This document shows positions 1-64,000 of a stretch of DNA of 64,000 bases, piece by piece. Below the pieces are notes generated by a model. That model was not told the DNA's origin and searched no databases. It worked only from the letters and a program-made list of their open reading frames with translations. Both the position numbers and the translations under genes were made by a program. Each line of letters starts with the position of its first letter. Positions within the stretch are counted from its first letter, which is position 1. This stretch comes from Thermoanaerobaculia bacterium (GTDB taxonomy: Bacteria > Acidobacteriota > Thermoanaerobaculia > Multivoradales > JAIOJS01): positions 19,732 to 83,731 of the forward strand of contig DASYQD010000039.1 in the NCBI GenBank assembly GCA_036005845.1, given 5' to 3'.

Positions 1-81
1 CGATCCGATCCCCGCCGACTGGCTCGAGAAGGCGTACGCGGCGCTCGACGGCGTGCCGGCGGTGGCCACAGCGTCGCGCTG
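1..81 (+). CDS. 3' end of an upstream gene of unknown function, truncated by the window edge
   Basis: Open frame from the window edge ends ...VATASR then TGA at 79-81. No homology assessed. Confidence 0.3.
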
Positions 82-99
82 AACCGCGCGTCCCGTACC

Positions 100-999
100 G
101 TGCGGCGCAACCGTCCCAGCAGCAGCGCGCTCAAAGTAGCGCACGCAGTGGCCTTCCTCAGCCACGAGCCGGAGGTGGCGGCGGTGCTGCCGCCCGGCCT
201 CGCGGAGACCAACGAGCGGCTGCTGCGCGCCTCGGGTCACCTGCGCGCCAAGCACGTGCGGCGGCTGCAGAGCCCGCGCTTTCGGCGCTTGTTCTACTTC
301 ATCGATTCGCTCGGCGCCCAGGGCCAGCTTCTCTTCGTCGGCGTCCGCAAGCGGCTGGTCGCCGACGAAGCGGCGGCCGCCATCGCCTCCGGCTGCCGGC
401 AGCTCCTCGTCCTCGGCGGCGGCCTCGACACGCTGGCGCTACGCCTGGCGCAGGAACACCCGGACCTGACGCTCGTCGAGCTCGACCACCCTGCCAGCCA
501 GCACCGCAAGCGCGACGCGGTGGCGCAGATCGGACCGCTGCCGCCGAACCTCCACCTCGTTCCCGAAGACCTCGCCACCGGCGACCTCGCCGATGCGCTG
601 CACCAAGTGGAAGCCTGGGACGCGTCGCGCCGCACCTTCACCGTGGCGGAAGCCGTGTTCATGTACCTCGACCGCGATCACGTCGAGCGCACGCTGCGCG
701 AGCTGCACGACTCGACCGGCGCGGGCAGCAGCCTGCTCTTCTCCTATCTGCGCCGCGACGCGCGCGGCCGGCTGCTGCTCGGCAAGCGTCCGCGACTCGC
801 CGCGATGGCGCTCGCCGCCGGCGGCGAGCCGTTACGCTGGGCGGTCGGCGAAGGCGAGCTCGCGCACCTGCTGGAGACGACCGGTTGGGAGCTCGCTGTC
901 GAACGCTACGACCTGCGCCAGCGCTATCTCGCCGGCAGCGCGCTCGCCCACCGGCCGCTCGCCGACGTCGAGCTCTACGCGCTGGCGCGGCGCCGCTGA
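100..999 (+). CDS. Class I SAM-dependent methyltransferase (leucine carboxyl methyltransferase / TcmP-like O-methyltransferase family)
   Basis: 299-aa ORF with good GC3 codon bias. Motif LLVLGGGLDTLALRL and overall pattern are typical of the LCM/TcmP methyltransferase family. Confidence 0.65.
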   Translation: MRRNRPSSSALKVAHAVAFLSHEPEVAAVLPPGLAETNERLLRASGHLRAKHVRRLQSPRFRRLFYFIDSLGAQGQLLFVGVRKRLVADEAAAAIASGCRQLLVLGGGLDTLALRLAQEHPDLTLVELDHPASQHRKRDAVAQIGPLPPNLHLVPEDLATGDLADALHQVEAWDASRRTFTVAEAVFMYLDRDHVERTLRELHDSTGAGSSLLFSYLRRDARGRLLLGKRPRLAAMALAAGGEPLRWAVGEGELAHLLETTGWELAVERYDLRQRYLAGSALAHRPLADVELYALARRR

Positions 1000-1009
1000 G
1001 CGACGTGCA

Positions 1010-1585
1010 TCACGTAGCCGGCCGCTGCTGCCAGGGCCGCTTGATGATCAACGTCAGCGCCAGCAGGCCGATTCCGGCCACCGCCGCTGCCGCGAAGAGC
1101 GGCGCCAGCAGCGACAGCACGGAGAGCCCCACCGAGCCCACCGCCTCGCCCGTCGCCAGCAGATGGTTGCCCAGCCCCAGCGTCGTCCAGCTCGACACGT
1201 GGCGGGCGAGCGTCGTCGCGCCCTGCACGCCGGCCGCGGCGCCGCCGCCGGCGATCACCGCCAGGCTCCAGCGCATCAGCGGATCGACGTCGGTGACCAC
1301 GGAAGCGGTGATGACGATACCCGCCACCACCGCCATCGGCCCAGCCGCGAAGTCGAGCGCGTTGTCGATCCACGGCACGTAGTAGGCGAGCACCTCGAGC
1401 AGCGTGGCGACGGCGAAGGCGATCAGCGCCGGCTTGGTGCCGATCCAGTGGAAGCCGCCGGCGAGCGTCAGGTGCCCCGTCTGCGCCGCCAGGCTGGTGA
1501 CCAGCAGCGGCACGAAGACGCGGAAGCCGCACGCGGCGGCGAGGCCGACGCCGAGGCAGATGGAGAGCAGGGTGTCGAGGTCCAT
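1010..1585 (-). CDS. DUF4126-family integral membrane protein
   Basis: 191 aa with 4-5 hydrophobic helices (LSICLGVGLAAACGF..., IAFAVATLLEVLAYYVPWIDNALD) characteristic of DUF4126. Confidence 0.65.
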   Translation of the reverse strand: MDLDTLLSICLGVGLAAACGFRVFVPLLVTSLAAQTGHLTLAGGFHWIGTKPALIAFAVATLLEVLAYYVPWIDNALDFAAGPMAVVAGIVITASVVTDVDPLMRWSLAVIAGGGAAAGVQGATTLARHVSSWTTLGLGNHLLATGEAVGSVGLSVLSLLAPLFAAAAVAGIGLLALTLIIKRPWQQRPAT

Positions 1586-1744
1586 GGCGAACCCTCCGCG
1601 GCCGATCGCGGCGCGATTTCATTGTACGGTACGGCGACGGCACGCCTGGGATTCCGCCCGTCCATCCGCACGGATCGGTCTTCCGTCACGTTTCAAAGGT
1701 GGCTGCATAGCGACAGTTAGAATGGCGCCGCCGATGGATCACGC

Positions 1745-4093
1745 ATGATCGGTCAGACCCTCCTCCACTACCGGGTGCTCTCCAAGATCGGCGAGGGAGG
1801 CATGGGCGAGGTGTTCCTCGCCCTCGATACCAAACTCGAACGCCAGGTGGCGCTCAAGGTGCTGCCGCATGACATGGCGTCCAATCCGCGGCGCTGGGAG
1901 CGCTTCGTGCGCGAGGCGCGCGCCATCGCCGCGTTGAACCACCCCAACATCGTCACCATCTTCGCCGTCGAGGAGGCCGAAGGCCGCCACTTCTTCGCCA
2001 TGGAGCTCATCGAGGGTGAGACGCTCGAGCGGATCGTCCACAGCCCCGGCCTCGAGCTCGACCGCTTCTTCTCGATCGCCACGCCCCTCGTCGACGCCCT
2101 CGCCGCCGCCCATCGCCAGGGCATCCTCCACCGCGACCTCAAGCCCGAGAACGTGATGGTGGGCCGCGACGGCCGCGTCAAGGTGCTCGACTTCGGCGTC
2201 GCCAAGGCGATCGGGCAGCAGGAGAAGACAGAGGCCGCCGGCATGCGGCGGCGCAATCTCACCGAGGAAGGCTCGGTCCTTGGCACCGCGCGCTACATGT
2301 CGCCGGAGCAGGCGTGCGGCGAGCCGGTCGACCAACGCACTGACATCTTCTCGCTCGGCATCGTGCTCTTCGAGATGGCGACCGGCTCCTATCCGTTCCA
2401 GGGTCGCACCGCCGCGGAGGTTCTCTCCTCGATCCTCCGCGATGAGCCGCCGTTGGCGCATACCGTGCGACGCGAGCTGCCTACCCGCTTGAGCGCCGCC
2501 ATCCACCGCTGCATGCTCAAGCGCATCGAGCTGCGCTACGGGTCGGCGGACGAGCTTGGCCGCGACCTCGACGCCGTGCGGCGCGAGCTGGCGGCGACGC
2601 CCGTGCGTCACGGCGTCGACCGCACGGTTGCCGAGCCGGTGGCGCGCGCGCGGGTCGCCGACCGCCAGTATGGGCCGAGCGGTATCACCAAGACCCCCAG
2701 CCCCGCCTTGGCGGTGCTGCCGCTGGTCGACCTCGCGGCCGGGCCCGACTACTTCGTGGAAGGACTCACGGAGGAGCTCATCACCGCCGTCGCCAAGGTG
2801 GGCTCGATGCGGGTGATCTCACGGCAGTCGATCATGCGCTACCGCGGCTCCGACAAGCCGCTGCCGGAGATCGCCAGCGAGCTCGGCGTCGACCACATCC
2901 TGCAAGGCTCGGTGTTGCGCGCCGGTGACCGCGTGCGCATCTCGCTGCAGCTGGTGCGCGCCGACCCCGAGGAGCATCTCTGGGCCGAGCGCTACGAGCG
3001 CAGCGTCGGCGACGTGCTCGCCGTCCAGCACGAGATCGCTCGCGCGGTGGCGAGCGAGATCCTCTCCAAGCTCACCTTCGGCGACGACGTGTCGGAGCCC
3101 GCCGCCCCGGTCGCTCCGGAGGTGCTCGAGGCCTACCTCAAGGGCCGCTACTACGTGAAGAAGCGGACCCACGACAGCTCGCAGAAGGCGCTCACTTTCT
3201 TCCAGGAAGCGATCGACCGCGATCCGCTGCACGCCCCCTCGCACGCCGGTTACGCGGACGCGCTGGCGCTGATCGGCCACGAGCGCCCATCGCCGCAGAT
3301 CGCCGAGCGCGCGCGGGCGGCAGCACGCCGGGCGCTCGAGCTCGACCCCGCGCTGGCCGAGGCGCACGCCTCGCTCGGCTTCATCAGCTTCTACTACGAA
3401 TGGGACTGGGCGGCTGCCGAAGCCGAGTTCCAGCGCGCCCTCGAGCTCGCCCCGAACGAGGCGACCATCCACCACTGGTACTGGTCGCTGCTGGTGACCA
3501 CCGGCCGTCGCGAAGAAGCTGGCCGCCAGATCCGTCTCGCCTGCCAGCTCGACCCGCTGTCGCCGATCATCGTCACCAATCTCGGGGTGCACTACTACCT
3601 GTGCGGCGATCCGGTGCGCGCCGTGCGCCAGGTCGCCAAGGCGCTCGACATCGAGCCCGAATTCCGCTGGGCGCACTTGCTGCTGTGGCGGGCGCAGGAG
3701 CAGCTCGGCGAGCTCGACGCCGCGGTGCGTTCCCTCGCGCGCGGGCTGCGCGGGCTTTCGCGCGACGACGTGGCCGCCACCGTCGAACGGCTCTACCCGC
3801 AGGTGGGTTATGGCCCGGCCGCGCAGGCGGCGGCCGAGCAACTGATGACGACCGGTCCTGCGCCGGTACCCCTGGACACCGTGGCGATGCTCTACCTGGC
3901 CAACAATTGCCGCGAGCAGGCCATGGCCCTGGTCGAAGAGGCCTTCGCCGCCCGCCTCACGCTGGTCGTCTGGCTGGCAGTGGCGCCGGAGTGGGCCCCG
4001 TTGCGCGACGACCCGCGAATGCAGCGGCTGCTTTCGCGCGTGCACCTGCAGGCGGGACCGGCAGCAGGCGGGGCCCGCGTGGCTCCCGCCTAG
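1745..4093 (+). CDS. Ser/Thr protein kinase with TolB-N-like and TPR repeat C-terminal region
   Basis: N-terminal Hanks kinase motifs: GEGGMGEV, VALK, HRDLKPENVMV, DFGVAKA, SPEQ. Followed by LAVLPLVDL...EGLTEELITAVAKVGSMRVISRQS (TolB_N-like) and multiple TPR-like helices. ATG at 1745. Confidence 0.9.
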   Translation: MIGQTLLHYRVLSKIGEGGMGEVFLALDTKLERQVALKVLPHDMASNPRRWERFVREARAIAALNHPNIVTIFAVEEAEGRHFFAMELIEGETLERIVHSPGLELDRFFSIATPLVDALAAAHRQGILHRDLKPENVMVGRDGRVKVLDFGVAKAIGQQEKTEAAGMRRRNLTEEGSVLGTARYMSPEQACGEPVDQRTDIFSLGIVLFEMATGSYPFQGRTAAEVLSSILRDEPPLAHTVRRELPTRLSAAIHRCMLKRIELRYGSADELGRDLDAVRRELAATPVRHGVDRTVAEPVARARVADRQYGPSGITKTPSPALAVLPLVDLAAGPDYFVEGLTEELITAVAKVGSMRVISRQSIMRYRGSDKPLPEIASELGVDHILQGSVLRAGDRVRISLQLVRADPEEHLWAERYERSVGDVLAVQHEIARAVASEILSKLTFGDDVSEPAAPVAPEVLEAYLKGRYYVKKRTHDSSQKALTFFQEAIDRDPLHAPSHAGYADALALIGHERPSPQIAERARAAARRALELDPALAEAHASLGFISFYYEWDWAAAEAEFQRALELAPNEATIHHWYWSLLVTTGRREEAGRQIRLACQLDPLSPIIVTNLGVHYYLCGDPVRAVRQVAKALDIEPEFRWAHLLLWRAQEQLGELDAAVRSLARGLRGLSRDDVAATVERLYPQVGYGPAAQAAAEQLMTTGPAPVPLDTVAMLYLANNCREQAMALVEEAFAARLTLVVWLAVAPEWAPLRDDPRMQRLLSRVHLQAGPAAGGARVAPA

Positions 4094-4587
4094 CTGGTGC
4101 TGTCGCCCGGCGGAGCCACGAGAGCGAAGCACCCCGGCGGCGCATCGTCGCCCAGGTACTTGCGCACCTTGTCCGCGTCGTGGCTCTTGAGGACGGCCTT
4201 CTCCTTGGCGCCGATTCCGGCGTCATCCAGCGTCTTGTCGGGATCGGCGAGGTAGCGCTGGCGCAGGCTGTGGTCGGTCGAGGCCTTGGTGATGAAGTCG
4301 AGCGCCTTCTGCTTGGAGGACGTGCCGCCCGCGGTACGCTTTGCCGGCTTCCGCTTCGCCGGCGTCGTCTTCGCCGCCGGCTTCTTCGCGGCGGACTTCT
4401 TCGCCGCGGTCTTCTTTGCGGCGCCCTTCTTCGCGCCGCGCCGGCTCGCTGCCGGTTTGCGCGTCGCCGTCTTCTTCGCGCCGCGCCGGGCCGCACCCTT
4501 CTTCGCCGCAGCCTTCTTCGGCTTCGACTTTCCCTTGCCACCGCCCTTCTTCGCTGACGACTTCTTCGCCGCCTTCTTCTTAGCCAT
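4090..4587 (-). CDS. Histone H1-like lysine/alanine-rich nucleoid-associated protein with a small C-terminal globular domain
   Basis: 165 aa. The N-terminal ~100 aa are almost pure K/A/G/R/T low complexity (MAKKKAAKKSSAKKGGGKGKSKPKK...). C-terminal ~55 aa (SLRQRYLADPDKTLDDAGIGAKEKAVLKSHDADKVRKYL) appears folded. Its 3' end overlaps the convergent kinase gene by 4 nt. Confidence 0.7.
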   Translation of the reverse strand: MAKKKAAKKSSAKKGGGKGKSKPKKAAAKKGAARRGAKKTATRKPAASRRGAKKGAAKKTAAKKSAAKKPAAKTTPAKRKPAKRTAGGTSSKQKALDFITKASTDHSLRQRYLADPDKTLDDAGIGAKEKAVLKSHDADKVRKYLGDDAPPGCFALVAPPGDSTS

Positions 4588-4736
4588 TCCCTCCTCCTTC
4601 CATTTCAGTTGTCGCTAGGGACAATGCGAGTAGGGTACGCCTCCCCAGCCGACGCGGTCAACCATCTGTCAGATGGGACGGACGCCGTCAGGGCATTCCC
4701 GCAACGGCGCCGCTGCTACACTCGCGCGATCCCACC

Positions 4737-5546
4737 GTGACGAAGCGACCGTCGCTGACTATCGTCGGGACCGGCTTCCTCGTCGCCGGTCAGGTGACCC
4801 CGGAGTCCTGGTCGGCCATCCAGGTGTCCGACCGCTTCTTCTTCATCGTCGGCGAGCCGGCGACGCGCCTCTGGCTCGAGCAGCAGCATCCGCGCGCCGA
4901 ATCGCTCCACGACGTGTTCTGGGACGGCCGGCCGCGCCAGCCCGCCTACGACGAGATCGTGGCGCGCATCCTCGCGCCGCTGCATCAGGGCCTCGACGTC
5001 TGCGCGGCCTTCTACGGACACGCCGGCGTCTTCGTGTACTCGTCGCACGAAGCCATCCGCCAAGCGCGAGCGGCAGGATTCACGGCCTCGATGCTGCCGG
5101 CGGTCTCGGCCGAAGACTGCTTGTTTGCAGACCTCGAGATCGACCCGGCTCGCGACGGCTGCCAGAGCTTCGAGGCCACCGACTTCCTCGCTCGCAAGCG
5201 CGCCTTCGACCCGAGGAGCGGTCTCGTGCTCTGGCAGATCGGCGCCCTCGGCGTCGTGCACTATTACCATCGCGATCTGTGGAACCGCGACGGTCTCGAT
5301 TACCTGGTCGAGGTTTTGCGGCGCAGCTACCCGGCCGACCATCCGGTCGTCGTCTACGAGCACATGCAGCTGCCGGTCTGCCCGCCGCTGATCCAGCGCA
5401 CGGCTCTCGCCGCGCTTCCGCGCTGCACGATCAACACGCACTCGACGCTGTGGGTACCGCCGGTGGCGAAGGCGCCCGTCGATGAGGCGATGCTGGCGCG
5501 AATCCGCACGAGCTCCCTGCATCGGCTCTACGCGGAGGCAGTGTGA
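4737..5546 (+). CDS. Tetrapyrrole-methylase-fold alpha-N-methyltransferase, OphMA/SonM (borosin) like, paralog 1
   Basis: GTG start. Motifs SLTIVGTGFLVAGQVTPE, AAFYGHAGVFV, MLPAVSAEDCLFADLEIDP, CQSFEATDFL and VPPVAKAP match the borosin N-methyltransferase core as I recall it from OphMA and SonM. The FYGHPxV motif replaces the GDP motif of CobA/CysG-type methylases. Confidence 0.8.
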   Translation: MTKRPSLTIVGTGFLVAGQVTPESWSAIQVSDRFFFIVGEPATRLWLEQQHPRAESLHDVFWDGRPRQPAYDEIVARILAPLHQGLDVCAAFYGHAGVFVYSSHEAIRQARAAGFTASMLPAVSAEDCLFADLEIDPARDGCQSFEATDFLARKRAFDPRSGLVLWQIGALGVVHYYHRDLWNRDGLDYLVEVLRRSYPADHPVVVYEHMQLPVCPPLIQRTALAALPRCTINTHSTLWVPPVAKAPVDEAMLARIRTSSLHRLYAEAV

Positions 5547-6367
5547 CGCGCGGCCGGACCAAGGTCGGGAGTCTGACCGTCGTCGGAACCGGCTACAACG
5601 TCGCCGGTCAGGTGACGCCGGAAGCGAGGTCCTGCATCGAAGCGGCCGAGCGCGTCTTCTACCTGCTCTCGGACTCCGCCACCAGCGGCTGGCTCAAGAC
5701 GCTCAACGTGAAGGCCGAGTCGCTCCACGACTGCTATCGGGTCGGCGAGCCGGGCCCTCAGGCCTGCGAGCGGATGGTCGAGCGCATCGTGCTGGCGGTG
5801 CGTGCGGGAGCCGACGTCTGCGCCGTCTTCTACGGCCACCCCGCCGTCTGCGTGGCGCCCGGCATCGAGAGCGTGCGACGCGCGCGCACCGAAGGTTTCG
5901 CCGCACAACTGCTCCCCGCCATCTCCTTCGAGGACTGCCTCTTCGCCGACCTCGGCGTCGACCCCGGCAGCTCGGGGAGGCTGATGTACGAAGCGACCGA
6001 CTTCCTGGTCCGCCCGCGAACCTTCGACACCACCGCGGCGCTGATCCTTCTGCAGGCGGGGGCGATCGGGCTCGTCGACTTCACGGCCGGCGACCAGCCC
6101 AACGTCGCTGGTCTCGCGGTGTTGACCGAGGTGCTCCTGCGCCACTACCCGCCGACGCACCGGGTGGCGCTTTATCGCATGTCGCAGCTGCCGATCTTCC
6201 CGCCCCGGATCGACTGGATGGCACTGGCCGACTTGCCCAGTGCCGGCGGGCTGTCGGTGGTCTCGACACTCTTCGTGCCGCCGCTCGCTCAGCGGCCGTT
6301 CGACCGCGAGGTCTTTTCCCGACTCCAGCAGATGGCGGCGAACGTGCCGAACGCTTCGCATCCCTGA
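5543..6367 (+). CDS. Tetrapyrrole-methylase-fold alpha-N-methyltransferase, OphMA/SonM (borosin) like, paralog 2
   Basis: GTG start overlaps the stop of paralog 1 (GTGTGA), indicating translational coupling. Motifs GSLTVVGTGYNVAGQVTPE, AVFYGHPAVCV, LLPAISFEDCLFADLGVDP, YEATDFL and FVPPLAQRP. The Tyr of the paralog-1 AYDEI segment is Cys here (QACERM). Confidence 0.8.
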   Translation: MTRGRTKVGSLTVVGTGYNVAGQVTPEARSCIEAAERVFYLLSDSATSGWLKTLNVKAESLHDCYRVGEPGPQACERMVERIVLAVRAGADVCAVFYGHPAVCVAPGIESVRRARTEGFAAQLLPAISFEDCLFADLGVDPGSSGRLMYEATDFLVRPRTFDTTAALILLQAGAIGLVDFTAGDQPNVAGLAVLTEVLLRHYPPTHRVALYRMSQLPIFPPRIDWMALADLPSAGGLSVVSTLFVPPLAQRPFDREVFSRLQQMAANVPNASHP

Positions 6368-6379
6368 GAGGAACCCGCC

Positions 6380-7606
6380 GTGAAATACGACCTGCGCAAG
6401 GTAGGGCTGCTCACCGTCGTCTATGCGAGCCAGGGCATCTCGCCGGGCTTCGCCGCCTTCGCCATGCCGGTGCTCTTGCGCAAGCAGGGAGTGTCGCTGC
6501 AGGCGGTGGGGTTCGCGATGCTGCTCTTGCTGCCATTCGCGTTCAAGTTCGTGTGGGGGCCGTGGAGCGACCGGCTTGCACGGCGCGGCACCATTCGCCA
6601 ATGGATGGGCGCCCTGCAGATCGTGCTCGCCGCGGTGATGGCGTCGCTCATCTTGCTGCCGCCGGCGCACGGCGTCGCGCCCTTCCTCGTCGTCGTCGGG
6701 CTCGGCTACGTGATCGTGTCCGTGCTCGACACCGTGACCGACGGGATCACCGTCCGTCTGCTCTCCCCCGAGGAGCGGCCACTGGGCAACGCCGCGCAGT
6801 TCGGCGGCTATTACGCGGGCAGCATCCTCGCCGGCGGGCTCTTCCTCGCCATCGAGCCGCGCATCGGCTGGGGCCCGGCGGTGGCGATGCTGGTGCTGCT
6901 CGTCGCCAGCGGCTGGGCGGCCGGGCGCGCGCTGCCGCCGCTGCCGCCGGCCACGGTCGCGTCGACTGAAAAGGCCAGCGTGCTCGCCTTCCTGCGCGGC
7001 CCGTCGTTCCGCTACGTCATCCCGCTCCTGTTGCTGCTCGACATGCCGCAAAACGTCGGCATCGCGCTGGTGGCGCCATTCCTCATCGACAACGGCCTCA
7101 CGCAAGCGCAGGTGGGACTGGTCTCCGGCACCTTCGGGCTGCTCGGCGCCTTCGCCGGCGCCGCGCTCGGCGGCGCCGCGCTGGCGCGGTTGCCGCGGAT
7201 CCGCGCGCTGATGCTCGCGGCCTTCCTGCAGGTGCTGCCGCTGTTCGGCTTCGCCTGGCTGGCGGCGCACCGCGGCACGTCGCTGCTGGCACCGATCGTC
7301 ATCACCACCGTCGCCTTCGGGCTCGCCAGCCTGTTCAACGTCGCGATCTCGTCCTGGTTCATGGACCAGGTGTCGCCGGCGCAGCCGTCGACCGACTACA
7401 GCTTGATGGCCTGCGCGCACACCGCGAGCTTCGCGCTCGCCAACCCGATCGCCGGCGCCAGCGCGTCGGCGCTCGGCTTCCGCCTCCACTTCACCGTAGT
7501 CGGCGCGGTGGCGCTGCTGTTGGTGATCGCGTCGTGGCCGTGGCTGCGACGGCTGGCGAAGCCGCGCTATGCACCGATCGCGGCCGAGATGGCGGCGGCC
7601 GGCTGA
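6380..7606 (+). CDS. MFS transporter (AmpG/PAT-like family)
   Basis: 408 aa with about 12 TM helices. LRKQGVSLQAVGFA...FVWGPWSDR motif is typical of the AmpG/PAT subfamily. Starts 12 nt after the second methyltransferase with a GAGGA RBS and GTG start. Confidence 0.85.
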   Translation: MKYDLRKVGLLTVVYASQGISPGFAAFAMPVLLRKQGVSLQAVGFAMLLLLPFAFKFVWGPWSDRLARRGTIRQWMGALQIVLAAVMASLILLPPAHGVAPFLVVVGLGYVIVSVLDTVTDGITVRLLSPEERPLGNAAQFGGYYAGSILAGGLFLAIEPRIGWGPAVAMLVLLVASGWAAGRALPPLPPATVASTEKASVLAFLRGPSFRYVIPLLLLLDMPQNVGIALVAPFLIDNGLTQAQVGLVSGTFGLLGAFAGAALGGAALARLPRIRALMLAAFLQVLPLFGFAWLAAHRGTSLLAPIVITTVAFGLASLFNVAISSWFMDQVSPAQPSTDYSLMACAHTASFALANPIAGASASALGFRLHFTVVGAVALLLVIASWPWLRRLAKPRYAPIAAEMAAAG

Positions 7607-7613
7607 GCGGCGC

Positions 7614-8033
7614 TCAGCGCCACAAGCCGAGCAACACCGCGGCGGCGACGAACGACACCAGGTTGTAGCCCGAGTTGATGAGCCACAACGGTTTCGGCGT
7701 CTGCGAGAAGATCGCCGTCGCGAAGCTCGTCGGCGCCGCGAAGCCGAGCCAGCAGAGGAAGCCCACCGCCGCGGCGCGCCCGAGCGTCACCGGCGGGAAG
7801 TGGTTGAGCACCACCGCCATTGCCCAGGCGATCACCAACCCGGAGAGGAAGGCGAGGCCGTAGAGAAGCGCCACCGGCGAGCCGGCGGCGCTCGCCTTGA
7901 GCTCTTCCTCCGTCTTGCCCATCAGCGCCATCCAGCGCTTGGCGAACAGCACCGAGTACCACAGCCCTCCGAGCACGAAGATCAGGATCCCTGCGACGAG
8001 AACGGCGAGATAGTTGACGGCCGGAAGCGTCAT
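7614..8033 (-). CDS. DUF1761-family small membrane protein
   Basis: 139 aa with 4 TM segments. LLYGLAFLSGLVIAW and FLCWLGFAAPTS pattern resembles DUF1761. Confidence 0.6.
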   Translation of the reverse strand: MTLPAVNYLAVLVAGILIFVLGGLWYSVLFAKRWMALMGKTEEELKASAAGSPVALLYGLAFLSGLVIAWAMAVVLNHFPPVTLGRAAAVGFLCWLGFAAPTSFATAIFSQTPKPLWLINSGYNLVSFVAAAVLLGLWR

Positions 8034-8047
8034 GGGAAGCCCTCCAT

Positions 8048-11000
8048 GTGAGCTGGAATCGATGGACTCCGATCATGGCACGAAGGGGTGGGTGTCCGAT
8101 GTCAGATCTCGCTCTCGAACGCGCAGTCAGGTCCCGCCACGCACGGTCGATGCGTCACCCTCGGCACCGCGGCCGCTGGCTGGGCCCGGTCGTACTCCTG
8201 ACATTGGCGGGCTGCGGCATCGTCGACCGCGCCCGACAACACCCCTACACCCGAGCGCACGCGTCGCTGGTCGCGGCCGCGGATGGGCGGCGCCCGGCGC
8301 AAGGGTGCGTCTCGGGCTTCCCGTGTGGCGCGAGCGCGGGTCCAGCCGGACCGGTGCGCGCTGCACACCTTCGGCAGGCAGCGGCGGCGATCGAGGCGGA
8401 CCTCGACCGCGCACGTACGAGCTCGACCCTTGGTGCCGCGGCCTCGCTTCAGCTCTACCTCCATCGGCCGGCTGAGGCCCTCGCGCTCCTCGACGAGGCC
8501 GCGGCCCTGCGCGGCGCCGATCCGCGGCTCGTCGTCGATCGCGCCGCCGCGGTGCTCGAGCTCGACGGCTCCCGCCCCGGCGGAGCCGCCGACGAGCTTG
8601 CCGCCACGGCGGAGCTCATGGACCGCCCGCCGCTTGGAGATCCAGAGCTGGCCGCGAGATGGCGCTACAACCACGCCCTGTTGCTCGAGCGGCTCGGCCT
8701 GGAAACCGCGGCCGCCGACGACTTGCGAGCTGTGACCGGCGGCGGCGAGCTGGCGCCCTTGGCGGCCGAGGGTGTCGCGCGCCTGCAGGCCGCGGCAGCA
8801 TCGTCACGGTGGGACGCCGGCGACCGCCAGCTTCTGGCCAACGCTCTCGCCCGCGACGACGCCGCAGCCGTCTCCCGCCTCGTCGACCGCTGGCCGCTCG
8901 CCGCGGCGACCCAGGTGGAGGAAACGATCCTCGCGGAGGTCGCCGGGAACGCCGACCGGCTGCGCCAGGCGGAGCTCATCGCCACGGCGCTCGCACGCCG
9001 CGGCGATCCTTTCCTGTCCGAAGTCGTCGCCGGGTTGCGCGCCGACCCGAGCCCCGATCTCCGAGCCGCTCATGCCGACTACGGCCGTGCCCGCGCTCTC
9101 GAGCACGCCGGCAAGTACGAGCAGGCGCTGCCGTTGTTCACCGACGCCGCCGGCGCCTTCACCCACCGCCGCAGTCCCTTCCGTTGGCTCGCCAGCCACG
9201 GCTTGGCCACCTGTCTCTACCGGACGCAACGACCAGCCGCCGGACTTGAGCTGCTCCGCTCTTCGCTGCACGCGGCCCCGAAGCGCTACCACCACGTGCA
9301 GGCGCGGTTGGAGTGGCTGGCCGGCATTTTCGAGAGCGTGCTCGGCGACCCGGCCGCGTCGCTCGACGAGTATTCGCGCGCATTCGCGCTGTACCGGGAT
9401 GACAAGAACGACGAAGGGATGGCCAGGTTGGAGATGCTGACCGCCGAGGGTTGGTGGACGCTGGGCGAGTGGCGCCAAGCATGGCGGCACCGGCGCCAGG
9501 CCCTCGCGCGCCTACGCCGAGTCGCTGACCCCCAGCTGCAGCGAACGATCCTCGACGAGGCGGCCGATGCGAGCGGCGGTGACGGGTTCCTCGCCCTGGC
9601 GGGGATGCTCCAGGACAGCGTCGTGGAGAGCGCCCGTACAGCGCACAACGACTACGCGCTGCCGGTCGCGCTCGCTCAGCGCGCCCACATCAGCCTTCGC
9701 CGCCGGCTCTGGGCCGCGGCCACGGCGGACCTCGCCGCCGCGCGTGGCGGCGTCGAGGCGATCGCCGCCGGCAAGTACCGCCAAAACATCGACGCCTCCG
9801 TCGCGATGGTCGAGGCCGAGGCGCTGGCGCGAAACGAACCGCAACAGGCGATCCGAAAACTGGCGGCGGCGACCGTCTTCTATGAAGAATCGAACAATTG
9901 GGTGCCGTTGAGGACCGCCGCCATGTTGACCGCGAGCTGTTACCTCCGCCTGGGCGACCACGCCGCCGCGCTCGAAGCGCTGAAGAGAGCGGAAGCGCTG
10001 GGCGAGCGCGTGCGTAGGCAGAGCCCGAGCGAACGCGTGCGGGCGGCGTTGGACAATGGGTCTCAGCAGCTCTACGGCGAGCTCGTGCGGCTGGCGCTCG
10101 ATCGCGGCGGCGACGCCGGCATCGCCGAGGCGTTCGACTACTCCGAGCTCTCACGGGCCCGTCGCCTCGCCGACTCGCTGGGAGCTTCGCAAGTCGAGCT
10201 GTCCGATCTGAGCAGGGCGCTGCCAGCCGGGACCGCGATGGTGGTCTACGAAGATCTGGGCAGCGCTTTGGTCGCCTTCGTGGTGCGCGCCGACCGCGAC
10301 CCCGCCGTCGTCACCTTGGATCGCCAGGGCCTCACGGCCGACGTCGCGCTGGTGCGCCGGTCCCTGGCCGGCAGGTCCGCCGACGTTCCGTGGAAGCAGG
10401 GTCTCGCCAGCCTGTGGCGCCGGCTGGTGGCGCCGCTCGAGCCGCGGCTCGGCGGCATCTCGTCGCTGGTGGTGGTGCCGCACCGCGAGCTGGTGACGGT
10501 CCCGTTCGCCGCCCTCTTCGACCCGCGCCGGCAGCGTTACCTGATCGAGGACTACCGGCTGCAAATCGCGCCCTCGGCGACCGCATTCGTCAACGCCCTC
10601 GCCCAGTCTCGACAGCGGCAGGGTCCGCCGGCGGTGCTCGCGGTCGCCGCCGGTGAGAGCAGCGGCGATCTCGCGTCGGTGCTCCCTCGCCTGCCGCGAG
10701 CCAACGCAGCCGCGCGCGCCGTCGCCGCTCGTTACCCGCATGCGGACCTCCTCATCGGCGCGGCGGCGACTCGCGATGCATTCCTCTCCGCTGCCGCGCG
10801 CAGCACGATCATCCACTTCGACGGCCACTCGGTGGCCAGCGCCGTGGATCCGTCGCTGTCGTTCCTCGCCCTGACCGCGAGTAAGGAAGATGCCGGCATC
10901 CTCTACGCCCAGGACATCGCGAAGCAGCGCTGGCCATCCGCACAGCTGGTGTTCCTCGCCAGCTGCCACACCGCCCAGGGCCGGAGCGACGACGCCGAAG

Positions 11001-11251
11001 GCATCCAGGGTTTGGCGCGGGCTTTCCTGGCCGCCGGCGTCCCCGCCGTGATCGGCACGCTGTGGGACGTCGACGATCGTCTCGCCGAGACCGTTTCGCT
11101 ACGTTTTCACGAGCACTATGCAACGGGCTCGGATGCGGCGTCGGCGCTGCGTTCCGCCCTGCTGTCGGTGCTCGCCAACGAACGCCAGGCACCGCCGGCC
11201 TGGGCCGCGTTCGAAGTCATCGGCGGCGTCGCTGAACCGACGATTCACTGA
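8048..11251 (+). CDS. TPR-repeat CHAT-domain protease, probable lipoprotein
   Basis: About 1067 aa. N-terminal positively charged region followed by VVLLTLAGC lipobox. Long TPR/helical-repeat middle. C-terminal CHAT domain with His/Cys dyad context (IIHFDGHS ... LVFLASCHTAQG ... VIGTLWDVDD). Alternative starts at 8099 or about 8150 are possible. Confidence 0.85.
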   Translation: MSWNRWTPIMARRGGCPMSDLALERAVRSRHARSMRHPRHRGRWLGPVVLLTLAGCGIVDRARQHPYTRAHASLVAAADGRRPAQGCVSGFPCGASAGPAGPVRAAHLRQAAAAIEADLDRARTSSTLGAAASLQLYLHRPAEALALLDEAAALRGADPRLVVDRAAAVLELDGSRPGGAADELAATAELMDRPPLGDPELAARWRYNHALLLERLGLETAAADDLRAVTGGGELAPLAAEGVARLQAAAASSRWDAGDRQLLANALARDDAAAVSRLVDRWPLAAATQVEETILAEVAGNADRLRQAELIATALARRGDPFLSEVVAGLRADPSPDLRAAHADYGRARALEHAGKYEQALPLFTDAAGAFTHRRSPFRWLASHGLATCLYRTQRPAAGLELLRSSLHAAPKRYHHVQARLEWLAGIFESVLGDPAASLDEYSRAFALYRDDKNDEGMARLEMLTAEGWWTLGEWRQAWRHRRQALARLRRVADPQLQRTILDEAADASGGDGFLALAGMLQDSVVESARTAHNDYALPVALAQRAHISLRRRLWAAATADLAAARGGVEAIAAGKYRQNIDASVAMVEAEALARNEPQQAIRKLAAATVFYEESNNWVPLRTAAMLTASCYLRLGDHAAALEALKRAEALGERVRRQSPSERVRAALDNGSQQLYGELVRLALDRGGDAGIAEAFDYSELSRARRLADSLGASQVELSDLSRALPAGTAMVVYEDLGSALVAFVVRADRDPAVVTLDRQGLTADVALVRRSLAGRSADVPWKQGLASLWRRLVAPLEPRLGGISSLVVVPHRELVTVPFAALFDPRRQRYLIEDYRLQIAPSATAFVNALAQSRQRQGPPAVLAVAAGESSGDLASVLPRLPRANAAARAVAARYPHADLLIGAAATRDAFLSAAARSTIIHFDGHSVASAVDPSLSFLALTASKEDAGILYAQDIAKQRWPSAQLVFLASCHTAQGRSDDAEGIQGLARAFLAAGVPAVIGTLWDVDDRLAETVSLRFHEHYATGSDAASALRSALLSVLANERQAPPAWAAFEVIGGVAEPTIH

Positions 11252-11261
11252 GGAGAAGGCC

Positions 11262-12287
11262 ATGCAACCGAGACCCCACGAGCTGCCGATGAAGCCCACC
11301 TACCGCTTCCGTCTCGTCTTCGAATGCCTGTGCGCATTCCTGAAGCGCGACGACGACGTCCTCGTCGTGCTCCCCGACGGCCGCTACGGCTGCCCGCCCA
11401 TGCCCAGCCACTGCGACCACGCCGGGGACGGCGACGCCGCCGGCCACGAGGCGTGCGGCCCGAACATGCCGGCGCACATCGCCGCCATCCAGTTCAACCC
11501 CTGCGAGCTGGCGCCGGACAGCGATCTGCAACCCGACCTCGTCTTTCGGCGGCCGGGGGCGCGCAGCGAACAGGCGCTCCTCTTCCTGACCGGCCAGGAC
11601 ATCGCGCTCGACGCGCCGCTGTTCGGCGCCCCAGCGATCGCCGGCGGCCGCGGCGCGGCGGCAGTGCCGCAGTCGGCCGCCGAGGCCGAGGACCTCTGCT
11701 GGGTCGCCGACGTCTCGCGGATCGATGCCGCGGCGGGAGTCATGGACCCGTCGTGCGCGCAGCCCGGAACCAACGCCTCGTTGACCGGGGAGCCGAGCTC
11801 GCCCGGGCGGGTGGTGGCGCGCGTCAGCCTCAAGGGCGGCACGCTCCGCTCTCTGGTCCTCGGGCTCGACGAGCAGCAGGAGCCCATCCTCTTCGACTTC
11901 CAGGAATCCGACGCGCTGATCCCCAACGGTTTCCAGCAGGCCATCACCTCGGCCGTGGCCTGGGACGTCGCCGTCGGCGAGGAGACCGTGACGCTCGTGC
12001 TGAGCTCGTTCGACGGCACGACGCGGCGGCTGCAGTTCTCCTTCGCCGGCCTGCCGATGGGGTACACCATGCAGGTGCTGGTGAAGAACATGCCGCTCGA
12101 CTCGCTCCTCGAGGTGCCGTACTGCATCTATCCCGGCGACACCATCGCCGTCGACCACCACTTCGCGATGTACTACGCGCTGTCGCAGAGCCCGCCGCGC
12201 AACTTCTGGGTGCCCCTCGAGACGGCCGCGCGGGCAAACGGGCCGATCTGCCCCAGCGCCTCGTTCGTCGAGGGAGCAGCGACCTAG
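11262..12287 (+). CDS. Hypothetical protein (Cys-rich N-terminus), co-operonic with CHAT and trypsin-like genes
   Basis: ATG at 11262 sits 5 nt after an AGGAGA RBS and 10 nt after the CHAT stop. 341 aa with coding-like GC3. No recognisable domain. Confidence 0.55.
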   Translation: MQPRPHELPMKPTYRFRLVFECLCAFLKRDDDVLVVLPDGRYGCPPMPSHCDHAGDGDAAGHEACGPNMPAHIAAIQFNPCELAPDSDLQPDLVFRRPGARSEQALLFLTGQDIALDAPLFGAPAIAGGRGAAAVPQSAAEAEDLCWVADVSRIDAAAGVMDPSCAQPGTNASLTGEPSSPGRVVARVSLKGGTLRSLVLGLDEQQEPILFDFQESDALIPNGFQQAITSAVAWDVAVGEETVTLVLSSFDGTTRRLQFSFAGLPMGYTMQVLVKNMPLDSLLEVPYCIYPGDTIAVDHHFAMYYALSQSPPRNFWVPLETAARANGPICPSASFVEGAAT

Positions 12288-12339
12288 TGATCTCCATGCA
12301 GTGCCGGTCCTCTTCACTGCTTACCTGTGTGAGCGATCG

Positions 12340-13269
12340 ATGCCGCCGGTCATCATCGACGTGCCGGCGGACCCGCGGCGAGAGGTCAGGGACTCTTGCC
12401 CCGCGGCCAGGCGGCTGGCGGCATCGGTCGCGGTCATCTTCGACGGCGTACCGCCGCTGCGATCGAGCGACGGGACCTGGTCGCTGCCCACCAAGCCGGC
12501 GCCGGTGAGCCCGCCGGAGAGGTTTTCCGAACAGCGTGAGGTGGTCAGGGCTTTCACCGGCGTGCTCGTCGGGCCCGACGTGCTGCTCACCACGCGCCAT
12601 CGGGTGAACGTCCGCAACCCGCAAGGACTCTTTGCGGCGTTCGGTTTCGCGATCGGCGCCGATGGAATCCCCAAGACGCGTTTCGCCAGCGACGAGGTCT
12701 TTCGCGTGTGCGAGGTCCTCGGTGAGGGAAGGTATCTCGCCAACCCCGAGGACGACTGGCTGCTGCTGCGCCTCGACGCCAAGCCGGCTCGCCCGGCCCT
12801 CGAGCTCGATACTCGGCCGCTGACCAGCGGCACTCGGCTGTGGATGATCGGGCATCCGGAAGGATTGCCGATGAAGTTCGTCGACGGCGCTCACGTGATC
12901 GACACCAGCGAGCGCTCCGTGCTCACCGATCTCGTAGCGAGCCGAGGCAACTCCGGCTCGCCGGTGTTTCGCGAGGGGTCGGCGGCGGTGCTCGGCATCC
13001 TGCGGACGGCGTCCCTCTCGCTCGCGCGAGCAGGGGCGAAGGTGACCTGGCAGCGCGGCAAGCCCGGCGCGCCGCGCATCGCCCGCGTCACGCGTAGCCA
13101 GGCCTTCGCCGCGAGACTGCAGGAAGTCTTCGCCGCCGCGCCTGCGGCGGACGTGGATGCCGTCGCGGTCGCCGGTCTCGGCGACGGCGCGCCAATGCGC
13201 GGTCAGCTCGCCTGGACGGCGGCCGCCGCCAGCAGGCCGGCGGTGCAGGCAACACCGCCGCCGGCGTGA
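12340..13269 (+). CDS. Trypsin-like (S1/chymotrypsin-fold) serine peptidase
   Basis: Catalytic triad context: LLTTRHRV (His), DWLLLRLD (Asp), GNSGSPVF (Ser). No signal peptide. The 3' end overlaps the convergent oxidoreductase gene. Confidence 0.75.
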   Translation: MPPVIIDVPADPRREVRDSCPAARRLAASVAVIFDGVPPLRSSDGTWSLPTKPAPVSPPERFSEQREVVRAFTGVLVGPDVLLTTRHRVNVRNPQGLFAAFGFAIGADGIPKTRFASDEVFRVCEVLGEGRYLANPEDDWLLLRLDAKPARPALELDTRPLTSGTRLWMIGHPEGLPMKFVDGAHVIDTSERSVLTDLVASRGNSGSPVFREGSAAVLGILRTASLSLARAGAKVTWQRGKPGAPRIARVTRSQAFAARLQEVFAAAPAADVDAVAVAGLGDGAPMRGQLAWTAAAASRPAVQATPPPA

Positions 13270-14774
13270 CTGCCACTACCGCCGAGGTAGAGGCCGGGCA
13301 CGGCGGTGGTGTAGCGGGCGCTCGAGGCAGTCGGACGCAGCACGAGCAGCTGATCGAGCGCCGGCTCGCCGTGGTGGAGCTGACCGCCGGTCAGAGCGTA
13401 GCGGTCGGCGAGGTCGGCGGGAGCAAGCAGCTCGTCGGCGACGAGACGTTCCCGAATCGTTGGGGCGTGGCGCTCCAACATCGACAGTACCGACTCGACG
13501 AGCCCCTGGCGGCGTTCGTCCGTCCAGCCGCCGTCGAGTTGGTGTGAGACGTAACTCACCACTACTGACGCCACATGGTGGCCGGTCGGGGCCAGGCTCG
13601 CATCCGAGACCGTCGGCACGCGCACGTCGAGATGCGGCTTGGCCGAGACGCCGTGGTACTTCACGGCGTCGAAGGCGCGTTCGAGGTCGTCGACGTGGCC
13701 GCCGCCGATGCGGATGGATTCGAAGAGTTGGCCAGGGCGCGCCGCGAGCTCGAGCGGGCCGTTCAGCGCCAGGTGAAGCTTCGCGGCCGTGCCGCGCATT
13801 CGGATGCGGCGGAACTCCTCCTCGACGCGGATGGGCAGCGTGCCGGGCGCGATGAGCTGGAGGAAAGTGCGCTTGGGGTCGCAGGTCGCGATGATGGTGG
13901 CGGCGTCGATCGTCTCGACGCCATCGCCGTCGCCGGCGACCTTTCCCAGGGTGACGCCGGCCGCCTTGCCGCTCTCGATGCGGATCTGCGCCACCTCGGC
14001 GCCGGTGCGGATCTCTACGCCTGCAACCCTTGCCGCGCGTTCGAGTGCCGCGATCAACGCCGGCGGGCCACCTTGCACGAATCGGCCCGGCGCCGCTTCG
14101 TGGAGGAGCAGATTGGTGGTCGTCCCCGCCGACCAAGGGCCGGCGAAGGTGCCGATCACCGCCGGCGCCGCGAGGCCTTCCACCAGCAGCGGCGTCTCGA
14201 ACTGCTCGTTGAGGAAGTCGGCGACGCACATCGGGGCCACGCGCATCAGCTCGAGCGTGTCGTGGCGGCCGAGGCGCCACAGCCCCAGCCCGCGCTTCGC
14301 GAGGTCCCAGAAGTCGCCGGCGCCTGAGGGCGACAGCGGCGGCGGCGGCGAGGTCATCACCTGTTCGACGAGCGGGCGCAGCTTGGCGATGAAGGCGCGA
14401 TAGCGATGGTAGGCGTCGGCGTCGTGGCGCGACCGCGTGGCGAGCTCCGCTTCGGCCTTCGCGGGATCCCGATCGAGCAGGATGCCGAGACCACCCTCCT
14501 CTGCCAACAAGGTCGGCGGCGCGTCGCGCCACCTCAAGCCGTGCTTCTCGAGCCCTAGCGCCGCGACGACAACCGGCGACACCAGGCCTTCGTCGTGCAA
14601 GACGCCTGGCGCCTTGTAGCCAGGATGAAACTCGATCGCACCGCAAAGCCCGCCCAGCTCGGTGCGCCGCTCGAGCACCACGACCTTCTTGCCCGCCCGC
14701 GCCAAGCGCACCGCCGCCGCCAGCCCGTTCTGCCCGCCGCCGATCAAGATCGCGTCGTACCGCGCCGAGCTCAC
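13203..14774 (-). CDS. NAD(P)/FAD-dependent oxidoreductase, phytoene desaturase (CrtI)-like family, copy 2
   Basis: GTG start overlaps the stop of the upstream paralog (GTGTGA). N-terminal Rossmann motif YDAILIGGGQNGLAAAVRLARAGKKVVVLERR and CrtI-like C-terminal LYLGGSGSHAGGGV. The 1034-aa single ORF shown in the track is a read-through of two genes in one frame. Confidence 0.8.
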   Translation of the reverse strand: MSSARYDAILIGGGQNGLAAAVRLARAGKKVVVLERRTELGGLCGAIEFHPGYKAPGVLHDEGLVSPVVVAALGLEKHGLRWRDAPPTLLAEEGGLGILLDRDPAKAEAELATRSRHDADAYHRYRAFIAKLRPLVEQVMTSPPPPLSPSGAGDFWDLAKRGLGLWRLGRHDTLELMRVAPMCVADFLNEQFETPLLVEGLAAPAVIGTFAGPWSAGTTTNLLLHEAAPGRFVQGGPPALIAALERAARVAGVEIRTGAEVAQIRIESGKAAGVTLGKVAGDGDGVETIDAATIIATCDPKRTFLQLIAPGTLPIRVEEEFRRIRMRGTAAKLHLALNGPLELAARPGQLFESIRIGGGHVDDLERAFDAVKYHGVSAKPHLDVRVPTVSDASLAPTGHHVASVVVSYVSHQLDGGWTDERRQGLVESVLSMLERHAPTIRERLVADELLAPADLADRYALTGGQLHHGEPALDQLLVLRPTASSARYTTAVPGLYLGGSGSHAGGGVACTAGLLAAAAVQAS

Positions 14775-16360
14775 ACGACTCTCCCGCCCAGCATCGTCTT
14801 CGCGCACAGCGCCCCCGGCGCGCCCATGATCCCGCCGCCAGGGTGAGTGCCCGAGGCGCACATCCACAGGCCGTCGATCGGTGTGCGGTATCGGCTCCAA
14901 CCAGCGATCGGCCGCAGGAAGGCAAGCTGCTCGAGCGACAGCTCGCCGTGGAAGATGTTGCCCTCGGTCAGCCCGTAGATCTGCTCGAGGTCCCACGGCG
15001 TGAGCACCTGGCGGTGCAGGATGCGGCTCTTCAAGTTCGGCATGTACTCCGAGAGCGTGTCGATCACCGCGTCGCCGAAGGCCTCGCGCTGGTTCTCCCA
15101 GTCGGCGGCGCCTTCCTTGAGGTTGTACGGCGCGTACTGCACGAAGATAGACATCGTGTGCTTGCCTGGCGGCGCCACGGTCGGGTCGGTCAGCGACGGA
15201 ATCACCACGTCCATGAACGGCTTCCTCGAGAACGCGCCGTACTTGGCGTCGTCGTAGGCGCGCTCGAGGTATTCGATCGACGGCGCGATGGTGATGTCGC
15301 CGCGCAGGTGCGGGCCAACGCCGGGCAGGCAGGCGAACTCGGGCAGCGCGTCGAGCGCCAGGTTGACTTTGCCCGAGGAGCCGCGCATCTTGAAGCGCTT
15401 GACCTGCTTGGCGAGCTCGGGGTCGAGATGCTTCTCGCCCACCAGCCGCAGGAACGTGCGGTGTGGGTCGACGCCGGAGATCACCGCCTTGCACGCGATC
15501 TCGTCGCCGTTCTCGAGCACCACGCCGTCGGCGCGGCCGTTCTTCATCCGCACGTGGTCGACCGGCGCGTTGACGCGGATCTCGACGCCGAGCTCCGTCG
15601 CCGCCGCCGCGATCGCGTTCGCTACGGCGCCGGTGCCGCCCTTGGGCAGTCCCCACGCGCGATACGAGCCGTCGATGTCGCCCATGTAGTGGTGCAGCAG
15701 CACGTAGGCGGTGCCGGGCGAGCGCACGCCGAGGAAGGTGCCGATGATGCCCGACACCGACATCGGCGCGATGAGCTGCTCGCACTCGAACCACTCGCTG
15801 AGGAAGTCGAACGCCGACATCGTCATCATCTTGACGTTGCCGATCAGCCACTCCTCGCCCTGGCCGCGCACGTGCTTGGCGAACTTGGCGAGCCGCAGCA
15901 GCTCGAGGGGATTGCGCGATACCGGGTCGGGGGCCGGGCCGTCGACCATCGGCTTGACCAGGCGGCCAAGCTCGGCCATCTTCTGGCCGAACTCCTTGTA
16001 GACCTCGGCATCGCGCGGCGAGAACCTGGCGATGGCCCGTTTGGTGCGCTCGGGGTCGGAGTCGCGCAGCAGGTAGCGGCCGTCGGGGAACGGCGTGAAG
16101 GTCTCCTCGAGCGGCAGCACCTCGTAGCCGTGGCGCGGCAGGTCGAGGTCGCGGATGATCCACGGCCGCAGCAGCGACACGACGTACGAGCAGCAGGTGT
16201 AGTGGAAGCCGGGGTAGATCTCTTCCGTCGTGGTGGCGCCGCCTACTTGGTGGCGGCGCTCCAGGACGAGCACCTTGCGGCCAGCTTTCGCGAGATACGC
16301 CGCGCACACCAGGCCGTTGTGACCGGCGCCGACGATGACGGCGTCGTAACGGACGCTCAT
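14771..16360 (-). CDS. NAD(P)/FAD-dependent oxidoreductase, phytoene desaturase (CrtI)-like family, copy 1
   Basis: ATG at 16360 (MSVRYDAVIVGAGHNGLVCAAYLAKAGRKVLVLERR) with GGGA RBS. C-terminal LWMCASGTHPGGGIMGAPG typical of COG1233. Confidence 0.85.
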   Translation of the reverse strand: MSVRYDAVIVGAGHNGLVCAAYLAKAGRKVLVLERRHQVGGATTTEEIYPGFHYTCCSYVVSLLRPWIIRDLDLPRHGYEVLPLEETFTPFPDGRYLLRDSDPERTKRAIARFSPRDAEVYKEFGQKMAELGRLVKPMVDGPAPDPVSRNPLELLRLAKFAKHVRGQGEEWLIGNVKMMTMSAFDFLSEWFECEQLIAPMSVSGIIGTFLGVRSPGTAYVLLHHYMGDIDGSYRAWGLPKGGTGAVANAIAAAATELGVEIRVNAPVDHVRMKNGRADGVVLENGDEIACKAVISGVDPHRTFLRLVGEKHLDPELAKQVKRFKMRGSSGKVNLALDALPEFACLPGVGPHLRGDITIAPSIEYLERAYDDAKYGAFSRKPFMDVVIPSLTDPTVAPPGKHTMSIFVQYAPYNLKEGAADWENQREAFGDAVIDTLSEYMPNLKSRILHRQVLTPWDLEQIYGLTEGNIFHGELSLEQLAFLRPIAGWSRYRTPIDGLWMCASGTHPGGGIMGAPGALCAKTMLGGRVV

Positions 16361-16544
16361 CGCGAGTTGCTCCCGAAGTGCCGGCGCGCGAAAGGCCAGG
16401 CTGGTGCGGCCGCCGGGCTCCACGGGTCCCCGCCTGCGGGTGGGTATCCCGCCGTGCTCGCTACGCTGCGCGCGGCGGGAGCCCTCCCCCCCGCGCGCCC
16501 GCTCCGCCCGGCGGCCACCCCAGCCTGGCCGGTCCGTGGGGTCG

Positions 16545-17747
16545 TCACGGCTTGCGCTTCCTCTCGGGATCGAAGAACGGTGTCTTCACGACCTTCGCCG
16601 GCACCTTGCGGCGCTCGTATTCGACGGTGTGCTCCATCTGCAGCACGGTGCCCGGCTGCGAGTGCTCGGTGTGCACGGAGGTCAGGGCGATGTACTTCTT
16701 GAGGATCGGCGACCAGGTGTGGCTGGTCACCTTGCCGACCTGCCTGCCGTCCTCGTCATAGACCGGCAGCCCGTCGCGCCGCGCCGTCGCCGGCAGGTTG
16801 GGCGGCAGCAAGAACGACTCGTAGAGCGCCTCGAGCGCCTCCCACGCGACTTCGAGGCCGACGAGCGCCCACGCCGCACCGCGCTTCTTCTCCGCCTCGA
16901 GCGCCTGCCGGCCGACGAAGTTGGGGAAGCGCGGACGCTCGAAGTCGACCAGCCAGCCGAGCCCGGCCTCGGCGGGCGTCGACTTGCGCGACTCGAGCAC
17001 CACCTTGGGCGCGCTGAAGTAGTCGACGCCGAGGAGGATGAACCCCGCCTCGATGCGCGACACGTCGAGCGCGTCGAGCCCTGCCGCGGCGATGCCATGC
17101 GGGCGGCCGGCGTCCATCAGCGCGTCCCACAGCCGGGTGGCGTGCGCCTTCTCCACCCAGACCTCGTACCCGAGGTCGCCGGTGTAGCCGGTGCGGGTGA
17201 TCCAGACGTCGAGGCCGTCGAGCTTCGCGCGCGTGGCGCCAAAGAACTTGAGCGCGTCCATGTCGGCGTCGCACGCCGCGCGCAACACCTCGCGCGAGCG
17301 CGGGCCCTGCAGCGCCACCACCGCGATGCGGGCGCTGCTGTCCTCGATGGTGGCCCGCATGCCGCGCCCCACCATCTGAAGCCAGTGCAGCGTCGGATCG
17401 GCGGCGGTGACGCGGTAGTAGTCCTCGTCCCAGCGCGTCACCGTGCCGTCGTCGATCACCTTGCCATGGTCGTCGCACCAGCAGGAGTAGCCGACGCGGC
17501 CGACCTTGAGCTTGCTGACATCGCGCACCATCATCCGCGACAAGAGCGCCGCCGCGTCGGGGCCGTAGACCTCGTACTTGAAGAGCGGCGACACGTCGAG
17601 CAGCCCCGCCGACTCGCGGAAGGCGAAGTACTCGCGGTCGTGCGTGGTGTCGTAGCTGCACACCGCGGCGTAGCCGGACCAGTCCTTCCAGCGGAAGCTG
17701 GTGCAGAGCTTCGACGTGCGCTCGTGGAAGGGCGAGGGAATGGGCAT
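16545..17747 (-). CDS. Aminomethyltransferase-family protein (GcvT/DmdA-like, folate-dependent demethylase type)
   Basis: 400 aa. GcvT-family signatures (DVSPLFKYEVYGPDA, TRTGYTGDLGYEVWV) and a C-terminal barrel region. Confidence 0.85.
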   Translation of the reverse strand: MPIPSPFHERTSKLCTSFRWKDWSGYAAVCSYDTTHDREYFAFRESAGLLDVSPLFKYEVYGPDAAALLSRMMVRDVSKLKVGRVGYSCWCDDHGKVIDDGTVTRWDEDYYRVTAADPTLHWLQMVGRGMRATIEDSSARIAVVALQGPRSREVLRAACDADMDALKFFGATRAKLDGLDVWITRTGYTGDLGYEVWVEKAHATRLWDALMDAGRPHGIAAAGLDALDVSRIEAGFILLGVDYFSAPKVVLESRKSTPAEAGLGWLVDFERPRFPNFVGRQALEAEKKRGAAWALVGLEVAWEALEALYESFLLPPNLPATARRDGLPVYDEDGRQVGKVTSHTWSPILKKYIALTSVHTEHSQPGTVLQMEHTVEYERRKVPAKVVKTPFFDPERKRKP

Positions 17748-17902
17748 GGTGGCGAAGTGGTTCGAGGCCGCGTGGCGGGCGCGGCGAAGGTATCAAGACG
17801 CCGTAGGAGAAAGCAACTGCTGGTTCACAATGTGAATCGCTGACTGCACATAGCAAACACCTATCTTGACGTGAAGGCCCGTGCCAAGGCATCGTTGGGG
17901 CG

Positions 17903-18691
17903 ATGCGCGCGACCGCGAAGAGCAGCGCCTATCCGGGCACGCAAGCCGTGCAGCGGGCCGTCGGCCTGCTCAAGGCGTTCACGCCCGAACGCCCGGCGAT
18001 GCGGTTGCCCGACCTCTCTACCGTCGCCGGCCTCAACAAGACGACCACCTACCGACTCCTCTCGGCGCTCGTCGGCGAAGGCCTGCTCGAGCGCTCCGCC
18101 GAGAGCGGCGAGTACCGTCTCGGCCCCGAGCTGCTGGCGCTGGGCAGTCGCGCGCTGGGCGCCACCGCTCTGCGCGCCGCCAGCCGCGCCGAGCTGCAGG
18201 CCCTCGCCTACGCGACGCGCGAGACGGCGACGCTCGAGGTGCTCGTCGGCCGCGAGGTGCTCATCCTCGACGAGGCCGCCGGCGACCACGTCGTCGCCTC
18301 GATGCCGTCGCTCGGCACCCGTTGGCCGGCGCACGCCACGTCGACGGGCAAGGTGCTGCTCGCCCACCTGCCCGACGCCGCCCTCGATTCGCTGCTCCAG
18401 ACGCCGCTCGATGCCGCCACGCCACGCACGGTCGTCGATCCCACCGCGCTGCGCCGCGAGCTCGCTCGCGTGCGCACGCGCGGCTGGGCGCTCGCCAGCG
18501 AGGAGCTCGAGGCGGGCTTCGTCGCCGTCGGAGCTCCCGTGCGAGGCGCCGCCGGCGAGGTCGTCGCCGCGATCAGCGTCGGCGGCCCGAAGAGTCGCCT
18601 CAACCAGGAGCGCGCCCGCGAGATCGTCCGTTCCCTGCCCGCCGTCACCGCTCGCATCTCCGCGCGCCTGACAGGAGCCCGCAAGTCATGA
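17903..18691 (+). CDS. IclR-family transcriptional regulator
   Basis: N-terminal wHTH (QRAVGLLKAF...LSTVAGLNKTTTYRLLSALV) and C-terminal IclR effector domain (GFVAVGAPV). Its stop overlaps the Rieske gene start (ATGA). Confidence 0.85.
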   Translation: MRATAKSSAYPGTQAVQRAVGLLKAFTPERPAMRLPDLSTVAGLNKTTTYRLLSALVGEGLLERSAESGEYRLGPELLALGSRALGATALRAASRAELQALAYATRETATLEVLVGREVLILDEAAGDHVVASMPSLGTRWPAHATSTGKVLLAHLPDAALDSLLQTPLDAATPRTVVDPTALRRELARVRTRGWALASEELEAGFVAVGAPVRGAAGEVVAAISVGGPKSRLNQERAREIVRSLPAVTARISARLTGARKS

Positions 18692-19815
18692 AGCCACGCT
18701 CGTCCTTCGGCCAGCACACGCTGCCTCGCGAGTACTTCGTCTCGCCCGACGTCTGGGAGCGCGAGCAGGAGCGAATCTTCGGCCGCTCGTGGCTGCTCGC
18801 CGGCCACCTGTCGCGGCTCCGCGAGCCCGGCAGCTATTTCACGCACGAGGTCGGCCGCGAGAGCGTGCTCGTCGTGCGGGATCGCGAAGGTGAAGTCCGC
18901 GCCTTCCACAACCACTGCCGCCACCGCGGTACGCGTCTGTGCACTGACCACGCAGGCACTCTGGGCACCGCCATCCAGTGCCCGTACCACGCCTGGACCT
19001 ACGGCCTCGACGGCGCCCTCCGCGCCGCACCCAACATGCAGGGCGTCGCCGGCTTCGACCGTTCCGACTACCCGCTGCGCAAGGTGGCGCTCGCCACCTG
19101 GGAAGGCTTCGTTTTCATCAACCTCGCCGCCGATCCGCTTCCTTTCGCCGAGGCTCTCCCCGCATTGCAGAGCCGCTTCGGCCAATGGCGTCTCCCCGAC
19201 CTCGTCTCCGTCCACCAGACCGTCTACGAGATCGAGGCCAACTGGAAGCTCTTCTTCCACAACTACAGCGAGTGCTACCACTGCCCCAACGTGCACCCGC
19301 ACCTCAACAAGCTGACGCCGTACCGCAACACCGAGAACGACCTCGACGAGGGACCGGTGCTCGGCGGGCCGATGTGGATGAGCAACCCCGACGGCAGCAT
19401 GACCATGCACGGCGGCCGCTGCGCCGCGCCGTTCGCCGGCCTCTCCGAGCAGGAGCGCGGCCGCGTCTACTACTACACGCTCTTCCCGAGCGCGTTCCTG
19501 TCGCTGCATCCGGACTACGTCCTGGTGCATCGCGCGCAGCCGCTCGCCATCGACCGTACGCGCGTCCTTTGCGACTGGTACTTCCACCCCGACGCCGTGG
19601 CGGCACCCGGCTTCGATCCGCAACCGGCGATCGACTTCTGGGACCTCACCAACCGCCAGGACTGGGACCTCTGCGCCAACGCCTTCAAGGGCGTCATCTC
19701 GCGCGCTTGGCAGCCGGGCCCCTATGCCGACCTCGAGAGCCAGCTCGCCGCCTTCGATCGCCAGTACCTGCGCGCGCTCGAGGCCGCGGCGCCGGTCGCG
19801 CTGGCGCCAGCCTGA
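18688..19815 (+). CDS. Rieske [2Fe-2S] non-heme iron oxygenase alpha subunit (GbcA/Stc2/carnitine monooxygenase-like)
   Basis: Rieske motif CRHRG...CPYHAW and mononuclear iron site region (NYSECYHCPNVHP). 375 aa. Confidence 0.85.
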   Translation: MKPRSSFGQHTLPREYFVSPDVWEREQERIFGRSWLLAGHLSRLREPGSYFTHEVGRESVLVVRDREGEVRAFHNHCRHRGTRLCTDHAGTLGTAIQCPYHAWTYGLDGALRAAPNMQGVAGFDRSDYPLRKVALATWEGFVFINLAADPLPFAEALPALQSRFGQWRLPDLVSVHQTVYEIEANWKLFFHNYSECYHCPNVHPHLNKLTPYRNTENDLDEGPVLGGPMWMSNPDGSMTMHGGRCAAPFAGLSEQERGRVYYYTLFPSAFLSLHPDYVLVHRAQPLAIDRTRVLCDWYFHPDAVAAPGFDPQPAIDFWDLTNRQDWDLCANAFKGVISRAWQPGPYADLESQLAAFDRQYLRALEAAAPVALAPA

Positions 19816-19881
19816 GGGCGCGCACGATTCAGATACGCTAGCCGCCGTTCCTCATCAACTCTGACGGAGAAGGGGATCGAG

Positions 19882-20862
19882 GTGGCCGCAACCGCGAAGC
19901 GCAGGACTTTCCAGCCCACCAAGGGCAGGGGCAAGGCGAAGGGCAAGCTGCCCGAGCTGCGGCTGGGCACCGGCTGGCTGCCGGAGCCTCCCGACGAGCG
20001 CGACCTGACGGTGGATCACCAGCCGCTCCAGGGCATGCTGGCGAAGCTGCGGCTGGGGAGAATGATCGTCAAGAAGGTGCTGCCGCCCAAGGTCGACCTC
20101 AGCAAGTGGGCCGGCCCGGTGCAGTTCCAGGGCGGCTTCAACACCTGCAACGCCCACGTCGTCGCCGGCCTCGTCACCTACTTCGAGCGCAAGGCGCACG
20201 GCAACGAGATCGCGCCGTCGCGGCTCTTCCTCTACAAGGTGGCGAAGAACTTCCTGCAGGCGACCGACAACGCCGGCGTCTACATCCGCCAGGTGATGGG
20301 CGTGCTCAAGCTCGTCGGCGTGCCGCCCGAGAAGTACTGGCCCTACCCCGATCCCGGCACCTACCAGAAGCCGCGCTCGAGCGACCCGCTGCTCGACGCC
20401 GAGCCCTCCTCATTCTGCTACGCCATCGCCAACGACTACCGAGCGATCACCTACTACCGGCTCGACGAGCCGGACCAGAGACCGGCGGCCCTGCTGCATT
20501 TGGCCAAGGCGCACCTCGTGGCGCAGGTGCCGTTCGCGTTCGGCTTCCCGCTCTATCAGCTGCTCGGCGAAGCGACGACTACCGGGCGGATCCCGTACCC
20601 ATCGGCCGAGCAGGCGCCGCTCGCCAACCACGCCGTCGTCGCCATGGGCTACGACGACGACATCGTCATCGGCAAGGGCATCAAGGGCGCGGCGGCCACC
20701 CGCGGCGCCATCCGCATCAAGAACTCGTGGAGCGAGAGCTGGGGCGAGAAGGGCTATGGCTGGCTGCCGTACGAGTACGTCCTGCAGGGGCACACACGTG
20801 ACTTCTGGACGCTGCTGCGCAGCGAGTGGGTCGATACCGGGGCGTTCCAGCTCATCAGCTGA
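19882..20862 (+). CDS. Papain-like (C1 family) cysteine peptidase homolog
   Basis: QGGFNTCNAHVV (catalytic Cys context), HAVVAMGYDD (His), NSWSESWGEKGYGW (Asn-Ser-Trp). GTG start with GGAGAAGGGG RBS. Basic GK-rich N-terminus. Confidence 0.7.
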   Translation: MAATAKRRTFQPTKGRGKAKGKLPELRLGTGWLPEPPDERDLTVDHQPLQGMLAKLRLGRMIVKKVLPPKVDLSKWAGPVQFQGGFNTCNAHVVAGLVTYFERKAHGNEIAPSRLFLYKVAKNFLQATDNAGVYIRQVMGVLKLVGVPPEKYWPYPDPGTYQKPRSSDPLLDAEPSSFCYAIANDYRAITYYRLDEPDQRPAALLHLAKAHLVAQVPFAFGFPLYQLLGEATTTGRIPYPSAEQAPLANHAVVAMGYDDDIVIGKGIKGAAATRGAIRIKNSWSESWGEKGYGWLPYEYVLQGHTRDFWTLLRSEWVDTGAFQLIS

Positions 20863-20915
20863 GCGCGCACGAGTTGCGGCGACCGAGCGATCGCCGGAAC
20901 CGCCAAGTGAGTCAA

Positions 20916-20990
20916 GGTGGGCCGTGCAGGTCTCGAACCTGCGACCCGCGGATTAAAAGTCCGCTGCTCTACCAACTGAGCTAACGGCCC
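20916..20990 (-). tRNA. tRNA-Lys (anticodon UUU)
   Basis: The reverse complement folds as a cloverleaf: GGGCCGT acceptor, GCTCAGTTGGTAGAGC D-arm, anticodon loop CTTTTAA (UUU), T-arm GCAGGTTCGAGACCTGC, 3' strand ACGGCCC-A. Closely resembles canonical bacterial tRNA-Lys. Confidence 0.85.
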
Positions 20991-21030
20991 GGCCTCGGCG
21001 GCGAGTATAGCGGCGCGGCGCCACGCCCCT

Positions 21031-21837
21031 TCAGTCGCCGGTACCCTTCTCGCCCGACAAGCGCGCGACGATGGCGGCCAGCTCCTCGACGCGTCGCTCG
21101 AGTGCGGTGAGGCGGGCCGCGATCGCCGCGTCCATGGGCGCCGCCCCAGCGGTCTTCGACCGGGGGGTGTCAGCCACCGGCGGCGGCGTCTGCGGCACAC
21201 GGTCGAATCGTGGCGACCCTGCGCTGGGCAGCACGGTCGGCGGTACCGTTGCGGCGGGAACCGCCGAAGGCAATGCAGGTTGGTGGACCGTCGCATCGTC
21301 TTCGACGGCATCGACGCGGGCGCGCGTCGTCCCAGGAGCTTCGGGCACGGCGCCGCTTCCCAGCAAGTGCCGCCAGCGCCGTTCCTTCTGTCCCGGCTGG
21401 CGCGGCAGCTCCTCTACCAGGCCGCGAGCCGCCAGCGCCCGCAGTGTCTCCTCCACTTCTCCGAGCTCGACGAACTGGTGCATGCGTGGCGTGCGCGCCC
21501 GCAGCTCGCCCGGCGTCTGCGCGCCGCGCAGCAGCAGTTCGGCCAGCACCGACTTCGCCGCCGGCTCTTTGAGCCCCAGCTTCTCGTCGAGGCTGTGCTT
21601 CCAGCGCAGCGCCCGTGCGCCGCGGTCGCGCCACACCAAGAGGTCGGCCATCAGCCGCAGCAACGCCGCTTCGACGTCGGCCGCGCTCAGCCGGCTCACC
21701 GGCTCGCGGTTGCTCGTCTGGTTGCACGCGGCGACGAGGGCGTTGAGCGTCAGCGGGTAGACGTCCGGCGTCGACAGCTCCTTCTCGACGAGACAGCCGA
21801 CGACGCGCTGCTCGATGGGATCGAAGCGACGGATCAC
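21031..21837 (-). CDS. YceH/DUF480 (UPF0502) family protein
   Basis: A GTG start at 21837 gives MIRRFDPIEQRVVGCLVEKELSTPDVYPLTLNALVAACNQTSNREPV, aligning with the YceH N-terminus. Conserved LLLRGAQTPGELRART segment. The stop of the upstream gene overlaps this GTG. The longer ORF-track version is rejected. Confidence 0.75.
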   Translation of the reverse strand: MIRRFDPIEQRVVGCLVEKELSTPDVYPLTLNALVAACNQTSNREPVSRLSAADVEAALLRLMADLLVWRDRGARALRWKHSLDEKLGLKEPAAKSVLAELLLRGAQTPGELRARTPRMHQFVELGEVEETLRALAARGLVEELPRQPGQKERRWRHLLGSGAVPEAPGTTRARVDAVEDDATVHQPALPSAVPAATVPPTVLPSAGSPRFDRVPQTPPPVADTPRSKTAGAAPMDAAIAARLTALERRVEELAAIVARLSGEKGTGD

Positions 21838-22943
21838 GGCGCGCTCCCGGCCATCGGAGCGACCCCGCCAGGGCCGTCGATGGTTGACATCCCAGGCGAC
21901 GGCAGGACGGCCGGCGCGCTCTGGGTCTGGCGCGCGAACATGGACGGCGCCGTCGCCGCCTCGACGACTCCGGAGTCGAACGCGGCGCGCCAGTAGGCGC
22001 GGTAGGCCCAACGGCCGAGCGGCCCGACGCTCACCAGCGTGTGGCAGGCGAGACCAAGAATGCCGCTGCGCAGCGCCGTGAGCCCACGCGCCGCGGCACC
22101 AACCGAGCCGCGCGCCCAACTCCGGCGCGCCAGCGCGTCGGCGATACGGCCGGTCGGCGTCGGCGGGCCGAGCAGCTCATCCGCGAGCCCCGGCGCCCGC
22201 CGCTCCATCTCCTCGCGCCAACGCCACTCGCCGCGGCCGCAGCTGCGCAGGGCGATGCCGAGCTCCGCCGTGGTCGGCGCGTTGCCGTGGAGCACGAGGA
22301 CTTCTTCGCTCCGCACGAACCGGTGCCCGCCGAGGTGCAGCGCGGCGCCGAGCGCCATCTCGCAGAAGTGCTCGTGCTCGACGCGGAAGCCGCCGAGCTC
22401 GACGTAGAGATCGCGCCGCATTGCCAGACCGCGCAGCGAGACGCCGCGCCAGTGACCCGGGCCGAGCGAGCCGTACCACGTGGCCTCGAGCTCGACCTGG
22501 CGCCTGCCGAGCGCGCTGGTCGGCAGGTAGCCGCTGCGCAGGCAGAACGCCGAGGCGCCGCCGCCGAGCGCCTCCATCGCGGCAGCGGCCGCACGCGGCG
22601 CGGGCACGCAATGCGCCTCGCTGAACAGCAGCAACGCCGCGTCGGCCGCCCGCGCGCCGCGGTCGTAGAGCACCGCATCGTTGTCGTCATCGACCGACAG
22701 CCAAAGGTCCCACGGACGCAGCCGCGGCCGCAGCCGCGCTTCGAGCGCCGCGGCCTCGTGGGCTTCGACCACGGCGACGATCTGGATGCGCTCGCGCGGA
22801 TGCGATTGCGCGTTCCAGGCGTCGAGGCAGGCCTCGCCGAAGCCGTGGTCGTGCGAGAGCGGCAACACCACGGAGATGTCGAAGCTGCCGAGGTCGTGCA
22901 CGGTCGCCGATCCTATCCGCGCCAGCGCGGGGTCGGCGCGCAT
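21834..22943 (-). CDS. Glycosyltransferase family 2-like protein (tentative)
   Basis: FDISVVLPLSHD (GT2 N-terminus-like), acidic DDDND (DxD-like), coding GC3. The start is uncertain. Confidence 0.45.
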   Translation of the reverse strand: MRADPALARIGSATVHDLGSFDISVVLPLSHDHGFGEACLDAWNAQSHPRERIQIVAVVEAHEAAALEARLRPRLRPWDLWLSVDDDNDAVLYDRGARAADAALLLFSEAHCVPAPRAAAAAMEALGGGASAFCLRSGYLPTSALGRRQVELEATWYGSLGPGHWRGVSLRGLAMRRDLYVELGGFRVEHEHFCEMALGAALHLGGHRFVRSEEVLVLHGNAPTTAELGIALRSCGRGEWRWREEMERRAPGLADELLGPPTPTGRIADALARRSWARGSVGAAARGLTALRSGILGLACHTLVSVGPLGRWAYRAYWRAAFDSGVVEAATAPSMFARQTQSAPAVLPSPGMSTIDGPGGVAPMAGSAP

Positions 22944-22984
22944 CGTCTCGCCGCCCGCCGCCTCGCTGTAGGATCGCGCCCGCG

Positions 22985-23968
22985 ATGGAGAATATCCTCG
23001 TCACCGGCGCGCTCGGGCAGATCGGCTCCGAGCTGGTCCCGGCTCTGCGCGCGCGCTACGGCGCCGACCACGTGGTCGCCTCGGACATCCGCATGCCGCC
23101 GCGCTCGGGCGGAGCCGCCGGGTCGACGTGGGACGCGGGGCCGTTCGAGTTCCTCGACTGCACCAACCGCCACCAGGTCCAGGAGGTGCTCCACCGCCAT
23201 CGTGTGGACACCATCTACCACCTCGCCGCCCTGCTCTCGGCCACCTCGGAGGAGAAGCCCCACGTCGCCTGGGACATCAACATGGGCGGCCTCTACGGCA
23301 TCCTCGAGGTGGCGCGGCAGAACCGTTGCGCCGTCTTCTTCCCCAGCTCGATCGGCGCCTTCGGGCCGGCGACGCCGCCCGACGAGACGCCGCAGGACAC
23401 CATCCAGCGGCCGACGACGATGTACGGCGTCACCAAGGTGGCGGGCGAGCTGCTCTGCGACTACTACCACCGCCGCTTCGGCGTCGACACCCGCGGCCTG
23501 CGCTTCCCCGGCCTCATCTCGTACGTCGCGCCGCCCGGCGGCGGCACCACCGATTATGCGGTGGAGATCTTCTACGAGGCGATCCGCCACGGCCACTACA
23601 CCTGCTTCCTCGATGCCGACACGCGCCTCGACATGATGTACATGCCCGACGCGCTGCAAGCGCTCGTCGCGCTAATGGAGGTCGACGCCTCGCGGCTCGA
23701 GCACCGGAACGCCTTCAACGTCACGGCGATGAACTTCACGCCCGAAGAATTGGCGGCGGAGATCCGCAAGCATCTGCCGGGCTTCACCATCGACTACCGC
23801 ATCGACCCGGTGAAGCAGTCGATCGCCGACTCCTGGCCCAACTCGCTCGACGACTCGGCGGCGCGGCGCGAGTGGGGCTGGGCGCCGAAGTACGACCTCG
23901 CGGCGATGACCGCCGACATGCTCGCCAAGCTGCGCACCAAGCTGCAGCCGGCCACCGCCGCGAGCTAG
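22985..23968 (+). CDS. tdh: L-threonine 3-dehydrogenase (NAD-dependent epimerase/dehydratase-type)
   Basis: ILVTGALGQIGSEL Rossmann, YGVTKVAGE active-site YxxxK. Lies immediately upstream of kbl, the classic threonine degradation pair. Confidence 0.8.
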   Translation: MENILVTGALGQIGSELVPALRARYGADHVVASDIRMPPRSGGAAGSTWDAGPFEFLDCTNRHQVQEVLHRHRVDTIYHLAALLSATSEEKPHVAWDINMGGLYGILEVARQNRCAVFFPSSIGAFGPATPPDETPQDTIQRPTTMYGVTKVAGELLCDYYHRRFGVDTRGLRFPGLISYVAPPGGGTTDYAVEIFYEAIRHGHYTCFLDADTRLDMMYMPDALQALVALMEVDASRLEHRNAFNVTAMNFTPEELAAEIRKHLPGFTIDYRIDPVKQSIADSWPNSLDDSAARREWGWAPKYDLAAMTADMLAKLRTKLQPATAAS

Positions 23969-23987
23969 ACCGCCAGGAGCCTCACGG

Positions 23988-25214
23988 ATGCCGCAAGACC
24001 AACTCCTCCAGGTGCTCGCCGGCGAGCTCGCCGACCTCCGCGCCGCCGGCACCGCCAAGGGTGACGAGAGCGTGGTGACCAAGGTGCTGCCCGCGGCCGG
24101 CAGCCGCGGCCCGCGCTTCCTGCTCGCAGGCCACGGCGACACCGAGTTCCTGCGCATGAACTCGAACAGCTACCTCGGCATGGGCTTCGAGCCGAAGGTG
24201 ATAGAGGCCGAGGAGAGGGCGGCGCGCGCTTACGGCAGCGGCCCCGGCGCGGTGCGCTTCATCAGCGGCACCTACGACGTGCACGTCGCGCTCGAGCGCC
24301 GGCTCGCCGCCTTCCACGGGCGCGAGGCGGGGATGATCTTCAGCTCCGCGTATGCGACGGTGCTGTCGACCATCGTGCCGCTGGTCACCGACCAGACGGC
24401 GCTGATCAGCGACGCGCTCAACCACAACTGCATCATCAACGCGATGCGGCTGGCGCGGCCGGCGCGCAAGGAGGTCTACCGCCACAACGACGTGGCGGAC
24501 CTCGAGCGCCAGCTCCTCGCCTGCGCCGGAAGTTGCCGCCGCGCGGTGGTCGTCACCGACGGCATCTTCTCGATGCGCGGCGACCACGCGCCGCTCGCCG
24601 AGATCGTCGCGGTGGTGAAGAAGCACGACGGGCTCTATCCCGAGAACGTGGTGCTGGTCGTCGACGACAGCCACGGCGTCGGCGCCTTCGGCGAGACCGG
24701 CCGCGGCACCGAGGAGCACACCGGCTGCGGTCCGGTCGACGTTCTCGTCGGCACGCTCGGCAAGGCGTTCGGCGTCAACGGCGGCTACGTGGTGGGCAGC
24801 GCCACCCTCCTCGCCTACCTGCGCGAGAAGTCGCCGATGTACATCTACTCCAACCCGATCACGCCCGCCGAGGCGGCGGCGGCGCTCGCCGCGGTCGAGA
24901 TCCTCGACAGCGACCGCGGCCGCGCGCTGCTCGCGCACCTGCGGGAGATGACGGCGCGGTTCGAGCAAGGCCTGGTGCGGCTCGGCTCCGAGACCATCCC
25001 CGGCGCCCACCCGGTGGTGCCGCTGATGGTGCGCGACACCGCGCGTACGACGGCGCTGGTGCGCCACTTGAAGGACAACGGCATCCTCGCCACCGGCCTC
25101 AACTATCCGGTGGTGCCGAAGGGCGACGAGGAGATCCGCTTCCAGGTCAACGCCGACCACACCGAGGCCGACATCGACCAGGCGCTCGCCGTGCTGGCGA
25201 GTTTCAGCGACTAG
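23988..25214 (+). CDS. kbl: Glycine C-acetyltransferase / 2-amino-3-ketobutyrate CoA ligase
   Basis: PLP-dependent AOS family. GTLGKAFG (Lys-PLP), FSSAYATV, VVDDSHGVG. 408 aa. Confidence 0.9.
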   Translation: MPQDQLLQVLAGELADLRAAGTAKGDESVVTKVLPAAGSRGPRFLLAGHGDTEFLRMNSNSYLGMGFEPKVIEAEERAARAYGSGPGAVRFISGTYDVHVALERRLAAFHGREAGMIFSSAYATVLSTIVPLVTDQTALISDALNHNCIINAMRLARPARKEVYRHNDVADLERQLLACAGSCRRAVVVTDGIFSMRGDHAPLAEIVAVVKKHDGLYPENVVLVVDDSHGVGAFGETGRGTEEHTGCGPVDVLVGTLGKAFGVNGGYVVGSATLLAYLREKSPMYIYSNPITPAEAAAALAAVEILDSDRGRALLAHLREMTARFEQGLVRLGSETIPGAHPVVPLMVRDTARTTALVRHLKDNGILATGLNYPVVPKGDEEIRFQVNADHTEADIDQALAVLASFSD

Positions 25215-25216
25215 CC

Positions 25217-25304
25217 GGCATCGAGATCTCCGCGGTCGCTACGCGGCCTCGCGATGACTGTCCGGCGTCATCGCGAGGAGCGTAGCGACGAAGCGATCTC
25301 GATC
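25217..25304. repeat. REP-like imperfect palindromic element, locus A, inverted dimer of an ~38-nt unit
   Basis: GGCATCGAGATCTCCGCGGTCGCTACGCGGCCTCGCGATGAC - tgtccggc - GTCATCGCGAGGAGCGTAGCGACGAAGCGATCTCGATC. It fills the 97-nt gap between the convergent stops of kbl and the secreted-protein gene. The same unit recurs at 33071 and 51270. Confidence 0.65.
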
Positions 25305-25311
25305 TTTGCGG

Positions 25312-27051
25312 CTATTTCGAGACCAGGTTGGTCTCGACGGTGGCGCGCCCGTCGGTCGCCTGGTTGAAGTACTCCATCCAGCGGGAGCGGATGCGGTCGA
25401 GCTTCTCGACCGAGCCCGGCTTCGGCGCCTCGCCGTTCTTCGTCACCAGGATGAACGCCATGCGGAAGTTCTTCTGCGCCGCGGCGCTGCCGGCGGCGGG
25501 CACGCGCGGTCCCTCGGCGGCGATGACGTCCTGGATGCTGAAGTCCTCGCGAGTGCCGTGGAAACGGATGCCGGTGGCCGGCGCCTCGCCGGTCTGGTTG
25601 CCGGTGTTGCCGTCAACGTAGAACATGTCCGGCACCTCGCCGGGCGCGCGGACGCCCATCACGTACTGGTCGAGCGCGCTGAAGCCCTCGGTCGCCGCCA
25701 CGGTGGTGAAGGTGCCGTCGCCGTTGTCCTGGATCCGGTTGCCCTCCATGTCGGAGGCCTCGGAGTTGAAGTTGAAGTTCCAGTGCGACAGCGCGCGCCC
25801 GAGCAGCGCCGGGTTGTCGGGGCTGTTGACGCGCAGGAAGGCCAGCCAGCGGTGGCCCGTCTCTTGGCCGAGGACGTCCATGGTCGTGTTGGTGCCGAGG
25901 AAGGTGGTGTCGGGGTTGTCGGGGTAGTTGGCCAGCGAGCCCATCTGCACGAAGCTGCGCAGGCGGCCGTGGCTGCCGGCGATGCTGCTGGCGTCGAAGA
26001 TCTGCTGGCCGATGCCCTTGATCTCGTTCTTCACTCCGAACTCGTAGGCGAAGGCGCCGCCGCCGAGGAGGATCTGCGGGAAGTCGAGGAAGACGACCAG
26101 GTGGTCGTACTGGTCCGCGAAGCCGCTGAAGAACATGTTGGCGATGCCCATGTCGTCGAGGCCGGAGCGCTTGGAGAACTGCTCCGCGACCGCGCCGCTG
26201 GCGATCGTCACCGGCAGGTCCGACTGGTAGTCGACGAGCTTGAAGGCGCCGCCGTCGCCCGGAGCGATGCCGACCACCGCCTCGTCGGCCTCGAGGTCGC
26301 CGAAGGCGAAGGTGATCTTGCCCGTCTTGTCGAGCTTCACCTGGAAGGTCGACAGCCGGCTGGTGCCGAACTGCGGCAGCCGGTACCAGGTGACGATCGC
26401 CGCCGACTTGCTGGTGCTCACGTACACCCCGGCGTCATCGGCGGCGGTCTCGGGGTTGAGGTCGACGAAGAAGGGCGCGATGCGCGGCGGCCCGTTGAGG
26501 AAGCGCTGCACGCTGCGCTCGGTGGACTCGGCATCGGGAACGCCGAAGGTGATGTTGCCGTCGGAGTGCACCAGCATGCTCGAGTACTTCTTGGTGAAGA
26601 AGGAGAACTTGAAGCCCTTCGGGAAGCTGACGGCGCGCACGTCGTCGTCGCCGAGGTCGAGCTTGGTGCCCGGCGGCGGATCGGCGAGGTTGCCGCCCGT
26701 GGTCGCCACCTGATAGCCCTTGCCCTTCGGGGTGTACGCGATGCCGATGCCGGCGACGTCGACCGGGTTGGGGCTGGTGAGGATGCTGCCGTCATCCGAG
26801 AGCACGGCGATGTCGCCCGCCGCTTCGGCCGAAGGCGCGCTGATGGCGGCCTTGTCGAGGTTGCCCGGGTCGCGGTCGACGCGAGCCCGCTCGCGCTCGT
26901 GCTCGTCGTGCACGCCGACGGCGACGGCCAGGGTTCCGCGGGTGGTGCCGCACCAGGCGTCGGGATCGCCGTCGAGACGGGCGAGGGCCGGAGCGGCAAG
27001 GGATGACAGGGCGAGTAGGACGAGCGGCGCGGTGACTCTCTTCAACGGCAT
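25312..27051 (-). CDS. Secreted hypothetical protein (signal peptide, about 579 aa)
   Basis: N-terminal MPLKRVTAPLVLLALSSLAAPALA signal. Strong coding bias. No confidently recognised domain. Confidence 0.65.
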   Translation of the reverse strand: MPLKRVTAPLVLLALSSLAAPALARLDGDPDAWCGTTRGTLAVAVGVHDEHERERARVDRDPGNLDKAAISAPSAEAAGDIAVLSDDGSILTSPNPVDVAGIGIAYTPKGKGYQVATTGGNLADPPPGTKLDLGDDDVRAVSFPKGFKFSFFTKKYSSMLVHSDGNITFGVPDAESTERSVQRFLNGPPRIAPFFVDLNPETAADDAGVYVSTSKSAAIVTWYRLPQFGTSRLSTFQVKLDKTGKITFAFGDLEADEAVVGIAPGDGGAFKLVDYQSDLPVTIASGAVAEQFSKRSGLDDMGIANMFFSGFADQYDHLVVFLDFPQILLGGGAFAYEFGVKNEIKGIGQQIFDASSIAGSHGRLRSFVQMGSLANYPDNPDTTFLGTNTTMDVLGQETGHRWLAFLRVNSPDNPALLGRALSHWNFNFNSEASDMEGNRIQDNGDGTFTTVAATEGFSALDQYVMGVRAPGEVPDMFYVDGNTGNQTGEAPATGIRFHGTREDFSIQDVIAAEGPRVPAAGSAAAQKNFRMAFILVTKNGEAPKPGSVEKLDRIRSRWMEYFNQATDGRATVETNLVSK

Positions 27052-27149
27052 CTGGATTCCCCTAGAAGAAGTGTGACGCGGTGGGTGGAGGCCACACGAA
27101 GTTTAGCAGTTGAGTTAGAGGATCGCGGGACGCCATATCCTTCGCGCCG

Positions 27150-28415
<1,266 letters not shown>

Positions 28416-28435
28416 TCCTTACTGGAGGTAAGGGA

Positions 28436-28681
28436 ATGGCTACCGCTACGTTGACCAGCAAGGGCCAGATCACCCTTCCGAAAGCCGTCCGTGAACGCCT
28501 GCGGGTCGACAGTGGGGACCAGGTGGATTTCGTCGTCAACGACCGCGGCGACGTGGTGGTGCGGGCGGCGACGCTCGACGTCTCGGAGCTCAAAGGCCTG
28601 TTGAAGCGCTCGCGCGCCAGACCGGTAACCATCGAGGAGATGAACGCGGCGATCACGCGCGCTCACACGAGGAAGCGTTGA
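28436..28681 (+). CDS. AbrB/MazE/SpoVT-family antitoxin (VapB-like)
   Basis: MATATLTSKGQITLPKAVRERLRVDSGDQVDF is the swapped-hairpin barrel signature. GGAGG RBS 6 nt upstream of the ATG. Confidence 0.8.
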   Translation: MATATLTSKGQITLPKAVRERLRVDSGDQVDFVVNDRGDVVVRAATLDVSELKGLLKRSRARPVTIEEMNAAITRAHTRKR

Positions 28682-29073
28682 AGGGACTGGACACCAACGT
28701 CCTGGTGCGCTACCTCACTCAGGACGATCCGCAGCAGGCCCGGGCCGCCAATGCGGTGATCGCCCGCGCCGTCGAAGAGAGCTCGCGTTTGCGGGTGGAT
28801 GACGTAGTGGTCTGCGAAGTGGTCTGGGTGCTTCGCCATGCGTATCGCTTCGACCGCCGCACGATCTCGTCGACGTTGGACAAGGTCTTGAGCACCGGTC
28901 TCTTCGCCTTCGAGGATCGCGAAAGGCTCCGACAGGCGCTCGACGACTACCGCGGCAGCCGCGGCGATTTCGCGGACTACGTGATCGGGCGGCGAAACCT
29001 CAGCTCCGGCTGCGAGAGCACCGTCACGTTCGACCGAGACCTCGAAAGCAGCCCGGCATTCACGCTTCTCTGA
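28678..29073 (+). CDS. PIN-domain toxin VapC
   Basis: TTG start overlaps the antitoxin stop (TTGA). LDTNVLVRYL (first acidic residue) and ...DFADYVI. 131 aa. Confidence 0.8.
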   Translation: MKGLDTNVLVRYLTQDDPQQARAANAVIARAVEESSRLRVDDVVVCEVVWVLRHAYRFDRRTISSTLDKVLSTGLFAFEDRERLRQALDDYRGSRGDFADYVIGRRNLSSGCESTVTFDRDLESSPAFTLL

Positions 29074-29426
29074 CGTATTACGCTGATTTCGGATGCACAA
29101 ATCGCCATTCGCGGCATCGAAGTGCCGTTGAGCCTCGAGGTGGGCCAAGCGCTTCGCCTCACCGACGACGAGCTGTTCGAGCTCTCCCGGGGCCAAGATT
29201 CGGCGAAACCGGTCGCCCCGCAGGCGGCTCGCGTCGGACTGTAATGGGCACTGGCGGCAGGGGATGTCGCCTCCGGCGGCAGTGGCGCCTCCGCGTCCCC
29301 GCTTGCCCTCGCCGCCCGCCCAGGCCGCTGTCATGCGCGTCCTCGAGAGATCGAAGCTCGCCGTGTTCCTTGAAAAACGCTAGACGCGTCCGTCTCTGAG
29401 TTTGGAGACTAGAAGGAGGACAACCC

Positions 29427-30950
29427 ATGCCTCAGCTCGAGATCCTGGACCGCCTGATCGCAGTGGTTGTGGTCCTGCTTCTGCTCAGTCTTCTCGTGCA
29501 GTCGATCCAAAGTCTGTTCAAGCAACTCATGCGGTTCAAGTCCCGGCAGCTCGAGAGCTCGTTGGTGGACCTATTCGAGGCCGCGCTCGGCCAACAGAAT
29601 GCTGGACGATTCGCCAAGTGGGGTGGCATGTCGTCCCTGCGGCTCGATCGCTGGTCCCTACGCAGCCAGGCCTCGCCCGCAACCCGAGAGCTCGTCAAGC
29701 GGGTGCTCGATCAATTCCGGGCAATCGGCCGCCTGACCGCCACGGCTGGCAACGCCATCGAGTCCCTCGCTAAGGAGGACCTCCTCAAGGTCGTTGGACG
29801 GGTAGCCCCGGACTCGTTCGTCGAGCGATTCACTCACGCCCTCCAACTCGCTTGCGACGAAGCGGTGGGGCTGCGAGCGGCCATGGAAGCGATCCGAATG
29901 GATGACTTGCCGGGCGATGCCAGCGCCGCCTACGCCCGCACGAAACAGGCGCTGTCGCCCATCCTGGCGGACCTGGCAACGCTCCTCTCACCGCCGGCAG
30001 CACCGGCGCCCGGTCAACAAGCTACCCCGCCGGCCGTTCGCGCGGACCTCCTCACTTCCGACATCTTGCGGCTGCGCGACGTGTCCCTGGACGACGTGTT
30101 GCAAGTGCTGGCAGGCGTTCAAAAGACAGTCAGCGAACAGCTGTCGAAAGACGCCGGAAACTTGGCCCTCAAGAGCGTCGAGTCGGGCTTGAAATCGGTC
30201 GCCGCCAGGATCGCTGGGCTGCAGCGCCTGGTAGACGACGCCCTCTCGCCGCTCCGCGCGCGGCTGGCGTCGATCGAGACCTGGTACGACACGGTGATGC
30301 AGGGCTTCGAGGAGCGCCACCATCGCAGCATGAAGGCGTGGGCCTTGGCGATCAGCCTGTTCGTGGTCGTCTTCCTCAACGTCAACCTGCTCGACGTCTA
30401 CCGCACCAGCACCGCCAACGCCACGGAGCTGGCAAAGTACGAGGACCTTGCGGATCGACTACTCGCGCGAGCCGAGAAGCAAAAGCAAGCGGCGATCGAG
30501 CAAGAGAGCAAGTCGGCCGCGACCGACCAAGAGAACAAGCCAGCAAATACCAGCGCTGCCGGCAAGAAGGAGCCAGCGCCCGAGCAGGCGAACCGGCCCG
30601 CGAATGCCGGGGCCGCTGCCAAGAAGGAGTCGACGGAACCAGCGCCCGATCCCCTGCGGGAGGAGATCAACCTCCGGCGGAACGAGATTGCCACCGACTT
30701 GAAGACGGCGAGCACCCTGGGCCTCGGCTGGAGAGCCTGGCCCAGCCTGCCCAAGGACAAGAAGCAACTCCTGGCAGCGGCCAAGCGGATAGGAGTCGGC
30801 TGGTTGCCGGCGGCCTTCCTGGTCTGGCTCGGTGCCCCGTTCTGGCACGACGTTCTCGAAGCCCTGTTCGGGCTCAAGCGCCTCGTCCGCAAGCGGGCCG
30901 ACGTGAAGAACGTCGAAGAGGAAAGCGGCGCCGGTAACCCGCAGCCCTAG
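29427..30950 (+). CDS. Hypothetical membrane protein with a K/E/A/P-rich low-complexity region (lower-GC gene)
   Basis: ATG preceded by AGGAGGA RBS. N-terminal TM helix (LIAVVVVLLLLSLLV), internal TM (WALAISLFVVVFLNV), C-terminal amphipathic region. GC is visibly lower than the neighbours. Confidence 0.6.
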   Translation: MPQLEILDRLIAVVVVLLLLSLLVQSIQSLFKQLMRFKSRQLESSLVDLFEAALGQQNAGRFAKWGGMSSLRLDRWSLRSQASPATRELVKRVLDQFRAIGRLTATAGNAIESLAKEDLLKVVGRVAPDSFVERFTHALQLACDEAVGLRAAMEAIRMDDLPGDASAAYARTKQALSPILADLATLLSPPAAPAPGQQATPPAVRADLLTSDILRLRDVSLDDVLQVLAGVQKTVSEQLSKDAGNLALKSVESGLKSVAARIAGLQRLVDDALSPLRARLASIETWYDTVMQGFEERHHRSMKAWALAISLFVVVFLNVNLLDVYRTSTANATELAKYEDLADRLLARAEKQKQAAIEQESKSAATDQENKPANTSAAGKKEPAPEQANRPANAGAAAKKESTEPAPDPLREEINLRRNEIATDLKTASTLGLGWRAWPSLPKDKKQLLAAAKRIGVGWLPAAFLVWLGAPFWHDVLEALFGLKRLVRKRADVKNVEEESGAGNPQP

Positions 30951-31087
30951 ACCGCGAGGCTCCTGGCAAACGGGGAACAGTCCCGGACCGTGCCGACGCC
31001 GGCCGGGCACGCAAGTGGCCGCGGCCGCCCTGCGGCGACCGCGGCACCTCTGCTTCCGATGGGCGGAGTCCGTCGGCGCGTCAGCAG

Positions 31088-32914
31088 CTAGCGCGCATCA
31101 CTCGCGCCGGGCTTCCCGTTGCCGCCCACGGTCTGCCCCTGCAGGAACCTGGCGAGGAAGACGTCGCCCAGCCCCGCGCTGCCGCCGACGGCGATGTCGG
31201 GGACGAGCTTCATCTTGTTCTCCGACAGCGTGGTGGCGAGCTGCATGGCGGTGTAGCCGCCGGTGCCGACCGCTTCGACGCCGAGCTTGTACGACTCCGC
31301 CCGGGCGACGCCCACCACACGCGTCGCCTCGGCTTCGGCGCCGGCGCGCATGCGGACCGCCGCCGCCTCGGCCTCGGCGCGCTGGCGCAGCGCGCCGGCC
31401 TCACCCTTCGCCGACTCGACGTGCGCCGTCGCCTGGCGCTCGGCGATACGCACCTGCTGCTCGCTGCGCACGACCTCGGCCTGCAGGTTGGCCACCGCCG
31501 TCTCGCGCTCGAGCTCCTGCCGGCGCATCTGTGCCTCGCGCTGCGCCTCGAAGGTGTGGCGCAGCTCGTCGGCGATCTTCCGGTCGGTCTGCGTCTTCAT
31601 CAGCTCGGCCGGCGGCACGATGTCGCCGATCAAGGTGTCGATGCACTCGACGTCGTAGGCCTCGACGGCCTGCCTGATCGCCTCGTACGCCTGCTGCTGG
31701 CGGTCACTCCTGGCGGAGAGGAACTCGAGCACCGTCACCTCCTGCGCCGAGTTGCGGAAGTAGTTGGCGACCGTCGGCTGCAGCACGTGGTCGACGAGGT
31801 TCTGCATCGAGCCGACGCGCGAGATCACCCGCGGCGCGTTGCGCATGCCGATGTGGATGATCTGCGAGACGTCGAGCGAGAAGGCGAAGCCGTCCTTGCT
31901 GCGCACGGTGATCGGCGACAGCCGCTGGTCGTACTGGTGCGCCTCGGTGCGCTGCGCCCAGTTGAGCACGATGTTGGTGGTCGGCACCAGCTCGACCTTC
32001 ATCACCCGGCTATTGAGCGGGTGCTTGCCGGGCAGCAGCGGCTCGATCCACACGCCCTTGCGCCCGCGCTCGACGAGGTCGCCGTGGGTGAAAGTATCGC
32101 CGCTCAAGTCGACGTGCTCGTCGCCGACGTAGCTCACCACCACGCCGACGTAGCCGATCGGCACCTCGGTCATCGCGACGAGCTCGACCTGCACGAACCA
32201 GGGGTTGAGGTTCCACGAGCCGGCGAGCAGGACTTCCTCCTGCAGACCGCGGCAGCCGCCGGCGGCGAGGAACTTCTCACCCGACTGGAAGCTGTCGTGC
32301 CCGGCCACCGTCGGACCGGCGAGGTCGCCGGCCGTGATCGGGCGGCCGTCGAGCGTGGTGACGATGCCCACCTTCTCCGGCGGCACGCGTTGCACCTGCA
32401 GCAGCGCCGGGTCGAGCTCGTGCTGGCGGGCGTTTTTGGCGGTGATCACCTCGAACAGCGCCGGGTTGATGCGGTAGGAACCGGCCGTGAGGAAGGCGAT
32501 CTGGCGGCCGCGCTCGCCGCCCTTCTTGAGGAAGGCCTCGGCGTCCTGGAAGCGGTCGCAGGGCACGTCCTTGGCGAGGATGCGGCCGGGCGGCACGGCG
32601 GCGCCGTCGACCGCCTTGACGAGGGCGATCTCGCCGGCCGGCACCTGCACGAGCGGGACGCGCAGCACCTTGTAGCGCCAGCGCCAGAACCCCCAGTGCC
32701 AGCCGGGAGGCAGTAGGCGCGCCTGGTAGCCGGCCTCGCCGTCGGCGGCGATCAACCGGCCGGGAGGCAGCGCGCGGCCGAACCGCTTGATGACGAGCCC
32801 CGAGAGGTGCTCGGGGATGAAGCGGCTCGAGAGCCACGCCAGGAAGGCGAAGAGCACGATGCCAAGCGAGGCCGTGAAGGCGAGGAAGATCGAAGTAGAG
32901 ACGAACGCGAACAT
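31088..32914 (-). CDS. Flotillin / SPFH (band 7) domain protein
   Basis: N-terminal TM segment, SPFH domain, and a long C-terminal coiled-coil region rich in EA/RQ repeats (EAQMRRQELERETAVANLQAE...), typical of flotillin. Confidence 0.85.
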   Translation of the reverse strand: MFAFVSTSIFLAFTASLGIVLFAFLAWLSSRFIPEHLSGLVIKRFGRALPPGRLIAADGEAGYQARLLPPGWHWGFWRWRYKVLRVPLVQVPAGEIALVKAVDGAAVPPGRILAKDVPCDRFQDAEAFLKKGGERGRQIAFLTAGSYRINPALFEVITAKNARQHELDPALLQVQRVPPEKVGIVTTLDGRPITAGDLAGPTVAGHDSFQSGEKFLAAGGCRGLQEEVLLAGSWNLNPWFVQVELVAMTEVPIGYVGVVVSYVGDEHVDLSGDTFTHGDLVERGRKGVWIEPLLPGKHPLNSRVMKVELVPTTNIVLNWAQRTEAHQYDQRLSPITVRSKDGFAFSLDVSQIIHIGMRNAPRVISRVGSMQNLVDHVLQPTVANYFRNSAQEVTVLEFLSARSDRQQQAYEAIRQAVEAYDVECIDTLIGDIVPPAELMKTQTDRKIADELRHTFEAQREAQMRRQELERETAVANLQAEVVRSEQQVRIAERQATAHVESAKGEAGALRQRAEAEAAAVRMRAGAEAEATRVVGVARAESYKLGVEAVGTGGYTAMQLATTLSENKMKLVPDIAVGGSAGLGDVFLARFLQGQTVGGNGKPGASDAR

Positions 32915-33070
32915 GACTGGGCTCCTTTCTGCGGAGGTCGAAGAGCACCGGTCCTGCCATGGCGTAAGCCTTTGATTTCATTGAGCCTAAATACGGAAGA
33001 ACCGCGCTTGATGAGAAACCTATTGACCGAAACAGCATTACAATGATGCACGATGCGAATGCCCCACACT

Positions 33071-33141
33071 GTCATCGCGAGGAGCGAAGCGACGAAGCGA
33101 TCTCGACGCCGAGATCGCCAGCGCCGCTCCGCGGTCTCGCG

Positions 33142-33146
<5 letters not shown>
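33071..33146. repeat. REP-like palindromic element, locus B, dimer in the opposite arrangement
   Basis: GTCATCGCGAGGAGCGAAGCGACGAAGCGATCTCGA - cgcc - GAGATCGCCAGCGCCGCTCCGCGGTCTCGCGATGAC. It lies in the divergent intergenic region between the flotillin and sigma-54 activator genes. Confidence 0.6.
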
Positions 33147-34497
<1,351 letters not shown>

Positions 34498-34522
34498 GCC
34501 GCCAGCACCTCATCGCGATCGT

Positions 34523-35854
34523 TCAGTTCCAGCACTTCCCATTCGACTGGTCGTTGATGTCGACCCAGAATCGCAATGCCTGGTTGCCGACCCCGCCATA
34601 GGCCTGGAACCCCCATCCCCAACCATCGTGAAACTCAGCCACCCGCCAGTCGGTACCGAACTGTTGCACGCACAGTGCATTCGCCGCGACAAGGGTGGGC
34701 GGCGGGACAACCGGTGCCGTCGTGCCGATCACGCCACCCGACCAGAGACTGTTTTGGTTGGAGTTGTTGACGCCCATCGGCTTCGGGAGTGGGAACCCGT
34801 TACCACTCTTCCGGATGCAAAGCAGCGGCAGGGGCGTCGAGCACGGGGTGTCACCCGTCGTCGGATTGCAGTTGCTGCAGGCCACCCGGACGGTGCCTGT
34901 CGGTGCATTCACTCCGGCGAACGCCCACGTCATCCCCTTTGGCGCGCAGCCCTGGTTCGCCAGTTCGAGTGCGAGCTCGTGTGACCAGGTCGCGCCGACT
35001 GCCGCCTGCGCCTCGATCTGCGGATTCGTGCCGTCCACGTTCGCGCTGCGAATAGTCGCGAACGGCGTCGTACCGTCGGCTGCCGCTGTCCAATAGAGCT
35101 TCTGATGGTAGGTGTCGATCGCGATCTTGCGCGGGTCATAACCGATCGGACCGGGATTTCCGGACGCGGGGTCCTGGAGGACCGTTGTTGCATTCCCCGC
35201 ATCGGCCAGATCGACGGCCGTGATCGCTCCGTATTGCGGCCCCGCTCCTTCGAAACCGACGACGTAGATGCGATCAGCGCAGGTATCGAGCGCGAAGCCG
35301 AAATAGGCGGCGCCCGGAAGCGCGTTCGCAAGCATTTGCGGGGAGGTACCATTCAGGTTCGCTCGACCGATTCTGGTGCCTTTCAGCCAATACAATTTCT
35401 GCTGCGAAGGTCGGAGGTCGAGGGCGACATCGCGAAGTGTCCCGATCGTTGCCGTCGGGATCGGCAGCGCCGACACCGACGGCACGTTCACGTTCGACCG
35501 ATAGATGTGCAGATTGGCTCGATCGTCCCAGTAGATCATCTGCGCGCCTGGATCGATCTCGAGATCGTCGATCCTCTCGTTGCCGACGGTCGTGAGGAGG
35601 TGTACCGGCGTGCCTCCGCTCGAGGGCGCATACCAGATCTTGCCCGGCACGCCGGTGTCGCCCCAATAGACGCGGCCATGGACCGTGTCGACGGCAACCG
35701 GGCCGGCGGCATTCGGCCACATCGTGACGTAAGCGCCGGCGTTGCCTACGTCGCCGCGGCGAACGTGATCGCCGCCCCAGAAAAGGTGGTCAGAGGCAGT
35801 AAGGGCTGGTGCTCCGAAAAACACGATCAAGATGGAAAGGCGGACAGACTTCAT
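34523..35854 (-). CDS. Secreted YWTD/LDL-receptor class-B-like beta-propeller protein (lower-GC, likely horizontally acquired)
   Basis: Signal peptide MKSVRLSILIVFFGAPALTA. Repeated (V/I/L)YW(G/D/T)D blades (VYWGDTG, IYWDDRA, LYWLKG, LYWTAAADG). Cys-rich C-terminal domain. Several 60-nt lines are near 52% GC, against about 70% for the flanks. GGAG RBS. Confidence 0.7.
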   Translation of the reverse strand: MKSVRLSILIVFFGAPALTASDHLFWGGDHVRRGDVGNAGAYVTMWPNAAGPVAVDTVHGRVYWGDTGVPGKIWYAPSSGGTPVHLLTTVGNERIDDLEIDPGAQMIYWDDRANLHIYRSNVNVPSVSALPIPTATIGTLRDVALDLRPSQQKLYWLKGTRIGRANLNGTSPQMLANALPGAAYFGFALDTCADRIYVVGFEGAGPQYGAITAVDLADAGNATTVLQDPASGNPGPIGYDPRKIAIDTYHQKLYWTAAADGTTPFATIRSANVDGTNPQIEAQAAVGATWSHELALELANQGCAPKGMTWAFAGVNAPTGTVRVACSNCNPTTGDTPCSTPLPLLCIRKSGNGFPLPKPMGVNNSNQNSLWSGGVIGTTAPVVPPPTLVAANALCVQQFGTDWRVAEFHDGWGWGFQAYGGVGNQALRFWVDINDQSNGKCWN

Positions 35855-36059
35855 GATCTTTTCTCCGTTTTGAACAGATAGGAATTGCTTCTCGTGAGCT
35901 CAGGTCTACAATCGCCATGGCGAGTTGGTATTCGCGCTCGCGCCGGCGATTTCGACTTGTGCGCTCGAGACTGGTTCGCGCCCGCGCCTCCGCGAGCCGT
36001 GACCGCTCGCGCCGGGCTCGCTCGTGGCGAGCGGGTGCCCAGCGCGCTCCAATCGCTAG

Positions 36060-36173
36060 AAGCGCGCCGTAGCCGTGAGCGGCAGCGACCATGCTGGCGG
36101 CCGCCATCCCCGCCCGGCGGGCACCGTGCGCGCCATGCCTCGCCGGCTCGGCCTCGACTCAGCGGGCCGCTAG
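36060..36173 (+). pseudogene. Degenerate duplicate of the sigma-54 activator 3' end (remnant)
   Basis: Encodes ...[19 protein letters not shown], against the gene end ...[19 protein letters not shown]. Nucleotide similarity extends about 120 nt upstream. An in-frame TAG lies upstream, so the segment is not translatable as a gene. It ends in a CTAG shared with the convergent DUF899 stop. Confidence 0.55.
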
Positions 36174-36874
36174 TACAACAGCTTCGGGTACCACTTCTCG
36201 CCGCGGCCCTCGGGCGTGTAGTCGAAGAGGTTCCACAGCGGCCAGATGGCGTCGACGTGCCTGCCGTCCTGGCCCGGCTCGCTCGGCGCGAAGAGCAGCT
36301 CGGCGGCGTAGGTGTGGAAGACCTTGCCGTCGCGGCGCGAGAAGACGTTGAGCGCCGGCATCTGCGCGCCCTTCGCGTTCTCGCCCTGGTAGTCGCGGTT
36401 GTAGCTGTTGCCGGCCGACGAGAGGAGGCGCATGTGCCGCCAGCCGCGCTCGCGTGCGAGCGCCGCGATGCGCTCGGGCGGCGACTTGGCGACGACGGCG
36501 AGGTTGACGCGGTCGACGACGTGCGGCGCCTCGCCGTCGATGCCGTCGAGGATCGACGTGCACGACGTGCAGGGCCGCTCCATCGCCGGGCCGAACATGT
36601 AGCTGTAGACGATGAGCGTAGCTTTGCCCGGCGCGAAGAGCTCCGACAGCCGCACCTCGCGGCCGGCGACGGCGGCGTCGCCGCCAGCCTCGACGAACAC
36701 GTAGTCCTCAGACACCTCACCGCCGAGCGGCAGCGAGCGCCGCTGCGCCGCCACCGCCTCCTGCTGTCGGCGCAAGTCCATCTCGGCGCGCAGCAGCTCG
36801 TCGCGTGCCGTGCGGTACTCGGGCGACTCGTTGGGGAACCGAATGGCGTGAACGTTGGCGCTGGAGTCGCTCAT
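36170..36874 (-). CDS. DUF899-family thioredoxin-like protein
   Basis: ATG at 36874 gives MSDSSANVHAIRFPNESPEYRTARDELLRAE..., the canonical DUF899 N-terminus. The CxxC-like PCTSCTS motif is present. 234 aa. Confidence 0.8.
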   Translation of the reverse strand: MSDSSANVHAIRFPNESPEYRTARDELLRAEMDLRRQQEAVAAQRRSLPLGGEVSEDYVFVEAGGDAAVAGREVRLSELFAPGKATLIVYSYMFGPAMERPCTSCTSILDGIDGEAPHVVDRVNLAVVAKSPPERIAALARERGWRHMRLLSSAGNSYNRDYQGENAKGAQMPALNVFSRRDGKVFHTYAAELLFAPSEPGQDGRHVDAIWPLWNLFDYTPEGRGEKWYPKLLY

Positions 36875-36921
36875 GACGAGCAGCGTACCCCAGCTCGAAC
36901 GCGCGCATCGCGACGCCGCTG

Positions 36922-37146
36922 CTAGGACGCGCCGCGTCGCGATCGCAGCAGCCAGACCAGCGCGACGATGACGACGACCGCTCCCCCGTCCCAGATACAG
37001 GCGTCGGCAATCGAGTAGCCCGGCATGATGTGCGCGAGGCGCGTGCGATCGATGACGGTCTCCTCGAAGAGGACCCACGAGGTGAGCAGCGTCAGGCCGA
37101 AGCCAACCTGGATCGAAACCGGCATTTCGCGAAACTTTACGGACAT
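36922..37146 (-). CDS. Small membrane protein (74 aa), hypothetical
   Basis: GGGAGG RBS upstream of the ATG. Two hydrophobic segments (VGFGLTLLTSWVLF, AVVVIVALVWLL). Good GC3 bias. Lies upstream of, and co-directional with, DUF899. Confidence 0.45.
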   Translation of the reverse strand: MSVKFREMPVSIQVGFGLTLLTSWVLFEETVIDRTRLAHIMPGYSIADACIWDGGAVVVIVALVWLLRSRRGAS

Positions 37147-37208
37147 GGCGACCTCCCGCGTGAGAGGCTAAACCCGATACCGCGGTAGAGAGTCAAGGAG
37201 GCGGTGCC

Positions 37209-37676
37209 ATGCTGATCGGCAAGCTCGCCAAGACAGCCGGCGTCAACGTCCAGACGTTGCGGTACTACGAACGGATCGGGCTGCTGTGCCCCGATCGCCG
37301 GTCGGCCTCCGGCTATCGGCACTACGACGAGCGGGCCCTGGCGCGCCTCGAGAGGATCAAGCAGGCCCAACGTCTGGGCTTCAGGCTGGCGGAAGTGCGC
37401 ACCATCCTCGCTGCCGACGACGGGTCGATGGTGCGCGTCCTGAGGTCGGCCGCCGAGAAGAAGGCGCGCGAGCTCCAAGCCAGAATCGACGAGCTGCGGG
37501 CGGCGCAGCGCACCTTGCTGGTCGAGCTCGAGCGGTGCCGCTGCGATCAGGGCAGCCCATGCGCGTTCACCGGGCGAACGGGGCACGAGGGCGAAGTGGC
37601 CGCCGTGCCCGCTCCCCTATGGCGTCAGAACCGCGCCGAAGCCGTCAGCCGCAGCGTGCGCGCCGGCAGTCGGTAG
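37209..37676 (+). CDS. MerR-family transcriptional regulator
   Basis: MLIGKLAKTAGVNVQTLRYYERIGLL is the MerR HTH signature. A coiled-coil dimerisation helix and C-terminal Cys pairs (CRC, C) are present. Confidence 0.8.
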   Translation: MLIGKLAKTAGVNVQTLRYYERIGLLCPDRRSASGYRHYDERALARLERIKQAQRLGFRLAEVRTILAADDGSMVRVLRSAAEKKARELQARIDELRAAQRTLLVELERCRCDQGSPCAFTGRTGHEGEVAAVPAPLWRQNRAEAVSRSVRAGSR

Positions 37677-39766
37677 AACTGCGCGTCGCCCAGCTCGCTC
37701 TCCGACACCGCCGCCCGCTCGTCGCCGAGGTTGTCGCCGTCGAGGCGGACCTCCCAGCGCGGGAAGCGGTAGCCGATGCCGGCGCCCCACTCGGTGTAGC
37801 TCGGCGCCAGCACGGTGTTGCGGCGGTTCAAGAAGCGGTCGCCCACCCACTCGACCGTCGCGTGGGCGTTGAAACCTTCCTTCGGCGCCCAGGTCAGGCC
37901 GCTGCTCCACAGCCGCTTCGGCGCCAGCTCGGGGCGGTTGCCCTTCAACTGCGTCGGCTCGCCAGGGTCGAAGAACTGCACGAAGTCCTCGAACTTCGGG
38001 TCGTGCCAGCCGGCCGCGCCCTGCCAGACGAGGTCGTCGAGCAGCTTCCAGCGCAGCTCCAGCTCGTAGCCCTTGAAGCGCTGCTTGCCGCCGTTGATGA
38101 GGCCGAGGTCCTGCGGCATCACCAGGTTCTCGAGGCGCATGTCGAACGCCGTGGCCTGCCAGAACAGGCGATCGGCGATCGTGCCCTTCAACCCCAGCTC
38201 GACGCTGTTGCTGGTCTCGGGCTCGAGGATGTCGGCCTCCGCCTCGGGTCCGAAATCGATCGCCGCCGGCTTGAAGCTGCGGCGGTAGTCGCCGAAGAGC
38301 CAGATGCCGTCGTTCGCGTCGCCGAAGAGCAGCCAGCTCGCGCCGAGGACGCCGCTCAATTTGTCGTTCGACTCGTCGCCCTTCCCGCCCTCCTCTTCCT
38401 CCTCTTCTCCCTCCTCGCCGTGCGCCTCGACGCCGCCCTCGAGCTCCTCCTTGGTGTGGTTGAGGCGAAGGCCGGCGATGAGGTCGAAGCGCGGATCGGG
38501 CTTCCAGTCGGCCTGCCCGTAGATGCCGAGGAAGTCGCGCTTGTCTTCGAGGTCGGTGCTCTCGTCGATGTGCAGCGAGTGGCTGTTGGGCGGGTCGCCG
38601 CCGTCGAGGTCGATCTCGTACTCGAAGTTGTCGCTGTTCTGCTCGCCCTTGCCGTAGAGCTCGTCGAGGCCGAGGATGAGCTGCAAGTTGCTGTCCGCGC
38701 CCCACGTCAAGTGGGTATCGAAGTAGAGGTCGGTGAACTCGGCGTCCTGGCGGAAGCCATCGGCCTCGACGTCGGGCTCGTCGCTGATGTCGTCGCGGCG
38801 GATGAAGCCGCGGGTGGTGTCGCGCTTGGTGTGGGTGACCGAGAGCGTCGTCGTCCAGTCGCCGCCCATCGCCGCACGGTCGAAGCCGCCGGTCAGGGCG
38901 AAGCGGTCCTGGTCGAGCTTGGCGTCACTGGGGTTGTGGTTGGCGTCGAGCGGGATGCGCGGGTCGAGGACGGTCACCGCGTTGCCGCGCGCGTGCGGGC
39001 TCGTCGGCACCTGGTCCTGCGTCAGCGCGTCGACGTCGAAGCGCCAGTTGCCGCCCCACAAGTCGCCGCCGGCGCGGTAGAGCGCGTGGCCCAGGTCGAC
39101 GCCGGCGCGGTCGTCGGCGAAACCCTGCGTCGAGCCTTCGACGGTGAGCGACTGGCGCACGCCGGCAGCGCTGCTGGGCCAGACCAACGTTGCCGTCGCG
39201 CCACCGCTGCTGTGGCTGCCGCCCCAGACGCGGCCGTAGCGCACGCCATCGCCGGCGCCGCGGTGGATGACCTGAATGACGCCGGAGAAGGCAGTGGCGC
39301 CGTAAGCAACCGGCGCGGCGCCGCGCAGCACCTCGATGCGCTCGACGTTCTCGAGCGAGATGGCGGTGACGGCCGGATTGAAGGCGCCGCCCCAAGGCAC
39401 GCCGTCGACGACGAGGAGAAAGGCGTCGATCTCGCGCAGGCCCCATAGCTCGGGCACGAAGCCGTTGGGACCGGCCTCGCCGCCGGGCGCCACGGTGACG
39501 CCGGCGAGCAGCGATAGCGCGCCGGCGAGGTCGGTGACGCCGCGCGCCTCGATCTCCTCGGCGGTGATGACGGTGACCTCGGCGGGGACCGACTCGACGG
39601 CTTCGGGCACGTGCGAGGTCGTCACCTCGACCTGGCTGGTGACGGTGCCGGCCGGCTGGTCGCCGGGCGGCTCTTGGGCGCCGGCGGCGAGAGAAAGTGC
39701 GACGCAGAGACTGAGACCTATGGGAACGGCGGTGGAGACTCTCGATCGAAAGACCATGATGTGCAT
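37625..39766 (-). CDS. TonB-dependent outer-membrane receptor
   Basis: Signal peptide. Plug-domain motifs (EVLRGAAPVAYGATAFSGVIQV). A 22-strand barrel-length body. C-terminal aromatic residue (...ASARF). Contains an unusual poly-Glu insert. Confidence 0.85.
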   Translation of the reverse strand: MHIMVFRSRVSTAVPIGLSLCVALSLAAGAQEPPGDQPAGTVTSQVEVTTSHVPEAVESVPAEVTVITAEEIEARGVTDLAGALSLLAGVTVAPGGEAGPNGFVPELWGLREIDAFLLVVDGVPWGGAFNPAVTAISLENVERIEVLRGAAPVAYGATAFSGVIQVIHRGAGDGVRYGRVWGGSHSSGGATATLVWPSSAAGVRQSLTVEGSTQGFADDRAGVDLGHALYRAGGDLWGGNWRFDVDALTQDQVPTSPHARGNAVTVLDPRIPLDANHNPSDAKLDQDRFALTGGFDRAAMGGDWTTTLSVTHTKRDTTRGFIRRDDISDEPDVEADGFRQDAEFTDLYFDTHLTWGADSNLQLILGLDELYGKGEQNSDNFEYEIDLDGGDPPNSHSLHIDESTDLEDKRDFLGIYGQADWKPDPRFDLIAGLRLNHTKEELEGGVEAHGEEGEEEEEEGGKGDESNDKLSGVLGASWLLFGDANDGIWLFGDYRRSFKPAAIDFGPEAEADILEPETSNSVELGLKGTIADRLFWQATAFDMRLENLVMPQDLGLINGGKQRFKGYELELRWKLLDDLVWQGAAGWHDPKFEDFVQFFDPGEPTQLKGNRPELAPKRLWSSGLTWAPKEGFNAHATVEWVGDRFLNRRNTVLAPSYTEWGAGIGYRFPRWEVRLDGDNLGDERAAVSESELGDAQFYRLPARTLRLTASARF

Positions 39767-39899
39767 GCTCCTGAATCAAGCTGCGAACGAATCGGCGTCG
39801 AGCAATGGCCGCCATGCGTTGCGGCGCTGCTCGGGCGGTGAACGGGCCGGATCGCGGGCGATCCGGGTTCGCTGCGGTGCGCGCGCCAGGCGCGCGGCG

Positions 39900-40694
39900 C
39901 TATTCGTTCTGCCGCTGGGTGAGGAGCAGGAGGTCGTCGCCGGGGCGCGGCGGCGGCAGCGACGGCGAGACGTCGGAGCGCCTCGCGGGCACTTCTTCGG
40001 AAGCTTCGGCGCGCGAGGGCGTCGCGAGGCGTGGAGCTTCGCGCGAGCTCGCGAGGTCCGTGGCGCGCGGCGATTCGGGTAGCGCCTGCGCCGGCGCGAA
40101 CGTCGCGAGGCCGGAGCCGACGACGTGGCGGACGGCCGTGCCGCGCCGCGAGCCCTCGACCCAGGCGACGACGCCGCGCTGCCCCGGCAGCGCCGGCTCC
40201 CCCGCCACGCGCGGCGACCGGCGCGCGAGCGAGAACGCCTCGTCGCCCAACGGCGCGGCAACGGCGGGCGCCGCGACGACGAACCGCTGCGGCAGGGCAA
40301 CGGCAACTTCGCGGTGTTCGTCGCCGAAGCGGAAGAGCAATCGCGCCTCGGCGCTCGGAACGGCGGGCACGCGCCAACGGAAGCGGCGCACGTCCTGGTC
40401 GAGGTGCGGCGTCAGGCGGAACGGATAGGTCGCGCCGCCGTCGAGGCTGAGGAAGGCTTCCCACTCCTCCACTTGGCCGAGCGCCGCGAAGGGATCGACC
40501 GGCTCCCAGGCGATCTCCGTCTCGCCGCCCGCGACGAGCGGGATGTCGGCGGCGGGTGCGAGGAGGCGAATCGCCGGCGGCGCCTGCGCGCCGGCTCGCA
40601 GCGCGCACGCGGCCAGCGCGATCCAGCCGCAAGCCGCGAGGCGAAGGGGGCGCCGGCTGACCATGCTCGACCGCAGCCTATACCGAGGAGGCAC
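39900..40694 (-). CDS. Hypothetical secreted protein upstream of the TonB-dependent receptor
   Basis: Signal-like N-terminus (LRLAACGWIALAACALRAGAQA), coding GC3. No recognised domain. Confidence 0.45.
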   Translation of the reverse strand: MPPRYRLRSSMVSRRPLRLAACGWIALAACALRAGAQAPPAIRLLAPAADIPLVAGGETEIAWEPVDPFAALGQVEEWEAFLSLDGGATYPFRLTPHLDQDVRRFRWRVPAVPSAEARLLFRFGDEHREVAVALPQRFVVAAPAVAAPLGDEAFSLARRSPRVAGEPALPGQRGVVAWVEGSRRGTAVRHVVGSGLATFAPAQALPESPRATDLASSREAPRLATPSRAEASEEVPARRSDVSPSLPPPRPGDDLLLLTQRQNE

Positions 40695-40784
40695 GCCCCG
40701 GCCTCGCGCCGCCCGGGAACGGCGTGGTCCGCTGCGACCGATCAGCTGGATCGGTCGGCCTCTGGGCCGCGTCCTCGTCCGCCG

Positions 40785-41138
40785 TCAGCGCCGCTTCGAG
40801 GCCAGCTCGGCGCAGCGCTGGCAGCTCAACCCGTCGCTCATGAAGGGCAGGAAGGGGAATAGCCGCACGTGGCAGCGCAGGCCGCAGAGAGAGAGCGCCA
40901 GGTCGTGGGCCTGCACGGCGGTCGCCTCGGCGGGGTCCGCCTTCGCGGGCAGCCTCAGCTCGACGGCGTGACGCCGCGGCGACGTTCCCGCCCAACCCCA
41001 GCACAATGTCGCGGTCACGGCGCGCACTCTATCACCGCGCTCCTTCGCCGACCGCGCCGCACGCGCCGGCCGTGACCGCTGCCGCGCCCGCGCCGGACGT
41101 TCGGCACGGGCGCCGGGTCGCTTGACCGGCGTCGTCAC
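40785..41138 (-). CDS. Possible small Arg-rich / Cys-containing protein (very tentative)
   Basis: GTG start overlaps the amidohydrolase stop (GTGA). C-terminal Cys pairs (LCGLRCH...LSCQRC). The N-terminal half is Arg/Ala low complexity and may be non-coding. Confidence 0.25.
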   Translation of the reverse strand: MTTPVKRPGARAERPARARQRSRPARAARSAKERGDRVRAVTATLCWGWAGTSPRRHAVELRLPAKADPAEATAVQAHDLALSLCGLRCHVRLFPFLPFMSDGLSCQRCAELASKRR

Positions 41139-42397
41139 CGCTTCACCACCCGGCCGGCGCGCATGACGAACACCACGTGCTCGAGCGCGCCGATGTCCTG
41201 CAGCGGGTCGCCGGCGACGGCGATGAGGTCCGCTTCGTAGCCCGGCGCCACGGTGCCGATGCGGTCGCCGAGCCCTAGCGACTCCGCCGCCAGCGAGGTG
41301 GCAGAGGTGATCGCCGCCATCGGCTCCTGGCCGCCGGTCTTGACGCGATACTCCAGCTCCTGGAAGTTGCGGCCGTGCGAGCCGGCGAGCGCGTCGGTGC
41401 CGAAGACGATCTTGAGCCCCGGCGTCTTGAGCGCCTTCTTGAAGACGTCGAGCACGCGGACGACCGCCGCGTGCATGGCCGCGAAGCCTGCCTCCGTGTA
41501 GCTGCCGATGCCGAGGAAGTGCGACTGGTTCTCGAAGTAGTTGCGGAAGACGAGGTCGGTGTTGGGGTCGAAGTAGGTGCCGTGCGCCGCCATCAGGTCG
41601 AGCGTCGCCTGGTCGATGAGCGCGCCGTGCTCGACCGAGTTGGCGCCGGCCTTCACCGCGCGCGCCACGCTCTCCGGCCCATGCGCGTGCACCGCCACCC
41701 GCAGGCCGCGCTTCTTCGCCTCGGCGCAGATGGCGTCCATCTGCGCCTGCGACATCGTCGGGCCGCCGCCGGTGCGGATGCTCTCGGAGGCAAAGACCTT
41801 GATGACGTCGGCGCCGTCGTCGGCCGCCTTGTCGACCTGCCCGCGCAGCACCTCGACGGGCAGCTTCTCGTCCGAGAGCGGCTCGATGGCGGTGAGGATG
41901 CGCGGCCCGGGCAGGATGCCGCGCGCGATGGCGTCGCGCAGCGGCTTGTCGATCGGCGCGCCGAGCGACTGCACGGTGGTGATGCCGCCCATCAGCGTGC
42001 GGTAGGCGTTCTCCGCCGCATAGAGCGCGCTCTCGGCCTCGCTCTCGTGGCGGTCGGTCTCGTCGTCGTGCGAGCGGCCCGGTTGGCCGGTTACCGGATC
42101 GGTGTCGAAGTGCCAGCCGATGTGGACGTGGGTGTCGATGCCGCCCGGCATCACCGTGGCGTCGGCCAGCACGATGTCGACGCGCCGCCCGTGCTGCTCG
42201 GGGTGCTCGTCGATCGCGACGATCTTGCCGTTGTCGACGACGACCGCCGCGCCCTGCAGCACGTGCCCGCGGCCGTCGATCAGCCGCGGCGCGCGGATGA
42301 CGAGCGGCTCGGCGAGCGCCGCCATTCCTGCGACGAGCGACGCCGCGCTAACGACCAGCGCGGCGAGCCAGCCGTGGCTCAGTTGGCGCCGCTCCAC
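41135..42397 (-). CDS. Amidohydrolase-family protein (metal-dependent hydrolase, secreted)
   Basis: Signal peptide. Metal-binding GIDTHVHIGWHF and later His/Asp motifs (VAVHAHGP, VFGTDALAG). 420 aa. Confidence 0.8.
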   Translation of the reverse strand: MERRQLSHGWLAALVVSAASLVAGMAALAEPLVIRAPRLIDGRGHVLQGAAVVVDNGKIVAIDEHPEQHGRRVDIVLADATVMPGGIDTHVHIGWHFDTDPVTGQPGRSHDDETDRHESEAESALYAAENAYRTLMGGITTVQSLGAPIDKPLRDAIARGILPGPRILTAIEPLSDEKLPVEVLRGQVDKAADDGADVIKVFASESIRTGGGPTMSQAQMDAICAEAKKRGLRVAVHAHGPESVARAVKAGANSVEHGALIDQATLDLMAAHGTYFDPNTDLVFRNYFENQSHFLGIGSYTEAGFAAMHAAVVRVLDVFKKALKTPGLKIVFGTDALAGSHGRNFQELEYRVKTGGQEPMAAITSATSLAAESLGLGDRIGTVAPGYEADLIAVAGDPLQDIGALEHVVFVMRAGRVVKR

Positions 42398-43866
42398 GCG
42401 CCCGTGGACCCGGCTTCGAAGCCGTTGTTAAACAGAGTGTTGAACCCGTCGAAGGTGACCGAGTCCGGCGTGCCCGGCTTGAATAACCCGACCGTGTGCA
42501 TGGCGTTGCCGGAGCCGCTGAACGGCGGCTGGTCGGCGTCGAACCAGAAGTTGTACATGGTGGTGAAGCGCAGCGCGTTGGCGTTGGCGTTATCAGTGAA
42601 GATATCGGTGAACCACGAGACGTCAGTGCCGGTCGTGGAGACCGACCAGTCGGTGGTGGCGTAGGGCTCGCCCGAGTGGTGCTCGGCGTCCTTGAAGCCG
42701 ATGCCGCTGAAGGTGGTCGCTACCGGGAACGTCACCGTGAAGGCGCGGGCGCTGCGTTCGGAGTTGTGATTGCGCACCGCGTACTCGTAGTGCCAGAAGC
42801 CGCCGCCGAGATCGGTGACCTTGCGCGCCACCTGGTAGCGCTCGACGGGCGAGGACCCCGGCACGTCGACGGTGACGACGGTCACCGTCGGGTCCTGCGC
42901 CGGCCAGGCGTAGATCGCCGACTTCTGCTCGAAGAACGAGCCCGTCCTGGTCAGCGGAAACGACGGGCTGGCGCCCACCGTGACGCGCTGGTACGAGGCG
43001 TTGTTGAGGCCGTTGCCGCCCATCGCGTCGTCGCCCGCAATGTACTGCGCCTCGGCGAAGTACTTGGTGGCCGCGCCGGCGCTGGTGCTGCCGGCGTCGG
43101 GGTTCACCGTCGGGTCGACGTCGGTCGTCGCCACCTTGAGGCGCCCTTCCCACACCGTGGTCGACCCCGGCGTCGAGTGCGGGATGACGAGCGCGCCGGT
43201 GGTGGCGTTCACCTCTTGGTGGGGGCCCAGCCGCGTGCGGCTACCGTTGAGACTCGCGCTGTAGGGATCGGTGCAGCCGATGCCGAGCTGGTTGCCGTTA
43301 AAAGGCGGCGATTGACAACCGCCGCCCGAGGAGCCCGTGCATCCACCGGAGCTCTGGTTCAGCGACGTGAAGCCGTGCTTCAGCCAGCTCATGCCGATCT
43401 GTTCGAGGCGGCCGTCCTTGAGCCGATAGAGGTTCTGGCCGATCGCCGGGTGATTGGCGCTGGTCGCACCCGGGGCACAGCCACTCGACTGGGCGCACCA
43501 GTTCAGCGGCGTATCGCCGCGGTTGCATGAGACGGTGCCGACCGAATAGCCGACGAAGCCGTTCGACTGCCCCCACGGCCAAACCCCGTCGTCGAAGCCG
43601 AAGACGACGACGTCGGGACCGACGGCCTGGGCTGCGACCGACTTGTCATGGAGAGCAGGCACGACCGCGGCGGCTTCGTCGTCCTTCCCCTGCGCGAAGC
43701 CGCCGGCGGCGAAGAGGCCCGCGCCGAGGACGACGACGCCGGTGGCGACGATGAGCGCACGGCGGGCCGGGAACGAACGGCTGCGGGTCGTCATCCGAAG
43801 GACCTCCTCGTCGGTGAGCGGGCGCACGCTATTGCAAATCGCCCGTATTGCCAAACCGGCCGCCAC
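42379..43866 (-). CDS. Secreted hypothetical protein (Gly/Ser/Thr/Asn-rich)
   Basis: Arg-rich n-region plus hydrophobic signal (RRALIVATGVVVLGAGLFAAGGFA). Strong coding bias. No recognised catalytic motif. Confidence 0.6.
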   Translation of the reverse strand: MAAGLAIRAICNSVRPLTDEEVLRMTTRSRSFPARRALIVATGVVVLGAGLFAAGGFAQGKDDEAAAVVPALHDKSVAAQAVGPDVVVFGFDDGVWPWGQSNGFVGYSVGTVSCNRGDTPLNWCAQSSGCAPGATSANHPAIGQNLYRLKDGRLEQIGMSWLKHGFTSLNQSSGGCTGSSGGGCQSPPFNGNQLGIGCTDPYSASLNGSRTRLGPHQEVNATTGALVIPHSTPGSTTVWEGRLKVATTDVDPTVNPDAGSTSAGAATKYFAEAQYIAGDDAMGGNGLNNASYQRVTVGASPSFPLTRTGSFFEQKSAIYAWPAQDPTVTVVTVDVPGSSPVERYQVARKVTDLGGGFWHYEYAVRNHNSERSARAFTVTFPVATTFSGIGFKDAEHHSGEPYATTDWSVSTTGTDVSWFTDIFTDNANANALRFTTMYNFWFDADQPPFSGSGNAMHTVGLFKPGTPDSVTFDGFNTLFNNGFEAGSTGAWSGAN

Positions 43867-43971
43867 GGCCAGTGGGGGCTAACGATTGGCAACAGGTTTG
43901 CTGAGGCGGCGTCGTGGTGAAGCAGGTCACAACCACCATGTAAACGCATCACATCAACGGGGGTCCTCATC

Positions 43972-46407
43972 ATGCGCGTCCCACTGGGTCGCCGCCAGGC
44001 GCGCCTGGCACTCGCTTACGCAGTCGTCATCGCACTCACGTCGTTCAGCGCCCATGCCGCACAACTCGCTTACCTCGGTCCGGTCGACGAACACGGCACC
44101 GGGCTGGGCAACGTGGCGACGGTGCTCACCATCGACAACCACGGCGTGGAATCCGGATGCGTCTCGTGGAACGGCAGCTCCGACATCATGGGACCGGGCG
44201 CCCCGGCCTGCCCCGGCGGGATCGCCGGCGGCGACGAGAAGACCGGCGCTTCGCAGACGCTGACCCGCCGGCTCGGCGAGGTCGGCAACCCCACCGCCGA
44301 CACCCTCCGCGTCATCTTCAACGCCAACGAGCCGGGCGCGGACCGCTCCTTGCGCCTGGAGGCGCTGGTGCTGCGCGTCCTCTCGCCGGCCGGCGGCGTG
44401 CTGCTCGAGGCGGCTCTGCCGGCAGGAATGGACATCGAGGCGACCGACTCCGGCGTCGGCAGCGCCGGTTGGGCGTTTGGGCTCGAGGGCGCGGGCGGGG
44501 ATGCGGCTGCTTTCTCCAACGGCGACAACCGCATCGGCCTCGCCGCCACCGTCAGCGGCGCCGATGGCGGCTTCGAGACCTTCTACATCGCTCAGGGCGA
44601 GACGACCCCCGGCAACGGAGGCGGCGGCGGTGGCCAGCCGACCGACCTCGAGGTCGTCGCCTCGGCCGCGGCCGACTGCGCGCAGGCGCAGTTCACCGGG
44701 ACTGTGCGCAATACCAGCAACGTGACCGCCGCGGGCGTCGTCTTGCAATTCCTGCCACCGGAACATTCCACCTTGCTCTCGGCCTCCTCCACCGTCGGCA
44801 GCTGCACGACCGGCGCGGTGGTGAGCTGCCAGCTCGGCGATCTCACGCCCGGCGCCAGTGCCACGCTCACCGTAACGGTGCGCGTCGGGGACGGAACGGC
44901 CACCAGCGCCACCGGTGAGTTCACGGTGACGACGACCACGCCGGAGACCGACCGCGCCGACGACCAGGCTTCGGCCACCGTCGAGGTCGACGTCGACTGC
45001 GACCACATCTTCGCCGGCGACAACTGTCCGCTGGTCTACAACCCCGACCAGCACGACTCCGACGGCGACGGCATCGGCGACGCCTGCGAGGACGACGAGG
45101 ACTTCGACTTCGTACCCGACGCCGGCGACAACTGCCCGCGCGTCGCCAACGGTGACCAGGCCGATTCCGATCACGACGGCATCGGCGATGCCTGCGACAA
45201 CTGCCCCAACGCCAGCAACCCGGGCCAGTTCGACACCGACCGCGACGGCATCGGCGACGCCTGCGAAGCAGACCTGTCGGCGGGCTCGTGCCCCGATGGC
45301 GGCGACTGCCGGATCTCCGCCCGGCCGGCGGCGACCCTGCTGCTGCCCTGGTTCGGTGTCGACCTCGACGACGTCGACGGCTTCACCACCCTGCTGTCGA
45401 TCACCAATGCGGATTCCCGCGCCCACTTGGTGAGCGTCACCCTGTGGACCGATTGGGCGATCCCGACCACGACCTTCGACCTCTACCTCACCGGCTTCGA
45501 CGTGCAGACGCTCAATCTGCGCTCGCTCTTCCGCGGCGGCGCGCTGCCGGCGACCGGCGTCGCGGTGAGCCCCGTCGGCGCACTCTCGGCGGGCGGCGAG
45601 ACCTTCCCCGGCTGCGCGCCGGCGATCGCGCCGGTCGAGGTGCCGGCCCGCACCCTGGTGCGCGCGCACACCGGCCTCAACGTCGGCGACAAGTGCCTCG
45701 CCAGCGCGCGCCGCGGCAACATGGCGACGGGCTACGTGACAGTCGACGTCGTCAACGCCTGCTCGACGCTCAATCCGTCGTCGAACGGCTACTTCGTCGA
45801 CGGCGGCCGCGGCATCGCCAGCAACGACAACGTCCTGCTCGGCGAGTACAGCTACGTCGACGGCACCCGCGGCATCGCGCAGGGCGAGCAGGCGGTGCAC
45901 ATCGTCGCCGACCAGGCGGCGTACGGCACCGGCTACACCTTCTACGGCCGCTACGTCGGCGGCACTGCCAGCGACAACCGGCAACCGCTGGGCACCCGTT
46001 TTGCGGCCAGCTACGCGCAGAACCCGAGCCGGGGCATCAAGACCATCTACACCGTCTGGCGCGACACCAAGAGCCCGTCGGTGGCGGCGGTCGCCTGCGG
46101 CTCGCTGCCGGCTTGGGCACCGCTCTCCGCCGGCGCGCAGATCGCGTGGGACGAAGAGGAAGGCGTCACCACCGTGCCGGCTTCGTCGAAGCGCTACCCC
46201 TTCGCCACTCAGGCCGTCGAGGTCGGCAGCGGCGAGCTGTCCTTCCCCGAGAGCTTCGGCTGGACCATCTTCGACCTCGGCCACCGCTCCACGGATTTGT
46301 TCGGCTCCCTCTCGCAGGCATGGGTCACCGTGCTCAAGAGCGGCCGGCCGGCGATGGGCACGGCGGTGGATGCGTGGATGCTCGAGAGCGTCTGTACGGC
46401 GAAGTGA
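43972..46407 (+). CDS. Secreted protein with DUF11-like repeats and thrombospondin type-3 (Ca-binding) repeats
   Basis: Signal peptide. Central [26 protein letters not shown] / [47 protein letters not shown] are TSP3 repeats. A large C-terminal domain follows. Confidence 0.75.
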
Positions 46408-46461
46408 CGGCGGCGTGAGAACGTGCGCCGGCTCGGCATCGCCCGAGCCGGCGCACGCTCG

Positions 46462-47682
46462 TCAGGGCGAAACGGGCCGATAGCGGACGGGAAGCCGGAG
46501 CGGTCCGTAAACGCCCTCGGTGGGCGGCAACCACTCGCCGGGATCGGCCGCCGTCGGCTCGCGCAGCCGGCGCGCCAGCAGCGGCAGCGCCTCCTGCAGC
46601 TCGGCGCGAGCCAGGGCCGCGCCGAGGCAGTAGTGGATGCCCCCGCCATAAGTCAGGGGAGGCGAGGCCCGCGGACGCGAGATGTCGAGGACGTCGGCAT
46701 CCTCGAACACCGCGGCATCCCGATTGGCCGAGCCGGTGATCGGCACCAGCAACGCACCGGCCGAAAACGGCACGCCGCCAATCTCCACGTCGGTCTTGAC
46801 CAATCGCGGCACTCCCAGGAGCACCGACGGGCAATAGCGGACCACCTCGTCCGCAGCCTGCGCCGCGAGCGTCGGCTCGTCGGCCAGCAGACGCCACTGT
46901 CGAGGATGCTCCATGAAGGCGGCGAACGCCTGCCCAAGCTGGTGCTGCACCGTTCCCTGCCCCGCCGAGATCAGGGTGATGACCATCGAGCGCAGCTCGG
47001 CGTCGGTGAGCAGCTCGCCGGCCTCCTCGGCGGCGATCAGGGCGCTCAGCAGATCGTCGCGCGGCGCCTGCCGCCGCTTGACCAGCAGCTCATCGAGGAA
47101 CCCGTGCAGATTCTTCAGCGCGGCCTCGATGCGGCCGCTGTGCTCCTCGACGCTCAACCCGAACAGCAAGCCGACGTCCGCGGTCCAGGCCCGGACCTCG
47201 GCCTGCACGCCCTCGGGGATGCCGACGAACTCGCAGAGCACTCGCAGCGCGAAGGGGTCGGCGAAGCCGGCGACGAAGTCGCATTCGTCGACTTTCGCCA
47301 TCGCCGCGACCAGCTCCTCGGCGATGCCGCGAATGGTCGACCGGAAATCCTCGACCCGCCGCAGCGTGAATGCCTTGCTGACCAGGCGTCGCACCCGCTG
47401 GTGCGGCTCGCCGTCGGTGTTGAGCAGGAACCCGCGCATGGTGTCCACCAGCAGGCCCTCGGTGATCCCCTGCATGGTGAGGAAGTCCACGCCGGGAGTG
47501 CGCAGCTGAGGCATCGACAACAGCGCCCGCACCTCTTGGTAGCGCAGCACCGCCGTGCCGATCGGCGTCGCCGCGAGCCAGCTCTGCTCCCTGATCCGCC
47601 GCAGCACGGCGTGCGGGTCGGCGCGGAACTCCTCACCGTAGAGGTCGAGGAAAGGAGTGCTGGCGGCTTCGGGGGGCGGCAT
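46462..47682 (-). CDS. Cytochrome P450
   Basis: Heme-binding loop FGGGIHYCLGAALAR. EXXR (EVVRYCP). I-helix region (AGQGT). ATG at 47682 gives a 406-aa protein. Confidence 0.85.
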   Translation of the reverse strand: MPPPEAASTPFLDLYGEEFRADPHAVLRRIREQSWLAATPIGTAVLRYQEVRALLSMPQLRTPGVDFLTMQGITEGLLVDTMRGFLLNTDGEPHQRVRRLVSKAFTLRRVEDFRSTIRGIAEELVAAMAKVDECDFVAGFADPFALRVLCEFVGIPEGVQAEVRAWTADVGLLFGLSVEEHSGRIEAALKNLHGFLDELLVKRRQAPRDDLLSALIAAEEAGELLTDAELRSMVITLISAGQGTVQHQLGQAFAAFMEHPRQWRLLADEPTLAAQAADEVVRYCPSVLLGVPRLVKTDVEIGGVPFSAGALLVPITGSANRDAAVFEDADVLDISRPRASPPLTYGGGIHYCLGAALARAELQEALPLLARRLREPTAADPGEWLPPTEGVYGPLRLPVRYRPVSP

Positions 47683-47811
47683 GGCAGGTGCCGATGGCCG
47701 CCGACAACCTAACACCATCGGGCCAACCTTGGTTCGACCACAACCGGCAATGCGCACGAGCAGCGCATACCGAACCCGCCACGGTTTGGCGCCGCCCGCA
47801 CGTGGCCGTGG

Positions 47812-48305
47812 TCAGGGCTGTTCGACTTGGCGAATCACTTCCGTCAGCAGGCTGGGGCGCACGTGTAGCGTGGACCTCCGCGGGAGCTCATGTAACAGAC
47901 TCACCACTTCCGCGCGCGTTCGCAGACTACGCCGGATCGCGCGCACGAGGACTCCGATCGTACCCTGCGCGCGAATCCCGAGCCCGCGAGCGGCGAGACG
48001 GGCTGCCGAGTCATCGGTCAAGAGCAACGAGCTGGGGCGATCCACGCAAAGGGACAATGCCGCCTGTTCGCCGCGGTCGAGAGCAAGGGCTGTCGCCAGA
48101 GCTGCGAAGCCGGCGTGGTCGAGATCGAGACTCGACGCGCTCGAAGTCTTGGATCCCGATCGAGAGCAGATGGCCGATGGCGTTCGACCTCTCGCCAGAC
48201 CTGCTCCGGGACCAGTACCTGGGGAAAGTCGCCGAGCAGATCGAGGCAACCAAGCTCGTCCAGGTGAATCAGAGGGCCTGCGTCGCAGACGACCTCGGCG
48301 GCTTC
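47812..48305 (-). pseudogene. DUF3368 (PIN-like) toxin-type gene, apparently frameshifted
   Basis: The N-terminal half (VVCDAGPLIHLDELGCLDLLGDFPQVLVPEQVWREV) is in the antitoxin's reading frame immediately after its stop. The C-terminal half (LDRGEQAALSLCVDRPSSLLLTDDSAARLAARGLGIRAQGTIGVL) is in a different frame, the 145-aa ORF. The frame switch lies around 48120-48190. Confidence 0.5.
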
Positions 48306-48524
48306 TCAGTCACCGCCGCGGAGACCCCACTCGACGTCCTCGCGCACGAGTTCTTCCAGCAGCGAGGCGCGGTGGGACTCGGCGTATCGCCGCAACGCCT
48401 CGATAACGAGATCGTCCAGATCGCGGGACCAACCTCGTGCTACCAAGGCGTGGAGCTCTGCAAAGAGAGCTGCAGGCACCTCGGTGCTGAGAGTCACGGT
48501 CGGCGAATGGTCGTCGGCGGCCAC
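48306..48524 (-). CDS. Ribbon-helix-helix / UPF0175-type antitoxin-like protein partnered with DUF3368
   Basis: 72 aa. TVTLSTEVPAALFAELHALVARG...DLDDLVIEALRRY fits a beta-strand plus two helices. Sits immediately upstream of the DUF3368 reading frame. Confidence 0.55.
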   Translation of the reverse strand: MAADDHSPTVTLSTEVPAALFAELHALVARGWSRDLDDLVIEALRRYAESHRASLLEELVREDVEWGLRGGD

Positions 48525-48555
48525 GATGACAACCTTCCAAGCGCAATTCAGTTAG

Positions 48556-48628
48556 TACCCCCAACGGGACTCGAACCCGTGTTACCGCCGTGAAAGGGCG
48601 GTGTCCTGGACCTCTAGACGATGGGGGC
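48556..48628 (-). tRNA. tRNA-Glu (anticodon UUC)
   Basis: The reverse complement GCCCCCATCGTCTAGAGGTCCAGGACACCGCCCTTTCACGGCGGTAACACGGGTTCGAGTCCCGTTGGGGGTA is near-identical in architecture to bacterial tRNA-Glu. Anticodon loop CTTTCAC. Confidence 0.9.
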
Positions 48629-48709
48629 GTCGAGGCACGATCCGGCGGCGATTCTACCGCTCCGGCGACGGCCTCGCGGCGCGCGGGCTCATCTAGAATC
48701 GCCTTCGCC

Positions 48710-49378
48710 ATGACCGACGCCGCGGTCACTGCTGCGTTGCGAGCTTGGCGCGGCGGCGACGCGCGGGCGCAGGACGAGCTGATGCAGCTCGTCTACCCGG
48801 AGCTGCACCGGCGCGCCGAGCGGCTGCTGGCGCGCGAGCGGCCGGGACACACGCTGCAGCCGACGGCGCTGATCAGCGAGCTCTACCTGCGGCTCGTCGA
48901 CCAGCGGCAGGCGCAGTGGCAGGACCGCGCGCACTTCTTCGCCATCGCGGCGCGGCTGATGCGGCGGGTGCTGCTCGACCATGCGCGGCGGCACGGCGCC
49001 GGCAAGCGCGGCGCGCACGTGCGGCCGTTGCCGCTCGACCTGGTGGGCGAGCTGCCGGCCAATGCGCCCGGCGAGCTCGAGGCGCTCGACGAAGCGCTCG
49101 GCGACCTGGCGGCGCTCGACGCCACCGCCGCCGCGGTCGTCGAGCTGCGCTTCTTCGGCGGCATGTCGGTCGAGGAGACGGCGACAGTGCTCGGCTCCTC
49201 CACCGCCACCGTCGGGCGCCAGTGGCGCGCGGCACGAGCGTGGCTTCATTCGCGGCTCGCGGTCGACGGCGGCGATGGCGGTGGATCGGCTGAAGCGGCT
49301 TCGTCAGCGGCTCAGCCGGGCGTCGATGACCGAGCCGGCGCCGACGTGGACACCGCCACCAGCAAGGGCGATGCTTGA
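48710..49378 (+). CDS. ECF-subfamily RNA polymerase sigma factor
   Basis: Region 2 (LVYPELHRRAERLLARE...ELYLRL) and region 4 (VVELRFFGGMSVEETATVLGSSTATV). The low-complexity C-terminal tail may not be translated to the end. Confidence 0.75.
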   Translation: MTDAAVTAALRAWRGGDARAQDELMQLVYPELHRRAERLLARERPGHTLQPTALISELYLRLVDQRQAQWQDRAHFFAIAARLMRRVLLDHARRHGAGKRGAHVRPLPLDLVGELPANAPGELEALDEALGDLAALDATAAAVVELRFFGGMSVEETATVLGSSTATVGRQWRAARAWLHSRLAVDGGDGGGSAEAASSAAQPGVDDRAGADVDTATSKGDA

Positions 49379-49436
49379 TACCGGCGACGCACGCGCAGCG
49401 CATGCGGAACGAAGCGCGACGGGGAACGACGAAGCG

Positions 49437-51218
49437 ATGAGCGAGCGGTGGCAGCGGCTGCTCGCGGACTTCGATGCGGCGGCTGCGATGGGCGAGGAGG
49501 AGAGGCGGACGTTTCTTGACGCGCGGCGCGCCGAGGACCCGGCGGGTGCCGCCGAGCTCGAGAAGCTGCTCGCCGCCGATACCGGCAGCGGTGTGCTCGA
49601 CACCGATCCGCAGCGGCTGCTCGACGCGCTCGGCCTGCCGCCGAAGCCGGCCGCCGCCGATGCGCCGCTGAGCCGTCCATTGGATCCAACCGCCGGCGGT
49701 GTGCCGCCGGGCTCGCCCGCCTCCGGAGTGCCGGCGGTGATCGGTCGCTATCAGGTCATCGAGCGCATCGGGCGCGGCGGCTTCGGCGACGTCTACCGTG
49801 GATTCGATCCGGTGTTGAAGCGCGCCGTCGCGATCAAGACCTGCCTCGTCGCCGAGACCGCCGTGCGGCAGCGCTTCGTGCGCGAGGCGGAGCTGGCGGC
49901 GCGGCTCGTGCACCCGAACATCGTCACCGTTCACGACTTCGGCGCCGATGGCGAAGTGCCGTACCTGGTCCAGGAGCTGCTGCCGGGCGAGGACCTTGCG
50001 CAGCGGCTGGCGCGTTCGATCGGCCCGCACCGGGGCGACGACGGCGACCTCACGCTGGCGCAGAAGCTGCGCCTGCTGCTCGACGTCGCCGCCGGGCTCG
50101 CGCACGCGCACGCGGCCGGCGTCGTGCACCGCGACGTCAAGCCGGGCAACCTGCGGTTGCTCCCGGACGGACGCACCAAGATCCTCGACTTCGGCATCGC
50201 GCGCGAGCTGGGCGCCGGCTCGGTGCTCACCGGCGACGACAAGGCGATCGGCACGCTCGCCTATATGGCCCCCGAGCAGGCGCGCGGCGAGCTGCCCGAC
50301 GCACGGGCCGACGTGCACGGCTGGGGCGCCGTCGCTTACGAGCTGCTGTCGGGGCGGCGCGCGGTCCCCGGCAACAGCCCGGCAGCAATGATCTTCCGGC
50401 TGCTCGACAGCGCGCCGCCGCCGCTGCGGCAGGTGGCGCCCGGCACGCCGCCGGACCTTGCCGCGCTCGTCGACCGCTGCCTCGAGCGCGACGCGGCGAA
50501 GCGGCCGCGCGACGGCGGCGAGTTGCTCGCGTTGCTCGAGCCCTTGGCGCGGCGGCTGGTGCCATCGGCGGAGTTGGCGGAACCGGTCGCATGGGGCAAG
50601 CGCGGGTCGTCGAGCCGAGAGCGACGGCGGCGGCTCATCGGTTGGGCGGCGTCGATCGTCGTCGTCGCGGTGGGCGTGTTCGCAACGCGGCTCGCCATCC
50701 GCAGCGTGGACGAGTCGCCGTTGAGCGTTTCGGTTCGGGCGCCGGAGGGCGCGACGAATCACGACGCCGGCGTGAATCCCGGCGAAGGTCCGGCGCCCGG
50801 TGGTGCGCCCACGATCGCGAAGCCGCCTGCCTCGCCCGCTGCCGGCAACGCTGCGGCCATCCCTCCGATTGCGACCGCAAACTCGGCAGGGACGCCGGCC
50901 GCCGCCAGTGTTTCTCCGCCGCCCGCATCCGCCGGTGTCGCCGCGGCCGCACCCACCGGATTGCTGGCCGTCGACGCGCTGCCGTGGGGCGAGCTGGTGC
51001 GGCTGGTCGCCGCCGACGGTCGCGAGCTGTCGTTGCCCGACGATGCGATCACGCCGCTCGCGCTGACGGTCGCCGAGGGCGACTACACCGCCTGGCTCCG
51101 CCATCCGAGCGGCGCCGAGCGCAGCTGCGAGGCGCACGTCGCCGCCGGCGCACGCGCGCTCTGCCGCGTCGAGTTGCGCGACCTGCGGGCCGCGGATCTA
51201 CTCGGAGGCGCGGAGTGA
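49437..51218 (+). CDS. Ser/Thr protein kinase with one TM segment and an extracytoplasmic C-terminal domain (ECF-sigma associated)
   Basis: N-terminal MSERWQRLLADFDAAAAMGEEERRTFLDARRAEDPAGAAELEKLL. Kinase motifs GRGGFGDVY, AIK, HRDVKPGNL, DFGIARE, APEQ. TM helix IGWAASIVVVAVGVFATRLAI. A Pro/Ala-rich linker precedes the C-terminal domain. Confidence 0.85.
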   Translation: MSERWQRLLADFDAAAAMGEEERRTFLDARRAEDPAGAAELEKLLAADTGSGVLDTDPQRLLDALGLPPKPAAADAPLSRPLDPTAGGVPPGSPASGVPAVIGRYQVIERIGRGGFGDVYRGFDPVLKRAVAIKTCLVAETAVRQRFVREAELAARLVHPNIVTVHDFGADGEVPYLVQELLPGEDLAQRLARSIGPHRGDDGDLTLAQKLRLLLDVAAGLAHAHAAGVVHRDVKPGNLRLLPDGRTKILDFGIARELGAGSVLTGDDKAIGTLAYMAPEQARGELPDARADVHGWGAVAYELLSGRRAVPGNSPAAMIFRLLDSAPPPLRQVAPGTPPDLAALVDRCLERDAAKRPRDGGELLALLEPLARRLVPSAELAEPVAWGKRGSSSRERRRRLIGWAASIVVVAVGVFATRLAIRSVDESPLSVSVRAPEGATNHDAGVNPGEGPAPGGAPTIAKPPASPAAGNAAAIPPIATANSAGTPAAASVSPPPASAGVAAAAPTGLLAVDALPWGELVRLVAADGRELSLPDDAITPLALTVAEGDYTAWLRHPSGAERSCEAHVAAGARALCRVELRDLRAADLLGGAE

Positions 51219-51269
51219 GCCGCACCTGCAAGACAGTCTGCCGCGCAGCATGGCGTCCTCGATCCGTGC

Positions 51270-51309
51270 GGCATCGAGATCGCTTCGTCGCTGCGCTCCT
51301 CGCGATGAC
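51270..51309. repeat. REP-like element, locus C, single unit in inverted orientation
   Basis: GGCATCGAGATCGCTTCGTCGCTGCGCTCCTCGCGATGAC is the reverse complement of GTCATCGCGAGGAGCGCAGCGACGAAGCGATCTCGATGCC. It differs at 3 of 38 positions from the locus A unit. Confidence 0.55.
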
Positions 51310-51319
51310 GCGTGGAGCG

Positions 51320-52045
51320 ATGTCGCAAGCGCCTCGCCATCTCGTCATCAGCGCGCTTCTCGTCGCAACGTTGGTCGCGGCTTCGCCGGCCCGTGCCGAC
51401 TATCGGCAGTCGTACCTCGATGGCCGCGCAGCATTGGCGCGCGGCGACGCGGCCGAGGCCGCGCGGCTGCTCGCCGCAGCGGCCGCCGAGCGTCCCGCGG
51501 AGCAGCCGCGCGCCCGCCTCGTTGGCGCCATCCCGGAGCCTTACCTGCCGCACCACCTCCTCGCCACCGCCTACGCCCGGCTCGGCCGCTGCGCCGACGC
51601 GTTGCGCGAATGGGAGGCCTCCGCCGCGCAAGGAGTCGCCGCCGCCATCCCCGGCCCCGCCGCCGAAGCGCGCACGGGCATCGCCGACTGCCGCCACCGC
51701 CTCGGCATCACCGATCCGGCCGAGGCCGCCGCCGCCGCCCGCGTAGCGGCGCACACCGAGCTCACGCACGCCCTGGACGCCTACCTCGCCGGCAACTACG
51801 CGCGCACGGTGGAGCTGCTCGAAGCGCTGCCAGCGCCGCCCGACGGAGGCTCGCGCGCCTGGCAGCTCGCGTTGCGCGCCGCCGCGCGCCACTCGCTTTA
51901 CCGGCTCGGCGGCGGGCGCGACGCGATGCTGCTCGCGGCCGCCATCGCCGACGCTCGCGACGCGCGCCGCGCGGACCCGTCCTTCCGCCCCAACCCTGAG
52001 CTCTTCTCGCCCCGGTTCCTGGAGCTGTGGTCGGCGCAGCGCTGA
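51320..52045 (+). CDS. Secreted hypothetical protein (helical/TPR-like)
   Basis: ATG at 51320 gives MSQAPRHLVISALLVATLVAASPARA, a signal peptide, followed by an Ala-rich helical domain. Confidence 0.5.
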   Translation: MSQAPRHLVISALLVATLVAASPARADYRQSYLDGRAALARGDAAEAARLLAAAAAERPAEQPRARLVGAIPEPYLPHHLLATAYARLGRCADALREWEASAAQGVAAAIPGPAAEARTGIADCRHRLGITDPAEAAAAARVAAHTELTHALDAYLAGNYARTVELLEALPAPPDGGSRAWQLALRAAARHSLYRLGGGRDAMLLAAAIADARDARRADPSFRPNPELFSPRFLELWSAQR

Positions 52046-52239
52046 TCGGCGCTGGTCAGCGGCCCAGCAGCACGAACGCCAGCGCGATCGCCCAGAGGAC
52101 GAGCAGCGCCGGCCAGTTGACCGCCGAGCTGGGTGCGGAGGGCTTGCGCATCACGAAAAGAAGACGCGCCGTGTTGGTTGGGATTCGATCTCAGCGTTCA
52201 TCGGGACGTCATCGAAATGTTCAGCATCCATGTCTACGT

Positions 52240-53604
52240 TCAAAACCGCGCCACCGTCGAGAGCGACACCGTGTCGACGAGGTCGGAAGTGTCGATCGCG
52301 AGGTCGACCTGCGCCCGCCCGAGCACCACGCCGAGCCCGCCGCAGAGGTGGAGCTGGTCCTCGCCGGGCGCGAAGCGCGCGCGCAGCACGGCGTTGCGGC
52401 CGCCGTAGCGCAGCCGGTGGTCCGGGTCGTGCCAGAGCCCGACGCGGAAGGCCACCGGCAGCTTCCAGGTCACCGCCTGGTACTCGGCGCCGAGGTGCAG
52501 CTCGTCGGCGTCGGCGAGGGTGAAGAAGCGCTCCTCTCCGCGCCCCGCGAGCAGCACGTTGACGAGGTCGTCGGAGAGCGACGAGTAGCCGACGTGGTCC
52601 CAGTCGACCGCGATCACCAGCTCGTCGCGCGGCCGCCAGGCGACGCCGGCGCCGAAGCTGTCGGGCGCATGGAAGACGCCGGGGCCGCCGACCGAGTGCT
52701 CGACCCTCCCCGGCTCGTCGCCGCGCGGCCCCTGCACGAACTGCGCGTCGAAAGCGAAGTCGCCGCCGCGGCGGTAGACGGTGCCGAAGCTCCACGCCGC
52801 CGCCGGCCGCCAGAGCACGCCGATGCTGCCGGCGACGTCGTCGTCGCTGCCGTCGAGCGTCTGCACGTTGAGCACGTTCTCGGGCAGGAAGTCGGCGGGG
52901 CCGAAGAAGCCGCCGGTCAGGCCGTCGACGAGCGGATCGCCGGTGCGGTCGCGGCGCTCGAAGCGCTCGGTGAACGAGTGGAGGTGGAAGCGCTGCCACG
53001 ACAACGTCAGCCCAACCGACCACTGCGAGCCAAGCCGGTAAGCGGCCGCGCCGCCCCACGACGCGATGTCGAGGTTTAAGTGCGAGCGCGCCGGCACCGC
53101 GCGGCCGACGAGCTCGCGCGGTCCGCCGAACGGCCCGTGCGAGACGAGCGAGGCTTGGAAATCGGCGAGCTGATGGCGGTAGAGCGCCCACGCGCCGCGC
53201 CGCCCGGTGTGCACGTACGACGCGAACGAAACGCCCGCCGTGCGGTTGCGCCGCTCGCCGAGCTGCAGTCCGTCGACGGTGTCGATGCCGATGCCGGTGA
53301 CGCCCGTCGCCGGCTGGTGGCCGCGGTCGACGAAGCGGCTGGTGAAGTCCCAGCTCCGCCCTTCGACGCTGAGCTCCGGCTGCTGGAGCTGCGCCAGACC
53401 CGCCGGGTTGGCGTACGCCGCCGTCGCGTCGTCGGCGAGACCGAGGAAGGCGCCGCCGAGCGCCAGGCTGCGCGCGCCCGGCGTCGACAGGTTCCATTGC
53501 AGCGCGCTCTGGATCTCGTCGTTGCTCTGCGCGAGAAGCGGCGGCGCGAAAAGCCAGCAGCCGAGCCAGCCCAGCGCGCCACCCACCCGCCACAGCCACG
53601 ACAT
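52240..53604 (-). CDS. Outer-membrane beta-barrel transport protein, FadL/OmpP1/TodX-like
   Basis: Signal peptide MSWLWRVGGALGWLGCWLFAPPLLA. N-terminal AAYANPAGLA (NPA hatch motif). C-terminal ...STVARF aromatic terminus. Confidence 0.6.
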   Translation of the reverse strand: MSWLWRVGGALGWLGCWLFAPPLLAQSNDEIQSALQWNLSTPGARSLALGGAFLGLADDATAAYANPAGLAQLQQPELSVEGRSWDFTSRFVDRGHQPATGVTGIGIDTVDGLQLGERRNRTAGVSFASYVHTGRRGAWALYRHQLADFQASLVSHGPFGGPRELVGRAVPARSHLNLDIASWGGAAAYRLGSQWSVGLTLSWQRFHLHSFTERFERRDRTGDPLVDGLTGGFFGPADFLPENVLNVQTLDGSDDDVAGSIGVLWRPAAAWSFGTVYRRGGDFAFDAQFVQGPRGDEPGRVEHSVGGPGVFHAPDSFGAGVAWRPRDELVIAVDWDHVGYSSLSDDLVNVLLAGRGEERFFTLADADELHLGAEYQAVTWKLPVAFRVGLWHDPDHRLRYGGRNAVLRARFAPGEDQLHLCGGLGVVLGRAQVDLAIDTSDLVDTVSLSTVARF

Positions 53605-53699
53605 CGCGGCGAGTATGTCACGTAACCATTTCACCGCGGGAGCCGCGGCCGCGGGCGCGCGCGGATGCCGCGACTCGATCGCCGCTCGCGCGCGCAGCC

Positions 53700-55025
53700 T
53701 CAAGCGCGCAGTGTCGGTAACCGCTCGGACGTCAGGCGCCGCAGCAGCGGCGAGTCGCGCACGATCGTCTCCTCGCGCCGCGGCCCGGTGGAGACGAGCG
53801 CCATCGGCACGCCGAGCTCCTGCTCGACGTAGGCGACGTAGTCGCGCGCCTGGGCCGGCAGCGACTCGTAGTCGAGGATGCCCACCGTCTGCTTGCGCCA
53901 GCCGGGCATGGCGCGGTACTCGGGCTTGGCTTCGGCGAGCACGCGCGCTTCCGCCGGGAACCGCTTGAGCAGCTCGCCGCGGTAGCGATAGCCCGTGCAG
54001 ACCGGGATCTCGGCGAAGCCGTCGAGCACGTCGAGCTTGGTGAGCGCCACCGCGTCGACGCCGTTGAGCTCGGTCGAGTAACGCGCCGCCACGAGGTCGA
54101 GCCAGCCGCAGCGGCGCGGGCGGCCGGTGACGGTGCCGAACTCGTTGCCGCGTTTGCGCAGGTACTCGCCCGCGGCGCCGAGGTCCTCGGTGGGCAGCGG
54201 GCCGCCGCCGACGCGCGTGGTGTACGCCTTGAGCACGCCGAGCACGCCGTCGACCGCGCGCGGCGGCAGCCCCGTGCCGGTGCAAGCGCCGCCTGCCGTC
54301 GCGCTCGAGCTGGTGACGTACGGGTAGGTGCCGTGATCGACGTCGAGCATGCTGCCCTGCGCGCCCTCGAGCATGATGCGCTTACCGGCCTTGGCCGCCG
54401 ACTGGAGAAGCGCCGCGGTGTCGGACTTGTAGGGCGCCAGGCGATCGGCCCAGTCGCGGCACTGATCGGCGACCCGCATCGGGTGGCCGATGGGCTCGCC
54501 GCCGAGCGCCTGCAGCTCACCCTCGATGCGCAGCAGCAGCGTGCGCAGGCGCTCCTCGAGATCGGGCGCCGAGAGGTCGCAGACGCGCAGGCCGGCGCGG
54601 CCGACCTTGGTCTCGTAGGTGGGGCCGATGCCGCGGCCGGTGGTGCCGATCTTGCCGCTGCCCGCCGCCTCCTCGCGCTTGAGGTCGAGCGCGCCGTGCT
54701 CGGGGAAGATGACCTGCGCCCGCTCGGAGACGAAGAGGCGGCCGTCGACGGCGATCCCCGCCTCGCGCAGCTTGCCGACCTCGTCGAAGAACGCCTCGGG
54801 GTCGATCACCATGCCGTTGCCGAGCACGCACTGCACCTCGCCGTGCAGGATCCCTGACGGGATCAGGCGGAGCGAGAAGTGCTTCTCGCCGAAGCGCACC
54901 GTGTGGCCGGCGTTGTGGCCGCCCTGATAGCGCGCGACGAAGTCGAACGCCGGGCAGAGGAGGTCGACGATCTTCCCCTTCCCCTCGTCTCCCCACTGCA
55001 TGCCGACGACGACGACGTTGGCCAT
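53700..55025 (-). CDS. purA: Adenylosuccinate synthetase
   Basis: MANVVVVGMQWGDEGKGKIVDLL is the P-loop. GGHNAGHTV. TTGRGIGPTYE. 441 aa. Confidence 0.9.
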   Translation of the reverse strand: MANVVVVGMQWGDEGKGKIVDLLCPAFDFVARYQGGHNAGHTVRFGEKHFSLRLIPSGILHGEVQCVLGNGMVIDPEAFFDEVGKLREAGIAVDGRLFVSERAQVIFPEHGALDLKREEAAGSGKIGTTGRGIGPTYETKVGRAGLRVCDLSAPDLEERLRTLLLRIEGELQALGGEPIGHPMRVADQCRDWADRLAPYKSDTAALLQSAAKAGKRIMLEGAQGSMLDVDHGTYPYVTSSSATAGGACTGTGLPPRAVDGVLGVLKAYTTRVGGGPLPTEDLGAAGEYLRKRGNEFGTVTGRPRRCGWLDLVAARYSTELNGVDAVALTKLDVLDGFAEIPVCTGYRYRGELLKRFPAEARVLAEAKPEYRAMPGWRKQTVGILDYESLPAQARDYVAYVEQELGVPMALVSTGPRREETIVRDSPLLRRLTSERLPTLRA

Positions 55026-55254
55026 TGGCGCGACCTCTCGGGCGGGCGGCAAAGTACCAGAGCGGCCCGAAAAGAAGAAGGCGCGAACAGGCTAGCCGCG
55101 CTCGGTGCGGCTGACGAGTGGCACTAAGTGCGGACGCTGGCGAGCCTCGTAGCAGGAGGGACCCTGAAACAGGTAGCCTACGCCTGCCGCATCGTAGTTC
55201 TGAGATCTTCGGCGGGCGCCATGCCTGCGAACCCTTCTGTTTGGAGGACAAGGA

Positions 55255-58200
55255 GTGGATGACGCGCAGAGTAGACAGAATCATCAATTCGCATGGCTAC
55301 TCCACTGCTATCACCGCCATTGTCTGGTCGACACGCCGGCACCCGCCGGCACCGAGACCCTATTCCCTGAGTCGCATCCGTGGCTCGTCGATGCCACGGG
55401 CGCCGAGATCCAACTCGACTACGAGCCGCGATCACTCGCCATTAATCGCGAGGCCGATCGCGTTGCAGTGGGCACCAAGTCAGGAAAGGTCCACGTGGCC
55501 ACGCGTCGCGGCTCAAACTGGTCGACAGCGGTTGTAAGTCTTAAGGACATCGACAGCCGAACGACCAGCGCCGTTCGTGGTCTCGCCTTCGGCGCCACGG
55601 GTCGCCTCTATGCCTGCACCCGCAGCGGTCGCGCCTGGTTGCTCGACGACGAACGAGATCCGCAGCCCATCAAGTTGCCCGATGACGACGCCGAGGAGTT
55701 TCGGGGTTGGGTCGGTCGCTGTCAGCGTCTGCTGCCGCTCACGCCTCCCAACGCCTCCGCCGAGGCTGGTCACGAAGACGACTTCCTGTTGCTCACTCGT
55801 GGTAACAGGACGTGCCGCCTGCGCGACGAGGCTCTGCGCGTGATCGATGTCAGTCCGCACGAAGGAGCGGCGACGCTGTTTCCTGGCTGGTCGGGCGAGC
55901 GAATCACCGCCGGTGCCTGGACTGGCGATTACCTGTGGGTGCTCGGGGAGGGTGGCGCGCTCCACCTGTTCGGTTTCGCGTCGCACGAGTTCGAGCCCGT
56001 GGCGCAGTACTCGCTCCACTACCCGCGCGGCCGCGGTCTCTTCGGCGACATCTCGCCAACTCCAGTGGGGCTCGGGGTGCTCGTAGCCGACGACGTCACG
56101 TTCCTACCGTTCGAGTCTTCCCGCGAGCGAACGTCGGGGCCGCGCTTGAGGCTAGACGAGACCGGCCGAAGGCGAGGTCCCGAGGTGAGCCCACGCACCT
56201 GGCGTCATGTCCAGGACGCCATGGACGTCGCGACTTGGCTGCCCTTCTACGGCTCGCAGGACGAGCTCGACAACGCCAAAGACGTCACGCTGTTTGTGGC
56301 CCAGGCTCATCGCGGTTTGAGCGCGATGACCTGGCCGATCGACGATGACAAAAGGCAGGTGGAGCTATCGAGCGTCCCGCTCGACGAACACCGGGAGGCC
56401 CCGTCGGCGCTTTTCGTCGCCGTGCGCACGACTCCGGGCAGCGACCATCGCCCTGCGGGCATCGGTCCGGCGGTACTCGCGGTGTCGACGCGCGACCACC
56501 GTCTGATCCTGCGCTCCCTACTCGACCGAACGACGCTCGAATCGACATTGAAGAGCCATTGGGATGGACAGCGTCCCGACGAGCCGCAAAATGCCAGCGA
56601 GGCTTGGTGGTTGGCGAGCCAGGAGCTAAAGGAGAGGGGTCACCAAGCGTTGGACGTCGCTGGCACGTGCCTGCCGCACCTAGAGGCCGGCGACGTAAGG
56701 CGCCTCGCCGTGACGCTGATGGCGAAGCCGCTTCAGGGGACGCCGGAGACGGAAGCCAAGGGCTTCAAGGGATGGATCCGCGGGCTGTTGCGCCGGGCCG
56801 GTGAACTCGGCACGCAGGCGCTCGACGACACGTGCGCAGAGATCGCGGAGGGACTATCCCGCCAAGCGCCAGACGGTCAGGACTGGCTCAAGCACTACGA
56901 GGGCCTCTTCCGCAAGTGGGTGATCTATGGCTACACCTACGGCGAGAAGGAACTCGGCCTGCGCGATCTTTGCCAAGCCAACGTCGACGGTGGCCGCGGG
57001 CTTGACGCGCTGACCTACCTGACCAAATGCATCCGCAAGCGTGCCGATCCGGTTTGGCGTGTGGAGGTTGCCGATCCGACGTTGCGTTCCGCAGCCTGGG
57101 ACCTGCATGCCGCCAAGGACGGCGGGCTGGTGCTCGCTTCATTCACCGACGGCACCATCGCCGCGCTCGGGCTCGATGGGACCCGCTATGCGTTCGCCGC
57201 CGACCGGCCGGCCGACCTCGGCGTCGAGATCGACCGAGCGGGCAGGATCCTCTCGGTGGGGTCGCGTGAGTTTCGGCGTAAGTATCACCACGGCCCCTAT
57301 GCCCGGCGGCTCTACGTCGAGCAACTCGACGGGCGTCGCTACTTAGCGGTTTTCGCGCTGCGTGGGTGGCGCCGGGAGGACCTCAAGCTCAAGCTCCCCG
57401 GAGCCCGCAACGCCCAGCTCGTAGCCCTCGAGCTGGAGCTGGATAAGAAAAACCGTCAGGTCTTTATTCGCGGCGGCCAATCTCACCGGCTCGACGATGA
57501 GGGCTATGCGATCGCCGAGCGGTACCGTGGACCGGCAGGGCATCCCACTTATCTGCTGATCGGCACCGCGGCTGAGGGGGCGGCCGAGACCGGCCAGTAC
57601 AGCCCTTTCCTCGAGGTCGAGCTGAGTACTCATGGAGGCGTGCGGGTCGCGCCTCCAAAGCAGCTCAAGCTAGCGGTTCCCGCCGGCGAGCGCACGCGTC
57701 TCAAGGAAGCTCAGATCCACCCGATGCTGCTACGAGACCCCTGCTGGTCCTTGGTTGCCGACCCGCGCTCCGGAGCCGGCGAGCATTGGGCTGGATTCCA
57801 ATCCGGTCGGATTACCAAATTCGCTGTCAAGGATGGGAGAGTGACCGAAGCGGAGGGAGCCGAACTGCTGGGCGACGGCGCGGTTTGGGCGTTAGCTGCA
57901 ACCGCTGACCCGACGGTCAGCCGCGTGGCAGCGGCGGCCGGCGCGCGCTCAAGCGCGTTCCTCGCTTACGGAACGGCCCGGGGAGCCATCGGCGTCGTGC
58001 ACGCCACTAATGAAGGCAGCGAGACGCAGGTGGCCCACATCTACCAAACACGGGAGTCCCTGCCCATCTCCAGCATCTTCGCCTACAGCGACTTTTCCTT
58101 CGGCGACGAACACCGCCGGTTCTTCCTCGCCACCACCCAAGAGGGAGTCGCCGTTCTCCTTCGCGTCCACACGACGCCGTTCGCGCCGCCGGGCTCGCGT

Positions 58201-60753
58201 GTCGATCGCTTCTCGTTGCCCGGAACGGTCCGCGCCGCAGTGCCGATCCGCGCCGACGACGACAGCAAAGGACCGGATTTCCTAGTCGCGTCCGGTGACG
58301 GCGTGCTCAGGCGTCTCTGCCTGGCCCTGCCACGCGGCAGTCAGCGACGGCGGGACGCGGGCGTGGACACCCACCTGCTGTTGAGCCGCGCGCGGCATGA
58401 CCTAGGGCTGCTGTTCGGCGACGATCACACTGTCGACGGCCTGCGTTTGCTGCGAGTAGGAGGCGAGCAGCTGCGCCGGTTCTCGTTGTGGCGCACCATG
58501 CAGGAAGCGGCGGCCGACTTGCTCGACATCAAGCCTCAGTTCTCCGGGGAACCGCCATACCCGTACGTGCCGCCCGCCGTCGATCAGCTCCTGAACCCGG
58601 TCAGGCGCTATCTCGAGGTGATGGCCGGCCTCGCCGAGGATTGCTTCCGTCTCCGCCCCTTCCGCCGCGAGCCCGCCAAGATTCTCTGGGAGGAGGGCGC
58701 CAGGGTGGCGCGCACGATGGCTGCGGCGGCGCTCGAGCACCCGGATCGCGACGACCTTTTGCAGGCGGCGTTGACGCTCCACGCCGAAGTCGACGACCTC
58801 TGTAACCGCTGGATGGGCTCGGCCCACGGCGACGAGGCCGCGGTGCTCGCGCACTCGTTCGCCCATCTCCTCGATTGGGCGGACCTCGCGTTGCTGGGCC
58901 GGTCGACACCGGAGGGGTCGATGCAGGGCGACTACCGGCAGATGACACTGACCAAGCTGATCGCCCGGCGACTCACCTACGACAGCCCGATGGTTCCGTT
59001 GGAGGCGTTGCGCGTCATCAACGACTCCAGCTGGCGAGTCTTGGTCGCAATTGCCGAGGCGCGGGTCAACTCACAGCTGCCGGAGAGTCACTGGACTCGC
59101 AGCTTCGGACGGCGTAGCGAGGCGGCCCGCGCCGGCCTCTACGAGCTCTCGATCCTGGTCGGCGAGCTGGGCAAGAAAGCAATGCCGACCGCGCGCAGCG
59201 GCGATCCGCTGATCAGCGAGGTGGTGCGGAACTTCGCGCTGTCGCTGCTACTCACCCCCAACCGCAGCGGCGTCATCTATCAGGTGTTCAGCGAGAGCGG
59301 CCTCTTTGGGGCGCCGTACACGCTGCGCGCCGAGGTGCGACGTCTCGCCGAGAGATATCGGGTCTGGCTTGAGGGGTTGGTACCCGGGGGCGCAACCAAC
59401 GAGATGGCGCGGGCGATCGAGCTCTTCGACTTGGCGTCCGAGACCTCCGAGGGGTTGGTGGAACGCAGTTGGGACAAACTCGAAGAGAAAACCCGCGAGC
59501 TCGGCGAGGAGCCCGACGACGTTTTCTCGGACGCCACTTTCTACGCCGAGCTGAATGCGGTAATCGGCCGAGCCCGAGGTCTGCAGCGGATCCTGCCGTC
59601 AGGGAGCGAGGAAACCAACGAGCCTGCGACGGCTACGCCAGTCGCGGCGCGTTCGCTGCGGTACTTCCCGCACTCCGCTGTCTACCTCGCCAGCATCGCC
59701 GCCACTCGCGACCTCATCCGCGCTGCGCTGGGGGACCCCAAGACCACGCCGCCCGGCGACCAGCTGCGGACATGGCGCGAAAAGTACGAGGAGCTGGTCG
59801 CGAAGCTCGCCAAGGCTGACCTTTTCGAGCCGCAGCGGAGCCAGTACGCGCTGATCCTCCGGTCTTGGAAGTCGGAGATCGAAAGCCGCGGTTGGGCCGG
59901 CTTGGATCTGCTGGTGACGCTCGATCGGATGAACCGGCACGTTTTCCGACGCGACGCCGACCGCCTGCTCGAGGCGGTCATCGAGCTGTCATGCCGCGCC
60001 GCACCCCCGTTTCCAACGTTGCTTCTCGAGAATGACCACGGCGCCCCCGCAAAACTCTCCATCCGCGAGCACCTCCTGAGGGAGCTGGAGAACCGCCCGT
60101 TGCTTCGTGCCCTCTACGAGCAAACCCAAGTAATCGTCGAAACCAACAGCCTCACTAGCGCTTTGCTGGTGGCTGGGGTGACCAGAATCCGGGGAGGGAG
60201 TCTGGGAACGGTCACCCGGGAGCAGCTCTTCGAGGCCTTCAGTGACTCCTGCTCGCCGCACGGCATCAAGGTGGATCCGGACCCAGCTGCCTTGGAGGAG
60301 TGCCCAACGATCCCGGGCAACCGTTTACTCTGGAAGGCGGTCTTCAGCGAGCTGGCGCTCAACTTGCGCAATTACGGAACTCAGGAGAGGGGTCCCGGAC
60401 GACATGCCTCGATCACCTTCGCCGTCAGTGAACGAGGGCTATCGCTGGTGATAGCGGGAAACAATCCATTGGTCTACTCCCTTCCAAACTGGTCAGTGTT
60501 GGTCGAGATGCCCGACGATGAGCTACGCGAGTTGCTGTCCAAGAAGGTGGCTTCCGCCTTCAAGACCGGCCGCCGGCTGGGCATCGCGAGCGAGTCATCG
60601 ACCGGTATGGGAATCTTCATCCTGCAGCGTATAGCAACGCTCATGGGTGCCGATCTTTCCTGCCGGGTCGCTGCCGGAAGGGCTGCCGGGGCCTCGTGGG
60701 AAACGGTCATGGATTGGACACCGGCAGCCCTTCGCAAGGAGGGGCACCCGTGA
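55255..60753 (+). CDS. Giant (1832-aa) protein: N-terminal WD40-like beta-propeller, long helical middle, C-terminal histidine-kinase-like GHKL ATPase domain
   Basis: GTG start preceded by AAGGAG RBS. N-terminal repeats (VGTKSGKVHVAT, GRLYACTRSGRAWLLD, DYLWVLGEGGALHLFGF). C-terminal candidate H-box SIREHLLRELEN, then about 95 aa later N-box-like ALNLRNY, G1-like VSERGLSLVIAGNN, G2-like ESSTGMGIFILQRIA. Lower GC than the flanks. Confidence 0.85.
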   Translation: MDDAQSRQNHQFAWLLHCYHRHCLVDTPAPAGTETLFPESHPWLVDATGAEIQLDYEPRSLAINREADRVAVGTKSGKVHVATRRGSNWSTAVVSLKDIDSRTTSAVRGLAFGATGRLYACTRSGRAWLLDDERDPQPIKLPDDDAEEFRGWVGRCQRLLPLTPPNASAEAGHEDDFLLLTRGNRTCRLRDEALRVIDVSPHEGAATLFPGWSGERITAGAWTGDYLWVLGEGGALHLFGFASHEFEPVAQYSLHYPRGRGLFGDISPTPVGLGVLVADDVTFLPFESSRERTSGPRLRLDETGRRRGPEVSPRTWRHVQDAMDVATWLPFYGSQDELDNAKDVTLFVAQAHRGLSAMTWPIDDDKRQVELSSVPLDEHREAPSALFVAVRTTPGSDHRPAGIGPAVLAVSTRDHRLILRSLLDRTTLESTLKSHWDGQRPDEPQNASEAWWLASQELKERGHQALDVAGTCLPHLEAGDVRRLAVTLMAKPLQGTPETEAKGFKGWIRGLLRRAGELGTQALDDTCAEIAEGLSRQAPDGQDWLKHYEGLFRKWVIYGYTYGEKELGLRDLCQANVDGGRGLDALTYLTKCIRKRADPVWRVEVADPTLRSAAWDLHAAKDGGLVLASFTDGTIAALGLDGTRYAFAADRPADLGVEIDRAGRILSVGSREFRRKYHHGPYARRLYVEQLDGRRYLAVFALRGWRREDLKLKLPGARNAQLVALELELDKKNRQVFIRGGQSHRLDDEGYAIAERYRGPAGHPTYLLIGTAAEGAAETGQYSPFLEVELSTHGGVRVAPPKQLKLAVPAGERTRLKEAQIHPMLLRDPCWSLVADPRSGAGEHWAGFQSGRITKFAVKDGRVTEAEGAELLGDGAVWALAATADPTVSRVAAAAGARSSAFLAYGTARGAIGVVHATNEGSETQVAHIYQTRESLPISSIFAYSDFSFGDEHRRFFLATTQEGVAVLLRVHTTPFAPPGSRVDRFSLPGTVRAAVPIRADDDSKGPDFLVASGDGVLRRLCLALPRGSQRRRDAGVDTHLLLSRARHDLGLLFGDDHTVDGLRLLRVGGEQLRRFSLWRTMQEAAADLLDIKPQFSGEPPYPYVPPAVDQLLNPVRRYLEVMAGLAEDCFRLRPFRREPAKILWEEGARVARTMAAAALEHPDRDDLLQAALTLHAEVDDLCNRWMGSAHGDEAAVLAHSFAHLLDWADLALLGRSTPEGSMQGDYRQMTLTKLIARRLTYDSPMVPLEALRVINDSSWRVLVAIAEARVNSQLPESHWTRSFGRRSEAARAGLYELSILVGELGKKAMPTARSGDPLISEVVRNFALSLLLTPNRSGVIYQVFSESGLFGAPYTLRAEVRRLAERYRVWLEGLVPGGATNEMARAIELFDLASETSEGLVERSWDKLEEKTRELGEEPDDVFSDATFYAELNAVIGRARGLQRILPSGSEETNEPATATPVAARSLRYFPHSAVYLASIAATRDLIRAALGDPKTTPPGDQLRTWREKYEELVAKLAKADLFEPQRSQYALILRSWKSEIESRGWAGLDLLVTLDRMNRHVFRRDADRLLEAVIELSCRAAPPFPTLLLENDHGAPAKLSIREHLLRELENRPLLRALYEQTQVIVETNSLTSALLVAGVTRIRGGSLGTVTREQLFEAFSDSCSPHGIKVDPDPAALEECPTIPGNRLLWKAVFSELALNLRNYGTQERGPGRHASITFAVSERGLSLVIAGNNPLVYSLPNWSVLVEMPDDELRELLSKKVASAFKTGRRLGIASESSTGMGIFILQRIATLMGADLSCRVAAGRAAGASWETVMDWTPAALRKEGHP

Positions 60754-62282
60754 GCGATCTCCTGGGTAACAGGGTGCGGCGTGCGGTGCAGCGGTACGGC
60801 CGCGTCGGCCTGCTGGTCGACGACTCGCCGCGCGCAAACCATCGGGTGGCGCGAGAGATGTATGGCGCCGAGAGCCTGCCGGATTGGTGGGTGGTGGCGC
60901 GGTCGCAGCAGTGTGCGGAGGATGCTTTGAAAGCGATGGCGGCGCTGCCACCAGACCCCCGCATCCCCAGCCTGATCCTTATCGATCGCTACTTGCCGTT
61001 GAAGTGTGACGATCAGAACGAGATGCCCTGGGATGATTCACGCCTGGATACGTTGACCGCCGACTCCCGCGCCTCCCACCGCGCCTTCTTCTCCAGCTAT
61101 CCGTTCGCTAACGATGGCGATGGGGCTAGTCGGCTGCACTGGCAACCTCGCGATTCCGAAACCATCGTCAGGTTACGGAGAACGGTCGAAGCGGCCGCAC
61201 AGAACGACCCATCGCAATGGTCGCTGTTACGGTTCGCGCCGGACGAGTGGCGAAAACCCATCGCCAGCTTGATCAAGAAGCTTGCCACCGAGACTACGGG
61301 GCGTACGGAGCGCATGGTGCTCCTCACCGGTGCCGGAGCGTCGGTAGCCGAAAGCGCGTTCTCGCCGGGGATGCCGCTGACCCCTTTCCTGTTGTCGAGC
61401 GCGCTCAGCACCGTGTTCCTCGAGACGAAGAAGATTCGCGAAGGCCAGTTTCCAAGGATTATGGCGGCGCAGTTTCCGGCGGCGCCGGATTGCTGTCGAG
61501 TGCCAGAGCCTGCCGGCGAAGTGCCCCAGGCCGCTCCGCCGGGCGTGACCGAGGGGCCGCTGCAGCGCGCCCTCCGCGAGCTCTTGAAAGCCCACCGCCT
61601 GGGCGATGACTGGTGGCGTCTCACCGATCTGGTTAGCGTCGAAAAGAACCCCGGCTTCGAGGCGGAGGTGAACAACCTGCTCCCCACGCTCAACCGGTCA
61701 ATGCTGCGCTACGACCGGGACTTCCCCAGCGTCCATTGGTACTTTGCTCACCTGCCCTGGGATCGCATCGTCACGACTAACTTCGACACCTACCACGAAC
61801 GCGCCTCGCAGCAGGCGGTAGCGCTCTGGCGACGTCGGCCTCCCACCGGGCTAGAGCCGCGGCAGGGCCTCGGCTACTCCGACAAGGGGTTGGGGGATCG
61901 GGAATTGGCTACCGTGCCATTGCTACGAAAGCCGTACGGCTCCCTTGCACACCCCGAGATCCTGGCGTGGACCGACACCGAGCTTGCGGATTCGGAGGAG
62001 AGGTTCGGAAAAGCCTTCGAGAAGCTCGACTCCATCTGGCTGGTGGTCGTCGGCCACTCCGTCCGCGACGTTTGGATCGCCGACTGGATCCGGGCCAACG
62101 CCAACAGTGGCCGGATCGTCAAGATCTTCTGGGTCGACAAGCAAGCGAAGCGTGAATCATCGAGGGCGGGAAACAGCTGGGACGCTCTACTCAAGGCCGG
62201 CCGTGTGGAATGCCTCGAGGGGCGTGCCGTGGAGTTCGCCCACGACTTATTCATGCAGTATTGGCAGGCGCGGGTGCCGTGA
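60750..62282 (+). CDS. Receiver (REC)-like domain fused to a SIR2-family (SIR2_2/DHS-like NAD-binding) domain
   Basis: GTG start overlaps the giant gene's TGA (CCGTGAGC). N-terminal RVGLLVDDSP ... IPSLILIDRYLP (receiver beta1 DD and beta3 Asp). C-terminal RMVLLTGAGASV (Rossmann GAGxS), DRIVTTNFDTYHERA (TTNYD-type motif), IWLVVVGHSVRDVWI (catalytic His region). An in-frame upstream ATG at 60696 is an alternative start. Confidence 0.8.
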   Translation: MSDLLGNRVRRAVQRYGRVGLLVDDSPRANHRVAREMYGAESLPDWWVVARSQQCAEDALKAMAALPPDPRIPSLILIDRYLPLKCDDQNEMPWDDSRLDTLTADSRASHRAFFSSYPFANDGDGASRLHWQPRDSETIVRLRRTVEAAAQNDPSQWSLLRFAPDEWRKPIASLIKKLATETTGRTERMVLLTGAGASVAESAFSPGMPLTPFLLSSALSTVFLETKKIREGQFPRIMAAQFPAAPDCCRVPEPAGEVPQAAPPGVTEGPLQRALRELLKAHRLGDDWWRLTDLVSVEKNPGFEAEVNNLLPTLNRSMLRYDRDFPSVHWYFAHLPWDRIVTTNFDTYHERASQQAVALWRRRPPTGLEPRQGLGYSDKGLGDRELATVPLLRKPYGSLAHPEILAWTDTELADSEERFGKAFEKLDSIWLVVVGHSVRDVWIADWIRANANSGRIVKIFWVDKQAKRESSRAGNSWDALLKAGRVECLEGRAVEFAHDLFMQYWQARVP

Positions 62283-62368
62283 AGTCGAGGGGCGACGTGA
62301 AACACTGAGCGCTCACCGGGCTTGGGCGGTTGGACGCTAGAATTCCGGCGAGGGCGCGGCCCTTCCCC

Positions 62369-63193
62369 ATGAACGACTTCGCCGTCTTCGCGCCGTATCT
62401 CCTGCTGCTCGGCTACGCGGCGGCGACCGCCGCTTACGGCGTCCTCTTCTTCACCGGCAACAAGGGCGCGCAGCGGGTCGCCAGCCCGTTGCTGCAGGCG
62501 GCGGTCGTGCTCCACCTCGCCTACCTGGGGTGGCTGACGTGGCGCTGGACGCAGTTCCCCGGCGCCACCGTGTCGCAGGCGCTCAGCGTCCTCGCTTTCG
62601 CCATCGCCATCATCTACCTCTTCCTCGAGTGGCTCGGCGGCGAGCGGGCCACGGGCTTCTGGCTGGTCGGCGAGGCGCTCGTCTTCCAGCTCCTCGCCGT
62701 CGTCCTCCACGAGCCGCTGCCGCCCAAGCGGGAGCTGTTCGAGCATCCGCTGTTCGGCATCCACGTCTTCCTCGCGTTGCTCGGCTACGCGGCCTTCGCG
62801 GTGGCGGCGAGCTACGGCTTTCTCTTCCTGCGGCTCTATCGCGAGCTCAAGCGCTCTCGCTTCTCGGTCTTCTACGGCAAGCTGCCGCCGCTCGAGGTTC
62901 TGGAGCGGATGATGAGCGGCGCGCTGATGGTCGGGTTCGTGGCGCTCACGCTGGCGCTGCTCGACGGGGCGGTGTGGGCGAGCCAGCGCAGCGACCTCGA
63001 CTGGCAGCACGATCCGACGATCCTTCTCACCTTCGCCACCTGGGCCCTCTACGCCGTCGCGCTGCTGCTGCGCCGGCTGCGCCGGTGGCAGGGGCGGCAG
63101 ACGGCGATGGCGAGCCTCGCCGGGCTCGGCGTCATCGTGGCGTCGTTCGTGGCCGTGCACACGCTGGTGATCGGCTTCCACCGCTCCTTCTGA
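62369..63193 (+). CDS. Cytochrome c assembly protein family membrane protein (CcsA/HemX-like), upstream of hemA
   Basis: 8 TM helices. W-rich segment LGWLTWRWTQFPG. Its stop overlaps the hemA start (ATGA). Confidence 0.7.
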   Translation: MNDFAVFAPYLLLLGYAAATAAYGVLFFTGNKGAQRVASPLLQAAVVLHLAYLGWLTWRWTQFPGATVSQALSVLAFAIAIIYLFLEWLGGERATGFWLVGEALVFQLLAVVLHEPLPPKRELFEHPLFGIHVFLALLGYAAFAVAASYGFLFLRLYRELKRSRFSVFYGKLPPLEVLERMMSGALMVGFVALTLALLDGAVWASQRSDLDWQHDPTILLTFATWALYAVALLLRRLRRWQGRQTAMASLAGLGVIVASFVAVHTLVIGFHRSF

Positions 63194-64000
63194 TGGCGCT
63201 GCCGGACGATCCCGCGGCTTCGCCGGAGCCGGTGCGAGAGGCCGCGGCCGGGCCGACGCTGCTGGCGGTGGGGATCGACCACCGTTCGGCGCCGCTGGAG
63301 CTGCGCGAGCGCGTGGCGCTGTCGCCCGAGCAGGCGGAAGGCCTGCTGCTGCGGTTGATGGCGCGGCCGGAGGTGGCGGAGGCGTACGTGCTCTCGACGT
63401 GCAACCGCACGGAGGTCTACCTGCGGCCGCATCCGGTGACCCCGGGCAGCCGGCAGGAGGGCGCGTTCCGCGCCGCGCTCGAGCTCGCGTTCGCGGCGCG
63501 CGCGCCGGAGATCGAGCGCGACGGCCGCTTCTGGGTGCTGCATGACGGCGAGGCGGCGCGGCACCTGCTGGCGGTGGCGGCGGGGCTCGAGTCGATGGTG
63601 CTGGGCGAGCCCGAGATCCTCGGCCAGGTGCGGCGCGCGGCCGAGCTGGCGGAGACGGTGGGCAGCACGGGCACGGTGGTGAAGCGGCTGCTGCGCTGCG
63701 CGGTGCAGGCAGGCCGCCGCGCGCGCGCCGAGACCGAGATCGGCGAGGGCGCCGTGTCGCTCGGCTACGCGGTGGTCGAGCTGGCGCGCCACATCTTCGT
63801 CGGCGTCGAGGCGCGCTCGTGCCTGGTGCTCGGCGGCGGCGAGACGGCATCGATGGCGGCGCGGGCGCTGGCCGAGAAGGGCGTGCGCGATTTGCGATTC
63901 GCCGTGCGCGGCACGCATCGCCACGCGACGCTGCTCGAAGCGTTCCCCGGCGCCACGGTGACGCCGTTCCAGGATCGCTACGCCACCATCGCCGACTGCG
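63193..64000 (+). CDS. hemA: Glutamyl-tRNA reductase (5' part, truncated by the window end)
   Basis: LLAVGIDHRSAPLELRE. Catalytic Cys context LSTCNRTEVY. GEPEILGQVR. Confidence 0.85.
   Translation, partial: MALPDDPAASPEPVREAAAGPTLLAVGIDHRSAPLELRERVALSPEQAEGLLLRLMARPEVAEAYVLSTCNRTEVYLRPHPVTPGSRQEGAFRAALELAFAARAPEIERDGRFWVLHDGEAARHLLAVAAGLESMVLGEPEILGQVRRAAELAETVGSTGTVVKRLLRCAVQAGRRARAETEIGEGAVSLGYAVVELARHIFVGVEARSCLVLGGGETASMAARALAEKGVRDLRFAVRGTHRHATLLEAFPGATVTPFQDRYATIADC

Follow-up and report, generated by a model that had tools for sequence, protein, structure and literature searches.

A putative split borosin cluster with a SonA-like precursor and a degenerate second methyltransferase in a Thermoanaerobaculia bacterium

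Genes and precursor at the locus

We analysed a 64,000-nt stretch of DNA (the window) from a Thermoanaerobaculia bacterium (contig DASYQD010000039.1) and compared it with 94 related loci, 79 from genomes and 15 from metagenomes. Two forward-strand genes, both with a GTG start, encode the methyltransferases NMT1 (4737-5546, 269 aa) and NMT2 (5543-6367, 274 aa), the stop codon of the first overlapping the start codon of the second in GTGA at 5543-5546. A forward-strand gene for an MFS transporter (6380-7606, 408 aa) starts 12 nt past the NMT2 stop. An ORF check bore out the coordinates and lengths given in an earlier note, together with the overlap and the 12-nt spacing.

TP_methylase (PF00590) was the sole Pfam match of both methyltransferases (E 1e-16 for NMT1 and 7e-14 for NMT2), which share 47% identity. 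For each of them, all 25 PDB matches at E <= 0.01 were borosin-type peptide N-methyltransferases (SonM, OphMA, dbOphMA and MroMA). NMT1 matched SonM and OphMA/dbOphMA best (E 3e-50 to 8e-49; SonM 6e-50, OphMA 7e-49), and the best matches of NMT2 were OphMA/dbOphMA and SonM (E 3e-52 to 6e-46; OphMA 3e-52, SonM 6e-46). With top E values of about 1e-50 and borosin enzymes only, these matches support the earlier proposal of borosin-type backbone N-methyltransferases rather than the CobA/CysG/RsmI type. The motifs read earlier by eye were found as described (SLT(I/V)VGTG, (M/L)LPA(V/I)S(A/F)EDCLFADL, EATDFL, VPP(V/L)A(K/Q) and AYDEI/ACERM), except that NMT1 reads FYGHAGV, where Pro had been given for Ala; NMT2 reads FYGHPAV. 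Neither protein carries a borosin-binding domain (BBD), and there are two methyltransferases, one of them degenerate, compared with a single one in Type IV borosin systems.

A precursor ORF had been thought missing from the neighbourhood, but the adjoining divergent gene (4090-4587, reverse strand, 165 aa), directly upstream of NMT1, encodes, by homology and predicted fold, a SonA-like BBD precursor. SonA was among just four matches in a single-sequence PDB search. The precursor family profile A1 matched SonA with E 6e-16 to 2e-15 and the BBDs of OphMA, dbOphMA and MroMA with E 1.5e-5 to 4e-4 (OphMA/dbOphMA 1.5e-5 to 4e-5), the homologous region being OphMA residues 320-376 (E about 4e-5). AlphaFold2 predicted five helices over residues 91-148 (4144-4317, reverse strand; pLDDT 86-91) and disorder for residues 1-90, and 29 of the 38 Foldseek matches in the PDB were SonA chains (rmsd typically 1.5-1.8 A; target-normalised TM 0.56-0.81). 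A homologue of this C-terminal domain was present at 78 of the 79 genome loci, mostly directly beside the methyltransferase gene.

The sequence after the five-helix bundle is ...GDDAPPGCFALVAPPGDSTS, in which residues 149-165 (4093-4143, reverse strand) comprise the linker and core LGDD-APPG-CFALV-APPG-DSTS. The linker LGDDAPPGC is conserved, precursors of the family end in GDDAPPGC plus 4-6 hydrophobic residues, and the Cys is almost invariant in this subtype. The five-helix BBD would dock on the methyltransferase and present, past the linker, the short hydrophobic core CFALV... SonA is methylated at L63 and I65, and since the window core is in register with these residues, methylation is expected at the F and L of CFALV, just past the Cys. 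In most cases the precursor is a minimal one of about 68-70 aa, made up of the BBD and the 4-6-residue hydrophobic end. The window's precursor begins with a disordered, polycationic Lys/Ala-rich tail (residues 1-88; 4324-4587, reverse strand) with a net charge of +36, 41% K+R and 28% Ala. This 88-aa tail is unique to the window's precursor, with shorter polycationic extensions in other loci such as L033, L065 and L076. A strong Shine-Dalgarno sequence, GGAGGAGG, precedes the precursor ATG, and the sequence holds no in-frame ATG, GTG or TTG between this ATG and the BBD. The 149-bp intergenic region between the divergent precursor and NMT1 genes (4588-4736) is presumably promoter-bearing; it contains no match to the sigma-70 consensus, which is uninformative for Acidobacteriota.

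Active-site residues of the paired methyltransferases

In the alignment, NMT1 has F/R/Y/Y/F/W at the positions of SonM Y58/R67/Y71/Y93/F99/W166, the first four of which correspond to OphMA Y66, R72, Y76 and Y98. It clusters with the canonical enzymes in the tree, and its R, Y and Y are kept by all upstream or single methyltransferases across the 79 loci. We thus predict NMT1 to be the catalytic enzyme, a SAM-dependent N-methyltransferase of backbone amides. The Phe in place of Y58 recurs in the single-methyltransferase loci L011 and L014, and in SonM the Y58F change lowers activity only 14-fold, leaving an active enzyme (PMC8429565). That NMT1 itself carries this activity-lowering change counts against the joint reading of the cluster given below.

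NMT2 has Y/G/C/Y/C/L at the same six positions. The Tyr-to-Cys difference that had earlier been taken to flag one paralogue as inactive or a scaffold falls at the SonM Y71 position, and the equivalents of R67, F99 and W166 are lost too. NMT2 lies within a monophyletic clade of 22 second domains without the Arg-Tyr pair (R67/Y71). Members of this clade lack the equivalents of SonM R67, Y71, F99 and W166, apart from the second domains of L030, which retains the Arg and has lost Y71 and Y93, and of L002, which retains Y71 and has lost the Arg. Among the 21 second domains that adjoin or are fused with a canonical methyltransferase, the Arg is replaced by Gly in 19 and by Trp in L076, and is kept in L030; an extra upstream copy in L020 has Val. 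Database-wide, the degenerate pattern was found in most of the 15 two-domain cluster representatives and in 22 single-domain ones, and a 540-aa Xanthomonadales protein, of the published Type IX kind, consists of a canonical N-terminal and a degenerate C-terminal domain.

The two genes are closely tied to each other. Across all genome loci, NMT2-type domains were found only directly downstream of, or fused to, a canonical methyltransferase. The 4-nt stop/start overlap recurs in 7 loci, and fusions occur in 8 (L005, L028, L030, L031, L039, L050, L089 and L091) that are scattered through the tree, the fused orthologues having 515-580 aa. The residues missing from NMT2 (the R67 top lock, Y71, and the F99/W166 bottom lock) are those that organise and close the active site. 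SonM R67A has no discernible activity, and R67K and Y71F are each down about 100-fold (PMC8429565). NMT2 is homologous to borosin methyltransferases but is better not classed as a functional one; it looks like a catalytically dead partner, and an inactive or scaffold role is strongly backed by the comparative data. Characterised borosin methyltransferases are all homodimers (PMC8429565). Because one of the two methyltransferases here is degenerate, we predict that NMT1 and NMT2 would instead form an obligate heterodimer with one active site per dimer, in which NMT2 would be a structural or docking subunit. Other genomes encode the pair as a single polypeptide, as in Type IX.

The four lost residues are exactly those that SonM needs for catalysis or for its closed conformation, which speaks against a reading, unlikely in our judgement, in which both paralogues are active. 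They would then differ in regiospecificity, or NMT2 would target another atom, for example the conserved Cys thiol, an N-terminus or a carboxylate, the two acting sequentially on one precursor, as homodimers or as a heterodimer. Such a reading would draw on the conservation of the NMT2 clade across phyla as full-length ORFs, on the SAM-pocket motifs that the degenerate domains keep (GTG, GHP, LPAiS.eDC, EATDF and STLYVPP), on the near-invariant precursor Cys, and on the measurable activity of all SonM mutants but R67A and the Y58F/Y71F double mutant (PMC8429565). Y93, however, is lost too in many members, and the replacement at the Y71 position varies (C, A, S, G, V or H), so that no new catalytic residue has become fixed; moreover, that NMT2-type domains never occur without a canonical enzyme upstream or fused fits a dependent subunit. 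Since every SAM-pocket motif is kept under clear constraint, NMT2 may nonetheless have residual or altered catalysis.

Linked genes and the proposed pathway

A kinase gene (1745-4093, forward strand) ends at the precursor gene, the two stop codons overlapping in CTAG at 4090-4093. It encodes a Hanks-type Ser/Thr kinase domain (residues about 9-270; Pkinase E 5e-47), with the motifs GEGGMGEV, VALKVL, HRDLKPEN and DFG intact as read from the sequence, and a C-terminal region matching several TPR families of Pfam; no hydrophobic window of transmembrane quality was found in it. Full-length orthologues adjoin the methyltransferase genes in L002 (72% identity), L009, L010, L013, L008 and L082. Of the 79 loci, 37 have a kinase gene no more than 1 kb from the methyltransferase gene and 56 have one no more than 4 kb away. 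Kinase genes reach a density of 2.8 per 10 kb inside the 1-kb range, compared with 0.02 per 10 kb at 4-9 kb. At 6 of the 20 two-methyltransferase genome loci the fetched DNA, from contigs that were in some cases short, held no kinase gene. From this linkage we regard the kinase, predicted to be cytoplasmic, as a conserved partner of the borosin genes; it would most likely couple the peptide to phospho-signalling as a sensor or regulator.

A papain-like (C1) cysteine peptidase of 326 aa is encoded 13.5 kb from NMT2 (19882-20862, forward strand). It matched an HMM built from 13 cluster-linked homologues with E 4e-160, Pfam Peptidase_C1 with E 2e-5, above the Pfam cut-off, and the cysteine protease of PDB 3ois with E 4e-30. 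The motifs QGGFNTC, NHAVVAMGYDD and NSWSESWG are intact and supply the catalytic Gln, Cys, His and Asn of the papain fold. The family occurs in 12 of the 20 two-methyltransferase loci and in L073, and in none of the 58 other loci; the gene lies directly downstream of NMT2 in L081, L082 and L086. None was found in the fetched DNA, some of it from short contigs, at the other 8 two-methyltransferase genome loci. The product of 19882-20862 probably serves this borosin subtype as leader peptidase, its gene having been displaced in this genome. Neither the kinase nor the peptidase, both conserved, had been part of the earlier note.

The MFS protein had been interpreted as an exporter of the product, an idea that found no comparative support. 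It matched MFS_1 with E 3e-19, as well as the RhtX/FptX (E 4e-38) and AmpG (E 1e-35) subfamilies, both under the subfamily cut-offs; these subfamilies are importers. Homologues were found at none of the 94 related loci, and in L082, the nearest syntenic relative, the slot is occupied by a C1 peptidase gene. The MFS gene is, by this comparison, a lineage-specific addition and not a conserved cluster member.

Taken together, the gene content upholds the earlier idea of a split-borosin RiPP locus, and we assign the locus, from its sequence relationships, to an uncharacterised subtype of split (trans-acting) borosin clusters in Acidobacteriota and Gemmatimonadota; by the same comparison, the arrangement of methyltransferase, degenerate partner and precursor is kept in many soil bacteria. 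The probable composition is a BBD precursor, a catalytic NMT1 in heterodimer with a non-catalytic NMT2, a papain-like leader peptidase and a kinase partner. The peptidase would probably free a short N-methylated hydrophobic peptide at a presumed cleavage site.

Two further readings extend or replace this pathway. One, to which we give little credence, accepts a very short, backbone-N-methylated hydrophobic peptide as the predicted product of the NMT1/NMT2 heterodimer and the peptidase, and pairs this peptide with the kinase in cell-cell or intracellular signalling, where it would be read by the kinase's TPR or STAND sensor domain. A dedicated exporter would not be needed because the peptide would be protease-resistant and membrane-permeant. 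RRNPP-type TPR peptide receptors follow a similar logic, the difference being that here the ligand would be a borosin and the output that of a Hanks kinase. If true, this would provide a physiological function for bacterial borosins across Acidobacteriota, Gemmatimonadota, Chloroflexota, Myxococcota and Cyanobacteria.

The other, which we consider most improbable, holds that this is no natural-product pathway but a module for protein modification and signalling. Its end product would be the precursor at full length, histone-like tail included, never cleaved or exported, and N-methylation of the C-terminal tail would tune its contact with a partner such as DNA, a membrane or the TPR domain of the kinase. 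The tight linkage of a dedicated papain-like peptidase argues instead for proteolytic release, most precursors resemble classical leader-core peptides in being little more than a BBD with a short hydrophobic end, and the Shewanella homologue gives a cleaved 16-mer; what such a module would account for is the kinase as the most consistently linked gene after the methyltransferase and precursor, the lack of predicted transmembrane segments and signal peptides in the kinase, the peptidase and the methyltransferases, the absence of a conserved exporter, the +36 tail here with its shorter counterparts elsewhere, and a signalling (GGDEF) protein likewise present in the Shewanella son cluster.

Significance and comparison with known systems

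Peptide drug design sets great store by backbone N-methylation, to which, to our knowledge, borosin enzymes alone provide a ribosomal route. A natural heterodimer of an active and a degenerate methyltransferase, separable in the window and fused elsewhere, would, if true, represent a new architecture, account for the puzzling Type IX enzymes and offer an engineering scaffold with one active site. The comparative analysis assigns precursors to seemingly orphan methyltransferases and defines a compact family of precursors ending in GDDAPPGC. The papain-like enzymes are a candidate class of leader peptidase not so far linked to borosins, and the strong linkage, common to several phyla, to Ser/Thr kinases that carry TPR or STAND sensor domains makes a role for bacterial borosins directly testable.

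Among the closest known systems is the Type IV pair SonM/SonA of Shewanella oneidensis (PDB 7LTC and others; product shewanellamide A). In both systems the methyltransferase is a discrete protein of about 260 aa that carries no BBD. The precursor is encoded separately and is short, an N-terminal five-helix BBD being followed by the core at the C-terminus, and the window core is in register with the methylated residues of SonA. A signalling protein and a transporter accompany both, in Shewanella a GGDEF protein and a cation efflux pump, and in the window a Ser/Thr kinase with TPR repeats as the signalling partner. In contrast to SonM, a homodimer, the window has two methyltransferase genes with a predicted heterodimer, and in NMT1 Phe takes the place of Y58. 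The window precursor differs from SonA in its LGDDAPPGC linker, very short hydrophobic end and 88-aa Lys/Ala tail, and the linked protease is papain-like, not of the pepsin-like shewasin type.

Two methyltransferase domains and one BBD precursor are also found in the Type IX system SurM1/SurM2/SurA of Streptomyces ureilyticus, as described in the available part of its publication (bioRxiv 10.1101/2021.12.24.474128). According to that part, the Type IX sequences known in 2021 numbered only two (Imani et al.), the fused double-domain SurM1 is monomeric, and SurA methylation is spread diffusely over Asp and Glu and reproduces poorly; within it, the degeneracy of the second domain is not remarked on. 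The cores of the window subtype are hydrophobic, unlike the diffuse Asp/Glu pattern of SurA, and its methyltransferase domains are separate, translationally coupled genes rather than one polypeptide. We class the locus as an uncharacterised split-borosin variant that resembles an unfused Type IX, and not as categorically new.

The Type I fused fungal enzymes OphMA and dbOphMA share with the window the methyltransferase family, a homologous BBD and a hydrophobic core; they differ in joining enzyme, BBD and core in one chain that forms a catenane-like homodimer, and in the use of the prolyl oligopeptidase OphP as protease/macrocyclase. METTL3-METTL14 is a heterodimer of paralogues in which one subunit is catalytic and the other is degenerate and acts as scaffold or substrate platform. 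The logic predicted for NMT1/NMT2 is alike but involves no homology, METTL3-METTL14 belonging to the Rossmann class I and the window pair to the tetrapyrrole-methylase class III, with unrelated substrates.

Tandem methyltransferases and a divergent precursor gene

The two N-methyltransferases NMT1 (4737-5546(+), 269 aa) and NMT2 (5543-6367(+), 274 aa) share 47% identity, their genes overlap by the GTGA at 5543-5546, and an MFS transporter gene (6380-7606(+)) starts 12 nt 3′ of NMT2; the reading frames, overlap and spacing proposed in an earlier note were all borne out on the sequence. The generic TP_methylase was the sole Pfam family matched by either protein. All PDB sequence matches of both were characterised peptide backbone N-methyltransferases, headed by the Shewanella enzyme SonM and by OphMA/dbOphMA (NMT1, E 3e-50 to 8e-49; NMT2, E 3e-52 to 6e-46), so that the borosin-type assignment made in the earlier note is correct. 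The motifs on which it drew were also found, except that NMT1 has FYGHAGV and not FYGHPxV. The ten closest relatives of NMT1 were all from Thermoanaerobaculia MAGs, on which ground an actinomycete origin, as the 70% G+C might suggest, was rejected; the source is probably a soil bacterium of this acidobacterial class.

The locus had been described as lacking a precursor nearby, which proved wrong: 4090-4587(-), divergent from NMT1 and provided with a strong Shine-Dalgarno sequence, encodes a 165-aa precursor of the borosin-binding domain (BBD) type. The protein consists of an N-terminal tail of 88 Lys, Ala, Gly and Arg residues (net charge +36, zero acidic residues), a middle region (KALDFITKASTDHSLRQRYLADPDKTLDDAGIGAKEKAVLKSHDADKVRKYLGDD) and a C-terminal end (APPGCFALVAPPGDSTS). 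Searched alone against the PDB, the C-terminal 77 aa gave four weak matches, two of which were the borosin precursor SonA, aligned over its binding domain. We then fetched 79 genome loci with NMT1 relatives and searched their ORFs for homologues of this C-terminal part. Such homologues, typically 68-75 aa, adjoin the NMT in most of the loci and were present in 78 of the 79 after two profile iterations. With a profile from 33 precursor homologues (alignment A1), the top seven PDB matches were SonA (E 6e-16 to 2e-15), followed by the BBD segment of dbOphMA and OphMA (residues about 320-376, E 1.5e-5 to 4e-5) and MroMA (E 4e-4). AlphaFold2 predicted residues 1-90 to be disordered and residues 91-148 to form five helices (pLDDT 86-91), and SonA chains made up 29 of the 38 PDB matches of this model in Foldseek (target-normalised TM-score mostly 0.7-0.8, rmsd typically 1.5-1.8 Å over ~50 residues). 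Pfam and NCBIfam matches of the precursor (Frankia_peptide, the NHLP clan and HC2 histone-like) were all sub-threshold, and its NHLP/nitrile-hydratase resemblance is attributable to a LigA-like helical fold in common.

After the ATG at 4587, no further in-frame ATG, GTG or TTG could be read ahead of the BBD, which makes the Lys/Ala tail an obligatory part of the protein. This tail was not found on the precursors of the closest relatives L002 and L082 (a genome and a metagenome locus, respectively); shorter polycationic extensions occur at either end of the precursor in L010, L011, L033, L065 and L076. The Lys/Ala tail could be a solubility tag, or could anchor the protein to a polyanion or to the nucleoid. 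At its other end, the precursor gene (-) shares the CTAG palindrome at 4090-4093 with the neighbouring kinase gene (+) as overlapping stops, and the same 4-nt convergent stop overlap is present in L082.

The predicted core, CFALV, is bracketed twice by APPG (4093-4143(-), residues 149-165: DD-APPG-CFALV-APPG-DSTS), whereas the precursors of relatives have the upstream APPG only and stop right after the hydrophobic stretch; APPG on either side of CFALV may mark two cleavage sites. In the profile register, C-F-A-L-V lies opposite A62-L63(Me)-V64-I65(Me) of SonA. Elsewhere among the loci, some single-NMT acidobacterial precursors (L032, L033, L038, L044 and L060) have long Lys-rich cores built of repeats such as PIVKK, PVIRK, IKESTKIGKSSPRVA and ALPNIKTK, and look like multi-core borosins of Types II and V.

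Degeneracy of the second methyltransferase

Mutagenesis of SonM (PMC8429565) showed that R67A abolishes activity, that either R67K or Y71F lowers it about 100-fold, and that Y58F and Y93F lower it 14-fold and less than 2-fold, respectively; F99 and W166 form a 'bottom lock' closing on SAM. At Y58/R67/Y71/Y93/F99/W166, NMT1 has F/R/Y/Y/F/W and NMT2 has Y/G/C/Y/C/L. NMT1 therefore keeps R67 and Y71, which are Gly and Cys in NMT2. When the catalytic positions were mapped across all NMT domains in the 79 loci, R67, Y71 and Y93 were kept by every single or upstream NMT. Among the 21 second domains adjoining or fused to a canonical NMT, R67 is replaced by Gly in 19 and by Trp in L076; L030 retains the Arg and has lost Y71 and Y93, and L002 retains Y71 and has lost the Arg. 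Y71 is gone from almost all second domains, with varying substitutes (C, A, S, G, V), and many have lost Y93 as well. In L020 there is also a third NMT-like ORF (5165-5914(+)), ~2 kb upstream of the precursor, NMT1 and NMT2 genes of that locus; it is strongly degenerate, with V, F and V at the R67, Y71 and Y93 positions.

In an outgroup-rooted NJ tree (midpoint rooting was misleading owing to long branches and was dropped), the 22 degenerate domains form a single clade, whose sister group is made up of the canonical NMTs of Acidobacteriota and Gemmatimonadota and in which the GTG, GHP, LPAiS.eDC, EATDF and STLYVPP motifs are kept. Some loci encode the second domain as a gene of its own, with the 4-nt NMT1-stop/NMT2-start overlap seen in the window and in L002, L004, L006, L007, L008 and L082; others encode it as the C-terminal half of one 515-580 aa protein (L005, L028, L030, L031, L039, L050, L089 and L091). 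The fusions are dispersed across the degenerate clade, which implies that fusion or fission has occurred more than once, and such recurrence is classically taken to signal physical interaction. We infer a heterodimer of NMT1 and NMT2 in place of the usual homodimer, with NMT2 predicted to be non-catalytic; the residue losses shared across the degenerate clade favour the inactive or scaffold paralogue that the earlier note had suggested.

The same arrangement was found more widely when 1.84 billion cluster representatives were searched exhaustively with HMMER, which yielded 1835 NMT family members. Among the best 150 of the 1835, 15 were two-domain proteins, most with a canonical N-terminal (YRYYFW) and a degenerate C-terminal domain, and 22 were single-domain degenerate proteins; one fused cluster includes the Xanthomonadales MAG protein NRB72604.1 (540 aa). 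Two-domain borosin-type NMTs also occur in protist transcriptomes: P0131 (918 aa) of the dinoflagellate Scrippsiella acuminata, with the degenerate domain first, and P0133 (768 aa) of the amoebozoan Clastostelium recurvatum, with two canonical domains.

Peptidase, kinase and other neighbours

Clustering of ORFs across loci yielded a ~330-aa family with a Peptidase_C1 signature, present in 12 of the 20 two-NMT loci, in L073, and in none of the 58 remaining loci; this papain-like family sits beside the borosin genes in these 13 genome loci and in 7 from metagenomes. The window has a clear orthologue at 19882-20862(+) (E 4e-160 to the cluster-family HMM; best PDB match 3ois, E 4e-30) with intact catalytic motifs. 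The peptidase gene lies directly 3′ of NMT2 in L081, L082 and L086, the nearest relatives from metagenomes, whereas in the window it lies 13.5 kb from NMT2 amid housekeeping genes, with an IclR regulator, a GcvT-family aminomethyltransferase and an amine oxidase around it. L082 has the order LCM-type methyltransferase, DUF4126, kinase, precursor(-), second precursor(+), NMT1, NMT2, peptidase and DUF1761(-), and the window follows it with three differences: the MFS gene fills the peptidase slot, the peptidase is at a distance, and there is a single precursor gene. The idea that the MFS protein exports the product found no comparative support; no homologue was found in any of the 79 genome or 15 metagenome loci, and its absence from all 94 led us to reject it as a conserved exporter.

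The 782-aa neighbour at 1745-4093(+), considered as an OphP-like prolyl oligopeptidase, was instead identified as a Ser/Thr kinase of the Hanks type, which carries TPRs at its C-terminus and lacks a TM segment. Full-length orthologues stand at the cluster in L002, L008, L009, L010, L013 and L082, and their identities run parallel to those of NMT1. In 37 of the 79 loci the NMT has a kinase gene no more than 1 kb away, and in 56 no more than 4 kb away; kinase genes number 2.8 per 10 kb inside the 1-kb range, compared with 0.02 per 10 kb at distances of 4-9 kb. The linked kinases vary in architecture (Pkinase+TPR; Pkinase+AAA_16 or NB-ARC plus MalT-like TPR, with GerE in one case; Pkinase+AAA_16+GAF+SpoIIE in Microcoleus) and share a sensor theme. 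Phosphorylation of core Ser/Thr in a lanthipeptide-like manner was rejected, since the cores have no conserved Ser or Thr. A second, distantly related Ser/Thr kinase at 48981-51218(+) (E 9e-38 to the kinase domain of the first) is the sole other kinase in the 64-kb window and gives a rough background density.

Gene order is fixed in the Oscillatoriales loci, including Microcoleus (L036, L037, L043, L047, L054, L056 and others; about 8000-16700): the canonical NMT is followed by two TPR proteins, then by a BBD precursor whose tail is rich in Pro and Asp (DPxPDPLPDPDP), and last by a ~1700-aa kinase with AAA_16, GAF and SpoIIE phosphatase domains. These loci are a distinct borosin subtype, apparently not previously characterised.

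Just upstream of the kinase lie a leucine-carboxyl-methyltransferase-family (LCM) SAM methyltransferase (100-999(+)) and a DUF4126 protein (1010-1585(-)), whose synteny extends to the three closest relatives (L002, L009 and L082) and no further. An enzyme for C-terminal carboxyl methylation next to genes for peptides with hydrophobic ends is suggestive, though this may be mere synteny, and with its limited range the LCM gene was rejected as a cluster member. Downstream of the MFS gene, a DUF1761 protein (7614-8033(-)) is syntenic with L082; a 1067-aa TPR-CHAT (caspase-like) protein (8048-11251(+)) and a trypsin-like peptidase (12301-13269(+)) were rejected as members because related loci have no counterparts. 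The protein of one neighbouring gene is 98% identical to its L006 counterpart.

Proposed pathway and comparison with known borosins

The precursor would dock onto the NMT1/NMT2 dimer via its BBD, and NMT1 would methylate amides of the backbone immediately C-terminal to the conserved Cys, the predicted target being the C-terminal peptide ...GCFALVAPPGDSTS. The papain-like peptidase, predicted to cut at or close to APPG|C, would then free a short hydrophobic N-methylated peptide, and the kinase may serve as sensor or regulator of the system.

The borosin family itself is known, with a classification that runs from types 0 to XI, and the accessible part of the RODEO catalogue includes acidobacterial BBD precursors. 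APPGC-type cores, kinases and papain were looked for in that part of the RODEO borosin supplement and none was found; the borosin literature, as far as it is accessible, makes no mention of a kinase or papain-like protease in these clusters. Several features are, to our knowledge, absent from the searchable literature: a second NMT that is systematically degenerate, and its occurrence as an unfused but translationally coupled gene; precursors of the GDDAPPGC subtype; the linked papain-like peptidase; the kinase association across phyla; and the polycationic tail of the precursor. The Shewanella son cluster encodes an efflux pump and a signalling protein of the GGDEF type, and the native role of that cluster has been termed elusive. 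A parallel is Type IX, of which, according to Imani et al. (bioRxiv 10.1101/2021.12.24.474128), just two sequences were known then, and whose fused SurM1 is reported to be monomeric, unlike all other borosin NMTs. NRB72604.1 is of the kind that they list as Type IX; where Type IX has fused domains, NMT1 and NMT2 of the window represent the unfused state of the same idea.
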